In this document: positions 1 through 64,000 of the stretch, piece after piece
Layout: each line of letters begins with the position of its first letter
How positions within the stretch are numbered: position 1 is the first letter of the stretch
Assembly (NCBI GenBank): GCA_002104905.1
Contig: MCFE01000228.1
Span: forward strand, 58,069-122,068
DNA length: 64,000 nt
Direction of reading: 5' to 3'
From: Basidiobolus meristosporus CBS 931.73
Taxonomy: Eukaryota > Fungi > Basidiobolomycota
Made by a program: the position numbers and the translations under genes
The notes under the pieces: generated by a model
The model's database searches: none
Told to the model about the DNA's origin: nothing
The model's input: only the letters and a program-made list of their open reading frames with translations

Positions 1-626
1 TGGATATCCAAGGATGCGTTAGCATCACTGCGTATGTCTTGGCTCGTTGACTTGTAGGCCTCTGTTGAGCTTCCCTGGCCATTCCGGCGTCTGTATGGCC
101 CCCTCTTTACCCCCTTCTTTCGAGCTTTACGTGGCGAGTCGGCACATGTATCTGTTAGCCCATACTTGGTGCACCGTGAGCAGGGTCTACCCTCGTCACA
201 CTTCTTACAAGCCTTCTGGCAGTTGACTGGAAGATTGTTGGGTTAGAGCGGGATTCGAGGTGAAAGAAGGGAGGAAGGGATGCGTGAAGTAGGTGGGCGA
301 CTGAACGAATAGACAATATGCTTACCGCATGCATTTTTCACTTGCTGCCTCTTTTTGGTTTTCGTCAAATAAATGTTTCCCGTTTCCAAGGTTCTTTCTT
401 CTGTCTCGCAATTAGGTGAGTTTTGTGAAGTGAGTATCTTCCTTGGTTTAGCATATTTAGAACTCGTAAGTGAAGTGGGATCTGAAAGACTTTCATTATA
501 ATTATTCATCGCAAAGGTAATCACGTCTTCGGTACCGAGCATCCCTTTATATACAAAACTCGTGAAATCCACTACCGCCCTATTTACTAATGCAGTTTGT
601 TCGGAATAAAATTGGTAAGGGAGCAT
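1..626 (-). CDS. Zn(II)2Cys6 fungal transcription factor, runs off the left edge of the window; true start may lie in an upstream exon
   Basis: Splicing a GT-AG intron at 227..325 (GTAAG donor, CTAAC branch point) gives KRQQVKNACVNCQKACKKCDEGRPCSRCTKYGLTDTCADSPRKARKKGVKRGPY, a complete CX2CX6CX5CX2CX6C binuclear cluster plus a basic tail. Confidence 0.9.
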
Positions 627-2561
627 ATGTATGACATCATTTCTAAGGTAATGGTTTTACCGTTTTAAGGTTGGGTAAACGAGTGCTTTAAAGTGACGGT
701 GCACTCCAACCTGTACATCCAAGTCAGAATTTCGTAATGAATTTCCCAGGAATTGTATTTTAGCCTAATGAACGCAACTACATTACATTGCTTCCACTTT
801 TGTTTTCCGCTCGAATGAGCCATTACACTGCGCAACAGAGTGGGGCGTTTTAAGATGGAATTCGGGGTGTACCTAAGTCATCCCTAGATGGTTAGGCTAT
901 GCAGATCTCAGCCTCTTGGCCGTATTCAAAAGCAGCGCAAAAGAACAAACTACTCCTGCCACCATCAGAACGCTCTTGGCAGGCGCGAGTCTCCTGCTGT
1001 GCATAGGAATATATAGATACCAATCATGATTTCATATCTGCACCGACATTACCAAAAATGCACTCACGCGGGATTCGGAGACAAATAGTTAAGAACACAG
1101 TACACATAAAATAGCGCCATCGTGGCAACCTCCATGTATTACAGTGGAGCCGAGGTAGATTTTGATTTATCGAGAATCCCAAAAACACTCAAATACGGAA
1201 AGTGGCCCTACCACTAAAAATGGCCCGTTTCTCGTTTAATACGCATTATTACTATTACTTAGGTTATGGCACCTTGTCTGGATCGGGGGAATTAACGAGG
1301 CAATCAGATATTAGAGTATTCTCAATGGCTGATCGCTGATCAGCAATGTTGTTTTAACCAGCTGAAAGTGAATAAACTAAATAATGTTTCTTCACTTCGT
1401 CTTATTGCAATTTTTGTGGGGCTTGCATGTATATTAGAAATACAACACATAGTTCAATCCAAAAAAGGAACCACCGAGTCTAGAAGTGGGTTCGTATTCC
1501 ACGAGCAAAGCTGAAGTGCATACTTAACTGAGTAGTAATATACTATGGATTGAATATCCGGTGCCAACTATAACTTGGCAAGCTACTCTTCTGGTGATAT
1601 GGAATGACAGGAAACAATCATGATAAATGGGCGTGTTTATCCTTTGCATGCATGTCTGGCATTACAAGGGCTCAACCTTTGGCTGCTCAACTGTCTAGTA
1701 AAGGATGCAAGATAGATCTGGAATTGTAGCTACATAACACATAATTATCTCAAGCGAATACGATGTGAGGATTAGTCGCTTCTGGCCTGAACTCCGAGTA
1801 TACACAGAAATTTCGACTTGCTCTCAACAATATGGTGCTAAACGATGTAAAATTCTCCTTTGTTCACTACATTTCTTGTTATTTTGGGGTTGCAGAGTCT
1901 TACTTCTAATTGGAAGTGACACAAATATCACTAGGTGCTTTATGTCGACAGCTCAACAATTACACCCATTCGAACTGTTTGGTCTGGCCACATACTCATT
2001 TCTAGGCAGTCTCGACTGCATTACAAATCAAGACTCACAATCACCCCTTTAAGTACCGTATAGGCTAGTTTTGTAATAACTTTCTGGGCTACGTTAGATT
2101 GAGGCTAGCTAGCCACCAGTCATAGATACACTTGTATTGCGACAACGTTGTAACTCAAACACATATTAGTAGAGCGAGGGATGCAACACCATTCGATAGT
2201 AACCATGCCTAGGAACAGTCCAACTCACTTGATATTAAACCCCAGATACATCCATGCATCGTCGTGTTATTTTCCCAGTACCACTGAAGTATATTATGTT
2301 CTATATAGAACTGTGGTAAAAAATGCTTCTTTAATCGGCTTTATCTTGAGCACATCAATTCCTAAATTTATATCCTTTCACGAGCCTTTTGTGAGGTATT
2401 TACAATGCATAACAGCTAGTCACTAATTCTTACGCATCACACATGCTATGATCGGATGGGAGCTCATGTGATCAGAGGTGAAGGTTTGTTCTATATATTC
2501 AAAATAAAAATTTGTATTACAATCTTAACGTCTTTCGCAGATATTGTTTTTATCTTCTCAT

Positions 2562-2948
2562 ATGGGTACCTCAAGATTAGAAGTTTTCAAGGTACTGGCA
2601 GTGAAGCGGCATCAGTGCTCCACCGTCTACATTGTGGCTAACTCCCTATTTTCGTGTCGTTTTAGTTTGGCGTCTATGTCTTTTTCCCGGTCGCTGTGAT
2701 GCTCTACTTCGGGCATCAACAATTCTACGACAAATACCTGGACGGCGTAAGTTTGATTCATACCCATTGGAGTGTACGACACCTGGCTTATTCATGGGGT
2801 GCTTTAGGTTTCTTTTTATCCCCCAGCTGAGAATTGCAACGTACCAGCCAACAACAAAAAGGATTTACAGGAGCAGCTGGCTCAACTACGAGCTGAACGT
2901 CTTGCCAAGAAGAGGGCTAGTCATGCTAACGAGAGTGAGGAGAACTAG
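2562..2948 (+). CDS. PET100: PET100-like cytochrome c oxidase assembly factor, 83 aa, 3 exons (2562-2591, 2666-2746, 2808-2948)
   Basis: Missed by the ORF track. Two GT-AG introns give MGTSRLEVFKFGVYVFFPVAVMLYFGHQQFYDKYLDGVSFYPPAENCNVPANNKKDLQEQLAQLRAERLAKKRASHANESEEN*. The LEVFKFGxYxxFP N-terminus, single TM helix and charged C-terminal helix fit the Pet100 family. Confidence 0.8.
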
Positions 2949-3170
2949 TTTCCACGGCACTGTCCAGAATAAAGATGTTTTATATGTTCCATGGCGTATG
3001 AACCATTAACTGGCTTTCACAGCCTTATTCAAGTATTGATTTATTTCCCTATGCGAAGTAGTGATCTGATGTGAAATGTATCGGCAATGAGACCAAAAAA
3101 TTTTCGAGGACGATTTTTGAACCGGTGGGGTAGACAATGTCAGGATGGCTTGGAGGTCCTTTGATTACGG

Positions 3171-4376
3171 TCATACCTTCGGGATCAAATGGGCCTTCAA
3201 TAGTTTTAGTCTTTGAAGCGCCGACTCGTATTGGTTGGGTACACTCTCTTGGCTGGTTTCGGCATCCACATTCGATCTGGTATCGATCCAAGAGAAGTCG
3301 TAACTTCCGTAGACCTCATCGGTGTAGGGAACACACACTAGATACTCAAGGATATCGGAAGCATATTTACGGCTGGTTGGCTTGGAGAGAGGTTGATATT
3401 TGGATTGTCTACTAGAGGTAAGGTTGGTTGGATCCGAATAATCCAAAGCGGTCTCGTCCGAATACAGACAGTTGTTCAGGAAGTCAAGGACCTCCTGGCC
3501 ATCCATGCGCGGGTCATGGTAGTCCCTATCAATGGGTGTGTATGGCGAAGACGATGACTCCACGCTGGAGCTCAGCATGTCATGGTCTTTTGCAGGGCCA
3601 TCCCGAAAAGCATCAACGTCACTATGCATGTGGGACGCATAGGTCTCATGCTTGAATTCCTTCTCCCAGTCATTCAATACCTCATCTAGTAGCGGATCCT
3701 CTTCGGACAGAGCATCTGCAGTCTGAGCCCCAAATAGCCTCTCGAATTCATGATACCACTTTTCATGGATATCACTGCGATTCTCCATTGAGTCGGGGGT
3801 TAAATGGCTAGGGAATTCGCGTGAGTGCAGCAGACTTAAAACATCTAAACCATCGTCCTCTGGGGCATGCCAGGTGTTTTCCACCTCGCGCGAAGCCTGC
3901 TCAAATTCGTCTATCCATTTCGTCGGTATCTCTCTCTCGGACAGCTGGGTGGGAACTAGTTCAGCGGGTAGTTGTTGCTCTAAAAACCCTAATATCTCTG
4001 TCCCATCGGTTTCCTCGCTGCGCCAAGTTTGAAAAGTGCTCTCGTGTCCCCCATTGAAGTGGATTTCGCTCGCTACGAAGTGAGGTCTTGTAGCCCCAGC
4101 ATCATCCTTTTGCTCCAGCTCGTATAGAGTCCTCGTAGAGTCCACCGTCCCTGAACCAGCTGGGCTTTGCTTGCTGTTTGTAAACTGTTGCAAGCTATTG
4201 ATTGTTGCATTGCTTATTGGCTGTGTGCCACTGCTAACATCTTTCGCAAGTGCCTTTGTAGATTCTTTGATGCGCTGCAATAGATTGTTCGGTTGCTGCT
4301 CTTCGGCTTTAGCTTTCCCCTTGCCAGATTTGCCGATTGGAGTGTGTTCTCTTTCTGTCATTTCCCTACCACCCAA
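3171..4376 (-). CDS. Intronless 401-aa acidic hypothetical protein with three WxxxF motifs and three DGx[ED][VI]Lx[FL]L repeats
   Basis: Long clean ORF in the gene-rich zone; WIDEF, WYHEF, WEKEF; DGTEILGFL, DGLDVLSLL, DGQEVLDFL; C-terminal amphipathic ALQRLKLLKAHL. Confidence 0.75.
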   Translation of the reverse strand: MGGREMTEREHTPIGKSGKGKAKAEEQQPNNLLQRIKESTKALAKDVSSGTQPISNATINSLQQFTNSKQSPAGSGTVDSTRTLYELEQKDDAGATRPHFVASEIHFNGGHESTFQTWRSEETDGTEILGFLEQQLPAELVPTQLSEREIPTKWIDEFEQASREVENTWHAPEDDGLDVLSLLHSREFPSHLTPDSMENRSDIHEKWYHEFERLFGAQTADALSEEDPLLDEVLNDWEKEFKHETYASHMHSDVDAFRDGPAKDHDMLSSSVESSSSPYTPIDRDYHDPRMDGQEVLDFLNNCLYSDETALDYSDPTNLTSSRQSKYQPLSKPTSRKYASDILEYLVCVPYTDEVYGSYDFSWIDTRSNVDAETSQESVPNQYESALQRLKLLKAHLIPKV

Positions 4377-7300
4377 GTGTCGACTGTATTAACTATTAAT
4401 GATGTCTGCATGATTTTGCCTTTACTCCATATGATGTCCACATCTGATAAAATTACTCCGGTTTCAAAGATAGTGACTACGAAATGAGTGAATATTTCAT
4501 TCAGTCTTCTTTACTTTACATGAGAATTTAAATAGCCGATGGTTTCGCCGACAGCATATCATCCTAGCCAATCAAGAGTATAGCAGAATGGAACATATGA
4601 CATTCCAGTCCTTCAGACGTGTTAACTCTCTCACGAGGGCTCTAACCAATAGTGTTGGCTTGATTAATTCAGAATCGTAGCCCTGTAGGTAAATAGTGAT
4701 GGAACTTGAACTTGTTGGAGACTCGGGTTTCAATTACAAATGGTAAGCTGCTGTGTAAAGCTGGATGAAGTATCGACTCTGCCTTAGGCGTTTATTATTA
4801 ACATGGAGTTTATGGATTGAGACGGAAATGCTCCTGAATCAGGGATGAGCTTGCACATTACCAATACAGTCAGCAACATCAGCTCTCATTGCAGATTTAC
4901 AGCAATGTTCAGTCCGGATTTGGGGATGGGGGCTTCTTCTATCTTCACTCGAGTCTTGAGTCCTAACTGGACGACCTACACTTTGCCTAGACGCCACTCA
5001 TTCTCGTCAGGCCAGTAGAACCGGTTGATGACAGAGATCGGGGAGAGGTGATTCCTGATACCCTGGAGTCTACCAACAGCTATCCATCTCCTCTCGACGG
5101 GGCCGACTTTGCCAGTTTGTGGTTGAGCAAAGGAGCGGTTGAAATACCTTTGGTTGGGTTGAGATGGCTCCATGGTCCTAATGTGATCACTTCTTAGACT
5201 AATAAATGAGATAAAAGATTTATGAAAGATTCAACTGCGAATGAAATCATATCAATTACGATATAATCAACACTGATTCATCTTGACTTTTTTGGTATTT
5301 CCTGATCCTAATATCTTCGTTGCCAGTCTCGAAGGAGACAATATTCTCGCCACCTCCACGGAGATGCTGTCATGTAGAGACAACTGACGAGTGCCTCATA
5401 TGCGTTTGGGTGGCTGCTTCGCTCACAGCGTATGGGTGGTTTGTAGTCAGGCTAGTTTCGAAGCGCTGGGGGGGGGGTTTCTGGCTGTCAGGTATGCAGA
5501 CCACTGCAGATAACATCCACTGTCTACATTAGATCAATTGTATCGCTTGCAAGAAACATAGGCCGCTGGCATACGGTAACAGATTGCACATTGGGCATTA
5601 CCTGCGCCGAAATTTAGCTGCCTCAAATAAAACTGGTGGTGAGTAAAACTTGATTTATAATACGTTCGACAGCCTGCCAGCAACTTGTTGCTATTGCTCT
5701 AAATCATTTGTCTAGAACTGCTCTGTATAAGACCCCCCGCTGCATACTGAGAGTGAGAAATCAGGATATTGGAAACACAATCTCATGGAGTCCCAATCCC
5801 ACTGAATCCCAAGTATTGTCCATATCACGGCCACGTCAGAAAATCGGCCATAGAGGCCTTTGAAGTGCGCCATGGGAACATTGTTTCATCAGCTCTTCTC
5901 AAGCTAGGTGGAGAAATAATCACTACGATTCAGTCCACTCGCTCCCCTCCAAACAAATCGATCTATCTGTGAGACACCCTTGGAGGCCCTTTTCAACGAC
6001 ACCCTATTTTCGGCAGGCCGTGGCTTTATAAGCGGCGCTGGGCACCTCCTCTCCAGCAATGACCCAATTTCCCAAGCACACTATCCCCCCTACCATTTGA
6101 GCCTCTATAGATTGTTGTATACAGTTGTCGTCTTCTATACATGTTTGTGAATTATTGCTTCGTAGAGTCGTTATAACATAGCTCACATCAATTCGAAAAG
6201 TACCAGCCCAGCCCAACGCCCATACATCCCTATACATACGCCCATCCATTCCACTACACCAAGCATTCATGGCTTCCACGGTCAACCCTAAACGAACACT
6301 GACTCTCGTAGAAATCGGGGAGAACCATTGTTTCAAGCTCAAGAAACACTATCACATCAACGCCCCTGATGCATCCGCTGCCTTCACATACACACCTGTC
6401 AGCTTCAAGTCAGATCCCCCGGCTGCTGACGAGGAAAGAAATATAGAAAGAGTGCCTATTAAAATGGAACTAGATAGAAAAATACCTGACTATGTATTTT
6501 ATCGTAGAAATGCTATTGCCGGAGGAGCCCTCCCCATGCCCTCGATAGGCAAGAAGGGTATCAAGGCTGATGGCATTTGTTAATAGTTCTCTGCACATTC
6601 GTATCTTGTTCATAATCATTCTACCATTTGTGATGCGACAACGCGATATAAACTTTTGTTCAAACCGATGCTCTTGGCCAACGCAACAGCCATCATATCC
6701 CCCTCCTCATGAGATCACTCTAGGCCTGAGCAATTTCACATCTGTTGTTGATCTGGGACTGTGTTACATTAAGGCGAGCCTTATTGGAACCCGTGATGGA
6801 GATGGGAAGAAGTCACTCACCAAGCTTTCAATGGGCAATGAGACGCATCGCTTGAGCCCCAGATAAAGGATAAAAGCTGCGTTCCAACAATGAACTTGGC
6901 TCGAGTGGGGTCGATGATAGCATCTACTCGTCATTGGTATTGGGTTTATCCATGGCAATTGGTTGATCCCTGATGATTCGGTGCAATGTAGCGCCTTCGT
7001 CCATTCAAGACATAAGCAAGTTCGGTCAAATGTGGCCTGTTTGGAGACTCGCATCATACCAAGCCACTTGTATGCCGTTGATCTTGGGTGAAACGATTCA
7101 CACACCCGACTCGAGCACTGGACCTCTCAAGCCATCAGAAATATGTTCTAATGCACCAGTAGTGATGGGCGTGTGATCAAGCTTTCAGATGGGAATCTCA
7201 CCTCCACCTCCAAGTGAGCCCCACTACAGCATACGTCTATGACTCGACATACTGCGTGGAGACATACATAAACCAGTGATCACGCCTACTTCCCCATCAA

Positions 7301-7859
7301 GCCTGGAATGCCGATGTGTGTTCCATGGAACAATTCTATTGACGAAGACGACGAAGTACGCCATTGGATGGTTTGCCGCTAAGATCTCGTAAAGCGGATG
7401 AGTGACATGATCGAGAATCACTGGGTATACCATGGTTCCTGTGGGGCCGGTGGCGCCTGGATGAATTCCTTGGCTAGTCACTATCCATCGACCAAATCCC
7501 ACTTCCTAAGAAAACCACTGATGTTTCAATAGTGCTATTGTCTGGGGGCCTCTAATTGGCACAATGCGTTAACGATTCGCTAAGCGATACATGGTCACCG
7601 ATTTAAAGAAACGGCAGTGGCATATAAGAAATAATCGGTTGTTTGGAATGAATGGTTTTCTTGTGGCTGCATGGAATGGCTGATGATGCAGCTCCGTGAA
7701 AAGAATGAATACAGTAGGGTTCCAGAGAGCCTGAAGGGTCAGGTCGGCGAAATGAGAAGGGAGGGTGAGGGTGAGGATGCTGATCAAAATATCGATCCAT
7801 TAATCCCGCTTCGGGAATACAGTTATATAGACTGGGAATCTGTATGGCTATCAGGGACA

Positions 7860-9220
7860 TTAAGCCTGAGTCTCCGGGGCGACCGCCTTCTCTTTCACCG
7901 GATCTATGGGATGCTCAGTCAGTCATTTATGATGGCTTATGAATAGCAAGATGCGAAGTACCAAAGTAAGGGTGCTCCATAGCTTCCTTGGGTGTGAGCC
8001 TTTCTTGATGGTCATAACGGAGCAGTTTGTCCAAGAAGTCCAGAGCCGCAGGGGAGACGTACTTCTGATTCTCCGGGGTGACGAATTTGTTCCAGGGTTT
8101 ACGGGCATATCTGCCCAGAATGTCATTGTACTGATTGTCCAGACGAATCGAATACTTGTCCAAGTAGGCAAACAACTCATCAGTGCCAAGTACCTTGGCT
8201 ATCTTGACCAACTGATCGTAGTTGTCTTGACCATGGAAGAACGGATCCTTGCGGAAAATCATCCCAGCAAACATACATCCCAAACTCCACATGTCCAAGG
8301 AATAATCGTACTCTTGGAAGTCCACTAGGAGCTCAGGCCCCTTGAAGTATCTGGAGGCCACGCGAACGTTGTATTCGGTACCAGGATGATAAAATTCAGC
8401 AAGGCCCCAATCAATTAGACGAAGCTGTGGGCAGGTTAGTAGGGCACAAGTATGAATTGGCTTGCAGCATGAGCATACCTGGCGCTTTTCGTGGTCAATC
8501 ATGACATTGTGAGGCTTAACGTCGCGATGCATAATGCCCTTGGAGTGACAGAAATCTAAAGCCTGCAGGATTCAACTAGGTTGGTACTCGATTCCGGCTA
8601 AAGCGAAAATGAAGCTAAGGTACCTTCAGAAGTTCAAAGATGTAGAAACGAACATCGTAATCCGTAAACTTGGGATACAATATTTTGAAATCGATGTTGT
8701 TGACATGCTCGAATATCAAAGAGGGAGTTTTGCTCTGCAAGGCGGTTGAAGTCAGCGTTTGGGTTGAGGAGTGGTTAAGAAAGCAAGTTACACTCACTTG
8801 GGGATCTCTAACAACATCATACAGAGTAATCACATTGATTCCTCCGGCAAGATTTTGCAAGATTTTGATCTCACGCTTGATCTTCTTCTTTCTGACGGGC
8901 TTCAGAACCTTGATTACCACTTTGCGGTTATTGGTGATGTCCACACCTTCAAAAACCTCCGAGTATTTTCCACGGCCAACTTTACGAACAATCTCATAGC
9001 TGTCTTGGCCTCTAACAGATGCGGTCAAAGTTAGCATCGATCTCGCGCGAGTGTTATGTATCATAGCGGGCGTAAGAATCGTCCAGAAAACGCTCTGAAA
9101 GCCACGGAATAAAAGGAAAACTTACCCCCAGTTAACTTGCAGATTGTCATAGTCCCAATACTCTCTGGGTAAGGTTTGATTTACGTTGGCATACGATCTA
9201 GCTACGCTGCGAGACGTCAT
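7860..9220 (-). CDS. CKA1: Casein kinase II catalytic alpha subunit, 6 exons (9220-9126, 9011-8798, 8734-8624, 8562-8479, 8424-7962, 7903-7860)
   Basis: Spliced product [32 protein letters not shown]...GRGKYSEVF...[15 protein letters not shown]...HRDVKPHN...DWGLAEFY...ASRYFKGPE...[19 protein letters not shown]. All five introns are GT-AG, 54-114 nt. Confidence 0.97.
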
Positions 9221-9607
9221 TCTGGAACGTTTCGTCAGATCTGGTTGTAGTAGAGCGTTTAGCAAGACTGCAAGTGAGAAGCTTTTTAGTATACAGCTTG
9301 ATTTTTGTAGCCCATCAGCGCTGAGATATGATGGAGTCCAATGAAATTTGTTGCATGGAAATCATTTAGATCATGGAGAACACTCGGAAAATCGCTAGTC
9401 GCCTCGGCACGTGATATGATCCTGACACCACTCAATCGTTGTATACATGATTTTTCACATGCTTAATTTTCATAGCGAATGCTTATAATATACTCACTAT
9501 GCTTGACATGGAACCGCGTTAGCTATCAATGTATATATGGGACAATACCTGACATCAGGACGTTCATTTTCATTGCCAGATTTCCTTACAGCTTGAGACT
9601 CATAACC

Positions 9608-10223
9608 TGTTGTAAGAGTGTTAGAGATATCGGAAGTGTTTGGGAGAGCAAGTAGATTTTGTTGTAAAAATTTGTAATTGCACCTAAATATTCACCCAAC
9701 TCAGTCACTTTGATCATTACCTACAAATCCTAGAGAATTCTGAGCAAATTCCTTGTTGGGATTTACTCAGAATATTTTCACCTAAGCATCAGGTACCCAG
9801 AACATGAGATTTTGATAAGTTATCCAAACAGCTCCAAACCTTGCACCTGTGCTCTTGGGACCTTCACAAGTATACTCTACAGTTTTGCTTTGCCAAGACC
9901 ATGTAAAAGTATAAGTATCACTTTTACATTCAATAATACAATAAGTGAAAACCACATAATCTACTTGCTCTCCCAGTCACTTCCAATATCTCCAACACTT
10001 GTACAACAGGTTATAAGCCCATAGCTGTCACTCTCTGGAATGTCCACTACTGCTATTACTGGAATTTTTCCCTCTGCTGAAAAGTTGGATGGATCTTACT
10101 ACAAAGTGTGGAAAGTGGAGGTGAAGATGCCACTACAAGAAAGAGGCCTCTGGGGTGTTGTTAAGGGAGAGGAATGTCCTCCTAAAGGTGTAGGAGAAGA
10201 AGTTGCAAAGTAGTAGAAGAAAG
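9608..10223 (+). mobile_element. Copia family A remnants: truncated LTR (9608-9659, minus-sense) joined to an oppositely oriented LTR (9660-10008), PBS and decayed gag start
   Basis: TG...CA 349-bp LTR similar to the family A LTR; PBS GGTTATAAGCCC at 10009-10020; KVWKVEVKMPLQERGLW-like gag fragment. Confidence 0.8.
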
Positions 10224-10572
10224 TTTTGCAATACTCTGAGGAGTATTGGAAGTGATGTGGAGAACTAAAGTATTTACATGTTACTCACTTTTAGATTGAT
10301 TGTTCAAAAGTATGGTATTTATACTTTTGGTAAAGTAGAGCAAAAAATCATGTAGAGTTTGTTAGGGAAGGTCCCAAGAATATGTGTGCAAAGTTTGGGG
10401 GCTTTTGGACAACTCTGAGAATGATCATAATCTGGGTACTTAATAATTTGGTGAAAATATTCTAAGTAAATCCCAACAAGAAATTTGGTCAGGACAGAAT
10501 GCTAATCAAAGAATAAGATCTATGTTACTAAGCTAGCATGAATATTTTGGTGACAACTTATTAACTACAACA
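10224..10572 (-). mobile_element. Copia-type LTR, family B, with adjacent PPT-like tract
   Basis: 349 bp, similar to solo LTRs at 20803 and 34699, ends ...ACAACA followed by CTTCCACT (reverse PPT). Confidence 0.7.
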
Positions 10573-10669
10573 CTTCCACTTGACAAAATATTCATGAGTA
10601 ATAAATACATATTAAGAGTTTGCAATCTGTAATAGGCATATATAATTTAACTGTGTTGCATGCTGGACT

Positions 10670-13600
10670 TGTTGTAAGAGTCTTGGAGATATTGGAAGTG
10701 ATTGGGAGAACAAGTAGATTATGTGGTTTTCACTTAATGATTTATTGAATGTAAAAGTAGTATTTATACTTTTACCTGGTCTTGGCATTACAAACACGTA
10801 GAATAGATTAAGGAAGGTCCCAAGAACATGTGTGCAAAGTTTGGGGCTGTTTGGACAACTTTGAGAATTTTCATGTTCTGGGTACCTGGTATTTTGGTGA
10901 AAATATTCTAAGTAAATCCCAACAAGAAATTTAGTCAGTATTCTCTAGGATTTGAAGGTGATTATCTAAGTGACTAAGTTAGGTGAATATTTAGGTGGAA
11001 TTACAAATTTTTACAACACTCCCACTCAGCTAAATGTTCATACTGACTAGTCCTAATTTTGACCTAAGATACTCAAACTTGTCTCTAGCTAATGATTTGG
11101 TAAATATGTCTGCAATCATTTCATCTGTAGGACAGTAAACTAAGCTAACTAAGTTATTCTCTATGACATCATGTATGAAATGATGTCTAATATCCATGTG
11201 CTTGGTTCTAGCATGAAAAGTTGGATTTCTACCTAATTGTACACATCCTTGATTATCTTGAAATAAAGTATTAGGCGTTTTTTGACATAGGCCTATATCT
11301 GCTAAGAGTTTTCTTAACCACATTGCTTCTTTTGTAGCTTCACAGGCTGCCATATACTCTGCCTCTGTAGTAGAAAGTGCTACGGTTGGTTGCTTTCTTG
11401 AATTCCATGAAATTGCTCCTTTACAGTAAAGAAAGGTATATCCTGTGGTGGATCTTCTGTCTTCCAAATTTCGTCCCCAATCAACATCAGAGTATCCCAC
11501 AAGGTCCTGTTCTGAGTCCTTATAAGTGTATCTTGAGCAGATATCAGCAGTTCCTTTTAGGTATCTAAAAATCCACTTAACTGCTGCAATATGATCAGAT
11601 CCATAGTTCTGATTATGTTGGCTGACAACTCCCACTGAATATGAGATATCTGGATGTGTTCCAAGCATGATATACATCAGATTGCCAACCATAGATTTAT
11701 AAGGAAAGTCAGGGCTTTCAGATGGCACCAAGCTCTCTTGATTTGGTTGAGTTTTGACCAAGTTAAGGTTTGTCTCCATTGGGGTAGCTGCTGGTTTACA
11801 GTCTTCCATTTTGTACTTCTTTAGTATATCTTGAATATACTTGGATTGGCTTAGGGTGATAGTCTGGGTACTTCTGTCTATGGAGAACTTAATCCCTAAG
11901 TAGTAACTAAGTTCTCCTAGATCGGACATCTTGAACTCCTTAGATAGGTTGGATTTAGTCTCTTCCAATGTTTCTAGGTTATTGGCGGCTATAATAAGAT
12001 CATCCACATATAGAGCTAATAGAACTGGATTTGCTCTATCTGGCTTATAGTATATACTATAGTCAGCATTACTCCTTTTGAAACTCAAAGATTCCAAATA
12101 AGAATCTATTTTGCAATTCCAGGCTCTTGGTGATTGTTTGCGGCCATATAGTGACTTTTTAAGCTTGCAAACCAAATGGGGGTTATCTTGGTCAACAAAC
12201 CCATCAGGCTGTTCCATATACACGTCCTCATCAAGTTCTCTATTCAAAAATCCAGTTTTTACATCCATTTGATGAATAAAAAACTTATATTTGGCTGCAA
12301 TAGCCAATATTAATCTGATGGAATTAAACTTGGCTACCAGTGCAAAGGTCTCAGTATAGTCAAGTCCTTTTATTTGAGAGTATCCTTTGGCTACAAGTCT
12401 TGCTTTGTATCTTTCAATTGTGCCATCAGCCTTGTATTTTGTCTTGAAGACCCATCTGCATCCAATTGATTTTGGTTGATTGGTAATTTGACTAAGTCTC
12501 AAGTTTGATTTTCCATCAGGGCCTGATATTCATCAGTCATTGCAGATCTCCAAAACTTTGTCTGAGGGCTATTTAGGGCCTCTTTTACAGTCTGGAGCTC
12601 ATCAATATGGACTGAATAGGCATAGGCTAAGTTTGTACCCTCATTGATATAGTAATTTGGGCTATTTCTTGTCCAATTGGATCTTCGGGCATTTGATACT
12701 GGAGTGATCACTTCTGGGATATTCCTGGGCACTGATTCTGGCTGAACCACAGTTGTAGAGTCCTCTGGAGTGAAAAAGTTTTCATTGTTTTGCTCTGATT
12801 CAATCCTGAGAATTGGTGGACTGGAGATCAAATTTTTGTCATCATCTGATGTCATTTTTTGTGAAAATTTTGAATTTTCATCAAACAACACATCCCTGGA
12901 CTTGATCAGCTTCTTTGCTTTGGTATTGTAGAGTCTGTATGCCTTACTCTCATTGCAGTAGCCCAAAAATATGCATTTTACACTTTTTGGCTCAAATTTT
13001 GACTGATTTCCGGCCAGTTTTTTGGCATATGCTGTACACCCAAATATTCTTAGATGTTCTGCACTTGGTCTGTATCCATACCATGCTTCAAATGGAGTAG
13101 AATCACAAAGTATTCTGTTATAACTCCTATTTTTAAGATATACAGCAGTGGCAACTGATTCCGCCCAAAAATCATAGGATAATTTTTGATCATGGATCAT
13201 AGATCTTGCCATATCAATTATTGATCTGTTAGCTTGTTCTGCTACTCCATTTTGCTGTGGGGAGCATGGTACAATAGTCTCTTGCTTTATCCCATGAATT
13301 TTGCAGAAGTGGATGAAGAGTTTTGAGGTATATTCTCCACCATTGTCATAGTGTATTTTCTTGATTTTTTCACCAGTTTCTCTCTCCACCATGGCTTTAA
13401 ACTCCCTGAACTTAGACAGAGCTTCTTCCTTTTTCTTCATGAAGTAGACCCATGTGTATCTTGTATAATCATCAATAAAAGTGATTAAATACTTCATCCC
13501 GCCTAAGGATAAATTTTGCATAGGTCCACACAGATCTGAGTGAATTAGATCTAATTTTTTCTTAGTTTTGATTAACGCAGAGCTCTTGAACGGCTGTCTG

Positions 13601-15353
13601 GCTTGTTTCCCATATATGCAGGCTTCACAGTGTGCCAAATTAGCTGGGGGATCAATTTTCACTCCAGAAATTAGCTGATCTTTGATCATTTTACGCAAAT
13701 AATCAAAATTGATGTGTCCAAATCTCCTGTGCCAAAGCATTGGTGTTTCTTCATTTAAGTTACTTATATTGGCTTCCAAATATGATGGAATATAAGTCAA
13801 CTTGTAAAGATTCTGATCTCAGATATCGAAAGCAATATGGGCACTATTTTGATCAGTGATCCTGCATCCAGAATTGTCAAAACTGAAACTGAGTCCTTCT
13901 GCTGTGGCCTTGCTTACAGAGAGTAGGTTCTTGGCTATTTCTGGTACATAGAGTACTTCTTTAAAGGTCAGTGTATGGCGTCCTTTACTGCTTCTAAGGT
14001 TTACTTGGATAGTTCCTTCTCCCACTGCATCAAGTGTTCTATTGTCACCCATGAAAACCTTCTTAATTGGAATTTCTTGATATTGGGTAAAAAGTTCTTA
14101 TTGGTGTGTAAAGTGTTCAGAAGCTCCAGAGTCAATATACCATGTCTGAGAATCCTTGTTTGTGGTCATATTTAGTGCAGATATGAATAGTCTATCTTCA
14201 GTTGTTGCAGCATTTCCATATTCAGGCTTCTTTTGCTGATAATATCTCTTTTTGAGACACTGGTCTGATGTGTGTCCTTTCCTTTTGCAGTAGTTGCAAA
14301 ATAGGTTGTTGTTACCTTTGTAGGGCCTTAGGTACCTCTTTTGTTGGTTATCATTGCTTATTAAAGCATTTTCTTCTTCATTCTTATTGGCGCTTGATTT
14401 TCTTAATTCTTCATCCAGGAGCCTTCCATTTACGTAGTTGAAGGTCAAATCTTCAGTTCTGGACTCTAGGGCTGATACAAGGCCCTGAAACTTGTCTGTC
14501 AGGCTATTCAGGATGGTAACTATCACATCCTCATCAGTAGTTGGTACGCCCACAGATTCCATCTCATCTACCAGCAGGGTAATTCTGTTAATTAGAATTT
14601 TCATTTCTTCTCCTGGCAGCATCTTTGTAGTAAAGAATTTTCATCTCAGATACATTTTCTTGGCAGCTGAACATGACTGGTAGGTGTCTTCTAATGCCTT
14701 CCAGGCATTCCTTGCCATTTTTGCTCTTGAGCATTGAATTAGCAATTTGTCCTTGACATTAAGGCAAATGCAGTTAAAGGCACTTTGTTCTTTCTTCTGG
14801 TACTTCAAGGCTTCCTCTCCCACGTTTTCAGGAGGGCATTCTTCTCCCATGACAATATCCTAAAGGCCTCTTTCTTGTAGCAGCATCTTCATCTTCACCT
14901 TCCACACTTGGTAGTTATATCCATTCAACTTTTCAGCAGAGGGAAAAATTCCAGTAATAGCAGTAGTAGACATTGCAGAGAGTGACAGCTTGGGGCTCAT
15001 AACCTGTTGTAAGAGTCTTGGAGATATTGGAAGTGATTGGGAGAACAAGTAGATTATGTGGTTTTCACTTGATGATTTATTGAAAGTAAAAGTAGTATTT
15101 ATACTTTTACCTGGTCTTGGCATTACAAGCACGTAGAATAGATTAAGGAAGGTCCCAAGAACATGTGTACAAAGTTTGGGGCTGTTTGGACAACCTTGAG
15201 AATTTTCATGTTCTGGGTACCTGGTATTTTGGTGAAAATATTCTAAGTAAATCCCAACAAGGAATTTGGTCAGTATTCTCTAGGATTTGAAGGTGATCAT
15301 CTAAGTGACTAAGTTAGGTGAATATTTAGGTGGAATTACAAATTTTTACAACA
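10670..15353 (-). mobile_element. Full-length but disrupted Ty1/copia retrotransposon (A1)
   Basis: 349-bp LTRs at 10670-11018 and 15005-15353 (8 differences counted by eye); 5-bp TSD GGACT on both sides; PBS GGTTATGAGCCCC at 14992-15004; PPT. Gag (CNYCKRKGHTSDQC), PR (WYIDSGASEH), IN, RT (LALYVDDL) and RNase H are in copia order but broken by stops and frameshifts. Confidence 0.97.
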
Positions 15354-15758
15354 GGACTAATATATTGTTCAACAGTATATGCATATGTGCTCAGCTTAAT
15401 TGATCAAGAAACTTGTAACTCAATGAGCATATCTACACAATAGTATGCCTAACAATTAGAATGATCTGATCAAAATACTAATTGCTAGCTTTGATCAGTT
15501 GTATGGATTTGAATAATAATCCAAGTCTAGTTATCAGATTGCAATAATGATATATAGCCTCTGGGCTATCCAATGCATTTACTTGAGCAAAATTGACCCA
15601 CTTTTGGTCAAGTTAAGGTTTTGTCATTTTTGGCAAATCTGGAGTTTCCTTATATCTGGGCAAAAGTCTAATTCATTTAGACAACTTCACTGTATATCAA
15701 TATTAGACTCAGGGACACTTAATTCCATCATATAGACTCTATATGAGGTAAAAGAAAT

Positions 15759-18700
15759 TGTTGTAAGAGTCTTGGAGATATTGGAAGTGATTGGGAGGAC
15801 AAGTAGATTATGTGGTTTCACTAAATGATTCATTGAATGTAAAAGTAGTATTTGTACTTTCTTGGCATTACAAGCATGTTGAATAGGTTAAGGAAGGTCC
15901 AAAGAACATGTGTGCAAAGTTTGGGGCTGTTTGGACAACTTTGAGAATTTTCATGTTCTGGGTACCTGGTATTTTGGTGAAAATATTCTAAGTAAATCCC
16001 AACAAGGAATTTGGTCAGTATTCTCTAGGATTTGAAGGTAATGATCTATGTGACTAAGTTAGGTGAACATTTAGGTGGAATTGCAAATTCTTACCACACT
16101 CCCACTGAGCTAAATGTTCATACTGACTAGTCCTAATTTTGACCTAAGATATTCAAACTTGTCTCTAGCCAATGGTTTGGTAAATATATCTGCAATCATT
16201 TCATCTGAGGGACAGTAAACTAAGCTAACTAAGTTATTCTCTATAGCTTCACATATTAAATAATGTCTAATATCTATGTGCTTGGTTCTAGCATGAAAAG
16301 TTGGATTTATACCTAATTGTGTACATCATTGATTATTGTAAAATAAAGTAATAGGCTTTTGTGACATAGGCCTAAATCTGTAAAAAGCTTTCTTAACGAC
16401 ATTGCTTCTTTTGTAGCCTCACAGGCTGCCATATACTCTGCCTCTGCGGTAGAAAGTGCTATGGATGGTTGCTTTCTTGAATTCCATGAAATTGCTCCTT
16501 GACAGTAAAGAAAGGTGTATCCTGTGGTGGATCTTCTGTCTTCTAAGTTTTGCCCCCAATCAGCATCAGAGTATCCCACAAGATCCTGTTCTGAATCCTT
16601 ATAAGTGTATCTTGAGCAGAAATCAGCAGTTCCTTTTAAGTATCTAAAAATCTGCTTAACTGTTGCAATATGATCAGATCCATAGTTCTGATTATGTTGG
16701 CTGACAACTCCCACTGAATATAAGATATCTGGACATGTTCCAAGCATGCTATACATCTGACTACTGCCCACAGACTGCCAACCATAGATTGATAAGGAAA
16801 GTCAGGGCTTTCAGATGGCACCAAGCTCTCTTGATTTAGTTGAGTTTTGACCAAGTTAAGGTTTGTCTCCATAGGGGTAGCTGCTGGTTTACAGTCTTCC
16901 ATTTGGTACTTCTTTTGTATATCTTTAATATACTTGGATTGGCTTAGGGTAATAGTCTGGGTACTTCTGTCTATGGAGAGCTTAATCCCTAAGTAGTAAC
17001 TGAGTTCTCCCAGATTGTACATCCTGAACTTCTTAGATAGGATGTATTTAGTCTCTTCCAATATTTCTAGGTTATTGGCGGCTATAATAAGATCATCCAC
17101 ATATAGAGCTAATAGAACTGGATTTGCTCTATCTGGCTTATAGTATATACTATAGTCAGCATTACTCCTTTTGAAACTCAAAGATTCCAAATAAGAGTCT
17201 ATCTTGCAATTGCAGGCTCTTGGTGATTATTTAAGACCATATAGTGACTTTTTAAGCTTGCAGACCAAATGGGGGTTATGTTGGTCAACAAACCCATCAG
17301 GCTGGTCCATATACATGTCTTCATCAAGTTCTCCATTCAAAAATGCAGTTTTTACATCCATTTGATAAATAGAAAACTTATATTTGGCTGCAATAGCCAA
17401 TATTAATCTGATGGAAATAAACTTAGCTGCTGGTGCAAAGGTCTCAGTATAGTCAAGTCATTTTGTTTGAGAGTATCTTTTGGCCACAAGTCTTGCTTTG
17501 TATCTTTCAATTGTACCATCAGCTAGGTATTTTGTCTTGAAGAACCATCTGCATCCAATTGATTTTTGGTTGATTGGTAATTTGACTAAGTCTCAAGTTT
17601 GATTTTCCATCAGGGCCTGATATTCATCAGTCATTGCAGATCTCCAAAACTTTGTCTGAGGGCTATTTAGGGCCTCTTTTACAGTCTGGAGCTCATCAAT
17701 ATGGACTGAATAGGCATAGGCTAAGTTTGTACCCTCATTGATATAGTAATTTGGGCTATTTCTTGTCCAATTGGATCTCCAGGCATTTGATACTAGAATG
17801 ATCACTTCTGGGATATTCCTGGGCACTGATTTAGGCTGAACCATAATTTTAGAGTCCACTGGAGTGAAAAAATTCTCATTGTTTTGCTTTGACTCAATCC
17901 TGACTATTGATGAACTTGCAATCAAAATTTTGCCATCCTTTGATGTAATTTTATGTCAGCATTTTGAGTTTTCATCAGACAACACTTGATGTTGTTTTTT
18001 GTGAAAATTCTGAATATTCATCAAACAACCCATCCCTGGACTTGATTGGCTTCTTTGCTTTGGCATTGCAGAGTCTGTGTGCTTTACTCTCATTGCAATA
18101 ACCCAAAAGTATGCATTCTACACTTTTTGATTCAAATTTTGACTGATTTCCAGACAGTTTCTTGGCATGTGCTGTACACCCAAATATTCTTAGATGTTCT
18201 GCACTTGGTCTGTACCCATACCATGTTACATATGGAGTAGAGTCACAAAGTATTCTGTTATAGCTCCTATTTTTAAGGTATACAGCAGTGGCAACTGATT
18301 CTGCCCAAAAATCATAGGATAATTTTGATCATGGATCATAGATCTTGCCATATCAATTATTGATCTGTTAGCATGTTCTGCCACTCCATTTTGCTGTGGG
18401 GAGCATGGTACAATAGTCTCTTGCTTTATCCCATGAATTTTGCAGAAGTGGATGAAGAGTTTTGAGGTATATTCTCCACCATTGTCAGATCATATATTCT
18501 TGGTTTTTTCACCAGTTTCTCTCTCCACCATGGCTTTGAGCTCCCTGAACTTAGACAGAGCTTGTTCCTTTCTCTCCATGAAGTAGACCCATGTGTACCT
18601 TGTATAATCATCAATAAAAGTGATTAAATACTTCATCCCACCTAAGAATAAACTTTTCATAGGTCCACACAGATCTGAGTGAATTAGATCTAATTTTTTC

Positions 18701-20489
18701 TTAGTTTTGATTAACCCAGAGCTCTTGAACTGTTGTCTGGCTTGTTTCCCATATATGCAGGCTTCACAGTGTGCCAAATTAGCTGGGGGATCAATTTTCA
18801 CTCCAGAAATTAGCTGATCTATGATCATTTTGCGCAAATAATCAAAATTGATGTGTCCAAATCTCCTGTGCCAAAGCATTGGTGTTTCATCATTTAAGTT
18901 ACTTATATTGGCTTCCAAATATGATGGAATATAAGTCAACTTGTAAAGATTCTGATCTCAGATACCCAAAGCAATATGGGCACCATTTTGATCAGTGATC
19001 TTGCATCCAGAATTGTCAAAGGTGAAGCTGAGTCCTTCTGCTGTGGCCTTGCTCATAGATAGTAGGTTTTTGGCTATATCTGGTACATGGCGTACTTCTT
19101 TTAAGGTCAGTGTATGGCTTCCTCCACTGCTTCTAAGGTTTACTTGGATAGTTCCTTCTCCCACTGCATCAAGTGTTCTACTGACACCCATGAAAACCTT
19201 CTTAATTGGAATTTCTTGATATTGGGTAAAAAGTTCTTTTTGGTGTGTAAAGTGTTGAGATGCTCCAGAGTCAACATACCACGTCTGAGAATCCTTGTTT
19301 GTGGTCATATATAGTGTAGATATGGATAGTCTATCTTCAGTTGTTGCAGCATTTCCATATTCAGGCTTTTTCTGCTGATTATCTTTGTTTTCAAGCACTC
19401 ATCTGATGTGTGTCCTTTCCTTTTGCAGTAGTTACAAAACATATTGCTGTTGCCTTGGTAGGGTTTTGGGTACCTCCCTTGTTGGTTATCATTGCTTATT
19501 AAAGCATTTTCTTGTTCCTTCTTATTGGTGCTTGATTTTCTTAATTCTTCATCCAGGAGCCTTCCATATATGTAATTTAAGGTCAAATCTTCAGTTCTGG
19601 ACTCTAGAGCTGATACAAGGCCCTAAAGCTTGCCTGTCAGGCTATTCAGGGTGGTAACTATCACATCCTGATCAGTAGTTGGTACACCCACAGATTCCAT
19701 TTCATCTACCAGCAGGGTAATTTGGTTAATTAGATTTATCATTCCTTTTCCTGGCAGCATCTTTGTAGTGCAGAGTTTTGGTCTCAGATACATTTTCTGA
19801 GCAGCTGAACATGACTGGTAGATGTCTTCTAATGCTTTCCAGGCATTCTTTGCTGTTTTTGCTCTTGAGCATTGGATTAGCAATTTGTCTTTAACACTAA
19901 GGCAAATGCAGTTAAAGGTACTTTGTTCTTTCTTCTGGTACTTTGAGGTTTCCTCTCCTATGTTTTGAGGAGGGCATTCTTCTCCCATGACAATATCCCA
20001 AAGGCCTCTTTCTTGTAGCAGCATCTTCATCTTCACCTTCCACACTTAGTAGTTAGATCCATCTAGCTTTTCAGCGGAGGGAACAATTCTAGTAATAGCA
20101 GTAGTAGACATTGCAGAGAGTGACAGCTTGGGGCTCATAACCTGTTGTAAAATTCTTGGAGATATTGGAAGTGATTGGCAGAACATGTAGATTATGTGGT
20201 TCTTACTTAATGATTTATTGAATGTAAAAGTAGTATTTATACTTTTACATGATCTTGGCATTACAAACACATGGAATAGGTTACAAAGGTCCCAAGAACA
20301 TGAGTGTAAAGGTTGGGGCAGTTTGGACAACTTAGAATATTTTCACCAAAATACCGGGAACCAAGAACATGAAAATTCTCAAGTAAATCCCAACAAGGAA
20401 TTTGGTCAGTATTCCCTAGGATCTGAAGGTAATGATCTAAGTGACCAAGACAGGTGCATATTTAGGTGGAATTACAAATTCTTATAACA
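15759..20489 (-). mobile_element. Second, more decayed Ty1/copia copy of family A (A2), probably chimeric
   Basis: LTRs at 15759-16098 and 20143-20489 are clearly more diverged; flanks GAAAT and CATAC do not form a TSD; gag-pol is fragmented; short internal duplication near 17930-18030. Confidence 0.93.
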
Positions 20490-20802
20490 CATACAACATG
20501 GCCAAAAAAAGGTTTTTGCTCAACTCTGAGCTGGCATGGCCTGCTCCCACTTGAGCCACAGTTGTTTAGTTATTCAGATCCACAAAAATGGTCTAGAATC
20601 GTCATCTTTGTCTTCCTTAAGCAGCAATTACTTTCTTTGGACTGATTACTCCATTCACAGTATATTCAAAGTCTATTTGCTTCTTGATCTACCCAGTTTG
20701 GTATCAGAAAGTACCATAGGTTGTTTGGTAGCTATTTTTAAAGGTCTTCCACTGATTTGGATTGATACAGCTGCTTTTGTCTTATCAGCATATATTTGTA
20801 GA

Positions 20803-21151
20803 TATTGTAGCTATTAAGTTGTCACCAAAATACTCATGCTAACTTAGTCATATATTTCTCATTCTTTGATTAGCATTCTGTCCAGACCAAATTTCTTGTT
20901 GAGATTTACTTAGAATATTTTCACCAAATTATCAAGTACCCAGATTATGATCATTCTCAAAGTTGTCCAAAAGCCCCAAAACCTTGCACACATATTCTTG
21001 AGATCTTCCTTAACAAACTCTGCATGTTTGTTTGCTTTACTTTATCAACAGTATAAATACCATACTTTTGAACAATAAATCTACAAGTGAATAACATGTA
21101 AATCCTCTAGCTCTCCATATCACTTCCAATACTCCTCAGAATATTGCAACA
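20803..21151 (+). mobile_element. Solo LTR, family B
   Basis: 349 bp ending GCAACA, flanked by 5-bp TSD GTAGA on both sides. Confidence 0.85.
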
Positions 21152-22031
21152 GTAGATTCAAGATTGGCACTTTGCTGGAAGTGAGGTTCTCCTTAACAAG
21201 GGCTTTGATTATCCTTATTCTCCTGATAGTTATTTTCAACCTTGGGCTTGGTTTTCAAGGCTAACTGATCTTCTCTGCGGCTTCAGAGTCCATAAAAGCC
21301 ATCTGGCTTATCCTTGCACTTTTTTCTTTCTGCTCCATAGACAGCAGATATCAAGACTTATGCACTAGATAATCTGCTCTGATATATACTACAATGTCTG
21401 AAAGATCCTGTTGAAGTTTCAAAGCTCTTCTGGGGTTTCTGACTTGAAAGCTTTGTACAAGAGGCCCCATGGAGCATATCTACACTGCTAGATACTTCAA
21501 ATATAGCCCACATAGGTTTTGGCTCCATTAGGAAGTACCCTAGTTTGCAGTAAGAGTATTTTCCCATTTTTCTTCTTTTTCTTTTTCTGCTGATGATCCA
21601 AGGTAAAGTCCTTTTATGGGATGGTGCTGGACTTCCTTACAGGTGAGACCACAGTGTGTTTGAGCATGGAAAACCTCATGACATCATTGGCCCAGAATAT
21701 TTAACAATTTGAGAGTGATATAGTCAAAATTGGCATCCATTCAGATCAATCTTAACCTTGGATAGAGTTGACCATATTTGATCTAATAAACTGCACCTGA
21801 AAGCTAGCTTCATCAGTGCTTTGGAAGCAGACACAAGTATAACAGCTTTTTGAGTTGCAGAGCTTGGCAGTGACTTGATCAATCACAATTTTTCAGATCT
21901 GATACAGAGAATCAAATGGCACCAAGTGTTTTCTCCCACTGAAATAAGTGAAACATATATAACAAGTGTAAAATACTATGTTATCTTCTGAGTGGCTCTT
22001 AGCTGCATACTGGCCTTCTGTTGCTTAGTTG

Positions 22032-22620
22032 TGTTGTAAAATTTCTAATTCCACCTAAATATTCACCAAACTTGGTCACTTAGATCATTATCTTCCAATC
22101 AAAGGGAATACTGACCAAATTCCTTGCTGGGATTTACTTGGAATATTTTTACCAAAATACCATGTACCCCAAACATGAAAGTTCTCAAAGCTGTCCAAAC
22201 AGCCCAAAATTTTGCACACATGCTCTTGGGACCTTCCTTAACATATTTTATGTGTTTTTAGTGCAAAGAACATGTAAAAGTATAAATACTACTATGGCAT
22301 TCAATAAATCATTAAGTGAAAGCCACATAATCTACTTGTCCTCCTAATCACTTTGAGCAACTCCAAAACTTGTACAACAGGTTATAAACCCAAAGCTGTC
22401 ACTCTCTGCAATGTCCACTACTGCTATTACTGGAACTTTTTTTTCCCCTCTGCTGAAATGTTGGATGGATCTAACTACCAAGTGTGGAGGGTGAAGATGA
22501 AGATGCTGCTACAAGAAAGAGGCCTTTGGGATATTGACATGGGAGATGAATGCCCTCTTAAACACATAGGACAGAAATCCTCATGGTACCAGAAGAAAGA
22601 ACAAAGTGCCTTTAGCTGCA
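22032..22620 (+). mobile_element. Copia family A 5' LTR (22032-22379), PBS and truncated gag
   Basis: TGTTG...CAACA; GGTTATAAACCC PBS; YQVWRVKMKMLLQERGLWD gag fragment cut by a CACTA end at 22621. Confidence 0.85.
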
Positions 22621-24412
22621 ACCTATGAAAAATTATTGAGATGATCCCATCAAAAGGTTGTCACAAAGCTAAAGTCCTATGACTAAGAGGTACTGATCCT
22701 GTCAGAACACCATCCCAAGACCATTGAAAAATAACTGGACCCCAGATTTCACAAAAAACCCGGTCAAAAGTTTTCATTACAACAAAGTATAAGTGGTTTT
22801 TCATTGATTCCTTGCCAATTTGCTCACTTTCTGATCCCAAACACTCTATTGCCTCCTATGTTTGTGTGAATTGATTGGCTATTGCCTCTTTTTCACACTT
22901 GTTACTTCCTGACTCAACCATTTCTCTTACTTTTCATGCATACAAATTGATTTATATCTGTTGAAACTTCAGTTGTACCTCAATTGCCCATTGTTTTGAC
23001 TTATACAAGTCTCTATACCTTACACTAACATTAAGCTCAACCCCACACTCCACAAGTCACTCCATTAAAATCCTCCAATCAATAAGTATATCTACTGTAA
23101 CACTCTGGTTTCACAACTTTGGTGGGAACCCAATGGCTTTATGCTCTTGCAAAAACAGCTGTTTTCTTGTTGGTAATTCTTCTTAGCTATGATGAGATTC
23201 AGTCTGTTCCAGGCTTGCAGCATTAATTGGCAAGAACTGCAGTATTTTGCAGCCTTCCTGTCTCAGGCTTGAGTAGATATTGTTCCCTTTACCTTTTTCA
23301 TTATCACTGGCAGATCTTTCAATGCTACTTTTTCTGAGTGCTTCTTGTAAAGAACTACATTTTCTCCTGGATAGATTTTGCTCTGACGCATCTGTTTTGG
23401 CCTGCTTGTCCCTTGCTTGCACTCTTCTGGCAACCTGACGTTTCTTTTCCGCTTGTTTTGAGCTCTCAACCATAGTTGTGACAGGCTCCTGTAAATGAGG
23501 CTGGTTTTTATCACTGCCAGGTCCTTCACTGCTACTTTGACTGGGTGCTTCTTGAGTGGTACTATGCTTTATCCTTGAGAAATGTTGTGCTGGTGCATCC
23601 ATGTCTGCCTGCTTGTCCCTAATTGGCACTCTTCCAGCTACCTGACATCTCTTAGATGCTTGTCTGGAGCTTTCAGCCCCGCTTCTAACGGGCTCTTGAG
23701 GAAGCCACTGGTTTTTAGCCATTGCACCCTTGCTATTCAGCCTTTGTTAGTTTCTGCTATTCTTAAGTTACTTTCTTGGCATACCAATGCTGGCTCAAAA
23801 TCTGCTTTCCTGTTTGAGTTCAGGATAATGCTCATGGAACAAGTCAAGTGCATTCTGCTTGGCCTTGAGTTCCTGATGGTTCCATAGTATGCCAGCCTTA
23901 AGGTGATGGTGGGCTAGACTTCTGATGGCCTCTTGAATATTAGCCCACTCTTCATTTGTGAACTCAACAGCTTCATGAATCTTCATTGTCTTTTGATTTT
24001 TAGGCTTTGGTATAAACACCACTTTGTCTCCCCCCATCCTGTGATAGGTTTTTCTGCGGGCATTATCTTTGGGCACTATTGTTGTGCTTCAAAGACTGTA
24101 TGGTGATCCTCTGCTGTTACATCAGGAAATGGCCCAATTCTTGGCTATGACATTGAGCCACTTGAGTTCCTTCTTTGCAGCAAAGTTACTGCTTTCTCTA
24201 CCTGGGATATTGATTACTCTATGTGTATTAGACTTGTTCCGTTGGATAGTGCCACATAGTGCCAGCCTGTTTATGGTGCCGGATTGATCTGGCACTCTAC
24301 GGCACTATCTGGCACTATAATTTCTACCATGATGCCAGTGGTATGATACAGTTACTGGTAATTTTACTCAATCTTACTTATGTTGCTCAGAATAGTGCTT
24401 TCCTTGCTTTAT

Positions 24413-25347
24413 TTACTCTTCATAATGCTCCAGACACATTTCTCTCAGTGGATGTCTTCTTGTATGAACATATTGTGCATTAATAAGTATCTTAACTATT
24501 TTACCTATTCTGCTGTTTTCTCCTATATATGACTTTCCTCTGTATTTACCTGCCAATATGCTGAATTGCTTCAGATATCCAAATGTGTGCTCTACCCTTA
24601 CTCTGAAATGATTAAATATCTCATTGTAGAGCTTCTGCTTCCTGCTAAGAACACCATTCCTTGGCTTCTTATAAGCTGTAATACATCCTAATCTCTGACA
24701 ATCCTCTCCTATATAGGCTAAGTCTGCCATACATTTCTCCCCTCTACTGAATTCAGGATGATTCTCTACCCAGAGTGCTTTGTCATGCCTACTTCCAGCA
24801 AATGGCCACTAAACCAGATGATGTTACCCTCAATGTCAGACAGTGCTTGAAACATCACACAGTGTGCCTTGTACTTGCCAGAATAAAAGTGCCTCTGCCC
24901 TCTAGAAGGTCTGTTAATTCTCACTGGGAAGGTATCCAAAATACTCCTGATATGGAACCTGTTGCTGAACACTCTGGGATATCAAAGTCTATTGGAGCTT
25001 CTGAACCTAGTATTCCAAGCTTGCTCTAAGTCATTCATACCCTCTGCAAGGTGGTTCTCCATTGCTGTCAGCTGGGAATGAAAGCTTCTAGGACTTTTGT
25101 TGCCATGGATGGTGGGATGAAACCTTGTAGGGCAATAGTTCTTGTAATAGCAGAGAAGCTTAACAAGGGATCTCCTTGAGTAGATTGGGGTTGATGGTCC
25201 ACAGTACCTGGAATAGATCTCCTCTAGTGTGTCAAAAGGAAATCCAGTGATAGTGATGGGATTGATGAGAAAAGACCATTCAGATGAGTAAGTCATATTA
25301 AAATTGATGGATAATTGTATGGAGGCAGTTGAATCAATTCGGCACAA
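24413..25347 (-). pseudogene. DDE_Tnp_4-type transposase split over three frames
   Basis: ILDTFPVRINRP...QRHFYSGKYKAH, ADLAYIG, YKKPR...N...RVRVEHTFGYLKQF supply the D/D/E motifs. Confidence 0.88.
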
Positions 25348-25654
25348 TCTGCATTATTTATCTGATTTTTAATACATTATGGTTAAATCTCCATCAATTG
25401 CCATGTATCCCATCATTATGTTGCAAAAATCATCCGCAAACAATGCCTTGGTACTTTTATTGATGCTTTAATCATGGGTCTATAATCAAATAGGAAATCT
25501 GCAAATGATGTGATCTGATCCATGTCAACACAATCCAGGATGCATCATGCATAATATACGGAAAATTCAACAATCACATTAGTTTTCATATATATTTCAT
25601 ATAAGACCAGGTTGATGCCAACATACTGCTGTATAAGTATCCAAATCCATTGCT

Positions 25655-26917
25655 ATGGTCCCCACACCAAGCCTCAGCTCATCTTTAGTACAACCCAGAC
25701 AAAACCCATCCCCCAGCTCACAAGCACAGTCTGGACCGGAAAAGTCAATGTTGGATCTGTTTGAGTTCTTGCCAAATGATTTTAGTATGGCCCAAGTGTC
25801 TGTGATGAGCCTTCATACAGATATTTGGGCACTACTAATTAATCTAGCAGAACTAGATACCTCAGAGAGTTGACAAAGATGGAAGAATTTGAGTAGAAAG
25901 CTGTGGCATGAGTTCTACATCAAGATGCCAGCCAATGTATGTAAAAAGATATATAACAAGACAAGTATTGGAATCAAGAATGAGCTGAGAGTGAGGGGAT
26001 TTGACAAAGAAGCCGTGCAGGAACAATTTTGCATGCAATTTGCACAGTACGGGCCGGACGCGTCCATTTGTGCCTTGACTTTGGGAACCAAAGAGATTTT
26101 AAATGAGTTTTTGCCTCAAATGGCTAATGTACTACGTGATATATTAGTAGAGCTCAGTGGCTTCCAAAAGCAATATACACAGGACTCATCCAGGCAACAG
26201 ATCCAAAGTATCAGACAGAGGGTATGTGAATACCTTGAGGAATCAGATGGTGAGCTTCATGAGGAAGAATACAGACCGCAAGCAACATTGTCCAGATTGC
26301 GCCAGCATGCCTTGCTGGATTCCCTACCATCTCTTGCAACCACAGCATGCCGGCGCACGTCAGCCCAGACCATGCCAACACCCTTTACCAGAACACCCCA
26401 CATCAAGTCAACATGCATTGAGTCAACACGCGTTGGGTCAATGTGTGCGCTTCAGAGCAAAACTACAAGAGCTTGCCAAACTGCTCATTTAGACACAAGT
26501 CCATTGGAGCAGACCAAGTTGTGTCAACATGCGCCATCACATTGAACTCAGCCAAGGGCCATCTCAATGCATCAAGGTGCACCTGCGTGTGCCGTTTTGC
26601 CTGACCATCAGCAAGTTACTTCTGGTGAACTGACTGAAGATGACCAACATGAAGTGCCTCAACCACTGGAGCCCTTGGCAAGTAAAAGAACGCCTCAGCA
26701 CGTGGCACTACAGGCCGGTTCAGTTGGTTCAGTTGGAGCAATTCAGCGTGGCCGAGCTGCAGCATTGCACTCATCAACTAGGAGGCAAAATACTGACTAC
26801 AAATACACAAGTAGCCAAGATGATAGTCAGCCAGGAAGTAGTATAGGTGTGCAAAGTGAGTCACTACCAAATGCTTCAGCAGTAATCCCTGTGAGAAAAA
26901 AACCCAGGAGAAGATGA
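25655..26917 (+). CDS. Second, divergently oriented coding region of the DDE element (ORF segments 25655-25873, 25889-26545, 26567-26917), function unknown
   Basis: Adjacent long + strand ORFs inside the TIRs; no Myb/SANT or YqaJ motif recognised. Confidence 0.45.
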
Positions 26918-29891
26918 TGCAATTGCTTTGAATTGCTCACATTTGTAATGATCCCAACAACCCTTTTTTTTTTGCAATCCAAATCAAGCCATTGCACATC
27001 AGTGATCATCAATTTTTGATATAAGTAATATCAAGGTTGTCTCACATTTGAGACAGAACCCCTATAAATAAACACCCTGCATATATATACGTCATCTGTA
27101 ATACCAGTGCAGCTATTGGATCTGTTTTGCACCTACACAATTGCTTGCATGCTAGCTATGACACCTTGTCCAATCACTAGTATCAGGGATTTACTTGCTC
27201 AATGGGCCAAATGGGATATTTGATGGCAAATCAGGTAGCTTTTTCAGAAGTCAATGAGCCAATTGGGGGCTGCCAGCTTCAGGATACTTTTGGACCAATT
27301 AACTACTGAGATACTGTCCAATTGGAGTGAGGGTAACCAAAATGGTAAGTATCAGTGTAGTTTATAGTGTGATACACATCGATTTCCATTTACATTAAAG
27401 AAACATATCCAAATACCGGATTTTGCCTGCCATAATAGCGGTATCCAATCATGCACTTGATGCAAACATTACAAGTTGGCGCAATCATCCATGCCAACCT
27501 CATTGTGTCAGATTGTGCCATAGTGTGCAAGATTGTCCCGCATAGTGCAAAATTGTCCAGAACAATCCTGCCTTCTGGTAGCTATAATATTGCACCCAAT
27601 TGTTCTTTACAACCACGGATTGTGCCACGTGCCCTGGCACAGTACAATGGAACAAGTCTATTATCCACTCATCCTGTTTCTTGACTATTTCCTGATTTCT
27701 CTGGGCCATTGCTTCTATCCTATCAGTCACTGCACCTAATTGCTTCATCAGTGCATTGGTATGAGCTGACAATGTACTTGCTAATATGGGTGGTGGTGAT
27801 GTTATCATGGTCACTTGCTGTTCATCATCTGAGGGTACTGCGGTTGCTACATTCTTGTCTGCCTGAGCATAATGGTCAGCTTGTGGCTGTGCAGCGGTTC
27901 CCAATTACTTACTTGACTGAGAGCCTGAGGAGTCTGCATCATTACCTTCTAGGGGCACACTGTCCACAGGGCCTTTTTTTGTATGTAGCCCTGCTTGTGG
28001 CGCTGAATTTCAAAGCAAGCTGTTGTCCAACTGTTCTTCTGTTGCTGTCAGCGGTGGGGTTTGGTTGAGAACCAGACAGCTTTGCTTTATTTTTTGGTGG
28101 CTTATATATGGTAGTGAGTCAAACTAAAGGGGAAATATTATTACATATATAGGTGTATGTGGTGCCACAACTTTATTTATAATGCTTACTATGGCAGGTC
28201 ATCATTGAGTCTTACATTCATGTAGGTACTTTATGGAGCCAAGTGAGCCCAGTAATCCATCTACTGGTGAATGATGTACTGTTGTGGCTAGAGAAGTGGC
28301 AAGTTTCCACTAATATCAGTAATGGGGGCTTTGAGAATTTATTAAAACTTCTTGATAAAATCATACCAGAATGCAACCTATCATCTACATGGTACAAGTG
28401 GACAACCATCATATTGCTGGCAACATATGATCCAGAGACTGTCCTGATTCCAGCATGTTTTAACAGTTGCATGGCATTCACATCCAAAAATGCTACTATT
28501 GCTAAATGTCCAAATAGTCAGGAATCTATTGCTGTTGAGGGAAAACATTGTTCACACTCCTGATATATTCCAGTCATACCCCAGCTGAGGGAGCTGAGGA
28601 AGTCCAACAAATATTGCAAAGCTATAGAGTACTGAACTCAGTATCAATCAAGTACAAACATATCTGATATATTTGATGGCAATCATTACAAACAGCCAAA
28701 AGCTCCAGACAAGTGTCAAAGAGACATCAGGTAGCTGGAAGAGTGCCAATTAGGGACAAGCAGGCAGACATGGATGCACCAGCACAACATTTCTCAAGGA
28801 TAAAGCATAGTACCACTCAAGAAGCACTCAGACAAAGTAGCAGTGAGAGACCTGGCAGTAATAAAGGAAAAGGGAAAGGGAAAAATATCTATCCAAGCCT
28901 GAGACAGGGAGGCATGAAAAAAAATGCAGTTCTTGCCAATTAATGCTGCAAGCCTGGAACAGACTGAATCTCATCAAAGCCAAGAAGAGTTACCAATAAG
29001 AAAACAGCTGTTTTCACAAGAGCTAGAAACACATCCAGTCAAGCTACACTCCAGCAAGGTAGATGAGCTTGCTGAAAAAGGCAATTTGTCCACCACAGCC
29101 TCCACATCCTCCATTGTTGACAGAGTGGAGATACCACTGACAGACAAGGCTACAATGTCAAGAGCTTGAAAGACTATCACAATGCCTTCAGTGCAATTTT
29201 GGAACATATATAGGCACACTAAGAGGTTGCAGCACTTCTTCAAAAGCAGTGCTTAAGAATATGCACTGGAATATTGCAAGGATTTATTGCAAAGGCTGGC
29301 ATATGAGGTGCTAGACCTTGCAGTGCTGGCTAAAGACCAGGACATGTGGGAACCAGCAAATGAACAGTTGCATAAAGCTGTTGGGCTCCTGCCAAAGTTT
29401 TGGAATCAGAGCGTTACAGCAGAAGTACTTATTGAGTGGTAGAGTTTAATGGAATTACTTGTTGAGTGTGGGGTTGGGCTTAATGTTGGTGTGGGGTATA
29501 GGGACTTGTATAGGTCATCACATTTAGCAATTGAGGTATAACTGAAGTTTCAATGGAAATGAATCAATCTGTATGCATGAAAAGTAAGAGAAACAGTAGA
29601 GTCAGGAAATAAGGAGTGTGAAAAAGAGGAAATAGCCAATCAATGCACAGAAATGTAGGAGGCAATAGAGTGTCTGGAATCAGAAAGTGAGCAAATTGTC
29701 AGGGAACCAATCAAAAGCCACATATATATTGTTGTTATGAAATATTTTCCTAAGTTTTTTGTGAATTCTGGGGTGAAATTATTTTTTGATGATCTCTGTA
29801 CAGTGTCCTGATAGGATCAGTACCTCTTAGTCATGGGACTTTAACTCTGTGACAGCCTTTTGACAGGATCAACTCAATAATCTTTCACAGG

Positions 29892-32800
29892 AAATGTCAC
29901 AGTCAAGATTTGATCCATTTCCAAATGTAACAGCAGAAGAAAACCTTGCAGTCTCTGAAGCAGAACAAAAGTGCCCTAAGATAAAGCCCACAGAAATACT
30001 TATCACAGTGTGGGAGGGAGACAATGTGGTGCTTATATCAACGCCCAAGAATCACAAGACAAAGAATATCTGTGAAGCCATTAAGTGCAATATTGAGGAG
30101 TGAGCTAGTATTCAAGAGGCTGTCAGAAGTCTAGCATGCCATCACCTTAAGGCTGGCATACCATGGGATCATCAGGAAATCAAGGTCAAGCAGAATGCAC
30201 TTGACTAGTTCCATGGGCATTATCCTGGATTCAAACAGGCAAATGGATTTTGTGCCAGCATTAGTATGCAAAGAAAGTATCTTAAGAATAGCAGAAACTA
30301 TCAAAGGCAGAAGAACAAGGGTGCCATAGCTATAAACCAGCAGCTTCAACCAGGGCCTCTTACAAGCAGGGCCAAAAGCTCCAGTCAAGCAGCAAAGAGA
30401 CGTCATGGAGCTGGAAGAGTGTCCATTAGGGACAAGCGGGCAGACATGGATGCACCATCACAACATTTATCAAGGAATAGGCATAGTGCCACTCAAGAAG
30501 CACCCAGTCAAAGTAGCAGTGAAGGACTTGGCATTGATAAACACTGGTGGCTTGTACACAAGCCCATTATAACCATGGTGAGAGCTCAAAACAAGCAGGA
30601 AAAAAACACCAGGTTATCAGAATAGCTCCAGCAAGGAACAAGCAGGTCAAAACACATGCATCAGAGCAAAATATATCATGGAGAAAGCATAGCTCACTAC
30701 AAGAAGCTCTCAGACAAAGTAGTAGTGAAAGACCAGGCAGTGATAAAGCAACAGGCAAAGAGAAAAATGTCTATCCAAGCCTGAGACAGGGAAGCATATA
30801 AGAAACTGCAGTTCTTGCCAATAACGCCTCAAACCCTGGACAGACTGAATCCCATCATAGCCAAGAAGATTTACCAACAAGAAAACAGCTGCTTTCACAA
30901 GAATTGGAAATGCAGCCAGTTGTGCTTCACCTCAGCAAGGTAGATGAGTTTGCAGGAAAAGGCAATTTGTCTACCACAGCCTCCACTTCCTCCATTATTG
31001 ACAGAGTGGAGATACTACTGACAGACAAGGCTACAATGTCAAGAGCTTGAAAGACTATCACAATGCCTTCAGTGCAATTTTGGAACATATATAGGCACAC
31101 CAAGAGGTTGCCGCACTTCTTCAAAAGCAGTGCTCAAGAAAACACACTTGAATATTGCAAGGATTTGTTGCAAAGACCAGCAGATGAGGTGCCAGACCTT
31201 GGAGTGCCAGATCAAGACCTGCATGTGTGGGAACAGTGAATGAACAGTGGCATTAAGCCATTGGGTTCCTGCCAAAGTCATGGAACCAGAGTGTTACAGC
31301 AGAAACACTTATTGAGTGGTGGACATCACTGGAATGAGTAGTTAAGTGTGCGGTTGGGCTTAAGGTTAGTGTAGGGCATAGGGACTTGTATAGGTTGTTA
31401 GGATTGGCAATTAAGGTACAACTGAATTGTCAATGGAAATAAATCAATTTGTATGCATGAAAGGTAAGAGAAAAGGTTGAGTCAGGAAGTAAGGAGTGTG
31501 AAAAAGAGGAAATAGCCAATCAATGCACACAAATGTAGGAGGTGATAGAGTGTCCAGGATCAGAGAGTAAGCAAATTGGCAAGGAACTAATTAAAAGCCA
31601 CTTATATATTGTTGTAATGAAAGCCTTTGACTAAGTTTCATATGAATTAGGGGGTGCAATTACTTTTCAACAGTCTCTGAATGGAGTCCTGATGAGCTCA
31701 GTACCTCTTAGTCATGGGACTTTAAATTGTAACTGCCTTCTGACGGGATCATTACAATAATTCTGCATAAGGAGCATTAATGAAGCAATTTGGTGAAGTG
31801 GTTGGTAAGATAGATGCAATGGCTCAGAGAAATCAGGAAATAGTCCAGAAACAGGATGAGTGGATAATACATGTAGAGCAATCAATATCCTGGGTTGAGA
31901 AAGCAGTATCTTTGCTGCAAAGAAGGGACTCAAGTAGCACAATGTCACAGCCAAGAATTGAGCCATTTCCTAATCTGACAGCAGAGGAACACTGTACAGT
32001 CTTTAAAGCACAATACCAGTGCCCAGAGATAAAGCCCACAAAAAAATCAATAACAGCGTGGGAGGGAGATAATGTGGCTTTTATACCAAAGCCTAAAAAC
32101 AAGAAGGCATTGAAGATCCGTGAAGCCATTGATTGAAATGCCAAAGTGTGGGCTAATATTAAAGAGGCTATCAGAAGTCTAGCACACCATCACCTTAAGG
32201 CTGGCATACCATGGGACCATTAGGAACTCAAGGCCAAGCAGAATGCACTTGAATTGTTGCATGAGCATTAACCTGGATTCTAACAGGCAAACAGATTCTG
32301 GGCCAGCATTGGAATGCTAAGAAAGTATCTTAAGAATAGCAGGAACTATCAAAGGCAGAAGACAAGGGTGGCATGCCCAAAAACCAGTGGCTTCCTCAAG
32401 AGCCCATTACATGCAGGGCCAAAAGCTCCAGACAAGTGTCAAAGAGACATTAGGTTGCTAGAAGAGTGTCAATTAGGGAGAAGCAGGCAGTCATGGATGC
32501 ACCAGCACAACATTTATTGAAGAAAAAGTGTTATGATATGCCGCTTGAATGTTTAAGTTAGATCAGTTTTTAGTCAAATCAATTAGTATATGTTTAGGTT
32601 ATCAGTGTATCAGTATTATCTATGAAATCAGTAGCATTAGTCAGCAAATGAATCAGCAGATCCTTATCAGACAGAAATAGATATATTAAGTAGGATCTTA
32701 TTGGGTGATGATGATGCAATCAAGTGAGTCATCAGCCACAACCTATATTAGGAAATACAATTAGTCAGCAATTGATCTTGCAAAATGTATTTAAGGAGCT

Positions 32801-33964
32801 GCTGGAACCTCAATAAAAATCAGTTCAAGTTTTAGTGAATACAATACTAGCTAAACTCCCTATTCCTCTACAACTCTTATACCAAGACTTGTAACAAAAG
32901 CGTAGTACTACTCAAGAAGCACTCAGTCTAAATAGCAGTGAACAACCTGGCAGTGATAAAACAAGCGGCTTTTACAGAAGCTCATCAAACTACGGTTTAA
33001 GTACTCAAAACAAGCCGGAAAGAAATGTCAGGTTGCCAGAGGAGTTCCAGCAAGGGACAAGCAGGCTAAAACACAAGCATCAGACCAGGATTTATCAAAG
33101 AGAAAACACAGTTCATTACAAGATGCACTCAGACAAAGTAGCAGTGATAGACCTGACAATGATAAAGGAAGAGGTGAAGAGAAAATATCTACCAGAGCCT
33201 GAGACAAGGAGGCATGTAAAAAAGCTGCTGTTCTTGCCAATTATTGTTGCAAGCCTGGAACAAACAGAATTCCATCATTGCCAAGAAGAAACACCAACAT
33301 GAAAATAGCTGTATTCACAAGAGTTGGAAGCACAGCCAGTTGAGCTACACTCCAGTGAGGTAGATGAGTTTGCTGAAAAAGGCAATTTGTCTATCACAGC
33401 CTCCACACCCTCCATTTTTGACAGAGTGGAGATACCACTGACAGACAAGGCTACAATGTCAAGAGCTTGAAATTCTATCACAATGCCTGCAGTGGAGTTA
33501 TGGAACATATATAGGCACACCAAGAGTTAGTTGTCAAGTGTGGGGCTGGGCTTAATGCTAGTGTAGGGCATAGGGACTTGTATAGGTCAATACAATTGGC
33601 AATTGAGATACAACTGAAGTTTCAACGGGAATAAATCAAATATGTATGCAAGAGAAGTAAGAGAAACATTTGAGCTAGGAAGTAAGGAGTGTGAAAATGA
33701 AGCAATGGCCAATCAATGCACACAAATGCCAGAGGTGTTAGAGTGTCCAGCATCAAAAGGGAGCAAATTGGCAGTGAACCAATTAAAAGTCACTTACATA
33801 TTGTTGTGATAAAAGCTTTTGACTAAGTTTTTTGTGAAATCTGGGGTGCAATTATATTTCAACAGTCTTCAGAGAGTGTACTGATGGGATCATTACATCT
33901 TAGTTGTGGGACTTTATACCTGTGAAGGCCTTTTGACGGGACCATTACAATAATTTTCATAGGG
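29892..33964 (+). mobile_element. Two further partial CACTA copies (29892-31772, 31773-33964) carrying ORF2 fragments and the CCCTA-type terminus
   Basis: Repeat of ORF2 (KQFGEVVGKIDAMAQRNQEIVQKQDE...); ends GCATAAGG at 31772 and TCATAGGG at 33964. Confidence 0.8.
32529..32896 (+). mobile_element. Solo LTR, gypsy family C
   Basis: TGTTATGA...GTAACA, 368 bp, closely similar to the LTR at 43081-43450; 4-bp AAAG duplication. Confidence 0.85.
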
Positions 33965-33974
33965 ATTCATTCAG

Positions 33975-35660
33975 TGTTATGAATAGACACAAGGCAGGAG
34001 AGTAGAGCTATGCAAGGCAGGACCAGGAAAGGACTTAGGTGTGGATCAACAAGGCAAGGTGGATTTCCAAGGCAAGGCTGTTTATTCAGGACCTGAACTT
34101 ATCAGACTGAGGAATACATAAGGGGGGATAGGACTATATATACTTTTTGGCAATATGGATGCCAAGAGATATTGGCTAATACTGATGGGGTTCTGGGATG
34201 AGGCACAGTAAATGTGCTGAGATAGAATATACAAAAGAACAGACTGGAATATCACATGGAGATATGTCAGGGGTCAGCTGATCATGTAACTAGGTCATGT
34301 GACATGTAGCTACCATATATGGCATGGGACTACATAAACTCTAATGGGAAGCTTCCATAGACTGTTCTGCTGTGTAATATTGACTTGGAGCTTTCAAGAA
34401 GTTGCTAGAATGTAGTAGAACTTTCTAGAAGGAACTGGGATTTCTTCACTGACTTGATTTGGCTAGATAACTGGAGACCAGGGATGTCATGTGATCATGA
34501 CACTCAGATCCATGCAAGCCAATACAAAATTTATCCTTAGGCAGAATGAGCTATTTGACTAGATTTATTGATAATTATACAAAATATACAAGGGCATACT
34601 TCATCAAATAAAAGGAAGTAGCTCTGTCTAGGTTGTGGGAGTATAAAGCCAAGGTGGAGAGAGAAACAAGTCAATAATTCAGAAAATATTCTACAATATG
34701 CTATAGCTAAGTCATCACCTAAATATTCATGCTAACTGAGTTGCATAGATCTTCTACTTTGATTAGCATTCTGTCCTGGCCACCTCTCTTCTCAGGATTT
34801 ACTTGGTATTGTTTGACCAAATTTTTAGGAACCCATGTTATGATCTTTCTCAACATTGTCCAAAAGCCCCTCAACTTTGCACACATATTCTTGGGACCAT
34901 GCTTAGCAAACTCTACACATTGTTTGCTCTACTTCATCAAAAGTATATATACCATACTTATGATCTACAAGTGAACAACTTACATATATTCTAGTTCTCC
35001 ACATCACTTCCAATACTCCTCAGAAAGTTACAACACAACAATGGTGGCAAATATACCTTTGGCTTTTCAACCATTTCTTCAAGACTCATGGCAGAAAGCA
35101 CAAAAATACTGTAAACTACTCCACACAACAAAATAGAGTTTCAGAATTTGCCAGCAGATTAACAATTGATATGGAAAGATCCATGGTTCACAAACAAATA
35201 ATGTGTTGACATTTTTGGCTGGAATTAGTTGCTATGGCCAAATATCTCCAAAAAGAAGCTGTTGTAGAATACTTTGTAAATCTACCCACATTGAGAAAAG
35301 GTTAGGATATTGACCTGGCAAAGAGCACTAAAGAAAGCTGGGTGAGCAATATATGCCTAGAAACTACCCAGAGATAAGTCAAAATCAGAGCCCAAAGTGT
35401 AAATGAATATCTCTTAGGCTACTGAAATAGACTTAAGGCTCACAACCTCCTAAGTACCAGAGTACATAAGTTGATCAAGCTCAGGAATGTGTTGTCTAAT
35501 GAAATTTCAAATTCCATACAAAAAAGATATCAGATTGTGACAAAAATCTAATCTCAACTCCACCAATAGTTAGGATTGACTCTGAGCAGCACAATATAAG
35601 CATTTTCACCTCAGAGGACTCTATAATGGCTGCTCAGCCTGATCAACTGCCAAAGAATAT
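33975..35660 (+). mobile_element. Probable decayed LTR plus gag-like remnant of another LTR family
   Basis: Begins TGTTATG; contains TATAAA and LTR-like TTCTAGAA and CACATG motifs; followed by TGGTGGC and broken reading frames. Boundaries are uncertain. Confidence 0.4.
34699..35035 (+). mobile_element. Solo LTR, family B
   Basis: Similar to 20803-21151; flanks CAATA and CAACA (TSD with one mismatch). Confidence 0.75.
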
Positions 35661-35817
35661 CCCAGAAGTACTCATCACACTATTCTAGGGCTGGAGATGT
35701 TCTCCATATTGAATGGTGTAGAAGTTGGCATGTGAGCAAGAGAAATCCAGCATATCTAGGTAGAGTTTCCCTAATGGAAATTAGTTGCTTGTCGCACCAA
35801 ACCCAACTTTACATTAC

Positions 35818-37295
35818 CTAACTGATTACCCATGCATTGGGGCTGCTTAGCTTCTTAGTGCCATAGCCATAGGTGTCTCCATTTCCACATCTGTCCTGAG
35901 TATTTCCCAACTCTTCCCGGCTGTCCTCCATGTGCCAGCTCATCACATCCATGATGGACTTGAAGGTAATATTCTTGATGAGATTGGGATATGGTAGTAC
36001 CTGCAACTTGTCTTGTCTTCCTATCTCCCCACACAACTGCTCCATAGGAAAATCCCAAAAGGTGTAGCAAGGTCTAATATTCTCCATACACTGTGCAAAA
36101 TAGAGTAGAAAATGGATACAGTAGCAGCAGAGATCTAGGCATTTAGACTTATGTTTGTAGTATAGCCGCTCAAATCCTGTCACAAACTCCTTGCACAACT
36201 GCTGTACATGTGTCAAGTTGGCATTGGTGATCCGCTTCTGGATAAATACTCCCACATTGTCTAAATATGACTCCCAGTGCTTCCAATATACTCTAGGTAG
36301 GAATGGCTTCAGAATTCTACTTGGATAAATACATATCCAGTTCATCAAGCCCTTGCTGTTGTATTGGTGCAAATGTGTATGAACGTTGATTGGAGATTGT
36401 GAGAAGTATTTAGGGTAGCGGATACTTTGTAATATCTTGCCAATTCTTTCAAATTTCTCCAGTATCTCAATGGGCTCATTTAGCTTGAAATCCCCTATAT
36501 ACAACTTAGTCATAGGTACATGGATATTGTTGAAAAGCAAATGCATTGCTCCCAGTGGAAAGCTTTTGCTCCAACAGATTCCCTCTGTCTTAAGTATCTC
36601 TGGTTTCCAATTGATTTAATATTCTGGCCAATGGCTTTTAGCTTGCCAACTTGCTGCTGTTATATGCTGACTTCTATAGATTCTCCCTGTGGGAAGATGA
36701 TATTCCTGGGGTTGGTGTTTGGGTAATGATAATGTGTGTGAATTATGGAGTAAATCCCCTGGACCTCATACATTTGACTGCATTACTTTCAATTGTGCCC
36801 AGAAGAACCTGCTATCATGCTGATGGCTGGCGTATCTCCAATGCAGATTATAATATGTGCTGTTACATAATGGACATTTATTGTTATCCCATGGGAAAGC
36901 ATACAACATTCATCCAGCAATGGATACATGTAGCTATCCCAGTTGGATGGTGATTTAGGCTCAGATAATAGTGAAACTACCATTAGATTATTGAACTGAT
37001 ACCGTAAGAGGGGTGGCAGATTCAGATTGATGAGAGTCAGTGGCCTGCAGGATTTGCAGACAGAGCACTTATTTGATGAGAATCCATCAAGTGCTAAGGC
37101 AAAGGCATGGTCATACACACCCTCAAAGTAGCCCTTGCTACTTAACTGTTTGTAATTTTTGCCATCAAATACATTGGATACGTATGAGCCTGATTGATAC
37201 TGAGTGCAGTACTTTATAGCATTGCACTGTTTGTTGGACTGCATTAGCTTCCTCAGACAGGGTATTACCAAAATATATCCAGACCTATACACCAC
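35818..37295 (-). pseudogene. CMC/CACTA (EnSpm, tnp2-like) transposase, core and C-terminal parts
   Basis: VFDGKNY...LALDGF...LINLNLPPLLRY...YPLLDE...IGDTPA...GHN, then HFLLY...PCYTFWDFPMEQLCG, matching CACTA transposase motifs; frameshifted. Confidence 0.9.
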
Positions 37296-37689
37296 AACAA
37301 CGGTAGTATTATACAGAACTAGCTGTAGGCTGCCATACTGCTGTTATAATGCCATCCAAGCCTTGCTGAGAGGCCATTGAAATACTGTCAAATTTTTGTC
37401 ATATAAGGCAATTGGATGTCCCTGCCAGCTGGATCCATTCAAAATAGTTGTAGTGGGCAATAAGACCACACTAATGCCATGCAATTATTTTCACAGCACT
37501 AATTGCATCCCACTGGCTTTATCATTTGACTTTGTAGTAAAACCAACAAAATGCCATTGTGATCCTGTCACAAGATCATCAACAGGGTGCTGATTCCAAG
37601 CTGCTGGTAATATGACAGCCTCTAAATGGGGTCATGACAGCTGATCTTGATTGGATCCCCCTGCAGGGTCAAGTTATTTTTCATAGCAA

Positions 37690-38574
37690 TAAATATGGTA
37701 CTGGAGTGATCTGGAGCATCTAATATCTATATTTTGATGGTTATAGTGATTCAAATTGGGGTAGGGATCTTATGAACAGACACTATACCACTGGGTATGG
37801 ATTTCCTTATGCTGGTGCAGCTAGTACTTAGAATTGCAAGAGACAAACAACTGTGGCCCCATCTACAACTGAAGCTGAATATATGGCTGTTTGTCAAACC
37901 ACCAAGATGACTATATAGCAACAGAAATTATTCAAAGACTTGGGTTTTAGCTCAGTAGAACCAATATGTACTTGCAAGAATAATCAAAGTTATATTTCAT
38001 TGGCTAGAGATCCTACTAATCATGCCAGAACTAAGCATAGATACATAACATCACTTTGTGAGCAAAGCTGTAGCAAATAAATTAGTACAGTTAGTATACT
38101 GTCCAATTGACAAAGTTGTAGCAGATAAATTGACAAAATCAGCAGCCAGGCCACAATTTGAGAATCTCAGAAAGGATTCAGGATTGAGAAAATTTTTAGT
38201 AGAGGTGGTGTGCTGAAATATTGGACTATTTAGTCTCATTCAGCAGCTCAAAATTTACTCAACAGTTTTAGACTAATATTGGTTATTGCAGGATTAACTC
38301 CCAGCCCTATCTTTGCCACTTGCTCCAGATTTATGATCCTATGATTATTCCCCTATAGTAAAGATCAAATTAGCACTTTTACCAAACATTATATACCAAC
38401 CCTGAAACCACAACAGTATGCTCCTGAGTGTTGAAAAAATCTCCTTACTCAGTTCTAAAGTTGTATTACTTCTACAAAGGTATAATACTGAGTTTTTTCA
38501 TGAGTGAACAGCAGATCAACTATTATCACTATTTCTTGACATGTTCCTTATATCCATATCTCATCTTTGCAGCA
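37690..38574 (+). mobile_element. Copia RT/RNase H 3' remnant and 3' LTR (38211-38574), related to family E
   Basis: GYSDSNWG-like and STTEAEY-like decayed motifs; PPT AGAGGTGGTG; LTR resembles the reverse complement of the 48013-48381 LTR. Confidence 0.75.
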
Positions 38575-38699
38575 AGATTCACCTGTACTGCTAAGTTATG
38601 AACTGGTAAGCCCACCACAAGTCAGAGATGTGGATAATGCCACAGACAAAGAAGATAGCCCTCCTGGGAGTAAGATACCTAGCATTGGAGTTGAAAGAG

Positions 38700-39657
38700 A
38701 CAAAGAGACAAATATGTTAGTTATTGGAGCAAGGATACAACAGACCCAGCAAGTCACCTTGGGGAGCATCAGTGCATATTGTGAAAAAGAAGGATGGAGC
38801 ACCTAGGATGTGCATTGACTGTGGAGCCCCCAACTCAGTTACTGTGAAGTATAAGTACCCCCTACCTGGAATTGATGAGCTTTTGGACCTACACAATGTA
38901 CCAGCTATATCCAGCATGATTAACTTCATGTCAGGATAAAACCGGATCAGGGAGGAACCAGAAGAAATCCCTAAGACAGCATTCAGGATTAGATATGGAT
39001 ATTACAGGTACTTAATCATGAGTTTTGGCCTACCTATTCCTGTGCAACATTCATGACCTTAGTGCAAACAGTCATCTAGGAGTACTGAGAGAGGCTTATG
39101 GTACTCTACCTACACAACATATTGATATACATCAAGACAGAAGAGGAACACTTGGTACACAATGAAAAGGTCTCAAAGTGGCTAAGAGAGAACAAGCTGA
39201 ATGGCAGGCAAGCATAGTGTGAGTTCATAAAGGAGCATGTTGAATGCCTGGGACACAAAGTGACTTGTGCAGCAGTAGTCTTAGACTGCAAGAAGGTTGA
39301 AGTCATCAAAAATCTGAAGCAGCATATAAGCACTGAGATCATTCCTTGGAATAGTTTCCTATTATTAGAGATTTGTCGAGTCCTTTGCACAAATTGCAGT
39401 CCCTTGAGCTGATATTCTCAAGAAGGACAACACCTTGAAGTGGGAGATAGCCTGTGAGACTGCATTTCAGATGCTCAAGAATGAACTGCTAAGCTGCCAA
39501 GCTTAAATATCTTGGACTTTAGAAGAGAGTTTACTCTGTGCACAAATGCTTCAGACTATGCAATCATTGGAGTACTGAGCCAAGAACAGGAGGGAAAGGA
39601 CTACTTGGTTGCTTTTGAGTCCAAGAAATCAGACTCAGCTGAACAAAATTACTGTGC
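38700..39657 (+). mobile_element. Decayed Ty3/gypsy RT and RNase H fragment
   Basis: [25 protein letters not shown]...[11 protein letters not shown]; YLHNIL (YxDD remnant); TNASDYAIIGVLSQ...VAFES RNase H. Confidence 0.88.
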
Positions 39658-39873
39658 CTGAAGAGTGGGTATAGAGGAGAAAGAAGTTATTAGAAGAGGG
39701 TATATACGTAAAAGAGTTAAGTGTGATATGAAATTATAAATTCGGGTTAAAACTAATATCAAATATAAATTTGGTTTTTAATTTTGGTTTTTAAAAAATA
39801 ATTATAATCTTTTAAATTCAAACTCAAGTCGACAACTTAAGATTAATATTTACGTAAATACAACTATTATAAA

Positions 39874-39925
39874 ATTACTGCCACAAATTATTGCCAGATA
39901 TTATTGCCAGATATTATTGCCACAA
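39874..39925. repeat. Four tandem copies of a 13-bp unit ATTA(C/T)TGCCA(CAA/GAT)
   Basis: attactgccacaa, attattgccagat, attattgccagat, attattgccacaa, directly 3' of the island ORF stop codon. Confidence 0.9.
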
Positions 39926-39926
39926 A

Positions 39927-41048
39927 TTATTTATTTGCGTTTGTGTTATATAACCACATCCTATAACTCTCTACCGTTTGTTTATTTGGTAAATACACTA
40001 TCTTGTCACCAGAACTTCTCCAAAACTTTTCTTTTAATCCTAACTGTTTCCTAATGTTATTCATGTAACTAAGATGTTCCTTAAGCGGATTCCCTGGCTG
40101 TTCATCCAATATTGGAACCTTCCACAATGGCCTCGAAAAACATCTCTGAAATGTATCATCATCCCATTGTACAGCAACACAAATACCATCCTTGTTCACA
40201 TATTGTGCCTTAACTCTCTTTGTTCCCAACTCTACAGGATGATCAAGATCTTGCAATAAAAAAGCATCCTTGCCTGGAACTATTGTCGGTTTTAACATTA
40301 AAGATATTTTTACGTCTATTAGCGATGAATACAACTCGTCATCATTTGTAAACATCGTTTTTCCTTTTGACGATATTACAGGCTCATATGTTATTTTTGT
40401 TTCGTGATACAACTTAGTCTGATTCCTAAATATTATTATACCACGATTAAACTTCTGTTTCCAGAGATACTTACCGTCATTGGGTACATAAATGTTATAT
40501 CCTTTGTTTTTCGTAACATCCACTAAAATAATATCTATACCAAACGTTTCCTCAAAATACCTATAATAGTACTTACCGTCCAAATTCTTTTCGGAATTAT
40601 TAAACGTCTCCACTACCATATCAAAAGGAATGTTACATGTTTCCTGCTTTGTTACCTCTAACCCTTCTGTACTTAAACTCTTTCTTATAACATCTATCTG
40701 TTTGTTGAAATTCTTAAACAAAGTCGGATTTAAAGCATACAATATAGCTGCCAAAAAAGACGATGGACCTTGGTTGACTCCAACTCTAAAATAAGTATTC
40801 TTGATACATAAGTTTCCTATTAATGCACTCGGTAAAGGTCCCATTTTTTCTTCCTCCAAATGTCTTAACGACCCAATTATTTTTGGTTTGTTCTCCCCCT
40901 TTGCTTTTTCTTCATTGTTTTGCCCAAAATAATATTTATAAGTTTCGCTACCAGGACGATTCATATGATCTGTTGTATAACAAGTTTCCAAATGCAAAAA
41001 TTTATCTCTATTAGATAACCTGTTTTTCTTCAAACCAACAAAAAATTT
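39927..41048 (-). CDS. 5'-truncated ORF (~373 codons) resembling the C-terminal part of the NCLDV early transcription factor large subunit (VETF-L)
   Basis: The track start is TTG and the frame is open back to 41048. Motifs: VGLKKNRLSNRDKFLHLETCY, YFRVGVNQGPSSFLAAIL, TKQET, NLDGKYYYRYFEETFGIDIILV, QYVNKDG. No introns; AT-rich codons. Identity is recalled from motifs, not searched. Confidence 0.65.
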   Translation of the reverse strand, partial: KFFVGLKKNRLSNRDKFLHLETCYTTDHMNRPGSETYKYYFGQNNEEKAKGENKPKIIGSLRHLEEEKMGPLPSALIGNLCIKNTYFRVGVNQGPSSFLAAILYALNPTLFKNFNKQIDVIRKSLSTEGLEVTKQETCNIPFDMVVETFNNSEKNLDGKYYYRYFEETFGIDIILVDVTKNKGYNIYVPNDGKYLWKQKFNRGIIIFRNQTKLYHETKITYEPVISSKGKTMFTNDDELYSSLIDVKISLMLKPTIVPGKDAFLLQDLDHPVELGTKRVKAQYVNKDGICVAVQWDDDTFQRCFSRPLWKVPILDEQPGNPLKEHLSYMNNIRKQLGLKEKFWRSSGDKIVYLPNKQTVESYRMWLYNTNANK

Positions 41049-41052
41049 CTAG

Positions 41053-41990
41053 TTTATCCACTAGTTGGTCAGTTGAAAAGAGACATTTTCTGATGATCTT
41101 GGAAGGTCCCATCTATTGTGGCTCAGACTTGTTCCAAGTGTTGTTTCTCAGCAATACAAAGTTCCCAACTGTCAATGCTTCTGGTGATATAGTCTTGACA
41201 TATCCCTGCTTTATCTTTTCTGCAATTTAAGATACCTTGGCCTGTGCCCTTTGACATCTTTACTCCAGCTGCTGGTGTCTGCTTAGCTGACTGAGCTCAT
41301 CTTCTAAGGCATCAGTAAGCTTTAGTTCTGTGAGATCTCCTGGAATCCTTGGTTCATATTCATTCACTAAGTAAAATGGCAATTATTGGGTGGTGTTATG
41401 TACTCTAACTCTGCTTGCAAAAAGTGCTTGCACTGTATACTCATCCCATCTACTGACAGCACCATTTGTATACTTGGTCAACACCTTTCCAAATAATCTA
41501 TTAAACTGCTTGGTGACACCATTGATTCTAGGGTGAAATGCCAAGGTCTTCAAGTGTCTGATGAGCTGCATTTCTAGGTAAGCTTCCAATGTATTTGCCA
41601 TAAAGTTTGCTCCTCTATCAGTTAAAATCTCTACAGGTCATCCAGACCTCATAAGGATCTCATGGTAGATGAAACTTGCAACTTCTTGTTCACTGGCTAC
41701 ATGTACTGCTTTAGCAACTGTCCATTGAGTGGTATGGTCAATTGCTACTTAGATCCAACAGCTGCACTTCCTGGTGGCTGGCAGTCTTCCAATAAAGTCA
41801 ATTCCCCATCTTTCAAATGGTCTTACAAGCCCCAAGGGAAAGAGCTCAGAATTTCTCTGTGGTTGGCCTTGGTGAATCTGGCAATTTGGGGATGTTTTGA
41901 CTAGCTTTCCAGTGTCTTGCTTTACTCTGGGCCACCATGCTCTGGCTTTCACAAGGCCATAGGTTCCTTCAATTTCAGGATGTCCACATC
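41053..41990 (-). mobile_element. Inverted decayed copy of the gypsy family C integrase region
   Basis: RPFERWGIDFIGRLP and HPRINGVTKQFN on minus; mirrors 42005-42945. Confidence 0.88.
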
Positions 41991-43450
41991 TAAGCTACAC
42001 AAGGGATATGGACATCTTGGGATTGAAGGAACCTATAGCCTTGTGAAAGCCAGAGCATGGTGGCCCAGAATGAAACAAGATATTGAGAAGCTAGTGAAAC
42101 ATGCCCAAACTGCCAAATTAATCAAGGCCAGCCACAAAGAATTGCCAAACTCTTCCCTTTGGAGCCTGTAAGACCATTTGAGAGATGGGGAGTTGACTTT
42201 ATTGGAAGACTGCCAACCACCAAGAAATGCAACCATTGGATCATAGTAGTAAATGACCATGCCACTAAATGGCCAGTTGCTAAAGCTGTACCAATAGCCA
42301 GTGAACAAGAAGTTGCAAGTTTCATTTACCATGAGATCCTGATGAAGTTTGGATGCCCTGTGGAGATGTTATCTGATAGAGGAGCAAACTTTATGGTAAA
42401 GACATTAGAGGCTTACCTGGAAATGCAGCAGATCAGACACTTGAAAACCTTGGCATATCACCCCAGAACTAATGGAGTCACTGAATGCTTTAATGGATTA
42501 TTTGGAAAAATGCTAACCAAGTATGCAAATGGAGCTGCCAGTAGATGGGATGAGTATATAGATCAAGCACTTTTTGCCTGCAGAGTCAGAGTGCACAACA
42601 CTACCGGACAATCACCATTTTACTTAGTGTATGGATGTGAACCAAGGATTCCAGGAGATCTCACACAACCCAAACTTACAGATGCCTTAGAAGATGAGCT
42701 TAGTCCGCCCAGTAGACACCAGCAATTGGAACCAAGATGACAAGAGGCACAGGCCAAAGTATCTCCAAGTGCAGAAAAGATGAAGCAGAGATTTGATAAG
42801 ACTATAGCACCAGAAGCATTGGCAGTGGGGAACTTTGTATTGCTAAGAAACAACACTTGGAAGAAGTTTGAGCCGCAATGGACAGGACCATTCAAGATCA
42901 TCAGAGAATATCCATTTGCAACTTACCAACTAGTGGATAAGCAAGGGAATATCCAGGAATATTTAGTTCATAGAGACAGGCTCAAGCTTGCAAGACTTGC
43001 TACCAAAACTGAACCATCAAGATATTGGTATCACAAGAAAAGAGATACAGGAGAACCCTCTCAACTTTAGTGGGGGAGAATGTTATGATCTGCCGCTTGA
43101 ATGTTTGAGTTAGATCAGTTTTTAGGCAAATCAATTAAGTTATATGTTTAGGTTATTAGTATGTCAGTATTATCTATCATATCAATAACATTAGTCAGCA
43201 AATGAATCAGCAGATCCTTATCAGACAGAAATAGATATATTAAGGAGGATCTTATTGGATGATGATGATGCAATCAAATCAGTCATCAGCCACAACCTAC
43301 ATTAGAAAACACAATTAGTCAGCAATTGATCTGGCAAAATGTATATGAGGAGCTGCTGGAACCTCAATAAAGATCAATTTAAGTTTTAGTGAATACAATA
43401 CTAGCTAAACTCCCTATTCCTCTACAGCTCTTATACCAAGACTTGTAACA
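41991..43450 (+). mobile_element. 3' end of gypsy family C: integrase, PPT and 3' LTR (43081-43450)
   Basis: GHLGIEGTY...WWP...RPFERWGVDFIG...SDRGANF...HPRTNGVTE...KFEPQWTGPF; PPT GTGGGGGAGAA before TGTTATG. Confidence 0.92.
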
Positions 43451-44126
43451 CTGCCAATTGAGCCCTTCAAGATACTGGATAAACTTGAAAAGAATTGGCA
43501 GGATATTAAACAGCATCCGCTACCCAGAAATATTCTTGCATGCTCCATTCAATACTGGTATGCATATGCTACAATACATATGCAAGGACTGGATGAACTA
43601 GATGTGTATTTATTCAAGTGGCCTTCTAAGCCCATTTCAACTAACCCTACAAAAGCTATTGTAATGATCCCATCAAAAGGCTATCACAGAGTTAAAGTCC
43701 CACAACTATGGGGTACTGATCCCTTCAGGACGCCATCCAGAGACCATGATAAAATAATTGCATCATAGATTTCACAAAAAACTTGGTCAAAAATTTTTGT
43801 CACAACAATGTACAAGTGGCTTTTGGTTGGTTCCCTGCCAATTTGCTAACCTTCTGATCCCAGACACTCTATCACCTCCTATATTTGCATGCATTGATTG
43901 GCCATTGCCACTTTTTCACACTCTATACTTCCTGACTCAACCATTTCTCTTGCTTTTCATGCGTATGAATAGATTTATTTCCATTGAAACTTCAATTGTA
44001 CCTCAAATGCCAATTTTAATGACCTATTCAAGTCTCTATACCCTACACTAACATTAAGCCCAACCCAACACTCAACAAGTCACTCCATTAAAATCCACCA
44101 CTTAATAAGTACTTCTGCTATTACGC

Positions 44127-47100
44127 TGTGGTAGGGTAAACATACCTCCCACAGACAAGTTTATTCATATAGTCATTATGATATACTTATCCATATTTTA
44201 TCTTATCAGTATTATCCCATTCTTCTTTTGCCCATATTATCAGTATTATCCCCATATGATGTTTACCCTGATTAGTTATTAGCATTAGTTATCCCAGATG
44301 TTATTCAGCTTTGTGATCAGTAGATGTATCTATATAAGGCAAGTACCCGCGTCAATACCCGTGACACATGACCTAGGTCTGTGTTACCATCTCTACCATT
44401 TCAATACCATATATGGTATTTCTATGTTGCACAGGTTTCAGACTACTGATTCCTGATTGGTTGAGAGTGCTGTGCCTTTTAGAACCTTCCAGGACATTCT
44501 TGGCATATTTTTAGCTCATAGTGATGTCATCAAGAATTCCACTGATACCTAGAATCTTCTAGAACCTTGTCATTAGTAATCACTTGGCAATCAGGAAAAG
44601 TATTTAAGGGAAAGCAATCCCTCATCAATAAATCATCCCTTCTATCAGTAACACTTCTACCTTATTGATTAGCAGCTGATCACTGCACCTGCCTTCAACA
44701 GTACATCTCAGACCTGCCATCAAGGAGCTTTTCAGGGTAGTGCACAAGACACACAGAGGCCTTTGGAGACACTTGGAGCACCTAGGAAGCTAGAGAAGCA
44801 GGAGCTTTTACCATAGTGACATATTGACAAAGACACCAGCAGTTTAGACACAGAGGTTATCGCACCCATCAGACACCTCACACACCTTGAGTTGTGTAGC
44901 TTCTCCCAGGAGTACCTCTACACCACCACATATTTGGCACCCAACGTGGGGGGTTTGACTGAACTGCCCCTAGAAGACTTAAGAAAGAACAAATTATCAA
45001 GACCATGGATCTACCTTTACCAGGAATGCAAGGAACCCCTTTCTTTGATGGAACCAAAGTTAAAGCTTTCATCAAGAGGTGGGAGCTTTTCTGCAGAGCC
45101 CACAAAATACCTGAGGCCATTATGGCTGAAGAGATGCCCCCCTACAGCACTGATGAGATCATGCTCTCTTTATATGAAAGAAATGATCTGCTGACAAATT
45201 GGACCCTCTTGAAGAGCTACTTGATTGATGAATATGGAGAGAGACAAGTTGACTACACACTTAAAGACTTGGAGAACTTTGCTTATAGCAAGTTTAAGCT
45301 GCTACCATTGAAAGAATACTTGAGTGGCCTTGAGCAAATTGGAGAGTCACTGAAAGCCCAAGGCATTATCACTGATCTGACTTTATCTGCCTATCTGCTC
45401 AGAGCACTACCAGAAGGCCTGGTGAGAAGGATTGAAAACAATCCTACTGTGAAAGCTATGAGTTCACTGCCTGCATTTCAGTTAGCCAAGCAGATTCTAC
45501 TTGCCCCTGAAGAAACCTCACCAATCAGAAAGCTTCTTTCAAGCCCAGAACAAATCCAAGATAGCCAAGACATACTTAATCCCAGCAATCAAAGCACTCA
45601 AATTCAGGAGCTGACACAGCAACTAGAAAAACTCTCTTTGCTACTTGCCAGCAAAGCATATGGTCAGAAGCCAGTAGAGAAAGAAGTCAAATATACATGC
45701 ATGTGGTGTGACTCTGCCAACCATTCCAAGAGAAATTGCCAAGAGCTTCAGTCATTACTATCCACAGGTGATGTCCTATATAGTCCTCAGGGATACATAG
45801 TCAGTAAGCATGGTGACAAATTATCCACAGCATTTGGACAAGGAGGAATGAGAGTTCACTACAAGCAAGTCACCTCTCATACAAGAAAGGTTCAACTCCA
45901 TGAAGAAGAAGATCCTGACTACTTTGATCCAGCTGAAGTTCTGAACTTTGACTATGAGGACCCCAGAGAGGCCCAAGATCATATAGCTTCAATTTATGCT
46001 TCAAAGAGACACCATCCTGAAAAAATGGCTAATCCAGGCCCAGCAACAAAAGTACCAAGATGTGAGCCAGAAGTTGTGATTGAGAAGAAAGCATCACCCC
46101 CATTAATTTTACAAGAGTCTGCCAAGGCCAACAACTACCACATGCAGCCTAGAGTCAAGCAAAAGGGTACCCCAGAGGCTCTGACAAGTCATATACTAGG
46201 AAGCAACATATCAATCAAGGTTGGAGAGCTACTCAGTGTATCACCATCTGTAAGAAAGACTATGGATGAGCATATCAGAATAAGAAAGCATCCAATTGAA
46301 GCAACTCAAGGCAACCAGGTCAGGACAGTTCAAGGAAGCCAAGATATCAGTAAGCTGCATCAAAGCCAGAAACACTACTACTCAGTGGCAACTGCAACAA
46401 CTACAGGAACTGTGCATAATCAAGAAATCCTATGTCATATAGACAGTGGATCTGAGATATGTGTGATGCCTTTGGAGGCTTGGAAACAACTACCATGCAA
46501 AGACCTATTGCCCATAGACACCAATATCAATTGGAGCATGAAGGATGCCAACTCAGGGCAATCAAAGCTTTTAGGAATTATTCACAGCTTCCCTCTCATC
46601 ATTGAAGGAATACCCCATGAGATCCCAGTATTCATTTGTGCAAAGGCTAACTTTGAATTACTTCTTGGAAGACCATGGGAAGTAAAAGCAAGAGCAACTG
46701 CAGTGAACTACCCAGATGGTTCAGCATGGTATACTATATACTCAGAGAGCCCAGGACTAACAGCAACCTTCTGTGGTGTGGACTCAAACAATATCCGATC
46801 AATGACATCATGTAGATTTCTATCTCAAGAAAGGACAGGTGGCTTCATTGAGGAAGACTGAGAGAGCACTTTGTTCTCCAAACTTACAGTGGTTAGCTAA
46901 AAAGTTCCCTGAAACTTTTTAGCTCAAGTGGGGGGTGGATGTGGTAGGGTAAACATACCTCCCACAGACAAGTTTATTCATATAGTCATTATGATATACT
47001 TATCCATATTTTATCTTATCAGTATTATCCCATTCTTCTTTTGCCCATATTATCAGTATTATCCCCATATGATGTTTACCCTGATTAGTTATTAGCATTA

Positions 47101-47743
47101 GTTATCCCAGATGTTATTCAGCTTTGTGATCAGTAGATGTATCTATATAAGGCAAGTACCCGCGTCAATACCCGTGACACATGACCTAGGTCTGTGTTAC
47201 CATCTCTACCATTTCAATACCATATATGGTATTTCTATGTTGCACAGGTTTCAGACTACTGATTCCTGATTGGTTGAGAGTGCTGTGCCTTTTAGAACCT
47301 TCCAGGACATTCTTGGCATATTTTTAGCTCATAGTGATGTCATCAAGAATTCCACTGATACCTAGAATCTTCTAGAACCTTGTCATTAGTAATCACTTGG
47401 CAATCAGGAAAAGTATTTAAGGGAAAGCAATCCCTCATCAATAAATCATCCCTTCTATCAGTAACACTTCTACCTTATTGATTAGCAGCTGATCACTGCA
47501 CCTGCCTTCAACAGTACATCTCAGACCTGCCATCAAGGAGCTTTTCAGGGTAGTGCACAAGACACACAGAGGCCTTTGGAGACACTTGGAGCACCTAGGA
47601 AGCTAGAGAAGCAGGAGCTTTTACCATAGTGACATATTGACAAAGACACCAGCAGTTTAGACACAGAGGTTATCGCACCCATCAGACACCTCACACACCT
47701 TGAGTTGTGTAGCTTCTCCCAGGAGTACCTCTACACCACCACA
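44127..47743 (+). mobile_element. Young non-autonomous gypsy-type LTR element encoding only Gag-protease, 3617 bp
   Basis: 804-bp LTRs at 44127-44930 and 46940-47743 with no difference seen; 4-bp TSD ACGC; PBS TGGCACCCAACGTGGGG at 44935-44951; PPT AAGTGGGGGGTGGA. Confidence 0.96.
45005..46861 (+). CDS. Intact 618-aa Gag-aspartic protease polyprotein
   Basis: TPFFDG-type gag N-terminus, CMWCDSANHSKRNC zinc knuckle (CX2CX4HX4C), IDSGSE protease active site with LLLGRPW; stop codon lies about 65 bp before the PPT. Confidence 0.93.
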   Translation: MDLPLPGMQGTPFFDGTKVKAFIKRWELFCRAHKIPEAIMAEEMPPYSTDEIMLSLYERNDLLTNWTLLKSYLIDEYGERQVDYTLKDLENFAYSKFKLLPLKEYLSGLEQIGESLKAQGIITDLTLSAYLLRALPEGLVRRIENNPTVKAMSSLPAFQLAKQILLAPEETSPIRKLLSSPEQIQDSQDILNPSNQSTQIQELTQQLEKLSLLLASKAYGQKPVEKEVKYTCMWCDSANHSKRNCQELQSLLSTGDVLYSPQGYIVSKHGDKLSTAFGQGGMRVHYKQVTSHTRKVQLHEEEDPDYFDPAEVLNFDYEDPREAQDHIASIYASKRHHPEKMANPGPATKVPRCEPEVVIEKKASPPLILQESAKANNYHMQPRVKQKGTPEALTSHILGSNISIKVGELLSVSPSVRKTMDEHIRIRKHPIEATQGNQVRTVQGSQDISKLHQSQKHYYSVATATTTGTVHNQEILCHIDSGSEICVMPLEAWKQLPCKDLLPIDTNINWSMKDANSGQSKLLGIIHSFPLIIEGIPHEIPVFICAKANFELLLGRPWEVKARATAVNYPDGSAWYTIYSESPGLTATFCGVDSNNIRSMTSCRFLSQERTGGFIEED

Positions 47744-48012
47744 ACGCTCTGATTCCACTGCTTGCGCAGGAACCCAACAGCTTTATACCACTGTTCATTC
47801 ACTAGTTCCCACACATCCTGGTCTTTGGCCAGTACTGCAAGGTCTGGCACCTCATATGCCAGTCTTTGCAACAAATCCTTGTACTACTCAACTACGTATT
47901 CTTGAGCACTGCTCTTGAAGAAGTGCTGCAACCTCTTGGTGTGCTTATTAATGCTCAAAAATTGCACTGAAGGCATTATGATAGCCATTCAAGCTCTTGA
48001 TGTTGTTGCCTT

Positions 48013-51000
48013 TGTTGCAATTTAAGAAGTAATTTGGATACAAGGAACTTATCAAGAAATAGTGATAATTGTTCTACTCTTGTTTATTAGTAAAGAAGCT
48101 CAGCATCTATACCTTTGTAGAAGTAATACTGCTGCAACACAGGGTAAGGAGGGTTTCTCAATATTCAGGAGCATTCTGTAACAGTTTCAGGGTTAGTACA
48201 TAATAGTTAGTGTTGGTGCTAACTTGATCCTGACTATAGGGGAATAATCAAATGATCATAGATCTGAAGAAAGTGGTAAAGTTAGTGCTGTAGATTAGTC
48301 CCACAGTGGCCTAGACTAGTCAAGAACTGTTAAGTAAATTTTTAGCTGCAGAATGATACCAAATAGTCCAATAATTCAACACTCACCCTCAACTAATTAA
48401 TTTCTTAATCCTGATTCCTCCCTGAGATATTCAAACTGTAGCCTAACTAGTGGTTTTGCCAATATGTCTGCCACCATTTTGTTAGTTGGGCAGTACACTA
48501 ACTCTACTAAGTTATTTTCTACAGCTTCTCTCACAAAGTGATGCTGTATCTCAATGTGCTTAGTTCTGGCATGCTTTGTAGGATTTCTAGCTAATGAAAT
48601 ACAACTTTGATTATCCTTGTATATACATGCTGGTTCATCTGAATTAAAACTAAGTCTTTGAATAATTTTCATAGCCATAAAGCCTCCTTAGTTGCTTGAA
48701 GTGCAGCCATATATTCAGCTTCAGTTGTAGATAGGGCCATAGTTGGTTGTTTCTTGCAATTCCAAGCAATAGCTGCAACAGTGTAAAGAAATACATAGCC
48801 TGTGGTAGAGTGTCTGTCAATTAGATCCCTACCCCAATCTGAATTACTATATCCATCAAATTTTTGCCTATTAGCTACTCCAGAGTATTGCAGTACCATA
48901 CTTATGGTACCTTGTAGATATCTGAAAATCCGCTTAACTGCTGCAATTTGATCTGCTCCATAATTTTGCGTGAAATGACTGACTGTTTCAACTGCTACTA
49001 CAATATCTGGACATGTAGACACCATCAAGTACATTAGGCCACAAACTATTGATTGATAGGGAAAGTTTTTGTCCATATTTGAGCCATATTCATTTATAAC
49101 TGGCTGAGATTTGCTTAATTTTCAGTTATTGTCCATATGGGTAGCTGCAGGTCTGCAATTTTCCATTTGAAGCTTCTAAGAATGTCCCTGATGTACTTAG
49201 ACTGATTCAGCACAATTCTCTGCATAGGTATGTCAAATTTGACCTCAATTCCAAGAAAATAGCTCAATTTTCCAAGATCTTTCATTTCAAATTTGCTGAA
49301 GAGATCTAATTTTGTCTGTTTAAGTGCCTCTTGGTCTTTTGTAGCTATAATTAGGTCATCCACATAAAAACCAGGGTGTTCACACCCTTCTTGAGCTGAT
49401 TCATATATATACTGTGATCTGCAGTGCTACAAGAGTACCCAATTATCACTAGACATGTGTCAGTCTTGCTATACCATGCTCTAGGTGCCTGCTTAAGCCC
49501 ATACAACAATTTTCTAAGTTTGCCACCTTATGGGGGTCTATTGGATTGTTGAAACCTTCTGGTTGCTTCATATATATAGTTTCTTGCAAATCCCCCATTT
49601 AGAAAGGCTGTTTTGACATCCATATGGTTTAGATCTAGACTGTGTACAGCTGCCAGGGCTAGAACTGTCCTAATGGTGTTAAACTTGGCAACCGGAGCAA
49701 ATGTTTGCTCAATGTCTAGTCCCTGGATCTGGGAATAGCATTTAGCCACCAATCTAGCCTTGTACTTATCAACAGCACCATTTGAGGTTATCTTGATCTT
49801 GTAGACCCATCTACATCCTAATGGCTTTCTCACATTTGGTAAATCTACCAGTTCCCACGTTTTTGCCTTGATCAGTGATTGGTACTCCTCCTGCATGGCA
49901 TTTTGCAACATATCAGCATCTGGACTTTGCATTGCCTGTTCCAGAATCTGAGGTTTGGCACATAAGGCAAGATAAATTTTTCCATGATCATTGGCTGTGT
50001 GCCACCAAGATCCAGGGACATTTCTCATTCTGGTAGATCTCCTAACTGGGATAATCTGTTCTGATCTGGGACTGGTAGAGGTATCCTCCATATCTGGCTG
50101 GATTTAACACTGAGCTCTTGAAACATGGTCTAGCTTGTTTGCCATATGAACCTCCCTTACAAACATTCAATTTGATTGAAATTGAGTATTTTAGGCCCAA
50201 AACAAGCTGATTTTTTTTACCAATTTGCTCATTTTCTGTTTCCCAATGTGTCCTAGCCTCATATGCCACGTCTCCCAGTTGGTTTCATCAGTTTCAGCAA
50301 TGTTGACATACTCAGGTACAATGATCTTGCATTGTAACTTGTATATATTGTGATCTCTAATTCCCAAAGCTAATTTTTGTCCATTCTCACTCAATATTAA
50401 GCAGCTCATCTTAATAAAAACAAATTTCAGTCCCTGAGCGGTTGCCTTACTGACTCAGAGTAGGTTCTTAGCTATTCCAGGTACAAAGAGTACGTCAGTG
50501 AGTCTTGCTGTTGTTGCCCCTGAGCTATTGATCATATTTAGTTGTATAGACCCACTTGAGGTAGCTTCCAGAGCAGAGTTATCTCCCAAATAAACCTTTC
50601 TTACAGGAATAGTCTTTAAGTTGCTGAACCACTCATTTATACCACAAATATGCTGTGAGGCTCCAGAGTCAATATACCATTCATTACTTTGGTTACTTGC
50701 ACTCTCTTGTATGGTTACATATAACTGTTCATCAGTAGTTATATGGTTTACCTGCTCTAGTTTCTGTTCTTTGTCTGCTTGTTTCTTCTTGCATTCTCTT
50801 GCCCAGTGTCCTGGCTTTTTACAATAGTTGCAGCAGCCAGGTTTTTTTTGGTTTTGTTGCTTTCCCTTCATTTCTGAGTGCCTTTCTGAACTGAATAAAG
50901 CATTATCTTTGATTTTCTCTGCTTGATCAACACATCTGAGTCCTTCATGGAGAAGTCTTCCTTTGGCATAGTCTAAAGTCAAATTGACTTCACTGCTTTC

Positions 51001-51920
51001 TAAAGAAAGTATAAGTGGCTTGTACTTGTCTGGTAGGCTGCAAAGCAGACAGAGTATCTTTTCTTCATCATCTACACCAGCATTAATACTGTAAAGTTCT
51101 TCTGCAAGTGTCTCCAACATGAGGAAGAAGCCAGATGATGATATACTACAACTTGTTACCAAAATGAAGAACTTTAGTTCCAAATAAAGCTTGCTTGATA
51201 CTGACTTTGCCCTAAAGATCTTCTCCAAGGATTCCCATGCTGCTTTGGCAGTATTTGAGACCTGGATTTGTCCAATGAAGGAATCTTGCATATTGATACA
51301 TATGGCATTAAAGGCCTTTCTCTCCTTCTCTTGAAACTTCTCCACTTCTTCTGCTGTTCCTTTGGGCTTAGCTTCTTTTCCTGTTACTATATTCCAAAGC
51401 TTCATTTCCTCAAGGTGGATCTGCATCTTGATTCTCCTAAGTCTGTAGTTCTTTCCATCAAACCTCTCCTTTACAGGGAAAATGTTTGTGTTGTTCTGTT
51501 TACTGGTAGAAGTCATCTTTAGAATAGATTAAGGTAATTGGGGCTCATAACCTGTTGCAATTTAAGAAGTGATTTGGACATAAGGAACTTATCAAGAAGT
51601 AGTGACAATTGTTATACTATTTTTTATTAGTAAAGAAGCTCAGCATTTATACCCTTGTAGAAGTAATACAGCTGCAACACTGAGTATGGAGGGTTTCTCA
51701 ATATTCAGGAGCATTTTGTAACAGTTTCAGGGTTAGTACATAATAGTTAGTGTTAGTGCTAATTTGATCCTGACTATGGGGGAATAATCATATGATCATA
51801 GATCTGAAGAAAGTGCAAAGTTAGAGCTGTAGATTAGTCCCACAATGACCAAGACTAGTCCAGAATTGTTAAGTAAACTTTCAGCTGCAGAATGATACCA
51901 AATAGTCATATATTTCAACA
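48013..51920 (-). mobile_element. Ty1/copia family E element with internal integrase deletion
   Basis: LTRs at 48013-48381 and 51553-51920 (roughly 90% alike by eye); TSD GCCTT; PBS GGTTATGAGCCCA; gag-PR ORF 50455-51516 (CNYCKKPGHWAREC, WYIDSGASQH); GAG-pre-integrase joined near 50100 to the RT leader. Confidence 0.95.
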
Positions 51921-54534
51921 GCCTTGTCTGTCAGTAGTATCTCCACTCTGTCAATGATGGAGAATATGGAGGCTGTGGTAGACAAATTGCCTTTTTCAGC
52001 AAATTTATCTACCTTGCTGGAGTGTAGCTTAACTGGCGGCGCTTCCAACTCTTGTGAAAGCAGCTGTTTTCTTGTTGATAATTCTTCTTGGCTATGATGA
52101 GACTCAGTCTGTTCCGGGCTTGCAGTGTCATTTGGCAAGAACTGCTGCTTTTTTGCATGCCTCCCTGGCTCAGGCTTGGGTGGATATTTTTCCTTTTCCC
52201 TTTTCTTTATCATTGCCAGGTCTTTCACTGATGCTTTGTCTGAGTGCTTCTTGTAATGAACTAAATTTTCTTCTTGATAAATCTGCTCCAACTCATCTGT
52301 TTTGGCCTGCTTGTTCCTTGCTGGCACTCTTCTGGCAGCCTGACATTTCTTTCCCACTTGTTTTGAGCTCTCAACTGTAGGTGTGACAGGCTCCTGTAAA
52401 AGCCATGGGTTTTCATCACTGCCAAGTCCTTTGCTGCTACTTGACTGAGTGCTTCTTGAGTGGTACTAGGCTTTTTCTTTGATGAATATTGTGCTGGTGC
52501 ATCTGTGTCTGCCCTCTTGTCCCTAATTGGCACTCTTCCAGCTACCCAATATCTCTTTGTTGCTTGTCTGGAGCTTTTGGCCCTGCTTGTAACAGGCTCT
52601 TAAGGAAGCTGCTGTTTTTGGCCATGGCACCCTTGTTCTTCTTTCTTTGATAGCTTCTGCTATTCTTAAGATACTTTCTTAGCATTTCAATGCTGGCCCA
52701 GAATCTGTTTGCCTGTTTGAATCCAGGTTAATGCTCATGGAACAAGTCAAGTGCATTCTGCTTGGCCTTGAGTTCCTGATGGTTCCATGGTATGCCAGCC
52801 TTGAGGTGATGGCATGCTAGACTTCTGATAGCCTCTTGAATATTAGCCCACTCTTATTATTGCACTCAATGGCTTCATGGATCTTCAATTTCTTTTGATT
52901 TTTAGGCTTTAATATAAGCACCACATTGTCTCCCTCCCTAGCTGTAACAGGTTTTTCTGTGGGCTTTATCTTTGGGCACTGTTTTTGTGCATCAAAGACT
53001 GTACAGTGCTCCTCTGCTATTACATTGGGAAATGGCTCAATTCTTGGCTGTGTCATTGAGCTACTTGAGTTCCTTCTTTGCAGCAAAGATGCTGCTTTCT
53101 CTACCTGGGATATTGATTGCTCTACATTTATTATCTGCTCATCCTGTTTTTGGACTATTTCCTGATTTCTTTGGCCCATTGCATCTATCCCATCAGCCAC
53201 TGCACTTAATTGCTTCATTAATGCTGGGCACAACGGTCAGCTTGTGCTCTGCAGAGGTTCTCAATTGCCTACTTGACTGAGAGCCTGAGGAGTTTGCATT
53301 ATTACCTTCAGTGGGCACACTGTTAACATGGCCTTTTTTTGTATGTAGCCCCACTTGTTGCAATGAATGTCAAAGCAAGCTGTTGTCCAACTGTTCTTCT
53401 GTTGCTGTCAGTGGTGGGGTTTGGTTGGGAACCAGACAACCTTGCTTCATTTTTTGACAGCATATATATGAAAGTGAGTCAAGTCAAAAGGGAAATAGTG
53501 TTACATATACGTGTGTATGTGGTGCCACAGCTTTATTTTTAATGCTTATAATGGCAGGTTATCACTGAATCTACATTCATGTAGGTGCAGTGTCTCAAAT
53601 ACAAGACTGTCTTAAATTCACATGAGCATTGACTAAAAAGTGATATAATAGCGTAATGTTGTTGAAGGTCAAACTGTTTGCCCCATGGACAAGACTACTT
53701 TGACTCATTGCTGTAAGAGAAGAGAAAAACAACCATGTGGCTATTGTGGCAAGCCTCTCAGCCATGATTCATGCAGACAGCATAGGAAGTATTACAAGGA
53801 TCACAGCCAGTGTTTTGCTACACAAGTCATACTTGACCATTCTTGGTCACTACTGTACCAACATCATCTTGCTGGCCAGTTGATACTTCTATATTGGCAC
53901 CTAGCTCTCTTTGTCACCCTATGCAAACTGAGTTAGGTGAGTTTCTGATTACTTTGGGCTCACCTCAGCCTTTTGAATATGGCACACAGAGTGATAGCCC
54001 TGACAAAGAAGGTTCACTGATGGATTGTGAGCCTATCTTCCCTGGCAACAGTACCATATATGAGCCTGGTCAAGTCCTAATATGCAATAAAACAACACCA
54101 ATAGAAACAAATGCCAAGGATACTTTATGGAGCCAAGTGAGCCCAGTAATCCATCTACTGGTGAATGATGTAATGTTGTGGCTAGAGAAGTGGTGTGTTT
54201 CCACTAATATCAGTAATGGGGGCATAGAGGAGTTATTACTACTTCTTCCCAAAATCATTCTGGGATGCAACTGTCCTGTACAGGGTACAATTGGACAACT
54301 GACATGCAGCTAGCAACATATGATCTAGAGACTGTCCTGATTCCAGCATGTGTTAACAGTTGCAAGGCATTCACATCCAAAAATGCTACCAATGCAATGT
54401 GTCCAAATTGTCAGGATTCCACCACTGATGAGGGATAACATTGTTCACACTCTGGATATATTCTGGTAATACCCCATCTGATGAAACTGATGTAGTCCAA
54501 CAAATATTGCAAAGCTATCTGGTACTGCACTCTC

Positions 54535-54695
54535 TATCAATCAAGCACAAACACACCCAATATATTTGATGGCAAACATTACAAACTGCTAAGAAGAAAG
54601 GGCTACTCATACATACCTTCAAAGTAGCCCTTGCTTCTTGGCTGTTTGTAATGTTTGCCATCAAATATATTGGATATGTTTGTGCTTGATTGATA
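54535..54695. repeat. Hairpin centre of the CACTA fold-back: 73-bp arms, 15-bp spacer (54608-54622)
   Basis: TATCAATCAAGCAC...GGGCTACT / AGTAGCCC...GTGCTTGATTGATA, about 5 mismatches. Confidence 0.92.
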
Positions 54696-54698
54696 TTA

Positions 54699-55429
54699 GA
54701 CTTGTTCTGTTGGATAGTGCCACATTGAGCCATGAGTGCCAAATGATGCCATAGTGTGCCAGGGAGGCCAAATGAGCCTACACTTGGCCACAGAGTGTGA
54801 AACATAGATCTGCATCTTCATGCAAAGCAGCCCCTATGTCTCACTCATTATGATGGCAAAAATCCATTTTTTGACCTTTTTTTTAGGTTGATGTTGTACA
54901 GGATGTGCAAGAGCACTAAAGTATTGAAGATATGCATCTGGTACTCAATACCCATGGCACTCTGAATCTAGCTCCTGTGGCTTGTGACGTGTCACAAAAA
55001 TGCATGGCACTATCTTGGTTCACTGGTACTATCTGGCACTATAAGTGCTTTGTATTGATCTTACTTTAGGGCTAATATTTAAATATAGTGCCAGATAGTA
55101 CCAGTGAACCAAGATAGTGCCATGCATTTTTGTGACACGTCACAAGTCACAGGAGCTAGATTCAGAGTGCCATGGGTATTGAGTACCAGATGTATATCTT
55201 CAATTCTTTAGTGCTCTTGCACATCCTGCACAATATTGATCCACAAAAAAACGTCAAAAAATAGATTTTCTCCTGCATCATAGGTGAAACACAGGGGATG
55301 CTTTGCATGAAGTTGCAGATCTATGTTTCACACTCTGTGGCCAAGTATAGGCTCACTTGGCCTCTCTGGCACACTATGGCATCATTTGGCAATCATGGCT
55401 CAATGTGACATTATCCAACGGAACAAGTC
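54699..55429. mobile_element. 731-bp palindromic MITE/foldback element sharing termini with the DDE element at 24231-27658
   Basis: Arms at 54699-55043 and 55084-55429 are inverted copies around a 40-bp spacer; ends GACTTGTTC...GAACAAGTC; flanks rejoin into CACTA transposase sequence TGATTGATACTGAG. Confidence 0.9.
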
Positions 55430-56537
55430 TACTGAGTGTGGTACTACATAGCTTTGCAATATTTGTTGGACTGCATCAGCTTCCTCTGATTGGGTATGAC
55501 TGGAATGTATTCAGAGTGTGAAGGATGTTTTCCCTCAATGGTGGTGGATTCCTGACAATTTGGACACATTGCAATGGTAGCATTTTTGGATGTGAATGCC
55601 ATGAAACTGTTAACACATGCTGTTATCAGGACAGTCTCTAGATTATATGTTGCCAGCCACATGACAGTTGTCCACTTGTACCATGTACATAGTAAGTTGC
55701 ATCCCGGTATGATTTTGGCAAGAGGTAGTAATAAATCCTCAAGGCCCCCATTACTGGTATTAGTGGAAATATGCCACTTCTCTAACCACAACATTACATC
55801 ATTCACCAGTAGATGGATTACTGGGCTCACTTGGCTCCATAAAGTAACCTTGGCATTTGTTTCAATGGGTATTGTCTCATTGCATTTAGGGATTTGACCA
55901 GGCTCATACATGGTACTGTTGTTGGGGGAGATGAGCTCAAAATCCATCAGTGAACCTTCTTTGTCAGAGCTATCACTTGGTGTGCCATATTCAGAAGGCT
56001 GAGGTGAGCCTAAAGGTGTCACAAACTCACCTGACTCAGTTTGTGCAAGGTGACAAAGATGGCCAGGTGCCAATATAGAAGTATCAACTGGCTGGCAAGA
56101 TATTGTTGGTACAGTAGTGACCAATGAATGGTAAAGCATGCCTTGTGTGGCAAAACACTGGCTGTGATCCTTGTAATACTTCCTACACTGTCTCCATGCT
56201 TCATGGCTGAGAGGCTTGCTACAATATCTACATGGCCTTTTTTCTCTTCTCTTATGGCATTGAGTCAAGGTAGTCTTGTCCATGGAGCAAACAGTTTGAC
56301 CTTCAACAACCTAATGCTATTATATCACTTTTTGGTAGGTACTCATGTGAACTTAAGAGAGTCTTGTATAATGTAAGATTCAATAATGACCCACCATAGT
56401 GAGCAATATAAATAAAGTTGTGGCACCACATACACACGTATATGTAACACTATTTCCCCTTTGGTTTGACTCACTTATATATATATGCCACCAAAAAATA
56501 AAGCAATGTTGTCTAGTTCTCAACTAAACCCCACCAC

Positions 56538-57614
56538 TGATGGTTTAGTGGGGTCATAGTGACACCCACTGACAGATGTGCTCATTCCCATATTTTCTAC
56601 TTCCCTTTATCTCTACTACACTTATTTTAGTTTTATTCCATTTGTCTTACCTGATCAGTACTATTTCATAAGCCAGTTGACTATCACATCTGCTTACCTT
56701 ATTGCATAAGTTATCCCTCACTTTATGTAAGATTACTAGCTGTAAGTGCTTCTATATTAAGCAAGTACCTGCACCAGTACCTGTGACACATGATCAACCT
56801 GTGTCACCATTCCTACCATTTTTATACCATGTATGGTATCCCTATGTTGCACAGGTTTCATAATGCTGATTCCTGATTGGTTGGATGTTATGTGCCTCTT
56901 AGAACCTTCAAGCACATACTTGGAATACTCTTAGCTCATTCTGATGTCATTAAGATTTCTATTGATCTCCAGAACCTTCTGGAACACCATGATTAGTAAT
57001 CACTTACCCAGTGAGAAAAGTGTATAAGGGAGGCAATGCATCAACAGTAAATCATCATCCCTTTTATCAATATACCAACTTGTTGATTAGTGTGATCACT
57101 GCTACCTGCTGCTACCTGAACTTCCAACCCCAGGCCACAGGACACTTCCAGGAAACCACAATAACAGCCAACTGACCTTAGAGGCACTACTTATGAGGAA
57201 TACTCAGAGTAGGTATCTTTTATTATATTTGATTCTTTCCCAAGCTTGTTCTTTTACAGGCAAAGATTCTTTTCTGTCTTTGTAACTATTGACCACAGCT
57301 GCATTCTTATCAAGTCCCTGCTGGTGGAGTTTACAGTTGTTTTGACTTTGGAAGCTTTAGTACATTATCATCTCAAAGGACACTGAGCCCAGCACATACT
57401 TTTGTTAAGTTGCCAACTAAGTTGGGGATTGTAGCTCAATAGTTTTCTCTTGACAGGCTTGTGGCTTTACTCCCCATCACATTAGATTAGAGACAGAACC
57501 CAAGTATTCCTAGCAAGCTTTTGCCAGAGGTTATTGCACCCAGTGAGCACCCCTCACACAAAACACTTGAGAAGTGTTGGACATATCTCTCCCTTGGACC
57601 TATACACCACCACA
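56538..57614 (+). mobile_element. Solo LTR-like sequence of ~1.07 kb related to the Gag-protease element LTR, inserted in CACTA ORF2
   Basis: Shares GCAAGTACC...GTGACACATG, ATGTTGCACAGGTTTCA...CCTGATTGG and the terminal ...TACACCACCACA; no clean TSD; left edge approximate. Confidence 0.7.
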
Positions 57615-59927
57615 ACAGCAACAGAAGAATAGTTGGACAACAGCTTGCTTTGACATTCAGTGCAACAAGCCCTGTGGACAGTGTGCCCATTGAAGGTTAT
57701 AATGCAGACTCCTCAGGCTCTCAGTCAAGTAGGCAATTGAGAACCTCTGTGGAGCCACAAGCTGACTCTTATGCTTGGGCAGATGAGAATGTAGCAAATG
57801 CAGTACCCTCAGTTAAAGATCTGCAAGTGGTCATGATAACATCCCCACCACCCATATTAGCAAGTATGTTGTCAGCTCATACCAAAGCATCAATGAAGCA
57901 ATTAGGTGCTGTGGCTGATAGGATCAATGCAATGGGCCAGGGAAATCAGGAAATAGTCCAGAAACAGGATGAGCAGATAATGTGTGTAGAGCAATCAATA
58001 TCCCAGGTAGAGAAAGCAGTAACTTTGCTGCAAAGAAGGAACTCAGGTAGCTCAATGACACAGTCAAGAATTGAGCCATTTCTGAATGCAACAGCTGAGA
58101 AACACCATACAGTCTTTGAAGCACAACCACAGTGCCCAAAGATAAAGCTTACAGAAAAACCTATTACAGCTTGGGAGGGAGACAATGTGGTGCTTATATT
58201 AAAGCCTAAAAATCAAAAGACATTGAAGATCTGTGAAGCCATTAAGTGCAATAATGAAGAGTGGGCTAATATACAAGAGGCTGTCAGAAGTCTAGTATGC
58301 CATCACCTTAAGGCTGGCATACCATGGGACCATCAAGAACTCAAGGCCAAGCAGAATGCACTTGACTTGTTCCATGAGCATTATACTGGATTCAAGCAGG
58401 CAAATGGATTTTGGGCCAGCATTGGTATGCTAAGAAAGTATCCTAAGAATAGTAGAAACTATCAAAGGCAGAAGAACAAGGGTGCCATGGCTAAAAACCA
58501 CTGACTTCCTCAAGAGCCCATTACAAGCAGGGCCAAAAGCTCCAGACAAGCAACAAAGAGATATTGGGTAGCTGGAAGAGTGCCAATAGGGACAAGCAGG
58601 CAGACATGGATGCACCAGCACAACATCTCTCAAGGAAAAAGCATAGTACCACTCAAGAAGCACCCAGTCAAAGTAGCTGTGAAGGACCTGGCAGTGACAA
58701 AAACTAGCTGCTTTTACAGGAGCCTGTCACAACTATGGTTGGGAGCTCAAAACAAGCAGAAAAGAAACGTCAGGTTGCCAGAAGAGTGCCAGAAAGGGAC
58801 AAGCAGGCCAAAAAAGATGTGTCAGAGCAAAGTTTATCCAGGAAAAATGTAGTTCTTTACAAGAAGCACTCAGATAAAGTAGCAGTGAAAGACCTAGCAG
58901 TGATAAAGGAAAAGGGAAAGGGAAAAATGTCTACCCAAGCCTGAGACAGGGAGGCATGCAAAAAAAACTGCAGTTCTTGCCAATTAACGTTGCAAGCCAA
59001 GAACAGTCTGAATCCCATCATAGCCAAGAAGAAATACCAACAAGAAAACAGCTGTTTTCACCAGAGTTGGAAGTGCAGCCAGTTGAGCTACACTCCAGCA
59101 AGGTAGATGAGTTTGCAGAAAAAGGCAATTTGTCTACCACAGCCTCCATTGTTGACAGAGTGGAGATCCCACTGACAGAAAAGGCCACAATGTCAAGAGC
59201 TCAAAAGACTATCACAATGCCTTCAGTGGAGTTTTGGAACATTAATAGGCACACCAAGAGGTTGCAGCACTTCTTCAAGAGCAGTGCTCATGAAAACACA
59301 CTGGGATATTGCAAGGATTTATTGCAAAGACTGGCAGATGAAAAGCTAGACCTTGCAGTGCCGGTTGAAGACCAGGATGTGTGGGAACCAGTGAATAAAC
59401 AGTGGCATTAAGCTGTTGGGTTCCCACCAAAGTCATTGAACCAGAGCATTACCACAGAAATACCTATTGAGTGGTGGATTTTAGTGGAGTTACTTGTTGA
59501 GTGTGGGGTTGGGCTTAATGTTAGTGTAGTGTATAGTGACTTGTATAGGTTAATACAATTGGCAATTGAGGTACAACTAAAGTTTCAATGGATATAAATC
59601 AAATTGTATGCATGCAAAGTAAGAGAAACAGTTGAGTTAGGAAGTAAGGAGTGTGAAAAAGTGGCAATAGCCAATCAATTCACACAAACATAGGAGGCAA
59701 TAGATTGTCTGGGATCAGAAAGTGAGCAAATTGGCAGGGAACCAATCAAAAGTCACTTATCCATTGTTGTCATGGAAAATTTTGACCAAGTTTTTTGTGA
59801 AATCTGGGGTGCAATTATTTTTAACAGTCTCTGGCCGGTGCCCTGACAAGATCAATACCTCTTAGTCATGGGACTTTAACTTTGTGATGGCCTGTTGATG
59901 GGATCATCTCAATAATTTCCCATAGGG

Positions 59928-60630
59928 TAAGTACTTCTCACAGGCTCCAATCAATATTCACACGCATATGCAACAATACAAATGTAAAGACTGGATGAAC
60001 TGGATATGTATTTATTCAGGTGGCATTATGAAGCCTTTCCTACCAAGAGTATATTGGAAGCATTGGGAGTTATATGTGGACATTGTAGGAATATTAATCC
60101 AGCAGCCAATCACCAATGCCAACTTGATGGATCTACAGCTGTTGTGCAAGGAGCTTGTGAGGGGTTTTGGGTGGCTATACTACAAACATAATGCTGAACA
60201 TGTAGATCTCTGCGGCTATCCATTCTCTACTCCATCTTGCATAGTGTGTGGGGAATATTGGGCTTTGCTTCACCTCTTGGGAGTTTCCTATGGAGCAGAT
60301 GTGCAGGGAGATAGGAAGACAAGTCAAGTTGCAGTTACTACCATATCCCAATCTCATCAAGAATATTACCTTCAAGTCCATCATGCATATGATGAGTTGG
60401 CACATGGAGGACAGCCAGGAAGAATCAGAAAATACTGATGACAAATGTGCACATGGAGACACCTATGCCTATGGCATTAAGAAGCTAAGCAGCTCCAAAG
60501 CATGGGTAATCAGTTAAGTAATGCAAAGTTGGGTTGGGTGCAACAAGTAACTGATTTTTAATAGGAAAACTATACCAAGATATGCTGGATTTCTCTTGCT
60601 CACATGCCAACTTCTACACCATTCAATATG
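59928..60630 (+). pseudogene. CACTA transposase C-terminal fragment
   Basis: KYFSQAPINIHTHMQQYKCKDWMNWICIY...WEFPMEQMCREIG, homologous to 35818-36546. Confidence 0.85.
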
Positions 60631-61360
60631 GAATTCACACAAACAAGAGCCAGATTGCACCTATAAGGGGGACTAGAATCCTGCAGGGAGAAGGAATATA
60701 TTGGCTAAATACCAAGAAGTTCTTTGCAGATATACAGGAGGTATTCTTGGCAGAAGTGGTGACAACCAAGCATAGGTTTGCAAGATGTATATGTAACTAG
60801 CAGTACAAGGTATATGGCAATTTTGAAAGTATCACACTCAAAAGCCATAAAGTTGAGATGATAGAAGTATTTCAATTGAGGTAGGTGTGCATGTTTGTAG
60901 AGGTTAGTAAGCGGGAGGCCATAGTTTTTTTTGATTTGAACTACATGTGGAATACCCAAGATAGTAGTGGGTAAGCAGATAAAGAGGGTTGATTCTACAG
61001 TGGAATATATGAATTGCACAAGGGGAGGTAGAAAAGGAAATACCATTTGGTAAATTGGTAAGGTAGCATTATACAGAACCAGCTGTAGGCCACCATACTG
61101 CCAATATAATGCTATCAGAGTCTTGCTGTAAAGCCTTTAAGATACCATCAAGTTTCTTGCCATATAAGACAATTAGATGTCCTGGCTGGTTAGATCCATT
61201 TTGAACAGTTGTAGAGCTCAATAAGACTGCAACAATACCATTCAATTATTGTCACAGCACCAACCAAATCTTGTCAAGTTTTATCACTTTATTTGGTAGT
61301 AAAATTAGCAAAATGCTGCTGTAATTCCATCATAAGATTGTTAAGAGTGTCACTAGTTCC

Positions 61361-64000
61361 TGTTATAAGAGTCTTGGAGATATTGGAAGTGATTGGGAGA
61401 ACAAGTAGATTATGTGGTTTTCACTTAATGATTTATTGAATGTAAAACTAGTATTTATACTTTTACATGGTCTTGGCATTACAAACACGTAGAATAGGTT
61501 AAGGAAGGTCCCAAGAGCATGTGTGCAAAGTTTGGGGCTGTTTGGACAACTTTGAGAATTTTCATGTTCTGGGTACCTGGTATTTTGGTGAAAATATTCT
61601 AAGTAAATCCCGACAAGGAATTTGGTCAGTATTCTCTAGGATTTGAAGGTGATGATCTAAGTGACTAAGTTAGGTGAATATTTAGGTGGAAATACAAATT
61701 TTTACAACACTCCCACTCAGCTAAATGTTCATACTGACTAGTCCTAATTTTGACCTAAGATATTCAAACTTGTCTCTAGCTAATGGTTTGGTAAATATGT
61801 CTGCAATCATTTCATCTGTAGGACGGTAAACTAAGCTAACTAAGTTATTCTCTATAGCTTCACATATGAAATGATGTCTAATATCTATGTGCTTGGTTCT
61901 AGCATGAAAAGTTGGATTTCTACCTAATTGTATACATCCTTGATTATCTTGAAATAAAGTAATAGGCGTTTTTTGACATAGGCCTAAATCTGTAAGCAGC
62001 TTTCTTAACCACATTGCTTCTTTTGTAGCTTCACAGGCTGCCATATACTCTGCCTCTGTGGTGGAAAGTGCTACGGTTGGTTGCTTTCTTGAATTCCATG
62101 ATATTGCTCCTTTACAGTAAAGAAAGGTGTATCCTGTGGTGGATCTTCTGTCTTCTAAATTTTGTCCCCAATCAGCATCAGAGTATCCCACAAGATCTTG
62201 TTCTGAGTCCTTATAAGTGTATCTTAAGCAAATATCAGCAGTTCCTTTTAGGTATCTAAAAATCCGCTTAACTGCTGCAATATGATCAGATCCATAGTTC
62301 TGATTATGTTGGCTGACAACTCCCACTGAATATGAGATATCTGGACGTGTTCCAAGCATGATATACATCAGACTGCCAACCATAGATTGATAAGGAAAAT
62401 CAGGGCTTTCAGATGGCACCAAGCTCTCTTGATTTGGTTGAGTTTTGACCAAGTTAAGGTTTGTCTCCATTGGGGTAGCTGCCGGTTTACAGTCTTCCAT
62501 TTTGTACTTCTTTAGTATATCTTGAATATACTTGGATTGACTTAGGGTGATAGTCTGGGTACTTCTGTCTATGGAGAACTTAATCCCTAAGTAGTAACTA
62601 AGTTCTCCTAGATTGGACATCTTGAACTCCTTAGATAGACTGGATTTAGTCTCTTCCAATGTTTCTAGGTTATTGGCGGCTATAATAAGATCATCCACAT
62701 ATAGAGCTAATAGAACTGGATTTGCTCTATCTGGCTTATAGTATATACTATAGTCAGCATTACTCCTTTTGAAACTCAAAGATTCCAAATAAGAATTTAT
62801 CTTGCAATTCCAGGCTCTAGGTGATTGTTTGAGACCATATAGTGACTTTTTAAGCTTGCAGACCAAATGGGGGTTATCTTGGTCAACAAACCCATCAGGC
62901 TGGTCCATATACACATCCTCATCAAGTTCTCCATTCAAAAATGCAGTTTTTACATCCATTTGATTAATAAAAAACTTATATTTGGCTGCAATAGCCAATA
63001 TTAATCTGATTGAATTAAACTTGGCTACCGGTGCAAAGGTCTCAGTATAGTCAAGTCCTTTTGTTTGAGAGTATCCTTTGGCTACAAGTCTTGCTTTGTA
63101 TCTTTCAATTGTACCATCAGCCTTGTATTTTGTCTTGAAGACCCATCTGCATCCAATTGATTTTCAGTTGATTGGTAATTTGACTAAGTCCCAGGTTTGA
63201 TTTTCCATCAGGGCCTGATATTCCTCAGTCATTGCAGATCTCCAAAACTTTGTCTGAGGGCTATTTAGGGCCTCTTTTACAGTCTGGGGTTCATCAATAT
63301 GGACTGAATAGGCATAGGCTAAGTTTGTACCCTTATTAATATAGTAATTTGGGCTATTTCTTGGCCAATTTGATCTCCGGGCATTTGATACTGGAATGAT
63401 CACTTCTGGGATACTCCTGGGCACTGATTCTGGCTGAACCATGGTTGTAGAGTGCTCTGGAGTGAAAAAATTTTCATTGTTTTGCTCTGATTCAATCCTG
63501 ACAATTGGTGGACTTGAGATCAAATTTTTGTCATCATCTGATATCATTTTTTGTGAAAATTTTGAATTTTCATCAGACAACACATCCCTGGACTTGATAA
63601 GCTTCTTTGCTTTGGTATTGTAGAGTCTGTATGCCTTACTCTCATTGCAGTAGCCCAAAAATATGCATTTTACACTTTTTGGCTCAAATTTTGACTGATT
63701 TCCGGCCATTTTTTTGGCATATGCTGTACACCCAAATATTCTTAGATGTTTTGCACTTGGTCTGTATCCATACCATGCTTCAAATGGAGTAGAATCACGC
63801 AGTACTCTGCTATAACTCCTATTTTTAAGATATACAGCAGTGGCAACTGATTCCGCCCAAAAATCATAGGATAATTTTTGATCATGGATCATAGATCTTG
63901 CCATATCAATTATTGATCTGTTAGCTTGTTCTGCTACTCCATTTTGCTGTGGGGAGTATGGTACAGTAGTCTCTTGCTTTATCCCATGAATTTTGCAGAA
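61361..64000 (-). mobile_element. Third copia family A copy (A3), 3' part; continues beyond the window
   Basis: 349-bp 3' LTR at 61361-61709; PPT; RT-RNase H open through 61721-62998; one frameshift near 63165; integrase C-terminus. Confidence 0.95.

Follow-up and report, generated by a model that had tools for sequence, protein, structure and literature searches.

The minus-strand frame at 39927..41048 is best explained as a dead fragment of a giant-virus VETF-L-like gene, left by a past viral integration into the fungus Basidiobolus meristosporus CBS 931.73; we put the probability of this reading at about 0.8. Positions are those of the window, the 64-kb stretch of DNA analysed here. The feature is a 5′-truncated gene of apparent Nucleocytoviricota origin, reduced to roughly its C-terminal half (373 codons and the stop codon), and it is embedded in fungal DNA: it lies antisense inside the pol gene of a Gypsy element, in a 122-kb scaffold (MCFE01000228.1) of assembly GCA_002104905.1.

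A preliminary description of this DNA had reported a stop-free frame of about 373 codons, free of transposon or fungal motifs, among otherwise broken transposon frames. All of this holds. The frame is read from 41048 to 39930, with its stop codon at 39927-39929; since the local base composition predicts a stop about every 15 codons, the probability of 373 codons without one is about 1e-11. It is the longest open frame within about 4 kb on either side, and the flanking frames (Gypsy reverse transcriptase, RNase H, and integrase) are disrupted. The only break in the gene piece itself is the loss of the N-terminal ~360 codons, the native start codon with them; it has no internal stops and no frameshifts. 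The deposited gene model, ORX93663.1, is identical to the frame except at its predicted splice sites: it starts at an internal Met, and the splicing is predicted within continuous reading frame. No other gene model lies in the transposon debris for 10 kb on either side.

The one Pfam match of significance in the fragment is the last part of DUF5757 (PF19061), at 40929..41048 on the minus strand (residues 1-40, profile positions 59-96 of 96). The match proper covers residues 2-40 and the last 38 profile positions, with an E-value of 4.8e-7 and a score above the gathering threshold; the first 58 positions are missing. In a search to E ≤ 10 the only other match was a non-significant, chance one to DUF5633 (E 1.2). 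Every full-length relative has a complete DUF5757 in mid-protein by Pfam; that is the only domain they match, and the poxvirus VETF-L model is not among their hits.

A search with the fragment (phmmer) gives 232 relatives at E ≤ 1e-3, named “hypothetical protein” by their depositors or not named at all; no paper in the literature searched uses the term DUF5757. The best relative, P0003, is 44% identical (E 7e-89), the fragment aligning to its residues 360-713. The closest relatives, at 44% and 41% identity, come from sequencing runs ERR14048323 and ERR13998537. In the other direction, a tblastn search of the window places P0003 residues 359-712 at 41048-39948 in one in-frame HSP. Among the matched relatives two forms can be distinguished: a short one of 620-850 aa, to whose C-terminal half the fragment corresponds, and one of ~1200 aa, where it corresponds to the middle.

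The relatives are found in gene-dense, AT-rich contigs that carry genes for Rpb1, Rpb2, Rpb5, PolB, D5, TFIIS, topoisomerase II, PCNA, and SF2 helicases. Contig L001 has Rpb1 pieces, Rpb2, PolB, and a SNF2 helicase; L002 has Rpb5 and an SF2 helicase; L005 (124 kb) has Rpb1, the VETF-L-like gene, Rpb2, D5, and TFIIS; and L006 (170 kb) has TopoII, PCNA, and KilA-N. A D6-type SF2 helicase partner (the SF2 helicase encoded on these contigs is about 900 aa long) and viral RNA-polymerase subunits occur on L001, L002, L004, and L005. Each full-length relative examined comes from a gene-dense, AT-rich contig that lacks introns and carries NCLDV core genes; this bears out the Nucleocytoviricota origin proposed in the preliminary description from the letters of the window. 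The fungal homologues found, from two Basidiobolus species and Linnemannia, are either fragments or, as in Linnemannia elongata, adjacent to viral-type PolB and SF2 helicase genes.

The motif residues picked out beforehand in the fragment (G5, L6, N9, N13, C23, Y24, R88, G90, S97, F98, Q135, E136, Q282, and G288) fall in the most conserved alignment columns. In the alignments built here all 14, from G5 to G288, are invariant or at least 90% conserved. The fragment had also been said to have ETC where a PCC motif is usual, and its residues 21-23 are indeed E, T, and C; the long relatives have P in 46 of 50, C in 45 of 50, and C in 50 of 50 sequences at these positions.

Identification of the family as VETF-L-like comes from structure prediction for the closest full-length relative. 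The top BFVD matches of the P0003 model (pLDDT 80) are proteins of lymphocystis, pitho-, marseille-, orpheo-, and iridoviruses called “early transcription factor large subunit-like,” although these names are depositors' annotations rather than experimental results. Foldseek E-values against these named proteins run from 1e-34 to 1e-20 over ~700-900 aligned columns, with TM-scores on the query of at most 0.50. The same search finds the vaccinia ETF 82 kDa subunit (E 2e-6) and African swine fever virus (ASFV) G1340L (E 3e-6), and the model also matches chain 7amv_K of the poxvirus pre-initiation complex at E 1.9e-4 over 776 columns. The N-terminal domain of P0003 matches TATA-binding proteins (TBPs) at about 1e-4, with TM-scores on the target up to 0.52. 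The fragment's own model reaches the poxvirus VETF-l chain at an E-value of only 0.08.

Sequence comparisons do not extend this far. PDB searches with the fragment, P0003, and P0038 gave chance matches only, so that the poxvirus link is a structural one, and the family profiles A1 and A4, run against the PDB, found no VETF match and did not reach a solved VETF-l. A profile comparison with VETF-L had been suggested as a check on the original assignment: Pfam and PDB sequence profiles miss poxvirus VETF-l, while structure matches the named VETF-L-like proteins. A two-step link, sequence and then predicted structure, thus supports the frame as an incomplete member, by descent, of the VETF-L-like family. 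The earlier identification as a VETF-L homologue stands by way of the P0003 model. Its placement in the C-terminal third does not: in the 620-850-aa form the fragment makes up the C-terminal half, and in the ~1200-aa form it matches the middle.

The viral proteins most similar in fold are the VETF-L-like proteins of Pithovirus, Orpheovirus, Marseilleviridae, and Iridoviridae/Ascoviridae (W5S6Q4, A0A6F8X2U6, A0A2I2L618, Q91FM9), which match along the whole of P0003. They share with the window lineage the DUF5757 core and invariant residues G5, C23, Q135, E222, and G288 (window numbering). They are longer, at ~1100-1350 aa including a long additional C-terminal region, where the window's lineage has 620-850 aa; they have P-C-C for E-T-C; and they conserve C101, H209, and C221, which are A101, N209, and Y221 in the window. 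The window copy also lacks their N-terminal half. Vaccinia VETF-l (A7, the 82-kDa protein, 7AMV chain K) resembles the family in the 776-column alignment and the TBP-matching N-terminal domain of P0003, and in that the relatives' contigs encode the expected SF2 helicase partner type and RNA-polymerase subunits, but it has no detectable sequence similarity to the window lineage.

VETF-l serves the early pre-initiation complex as a TBP-like factor, and vaccinia is the only virus for which it is known to bind promoters and recruit the viral polymerase (PMC12917281). For the window lineage such a role is suggested by fold and gene neighbourhood: in the virus, the protein would pair with a D6-type SF2 helicase subunit, its N-terminal TBP-like domain would bind early promoters, and it would bridge these to the virus's own RNA polymerase. 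The TBP-like domain is present in full-length P0003 and absent from the window copy, whose start corresponds to P0003 residue ~359. With neither this domain nor a native start codon, and with no partner or polymerase genes nearby, the window copy is presumably unable to serve as a transcription factor.

The fragment and its flanks differ in composition and history. Immediately 3′ of the gene is an AT-rich tail at 39690..39926 (unstranded; lower bound ±40 nt), of 19-23% GC and with 13-nt tandem repeats, which is probably viral intergenic DNA. The captured piece is then about 1.36 kb in all, the C-terminal gene half plus ~240 bp of AT-rich 3′ flank. GC content is ~33% in the open frame and ~20% in the tail; the window as a whole has ~40%, and viral contig L001 ~30%; the composition of frame and tail is viral. 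Beyond the tail, at 37689..39689 on the plus strand, is a Gypsy pol segment homologous to other Gypsy copies in the window, with several stops and at least one frameshift. It has a weak RVT_1 match and an RNase H match that ends in mid-domain (RT_RNaseH_2, E 2.8e-12, profile positions 19-73 of 100). On the other side, at 41049..43067 (also unstranded), is a Gypsy integrase region folded as a palindrome, with matches to Integrase_H2C2, rve, and MLVIN_C in frames broken several times. The palindrome itself (41054-42940, 1.9 kb) is 84% self-complementary about a centre at ~41997, and its plus-strand arm runs to the integrase C-terminus. The junction is sharp: the fragment begins where the palindrome ends, and identity drops to 0.3 just outside the arm. 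Illegitimate recombination is the likely way in which the piece came to lie antisense in a single Gypsy pol, with RNase H on one side and integrase on the other, next to an integrase segment duplicated in inverted orientation.

Elsewhere the window consists of Copia, Gypsy, DDE, and tnp2 debris and one kinase gene. A Pfam search of its 87 open segments found transposon families, the kinase, and DUF5757, with no PolB; tblastn searches of the 64 kb found neither the missing N-terminal half nor, with the genes of four viral or EVE contigs as queries, any other viral gene. By tblastn and Pfam, a D6-type SF2 helicase partner and RNA-polymerase subunits are likewise absent from it. The kinase gene (7930-9121, minus strand) was considered as a possible second viral gene and rejected: it has no detectable similarity to the kinases beside the gene for P0004, and it looks like a host gene, with 45.5% GC and an intron-sized gap.

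The model of the fragment itself (pLDDT 88, pTM 0.79) folds confidently alone, and its best PDB matches are to OTU domains (best E 1.6e-4, probability 1.0, TM-scores of 0.54-0.57 on the target). Residues ~69-255 (40284..40844, minus strand), bounds taken from the secondary structure of the predicted model, form an alpha/beta module whose fold is that of OTU deubiquitinases (e.g., PDB 3C0R and 4BOZ), dozens of independent OTU entries being matched. The remainder, residues ~277-373 (39930..40220, minus strand), is a C-terminal three-stranded sheet with two long helices, and includes the invariant Q282 and G288. OTU cysteine proteases are expected to have a catalytic Cys and His, and the window lineage has neither. 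At the head of the first helix is Ser, not Cys, in 27 of 41 and 49 of 50 alignment rows; by alignment column shares, the short-class relatives have no C or H column at 70% conservation; and the Pfam scan of the fragment gave no OTU signal. With no Cys at the helix head, no conserved His, and no Pfam signal, OTU catalysis by the module appears unlikely. A literature search pairing VETF with OTU gave only a coincidental match.

The reading as a dead fragment is challenged by B. ranarum. The independent assembly of this sister species has an 81%-identical copy, also an open frame with a gene model called. Over 242 codons dN/dS between the two is 0.10, with no indels or stops; differences fall 32/18/87 by codon position, and there is no indel in 728 nt. 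If the two copies are orthologous, this points to selection in the host rather than to a dead fragment, and the viral piece might then have been exapted, its OTU-like module and C-terminal domain being expressed under purifying selection for a role in the host that has nothing to do with viral transcription. The confident fold of the isolated fragment would fit, as would the age of the locus: palindrome divergence is ~0.09 substitutions per site per arm, and if the piece were as old as that, the chance of its frame surviving neutral decay without a stop is only ~2-3%. The same dN/dS is however expected if two related viruses, having diverged under viral selection, integrated independently, and the 3′ junctions differ: the B. 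ranarum tail continues for at least 500 bp (24-29% GC, with tandem repeats), where that of the window gives way after ~240 bp to RNase H. The B. ranarum downstream flank, in a contig of 1235 bp, has no similarity to the window, so the 3′ junction is not common to both. A position antisense within Gypsy pol, a gene model that must start at an internal Met and splice inside a continuous frame for want of a native start, and replacement of all three of the conserved C, H, and C of the long relatives also speak against a working host gene, and we consider exaptation unlikely. Quite unlikely, in our estimate, is the fuller proposal that purifying selection has kept the piece, as a silent OTU-like module and a small C-terminal domain, from a time before the divergence of B. 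meristosporus and B. ranarum, together with its side claim that VETF-L of the pitho-, marseille-, and iridovirus side has a previously unremarked OTU-derived module, in some cases fused to a UCH deubiquitinase domain. If true, the former would mean that a fungus has exapted part of a giant-virus transcription factor, and the latter would be a hint of ubiquitin-related ancestry, or of a second activity, in VETF-L. Under the preferred reading, a dead viral fragment, the most likely reason that the frame is still open is that the surrounding debris is older than the piece.

Two further explanations dispense with a viral integration altogether. The gene might be a fast-evolving cellular or transposon-borne one that giant viruses acquired, the Basidiobolus copy being native; homologues do occur in two Basidiobolus species and Linnemannia, the OTU-like fold is common in eukaryotes, and the close relatives include no experimentally characterised member. 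This was already disfavoured and is very improbable, given the NCLDV setting of the full-length relatives examined, the fragmentary state or viral-type neighbours of the fungal copies, the lack of a transposon Pfam domain in the frame, and structure matches that are to viral proteins over their whole length. Alternatively, viral or environmental DNA might have been mis-joined into a fungal scaffold during assembly, as an isolated 1.36 kb of foreign composition with two non-canonical junctions could suggest. The piece sits, though, in a 122-kb scaffold between parts of one Gypsy family that recurs in the window, and the B. ranarum copy comes from a separate assembly; contamination or chimerism is thus hardly credible.

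Integration of giant-virus DNA in this fungus has precedent. NCLDV insertions in B. meristosporus, attributed to “fundsalphaviruses” close to Pithovirus, were reported in 2020 from PolB (Gong, Zhang & Han; PMC7017919). Their gene set (PolB, D5, a D6/D11-like helicase, Rpb2, Rpb5, and a split Rpb1) is that of the relatives' contigs, and they too have Pithovirus affinity and retrotransposons beside the insertions (PMC7017919). The undescribed fungus-infecting lineage suggested in the preliminary description is therefore probably a mistaken idea: the donor was most likely a virus of this Pithovirus-related group, judging from the gene neighbourhoods and the Linnemannia elongata copy. The 2020 study screened with PolB and listed six shared genes, VETF-L not among them (PMC7017919). 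In contrast to its elements, the locus described here consists of 1.36 kb by itself, PolB being absent from the whole 64 kb, and it is tied to the group by inference rather than by a tree. The Mycodnaviridae are also giant viruses of early-diverging fungi, but have Algavirales/Imitervirales affinity and were found through capsid genes in zoosporic fungi (PMC13533422); that paper does not mention Basidiobolus or VETF, and the fragment's relatives are on the pitho-, marseille-, and iridovirus side.

The current picture of fungal giant-virus fossils is refined by this locus rather than changed. It adds a core transcription gene to an inventory that, for non-zoosporic fungi, has so far been mainly PolB and a few neighbours, and it illustrates one route by which viral DNA can persist, in this case as a small remnant lodged in a rearranged retrotransposon. 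For the family, the analysis defines a compact VETF-L form of 620-850 aa, encoded between Rpb1 and Rpb2 in environmental virus contigs, and flags an OTU-like module that merits structural attention. Basidiobolus is a gut-associated fungus that can cause human disease, and the fragment adds independent evidence of its infection, past or continuing, by Pithovirus-related viruses.

The minus-strand frame at 39927–41048 has 373 stop-free codons, running from 41048 to 39930 with the stop codon at 39929–39927. Local composition predicts about 0.065 stops per codon, giving a chance probability of about 1e-11 for such a run; the open frames around it are short and overlap one another. The 64-kb window has 87 stop-free segments of 95 codons or more; screened against Pfam, they matched Copia and Gypsy retrotransposon families, DDE and tnp2 transposases, and one protein kinase, with DUF5757 matched by this frame alone. 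The preliminary description's long open frame amid transposon sequence is thus borne out. Part of the frame is covered by a deposited gene model of Basidiobolus meristosporus CBS 931.73, on the 122-kb scaffold MCFE01000228.1 (ORX93663.1, K493DRAFT_302551, “hypothetical protein”), which has no other called gene within ±10 kb. This model begins at an internal methionine and splices away pieces of the uninterrupted frame; it resembles an ab initio prediction within a desert of transposon sequence.

DUF5757 is the only Pfam match to the frame (residues 2–40, E 4.8e-7), and the presence of just its final 38 of 96 positions was a first sign of a C-terminal remnant. Searched exhaustively with phmmer, 1.84 billion representative sequences yielded 232 relatives at E ≤ 1e-3, in two size classes, both with a complete DUF5757 in mid-protein. 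In the short class (620–850 aa) the frame corresponds to the C-terminal half; the best matches are P0003 (718 aa, 44% identity, E 7e-89, over its residues 360–713) and P0004 (851 aa, 41% identity). In the long class (~1150–1300 aa) it corresponds to the middle, roughly positions 500–750.

The genome neighborhoods of these relatives are those of Nucleocytoviricota. P0003 is on a 19.8-kb contig (L001; ~30% GC, gene-packed on both strands) with two Rpb1 pieces, Rpb2, a family-B DNA polymerase (PolB), and an SNF2-type helicase; P0005 adjoins Rpb5 and a 928-aa SF2 helicase; and P0218, on a 124-kb metagenome contig (L005), lies between Rpb1 and Rpb2 genes, with D5 primase-helicase, TFIIS, and dUTPase nearby. 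A long-class member on a 170-kb contig adjoins topoisomerase II, PCNA, and Bro-N/KilA-N genes, and a copy in Linnemannia elongata AG-77 (OAQ22264.1) shares a 16-kb scaffold with an SF2 helicase and a PolB fragment. The repeated closeness to polymerase subunit genes fits a role in transcription. The order Rpb1, VETF-L-like gene, Rpb2 is common to two independent virus contigs, both with short-class members (L001, 1989–11119; L005, 8001–15018), and looks like a conserved transcription-gene cluster; in L001, Rpb1 is split into separate genes.

Sequence searches with the fragment, its relatives, or family profiles reached no solved structure, and the depositors' names for the relatives are uninformative. 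P0003 was compared by fold, using an AlphaFold2 model built with 38 relatives (mean pLDDT 79.6). Its best BFVD matches (E 1e-34 to 1e-20, over ~700–900 columns) are “early transcription factor large subunit-like” or “VETF-like” proteins of Lymphocystis disease virus 2, Pithovirus sibericum, Orpheovirus, Marseillevirus, and Tunisvirus, along with iridovirus proteins 295L and 016R. Mimivirus-group “early transcription factor large subunit” proteins match more weakly, as do the vaccinia 82-kDa ETF subunit (2e-6) and ASFV G1340L (3e-6). In the PDB, the N-terminal part of the model resembles TATA-binding proteins (about 1e-4), and the whole chain aligns with 7AMV chain K (708 residues), from a poxvirus pre-initiation complex (1.9e-4, 776 columns). 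VETF-l is a TBP-like factor which, with Rap94, makes up the TBP/TFIIB pair of the early pre-initiation complex (PMC12917281). The matches of the P0003 model to named viral proteins, TBPs, and 7AMV chain K support a VETF-L-like family, as the preliminary description had proposed from motif order, with the step from this family to poxviruses based on predicted fold and depositors' names rather than sequence.

The residues flagged in that description coincide with the family's most conserved alignment columns; the P, C, and C of the long class (46, 45, and 50 of 50 sequences) are indeed E, T, and C in the window. A model of the fragment itself (42 sequences, pLDDT 88, pTM 0.79) has the DUF5757 tail at residues 1–40, a short disordered linker, an alpha/beta module at residues ~69–255 (40284–40844, minus strand), a second disordered loop, and a three-stranded sheet with two long helices at residues ~277–373. 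Taken alone in Foldseek, this model scores only E 0.08 against 7amv_K; OTU deubiquitinase domains come first, in dozens (best E 1.6e-4, TM on the target up to 0.57), and the alpha/beta module resembles them in predicted fold. The OTU Cys/His catalytic pair is absent from the module. The first helix is headed by Ser, then Phe, with Ser in 27 of 41 rows for the short class and 49 of 50 with the long class, and the short-class alignment has no conserved His. The long class keeps C101 (37/50), H209 (37/50), and C221 (42/50), positions occupied in the window by A, N, and Y; among the long-class conserved residues S97, C101, H209, C221, and E222, the window retains only S97 and E222. A literature search found no connection between VETF-L and OTU proteins; on the predicted fold, it is conceivable that VETF-L proteins hold an OTU-derived module that has gone unremarked. 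Three long-class VETF-L-like proteins (P0206, P0207, and P0213; 1336–1577 aa) also have a PF00443 domain (ubiquitin C-terminal hydrolase); in them, a protein that already carries an OTU-like module is fused to a genuine deubiquitinase.

The fragment lies antisense within a Gypsy pol gene, between its RNase H and integrase portions. On the plus strand, pol runs through reverse transcriptase into an RNase H that is cut off mid-domain at ~39.66 kb, followed by an AT-rich tail (~39690–39926, 19–23% GC, with 13-nt tandem repeats), the viral frame, and an inverted integrase copy; pol resumes with integrase at ~42.0–43.07 kb. The inverted and forward integrase copies form a 1.9-kb palindrome (41054–42940, center ~41997, 84% self-complementary), whose arms differ by 86 transitions and 48 transversions and whose similarity drops to random exactly at 41048/41049, the start of the viral frame. 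This palindrome, directly abutting the viral piece, looks like a product of fold-back repair. Both junctions of the piece are with internal pol sequence, not LTR ends, which speaks for the piece having been joined to pol by illegitimate recombination or break repair, and against a transposon having inserted into a viral gene. The only break in the viral gene is its missing ~360 N-terminal codons, and internal stops and frameshifts are absent; the surrounding pol has several stops and at least one frameshift in addition to the insertion. No other genes of the relatives' contigs were detectable in the 64-kb window.

Elsewhere in the window, a protein-kinase gene at 7930–9121 (minus strand; split into two open segments by a gap the size of an intron, 45.5% GC) is the only match neither transposon nor viral, and has no detectable similarity to the kinases adjoining the P0004 gene on its contig. 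Four ORFs of 240–405 aa without Pfam matches (3174–4388, 35821–36615, and 55447–56310, minus strand; 57491–58501, plus strand) resemble none of the genes on the viral contigs compared, and are probably transposon gag-like or orphan sequences. An LTR element at 44127–47239, with two 100% identical 300-nt direct repeats 2813 nt apart, is very young; it contains an intact 618-aa ORF (45005–46861) with just a weak DUF4100 match.

An open frame in such a place might have been retained by the host as a truncated protein. With the palindrome arms as a clock (Jukes-Cantor distance 0.177, ~0.09 per arm), the frame stays stop-free in just ~2–3% of neutral simulations, so that the piece is either younger than the palindrome or constrained. 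Youth is favored, because the frame and its tail still keep a viral-type composition distinct from their surroundings (the P0003 contig is ~30% GC), because transposon activity nearby is very recent (the identical LTR pair), and because the fragment lacks everything required for the viral role.

Over 728 nt the frame aligns gap-free, at 81% identity, with a Basidiobolus ranarum contig (JASJQH010012768.1, 1235 bp); the two copies have 32, 18, and 87 differences at the three codon positions (dS 1.04, dN 0.108, dN/dS 0.10). This divergence was built up under strong purifying selection, the pattern that independent integrations of two related viruses would give; only orthology of the two copies would make it a sign of selection in the host. 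The B. ranarum copy continues into at least 500 bp of tandem repeats (24–29% GC) without Gypsy sequence, so the downstream junction, the side that this contig covers before stopping short of the upstream one, is not shared with the window. Host retention is improbable, and a young viral piece is the preferred reading. AT-rich tandem repeats form the 3′ flank of both copies (window, 39766–39931; B. ranarum, 1008–1235), with unrelated sequences and units of 13 nt and 57/104 nt respectively; they may be viral intergenic repeat arrays.

The suggestion of an undescribed viral lineage is deflated by earlier work. Gong, Zhang and Han (2020; PMC7017919), screening 1,006 fungal genomes with PolB, described “fundsalphavirus” insertions related to Pithovirus in 14 species; B. 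meristosporus and Mortierella (Linnemannia) elongata are among these. The insertions often had retrotransposons near them, and had shared neighbors (D5, a D6/D11-like helicase, a methyltransferase, Rpb2, Rpb5, and a split Rpb1) that are the gene set on the contigs of the frame's relatives. The Mycodnaviridae (PMC13533422) are a separate lineage, in zoosporic fungi, whose description mentions neither B. meristosporus nor VETF-L. VETF-L is missing from the genes listed for the fundsalphavirus elements. The locus may be new, and the frame adds one more core gene to a class of giant-virus fossils in fungi that had been reported before.
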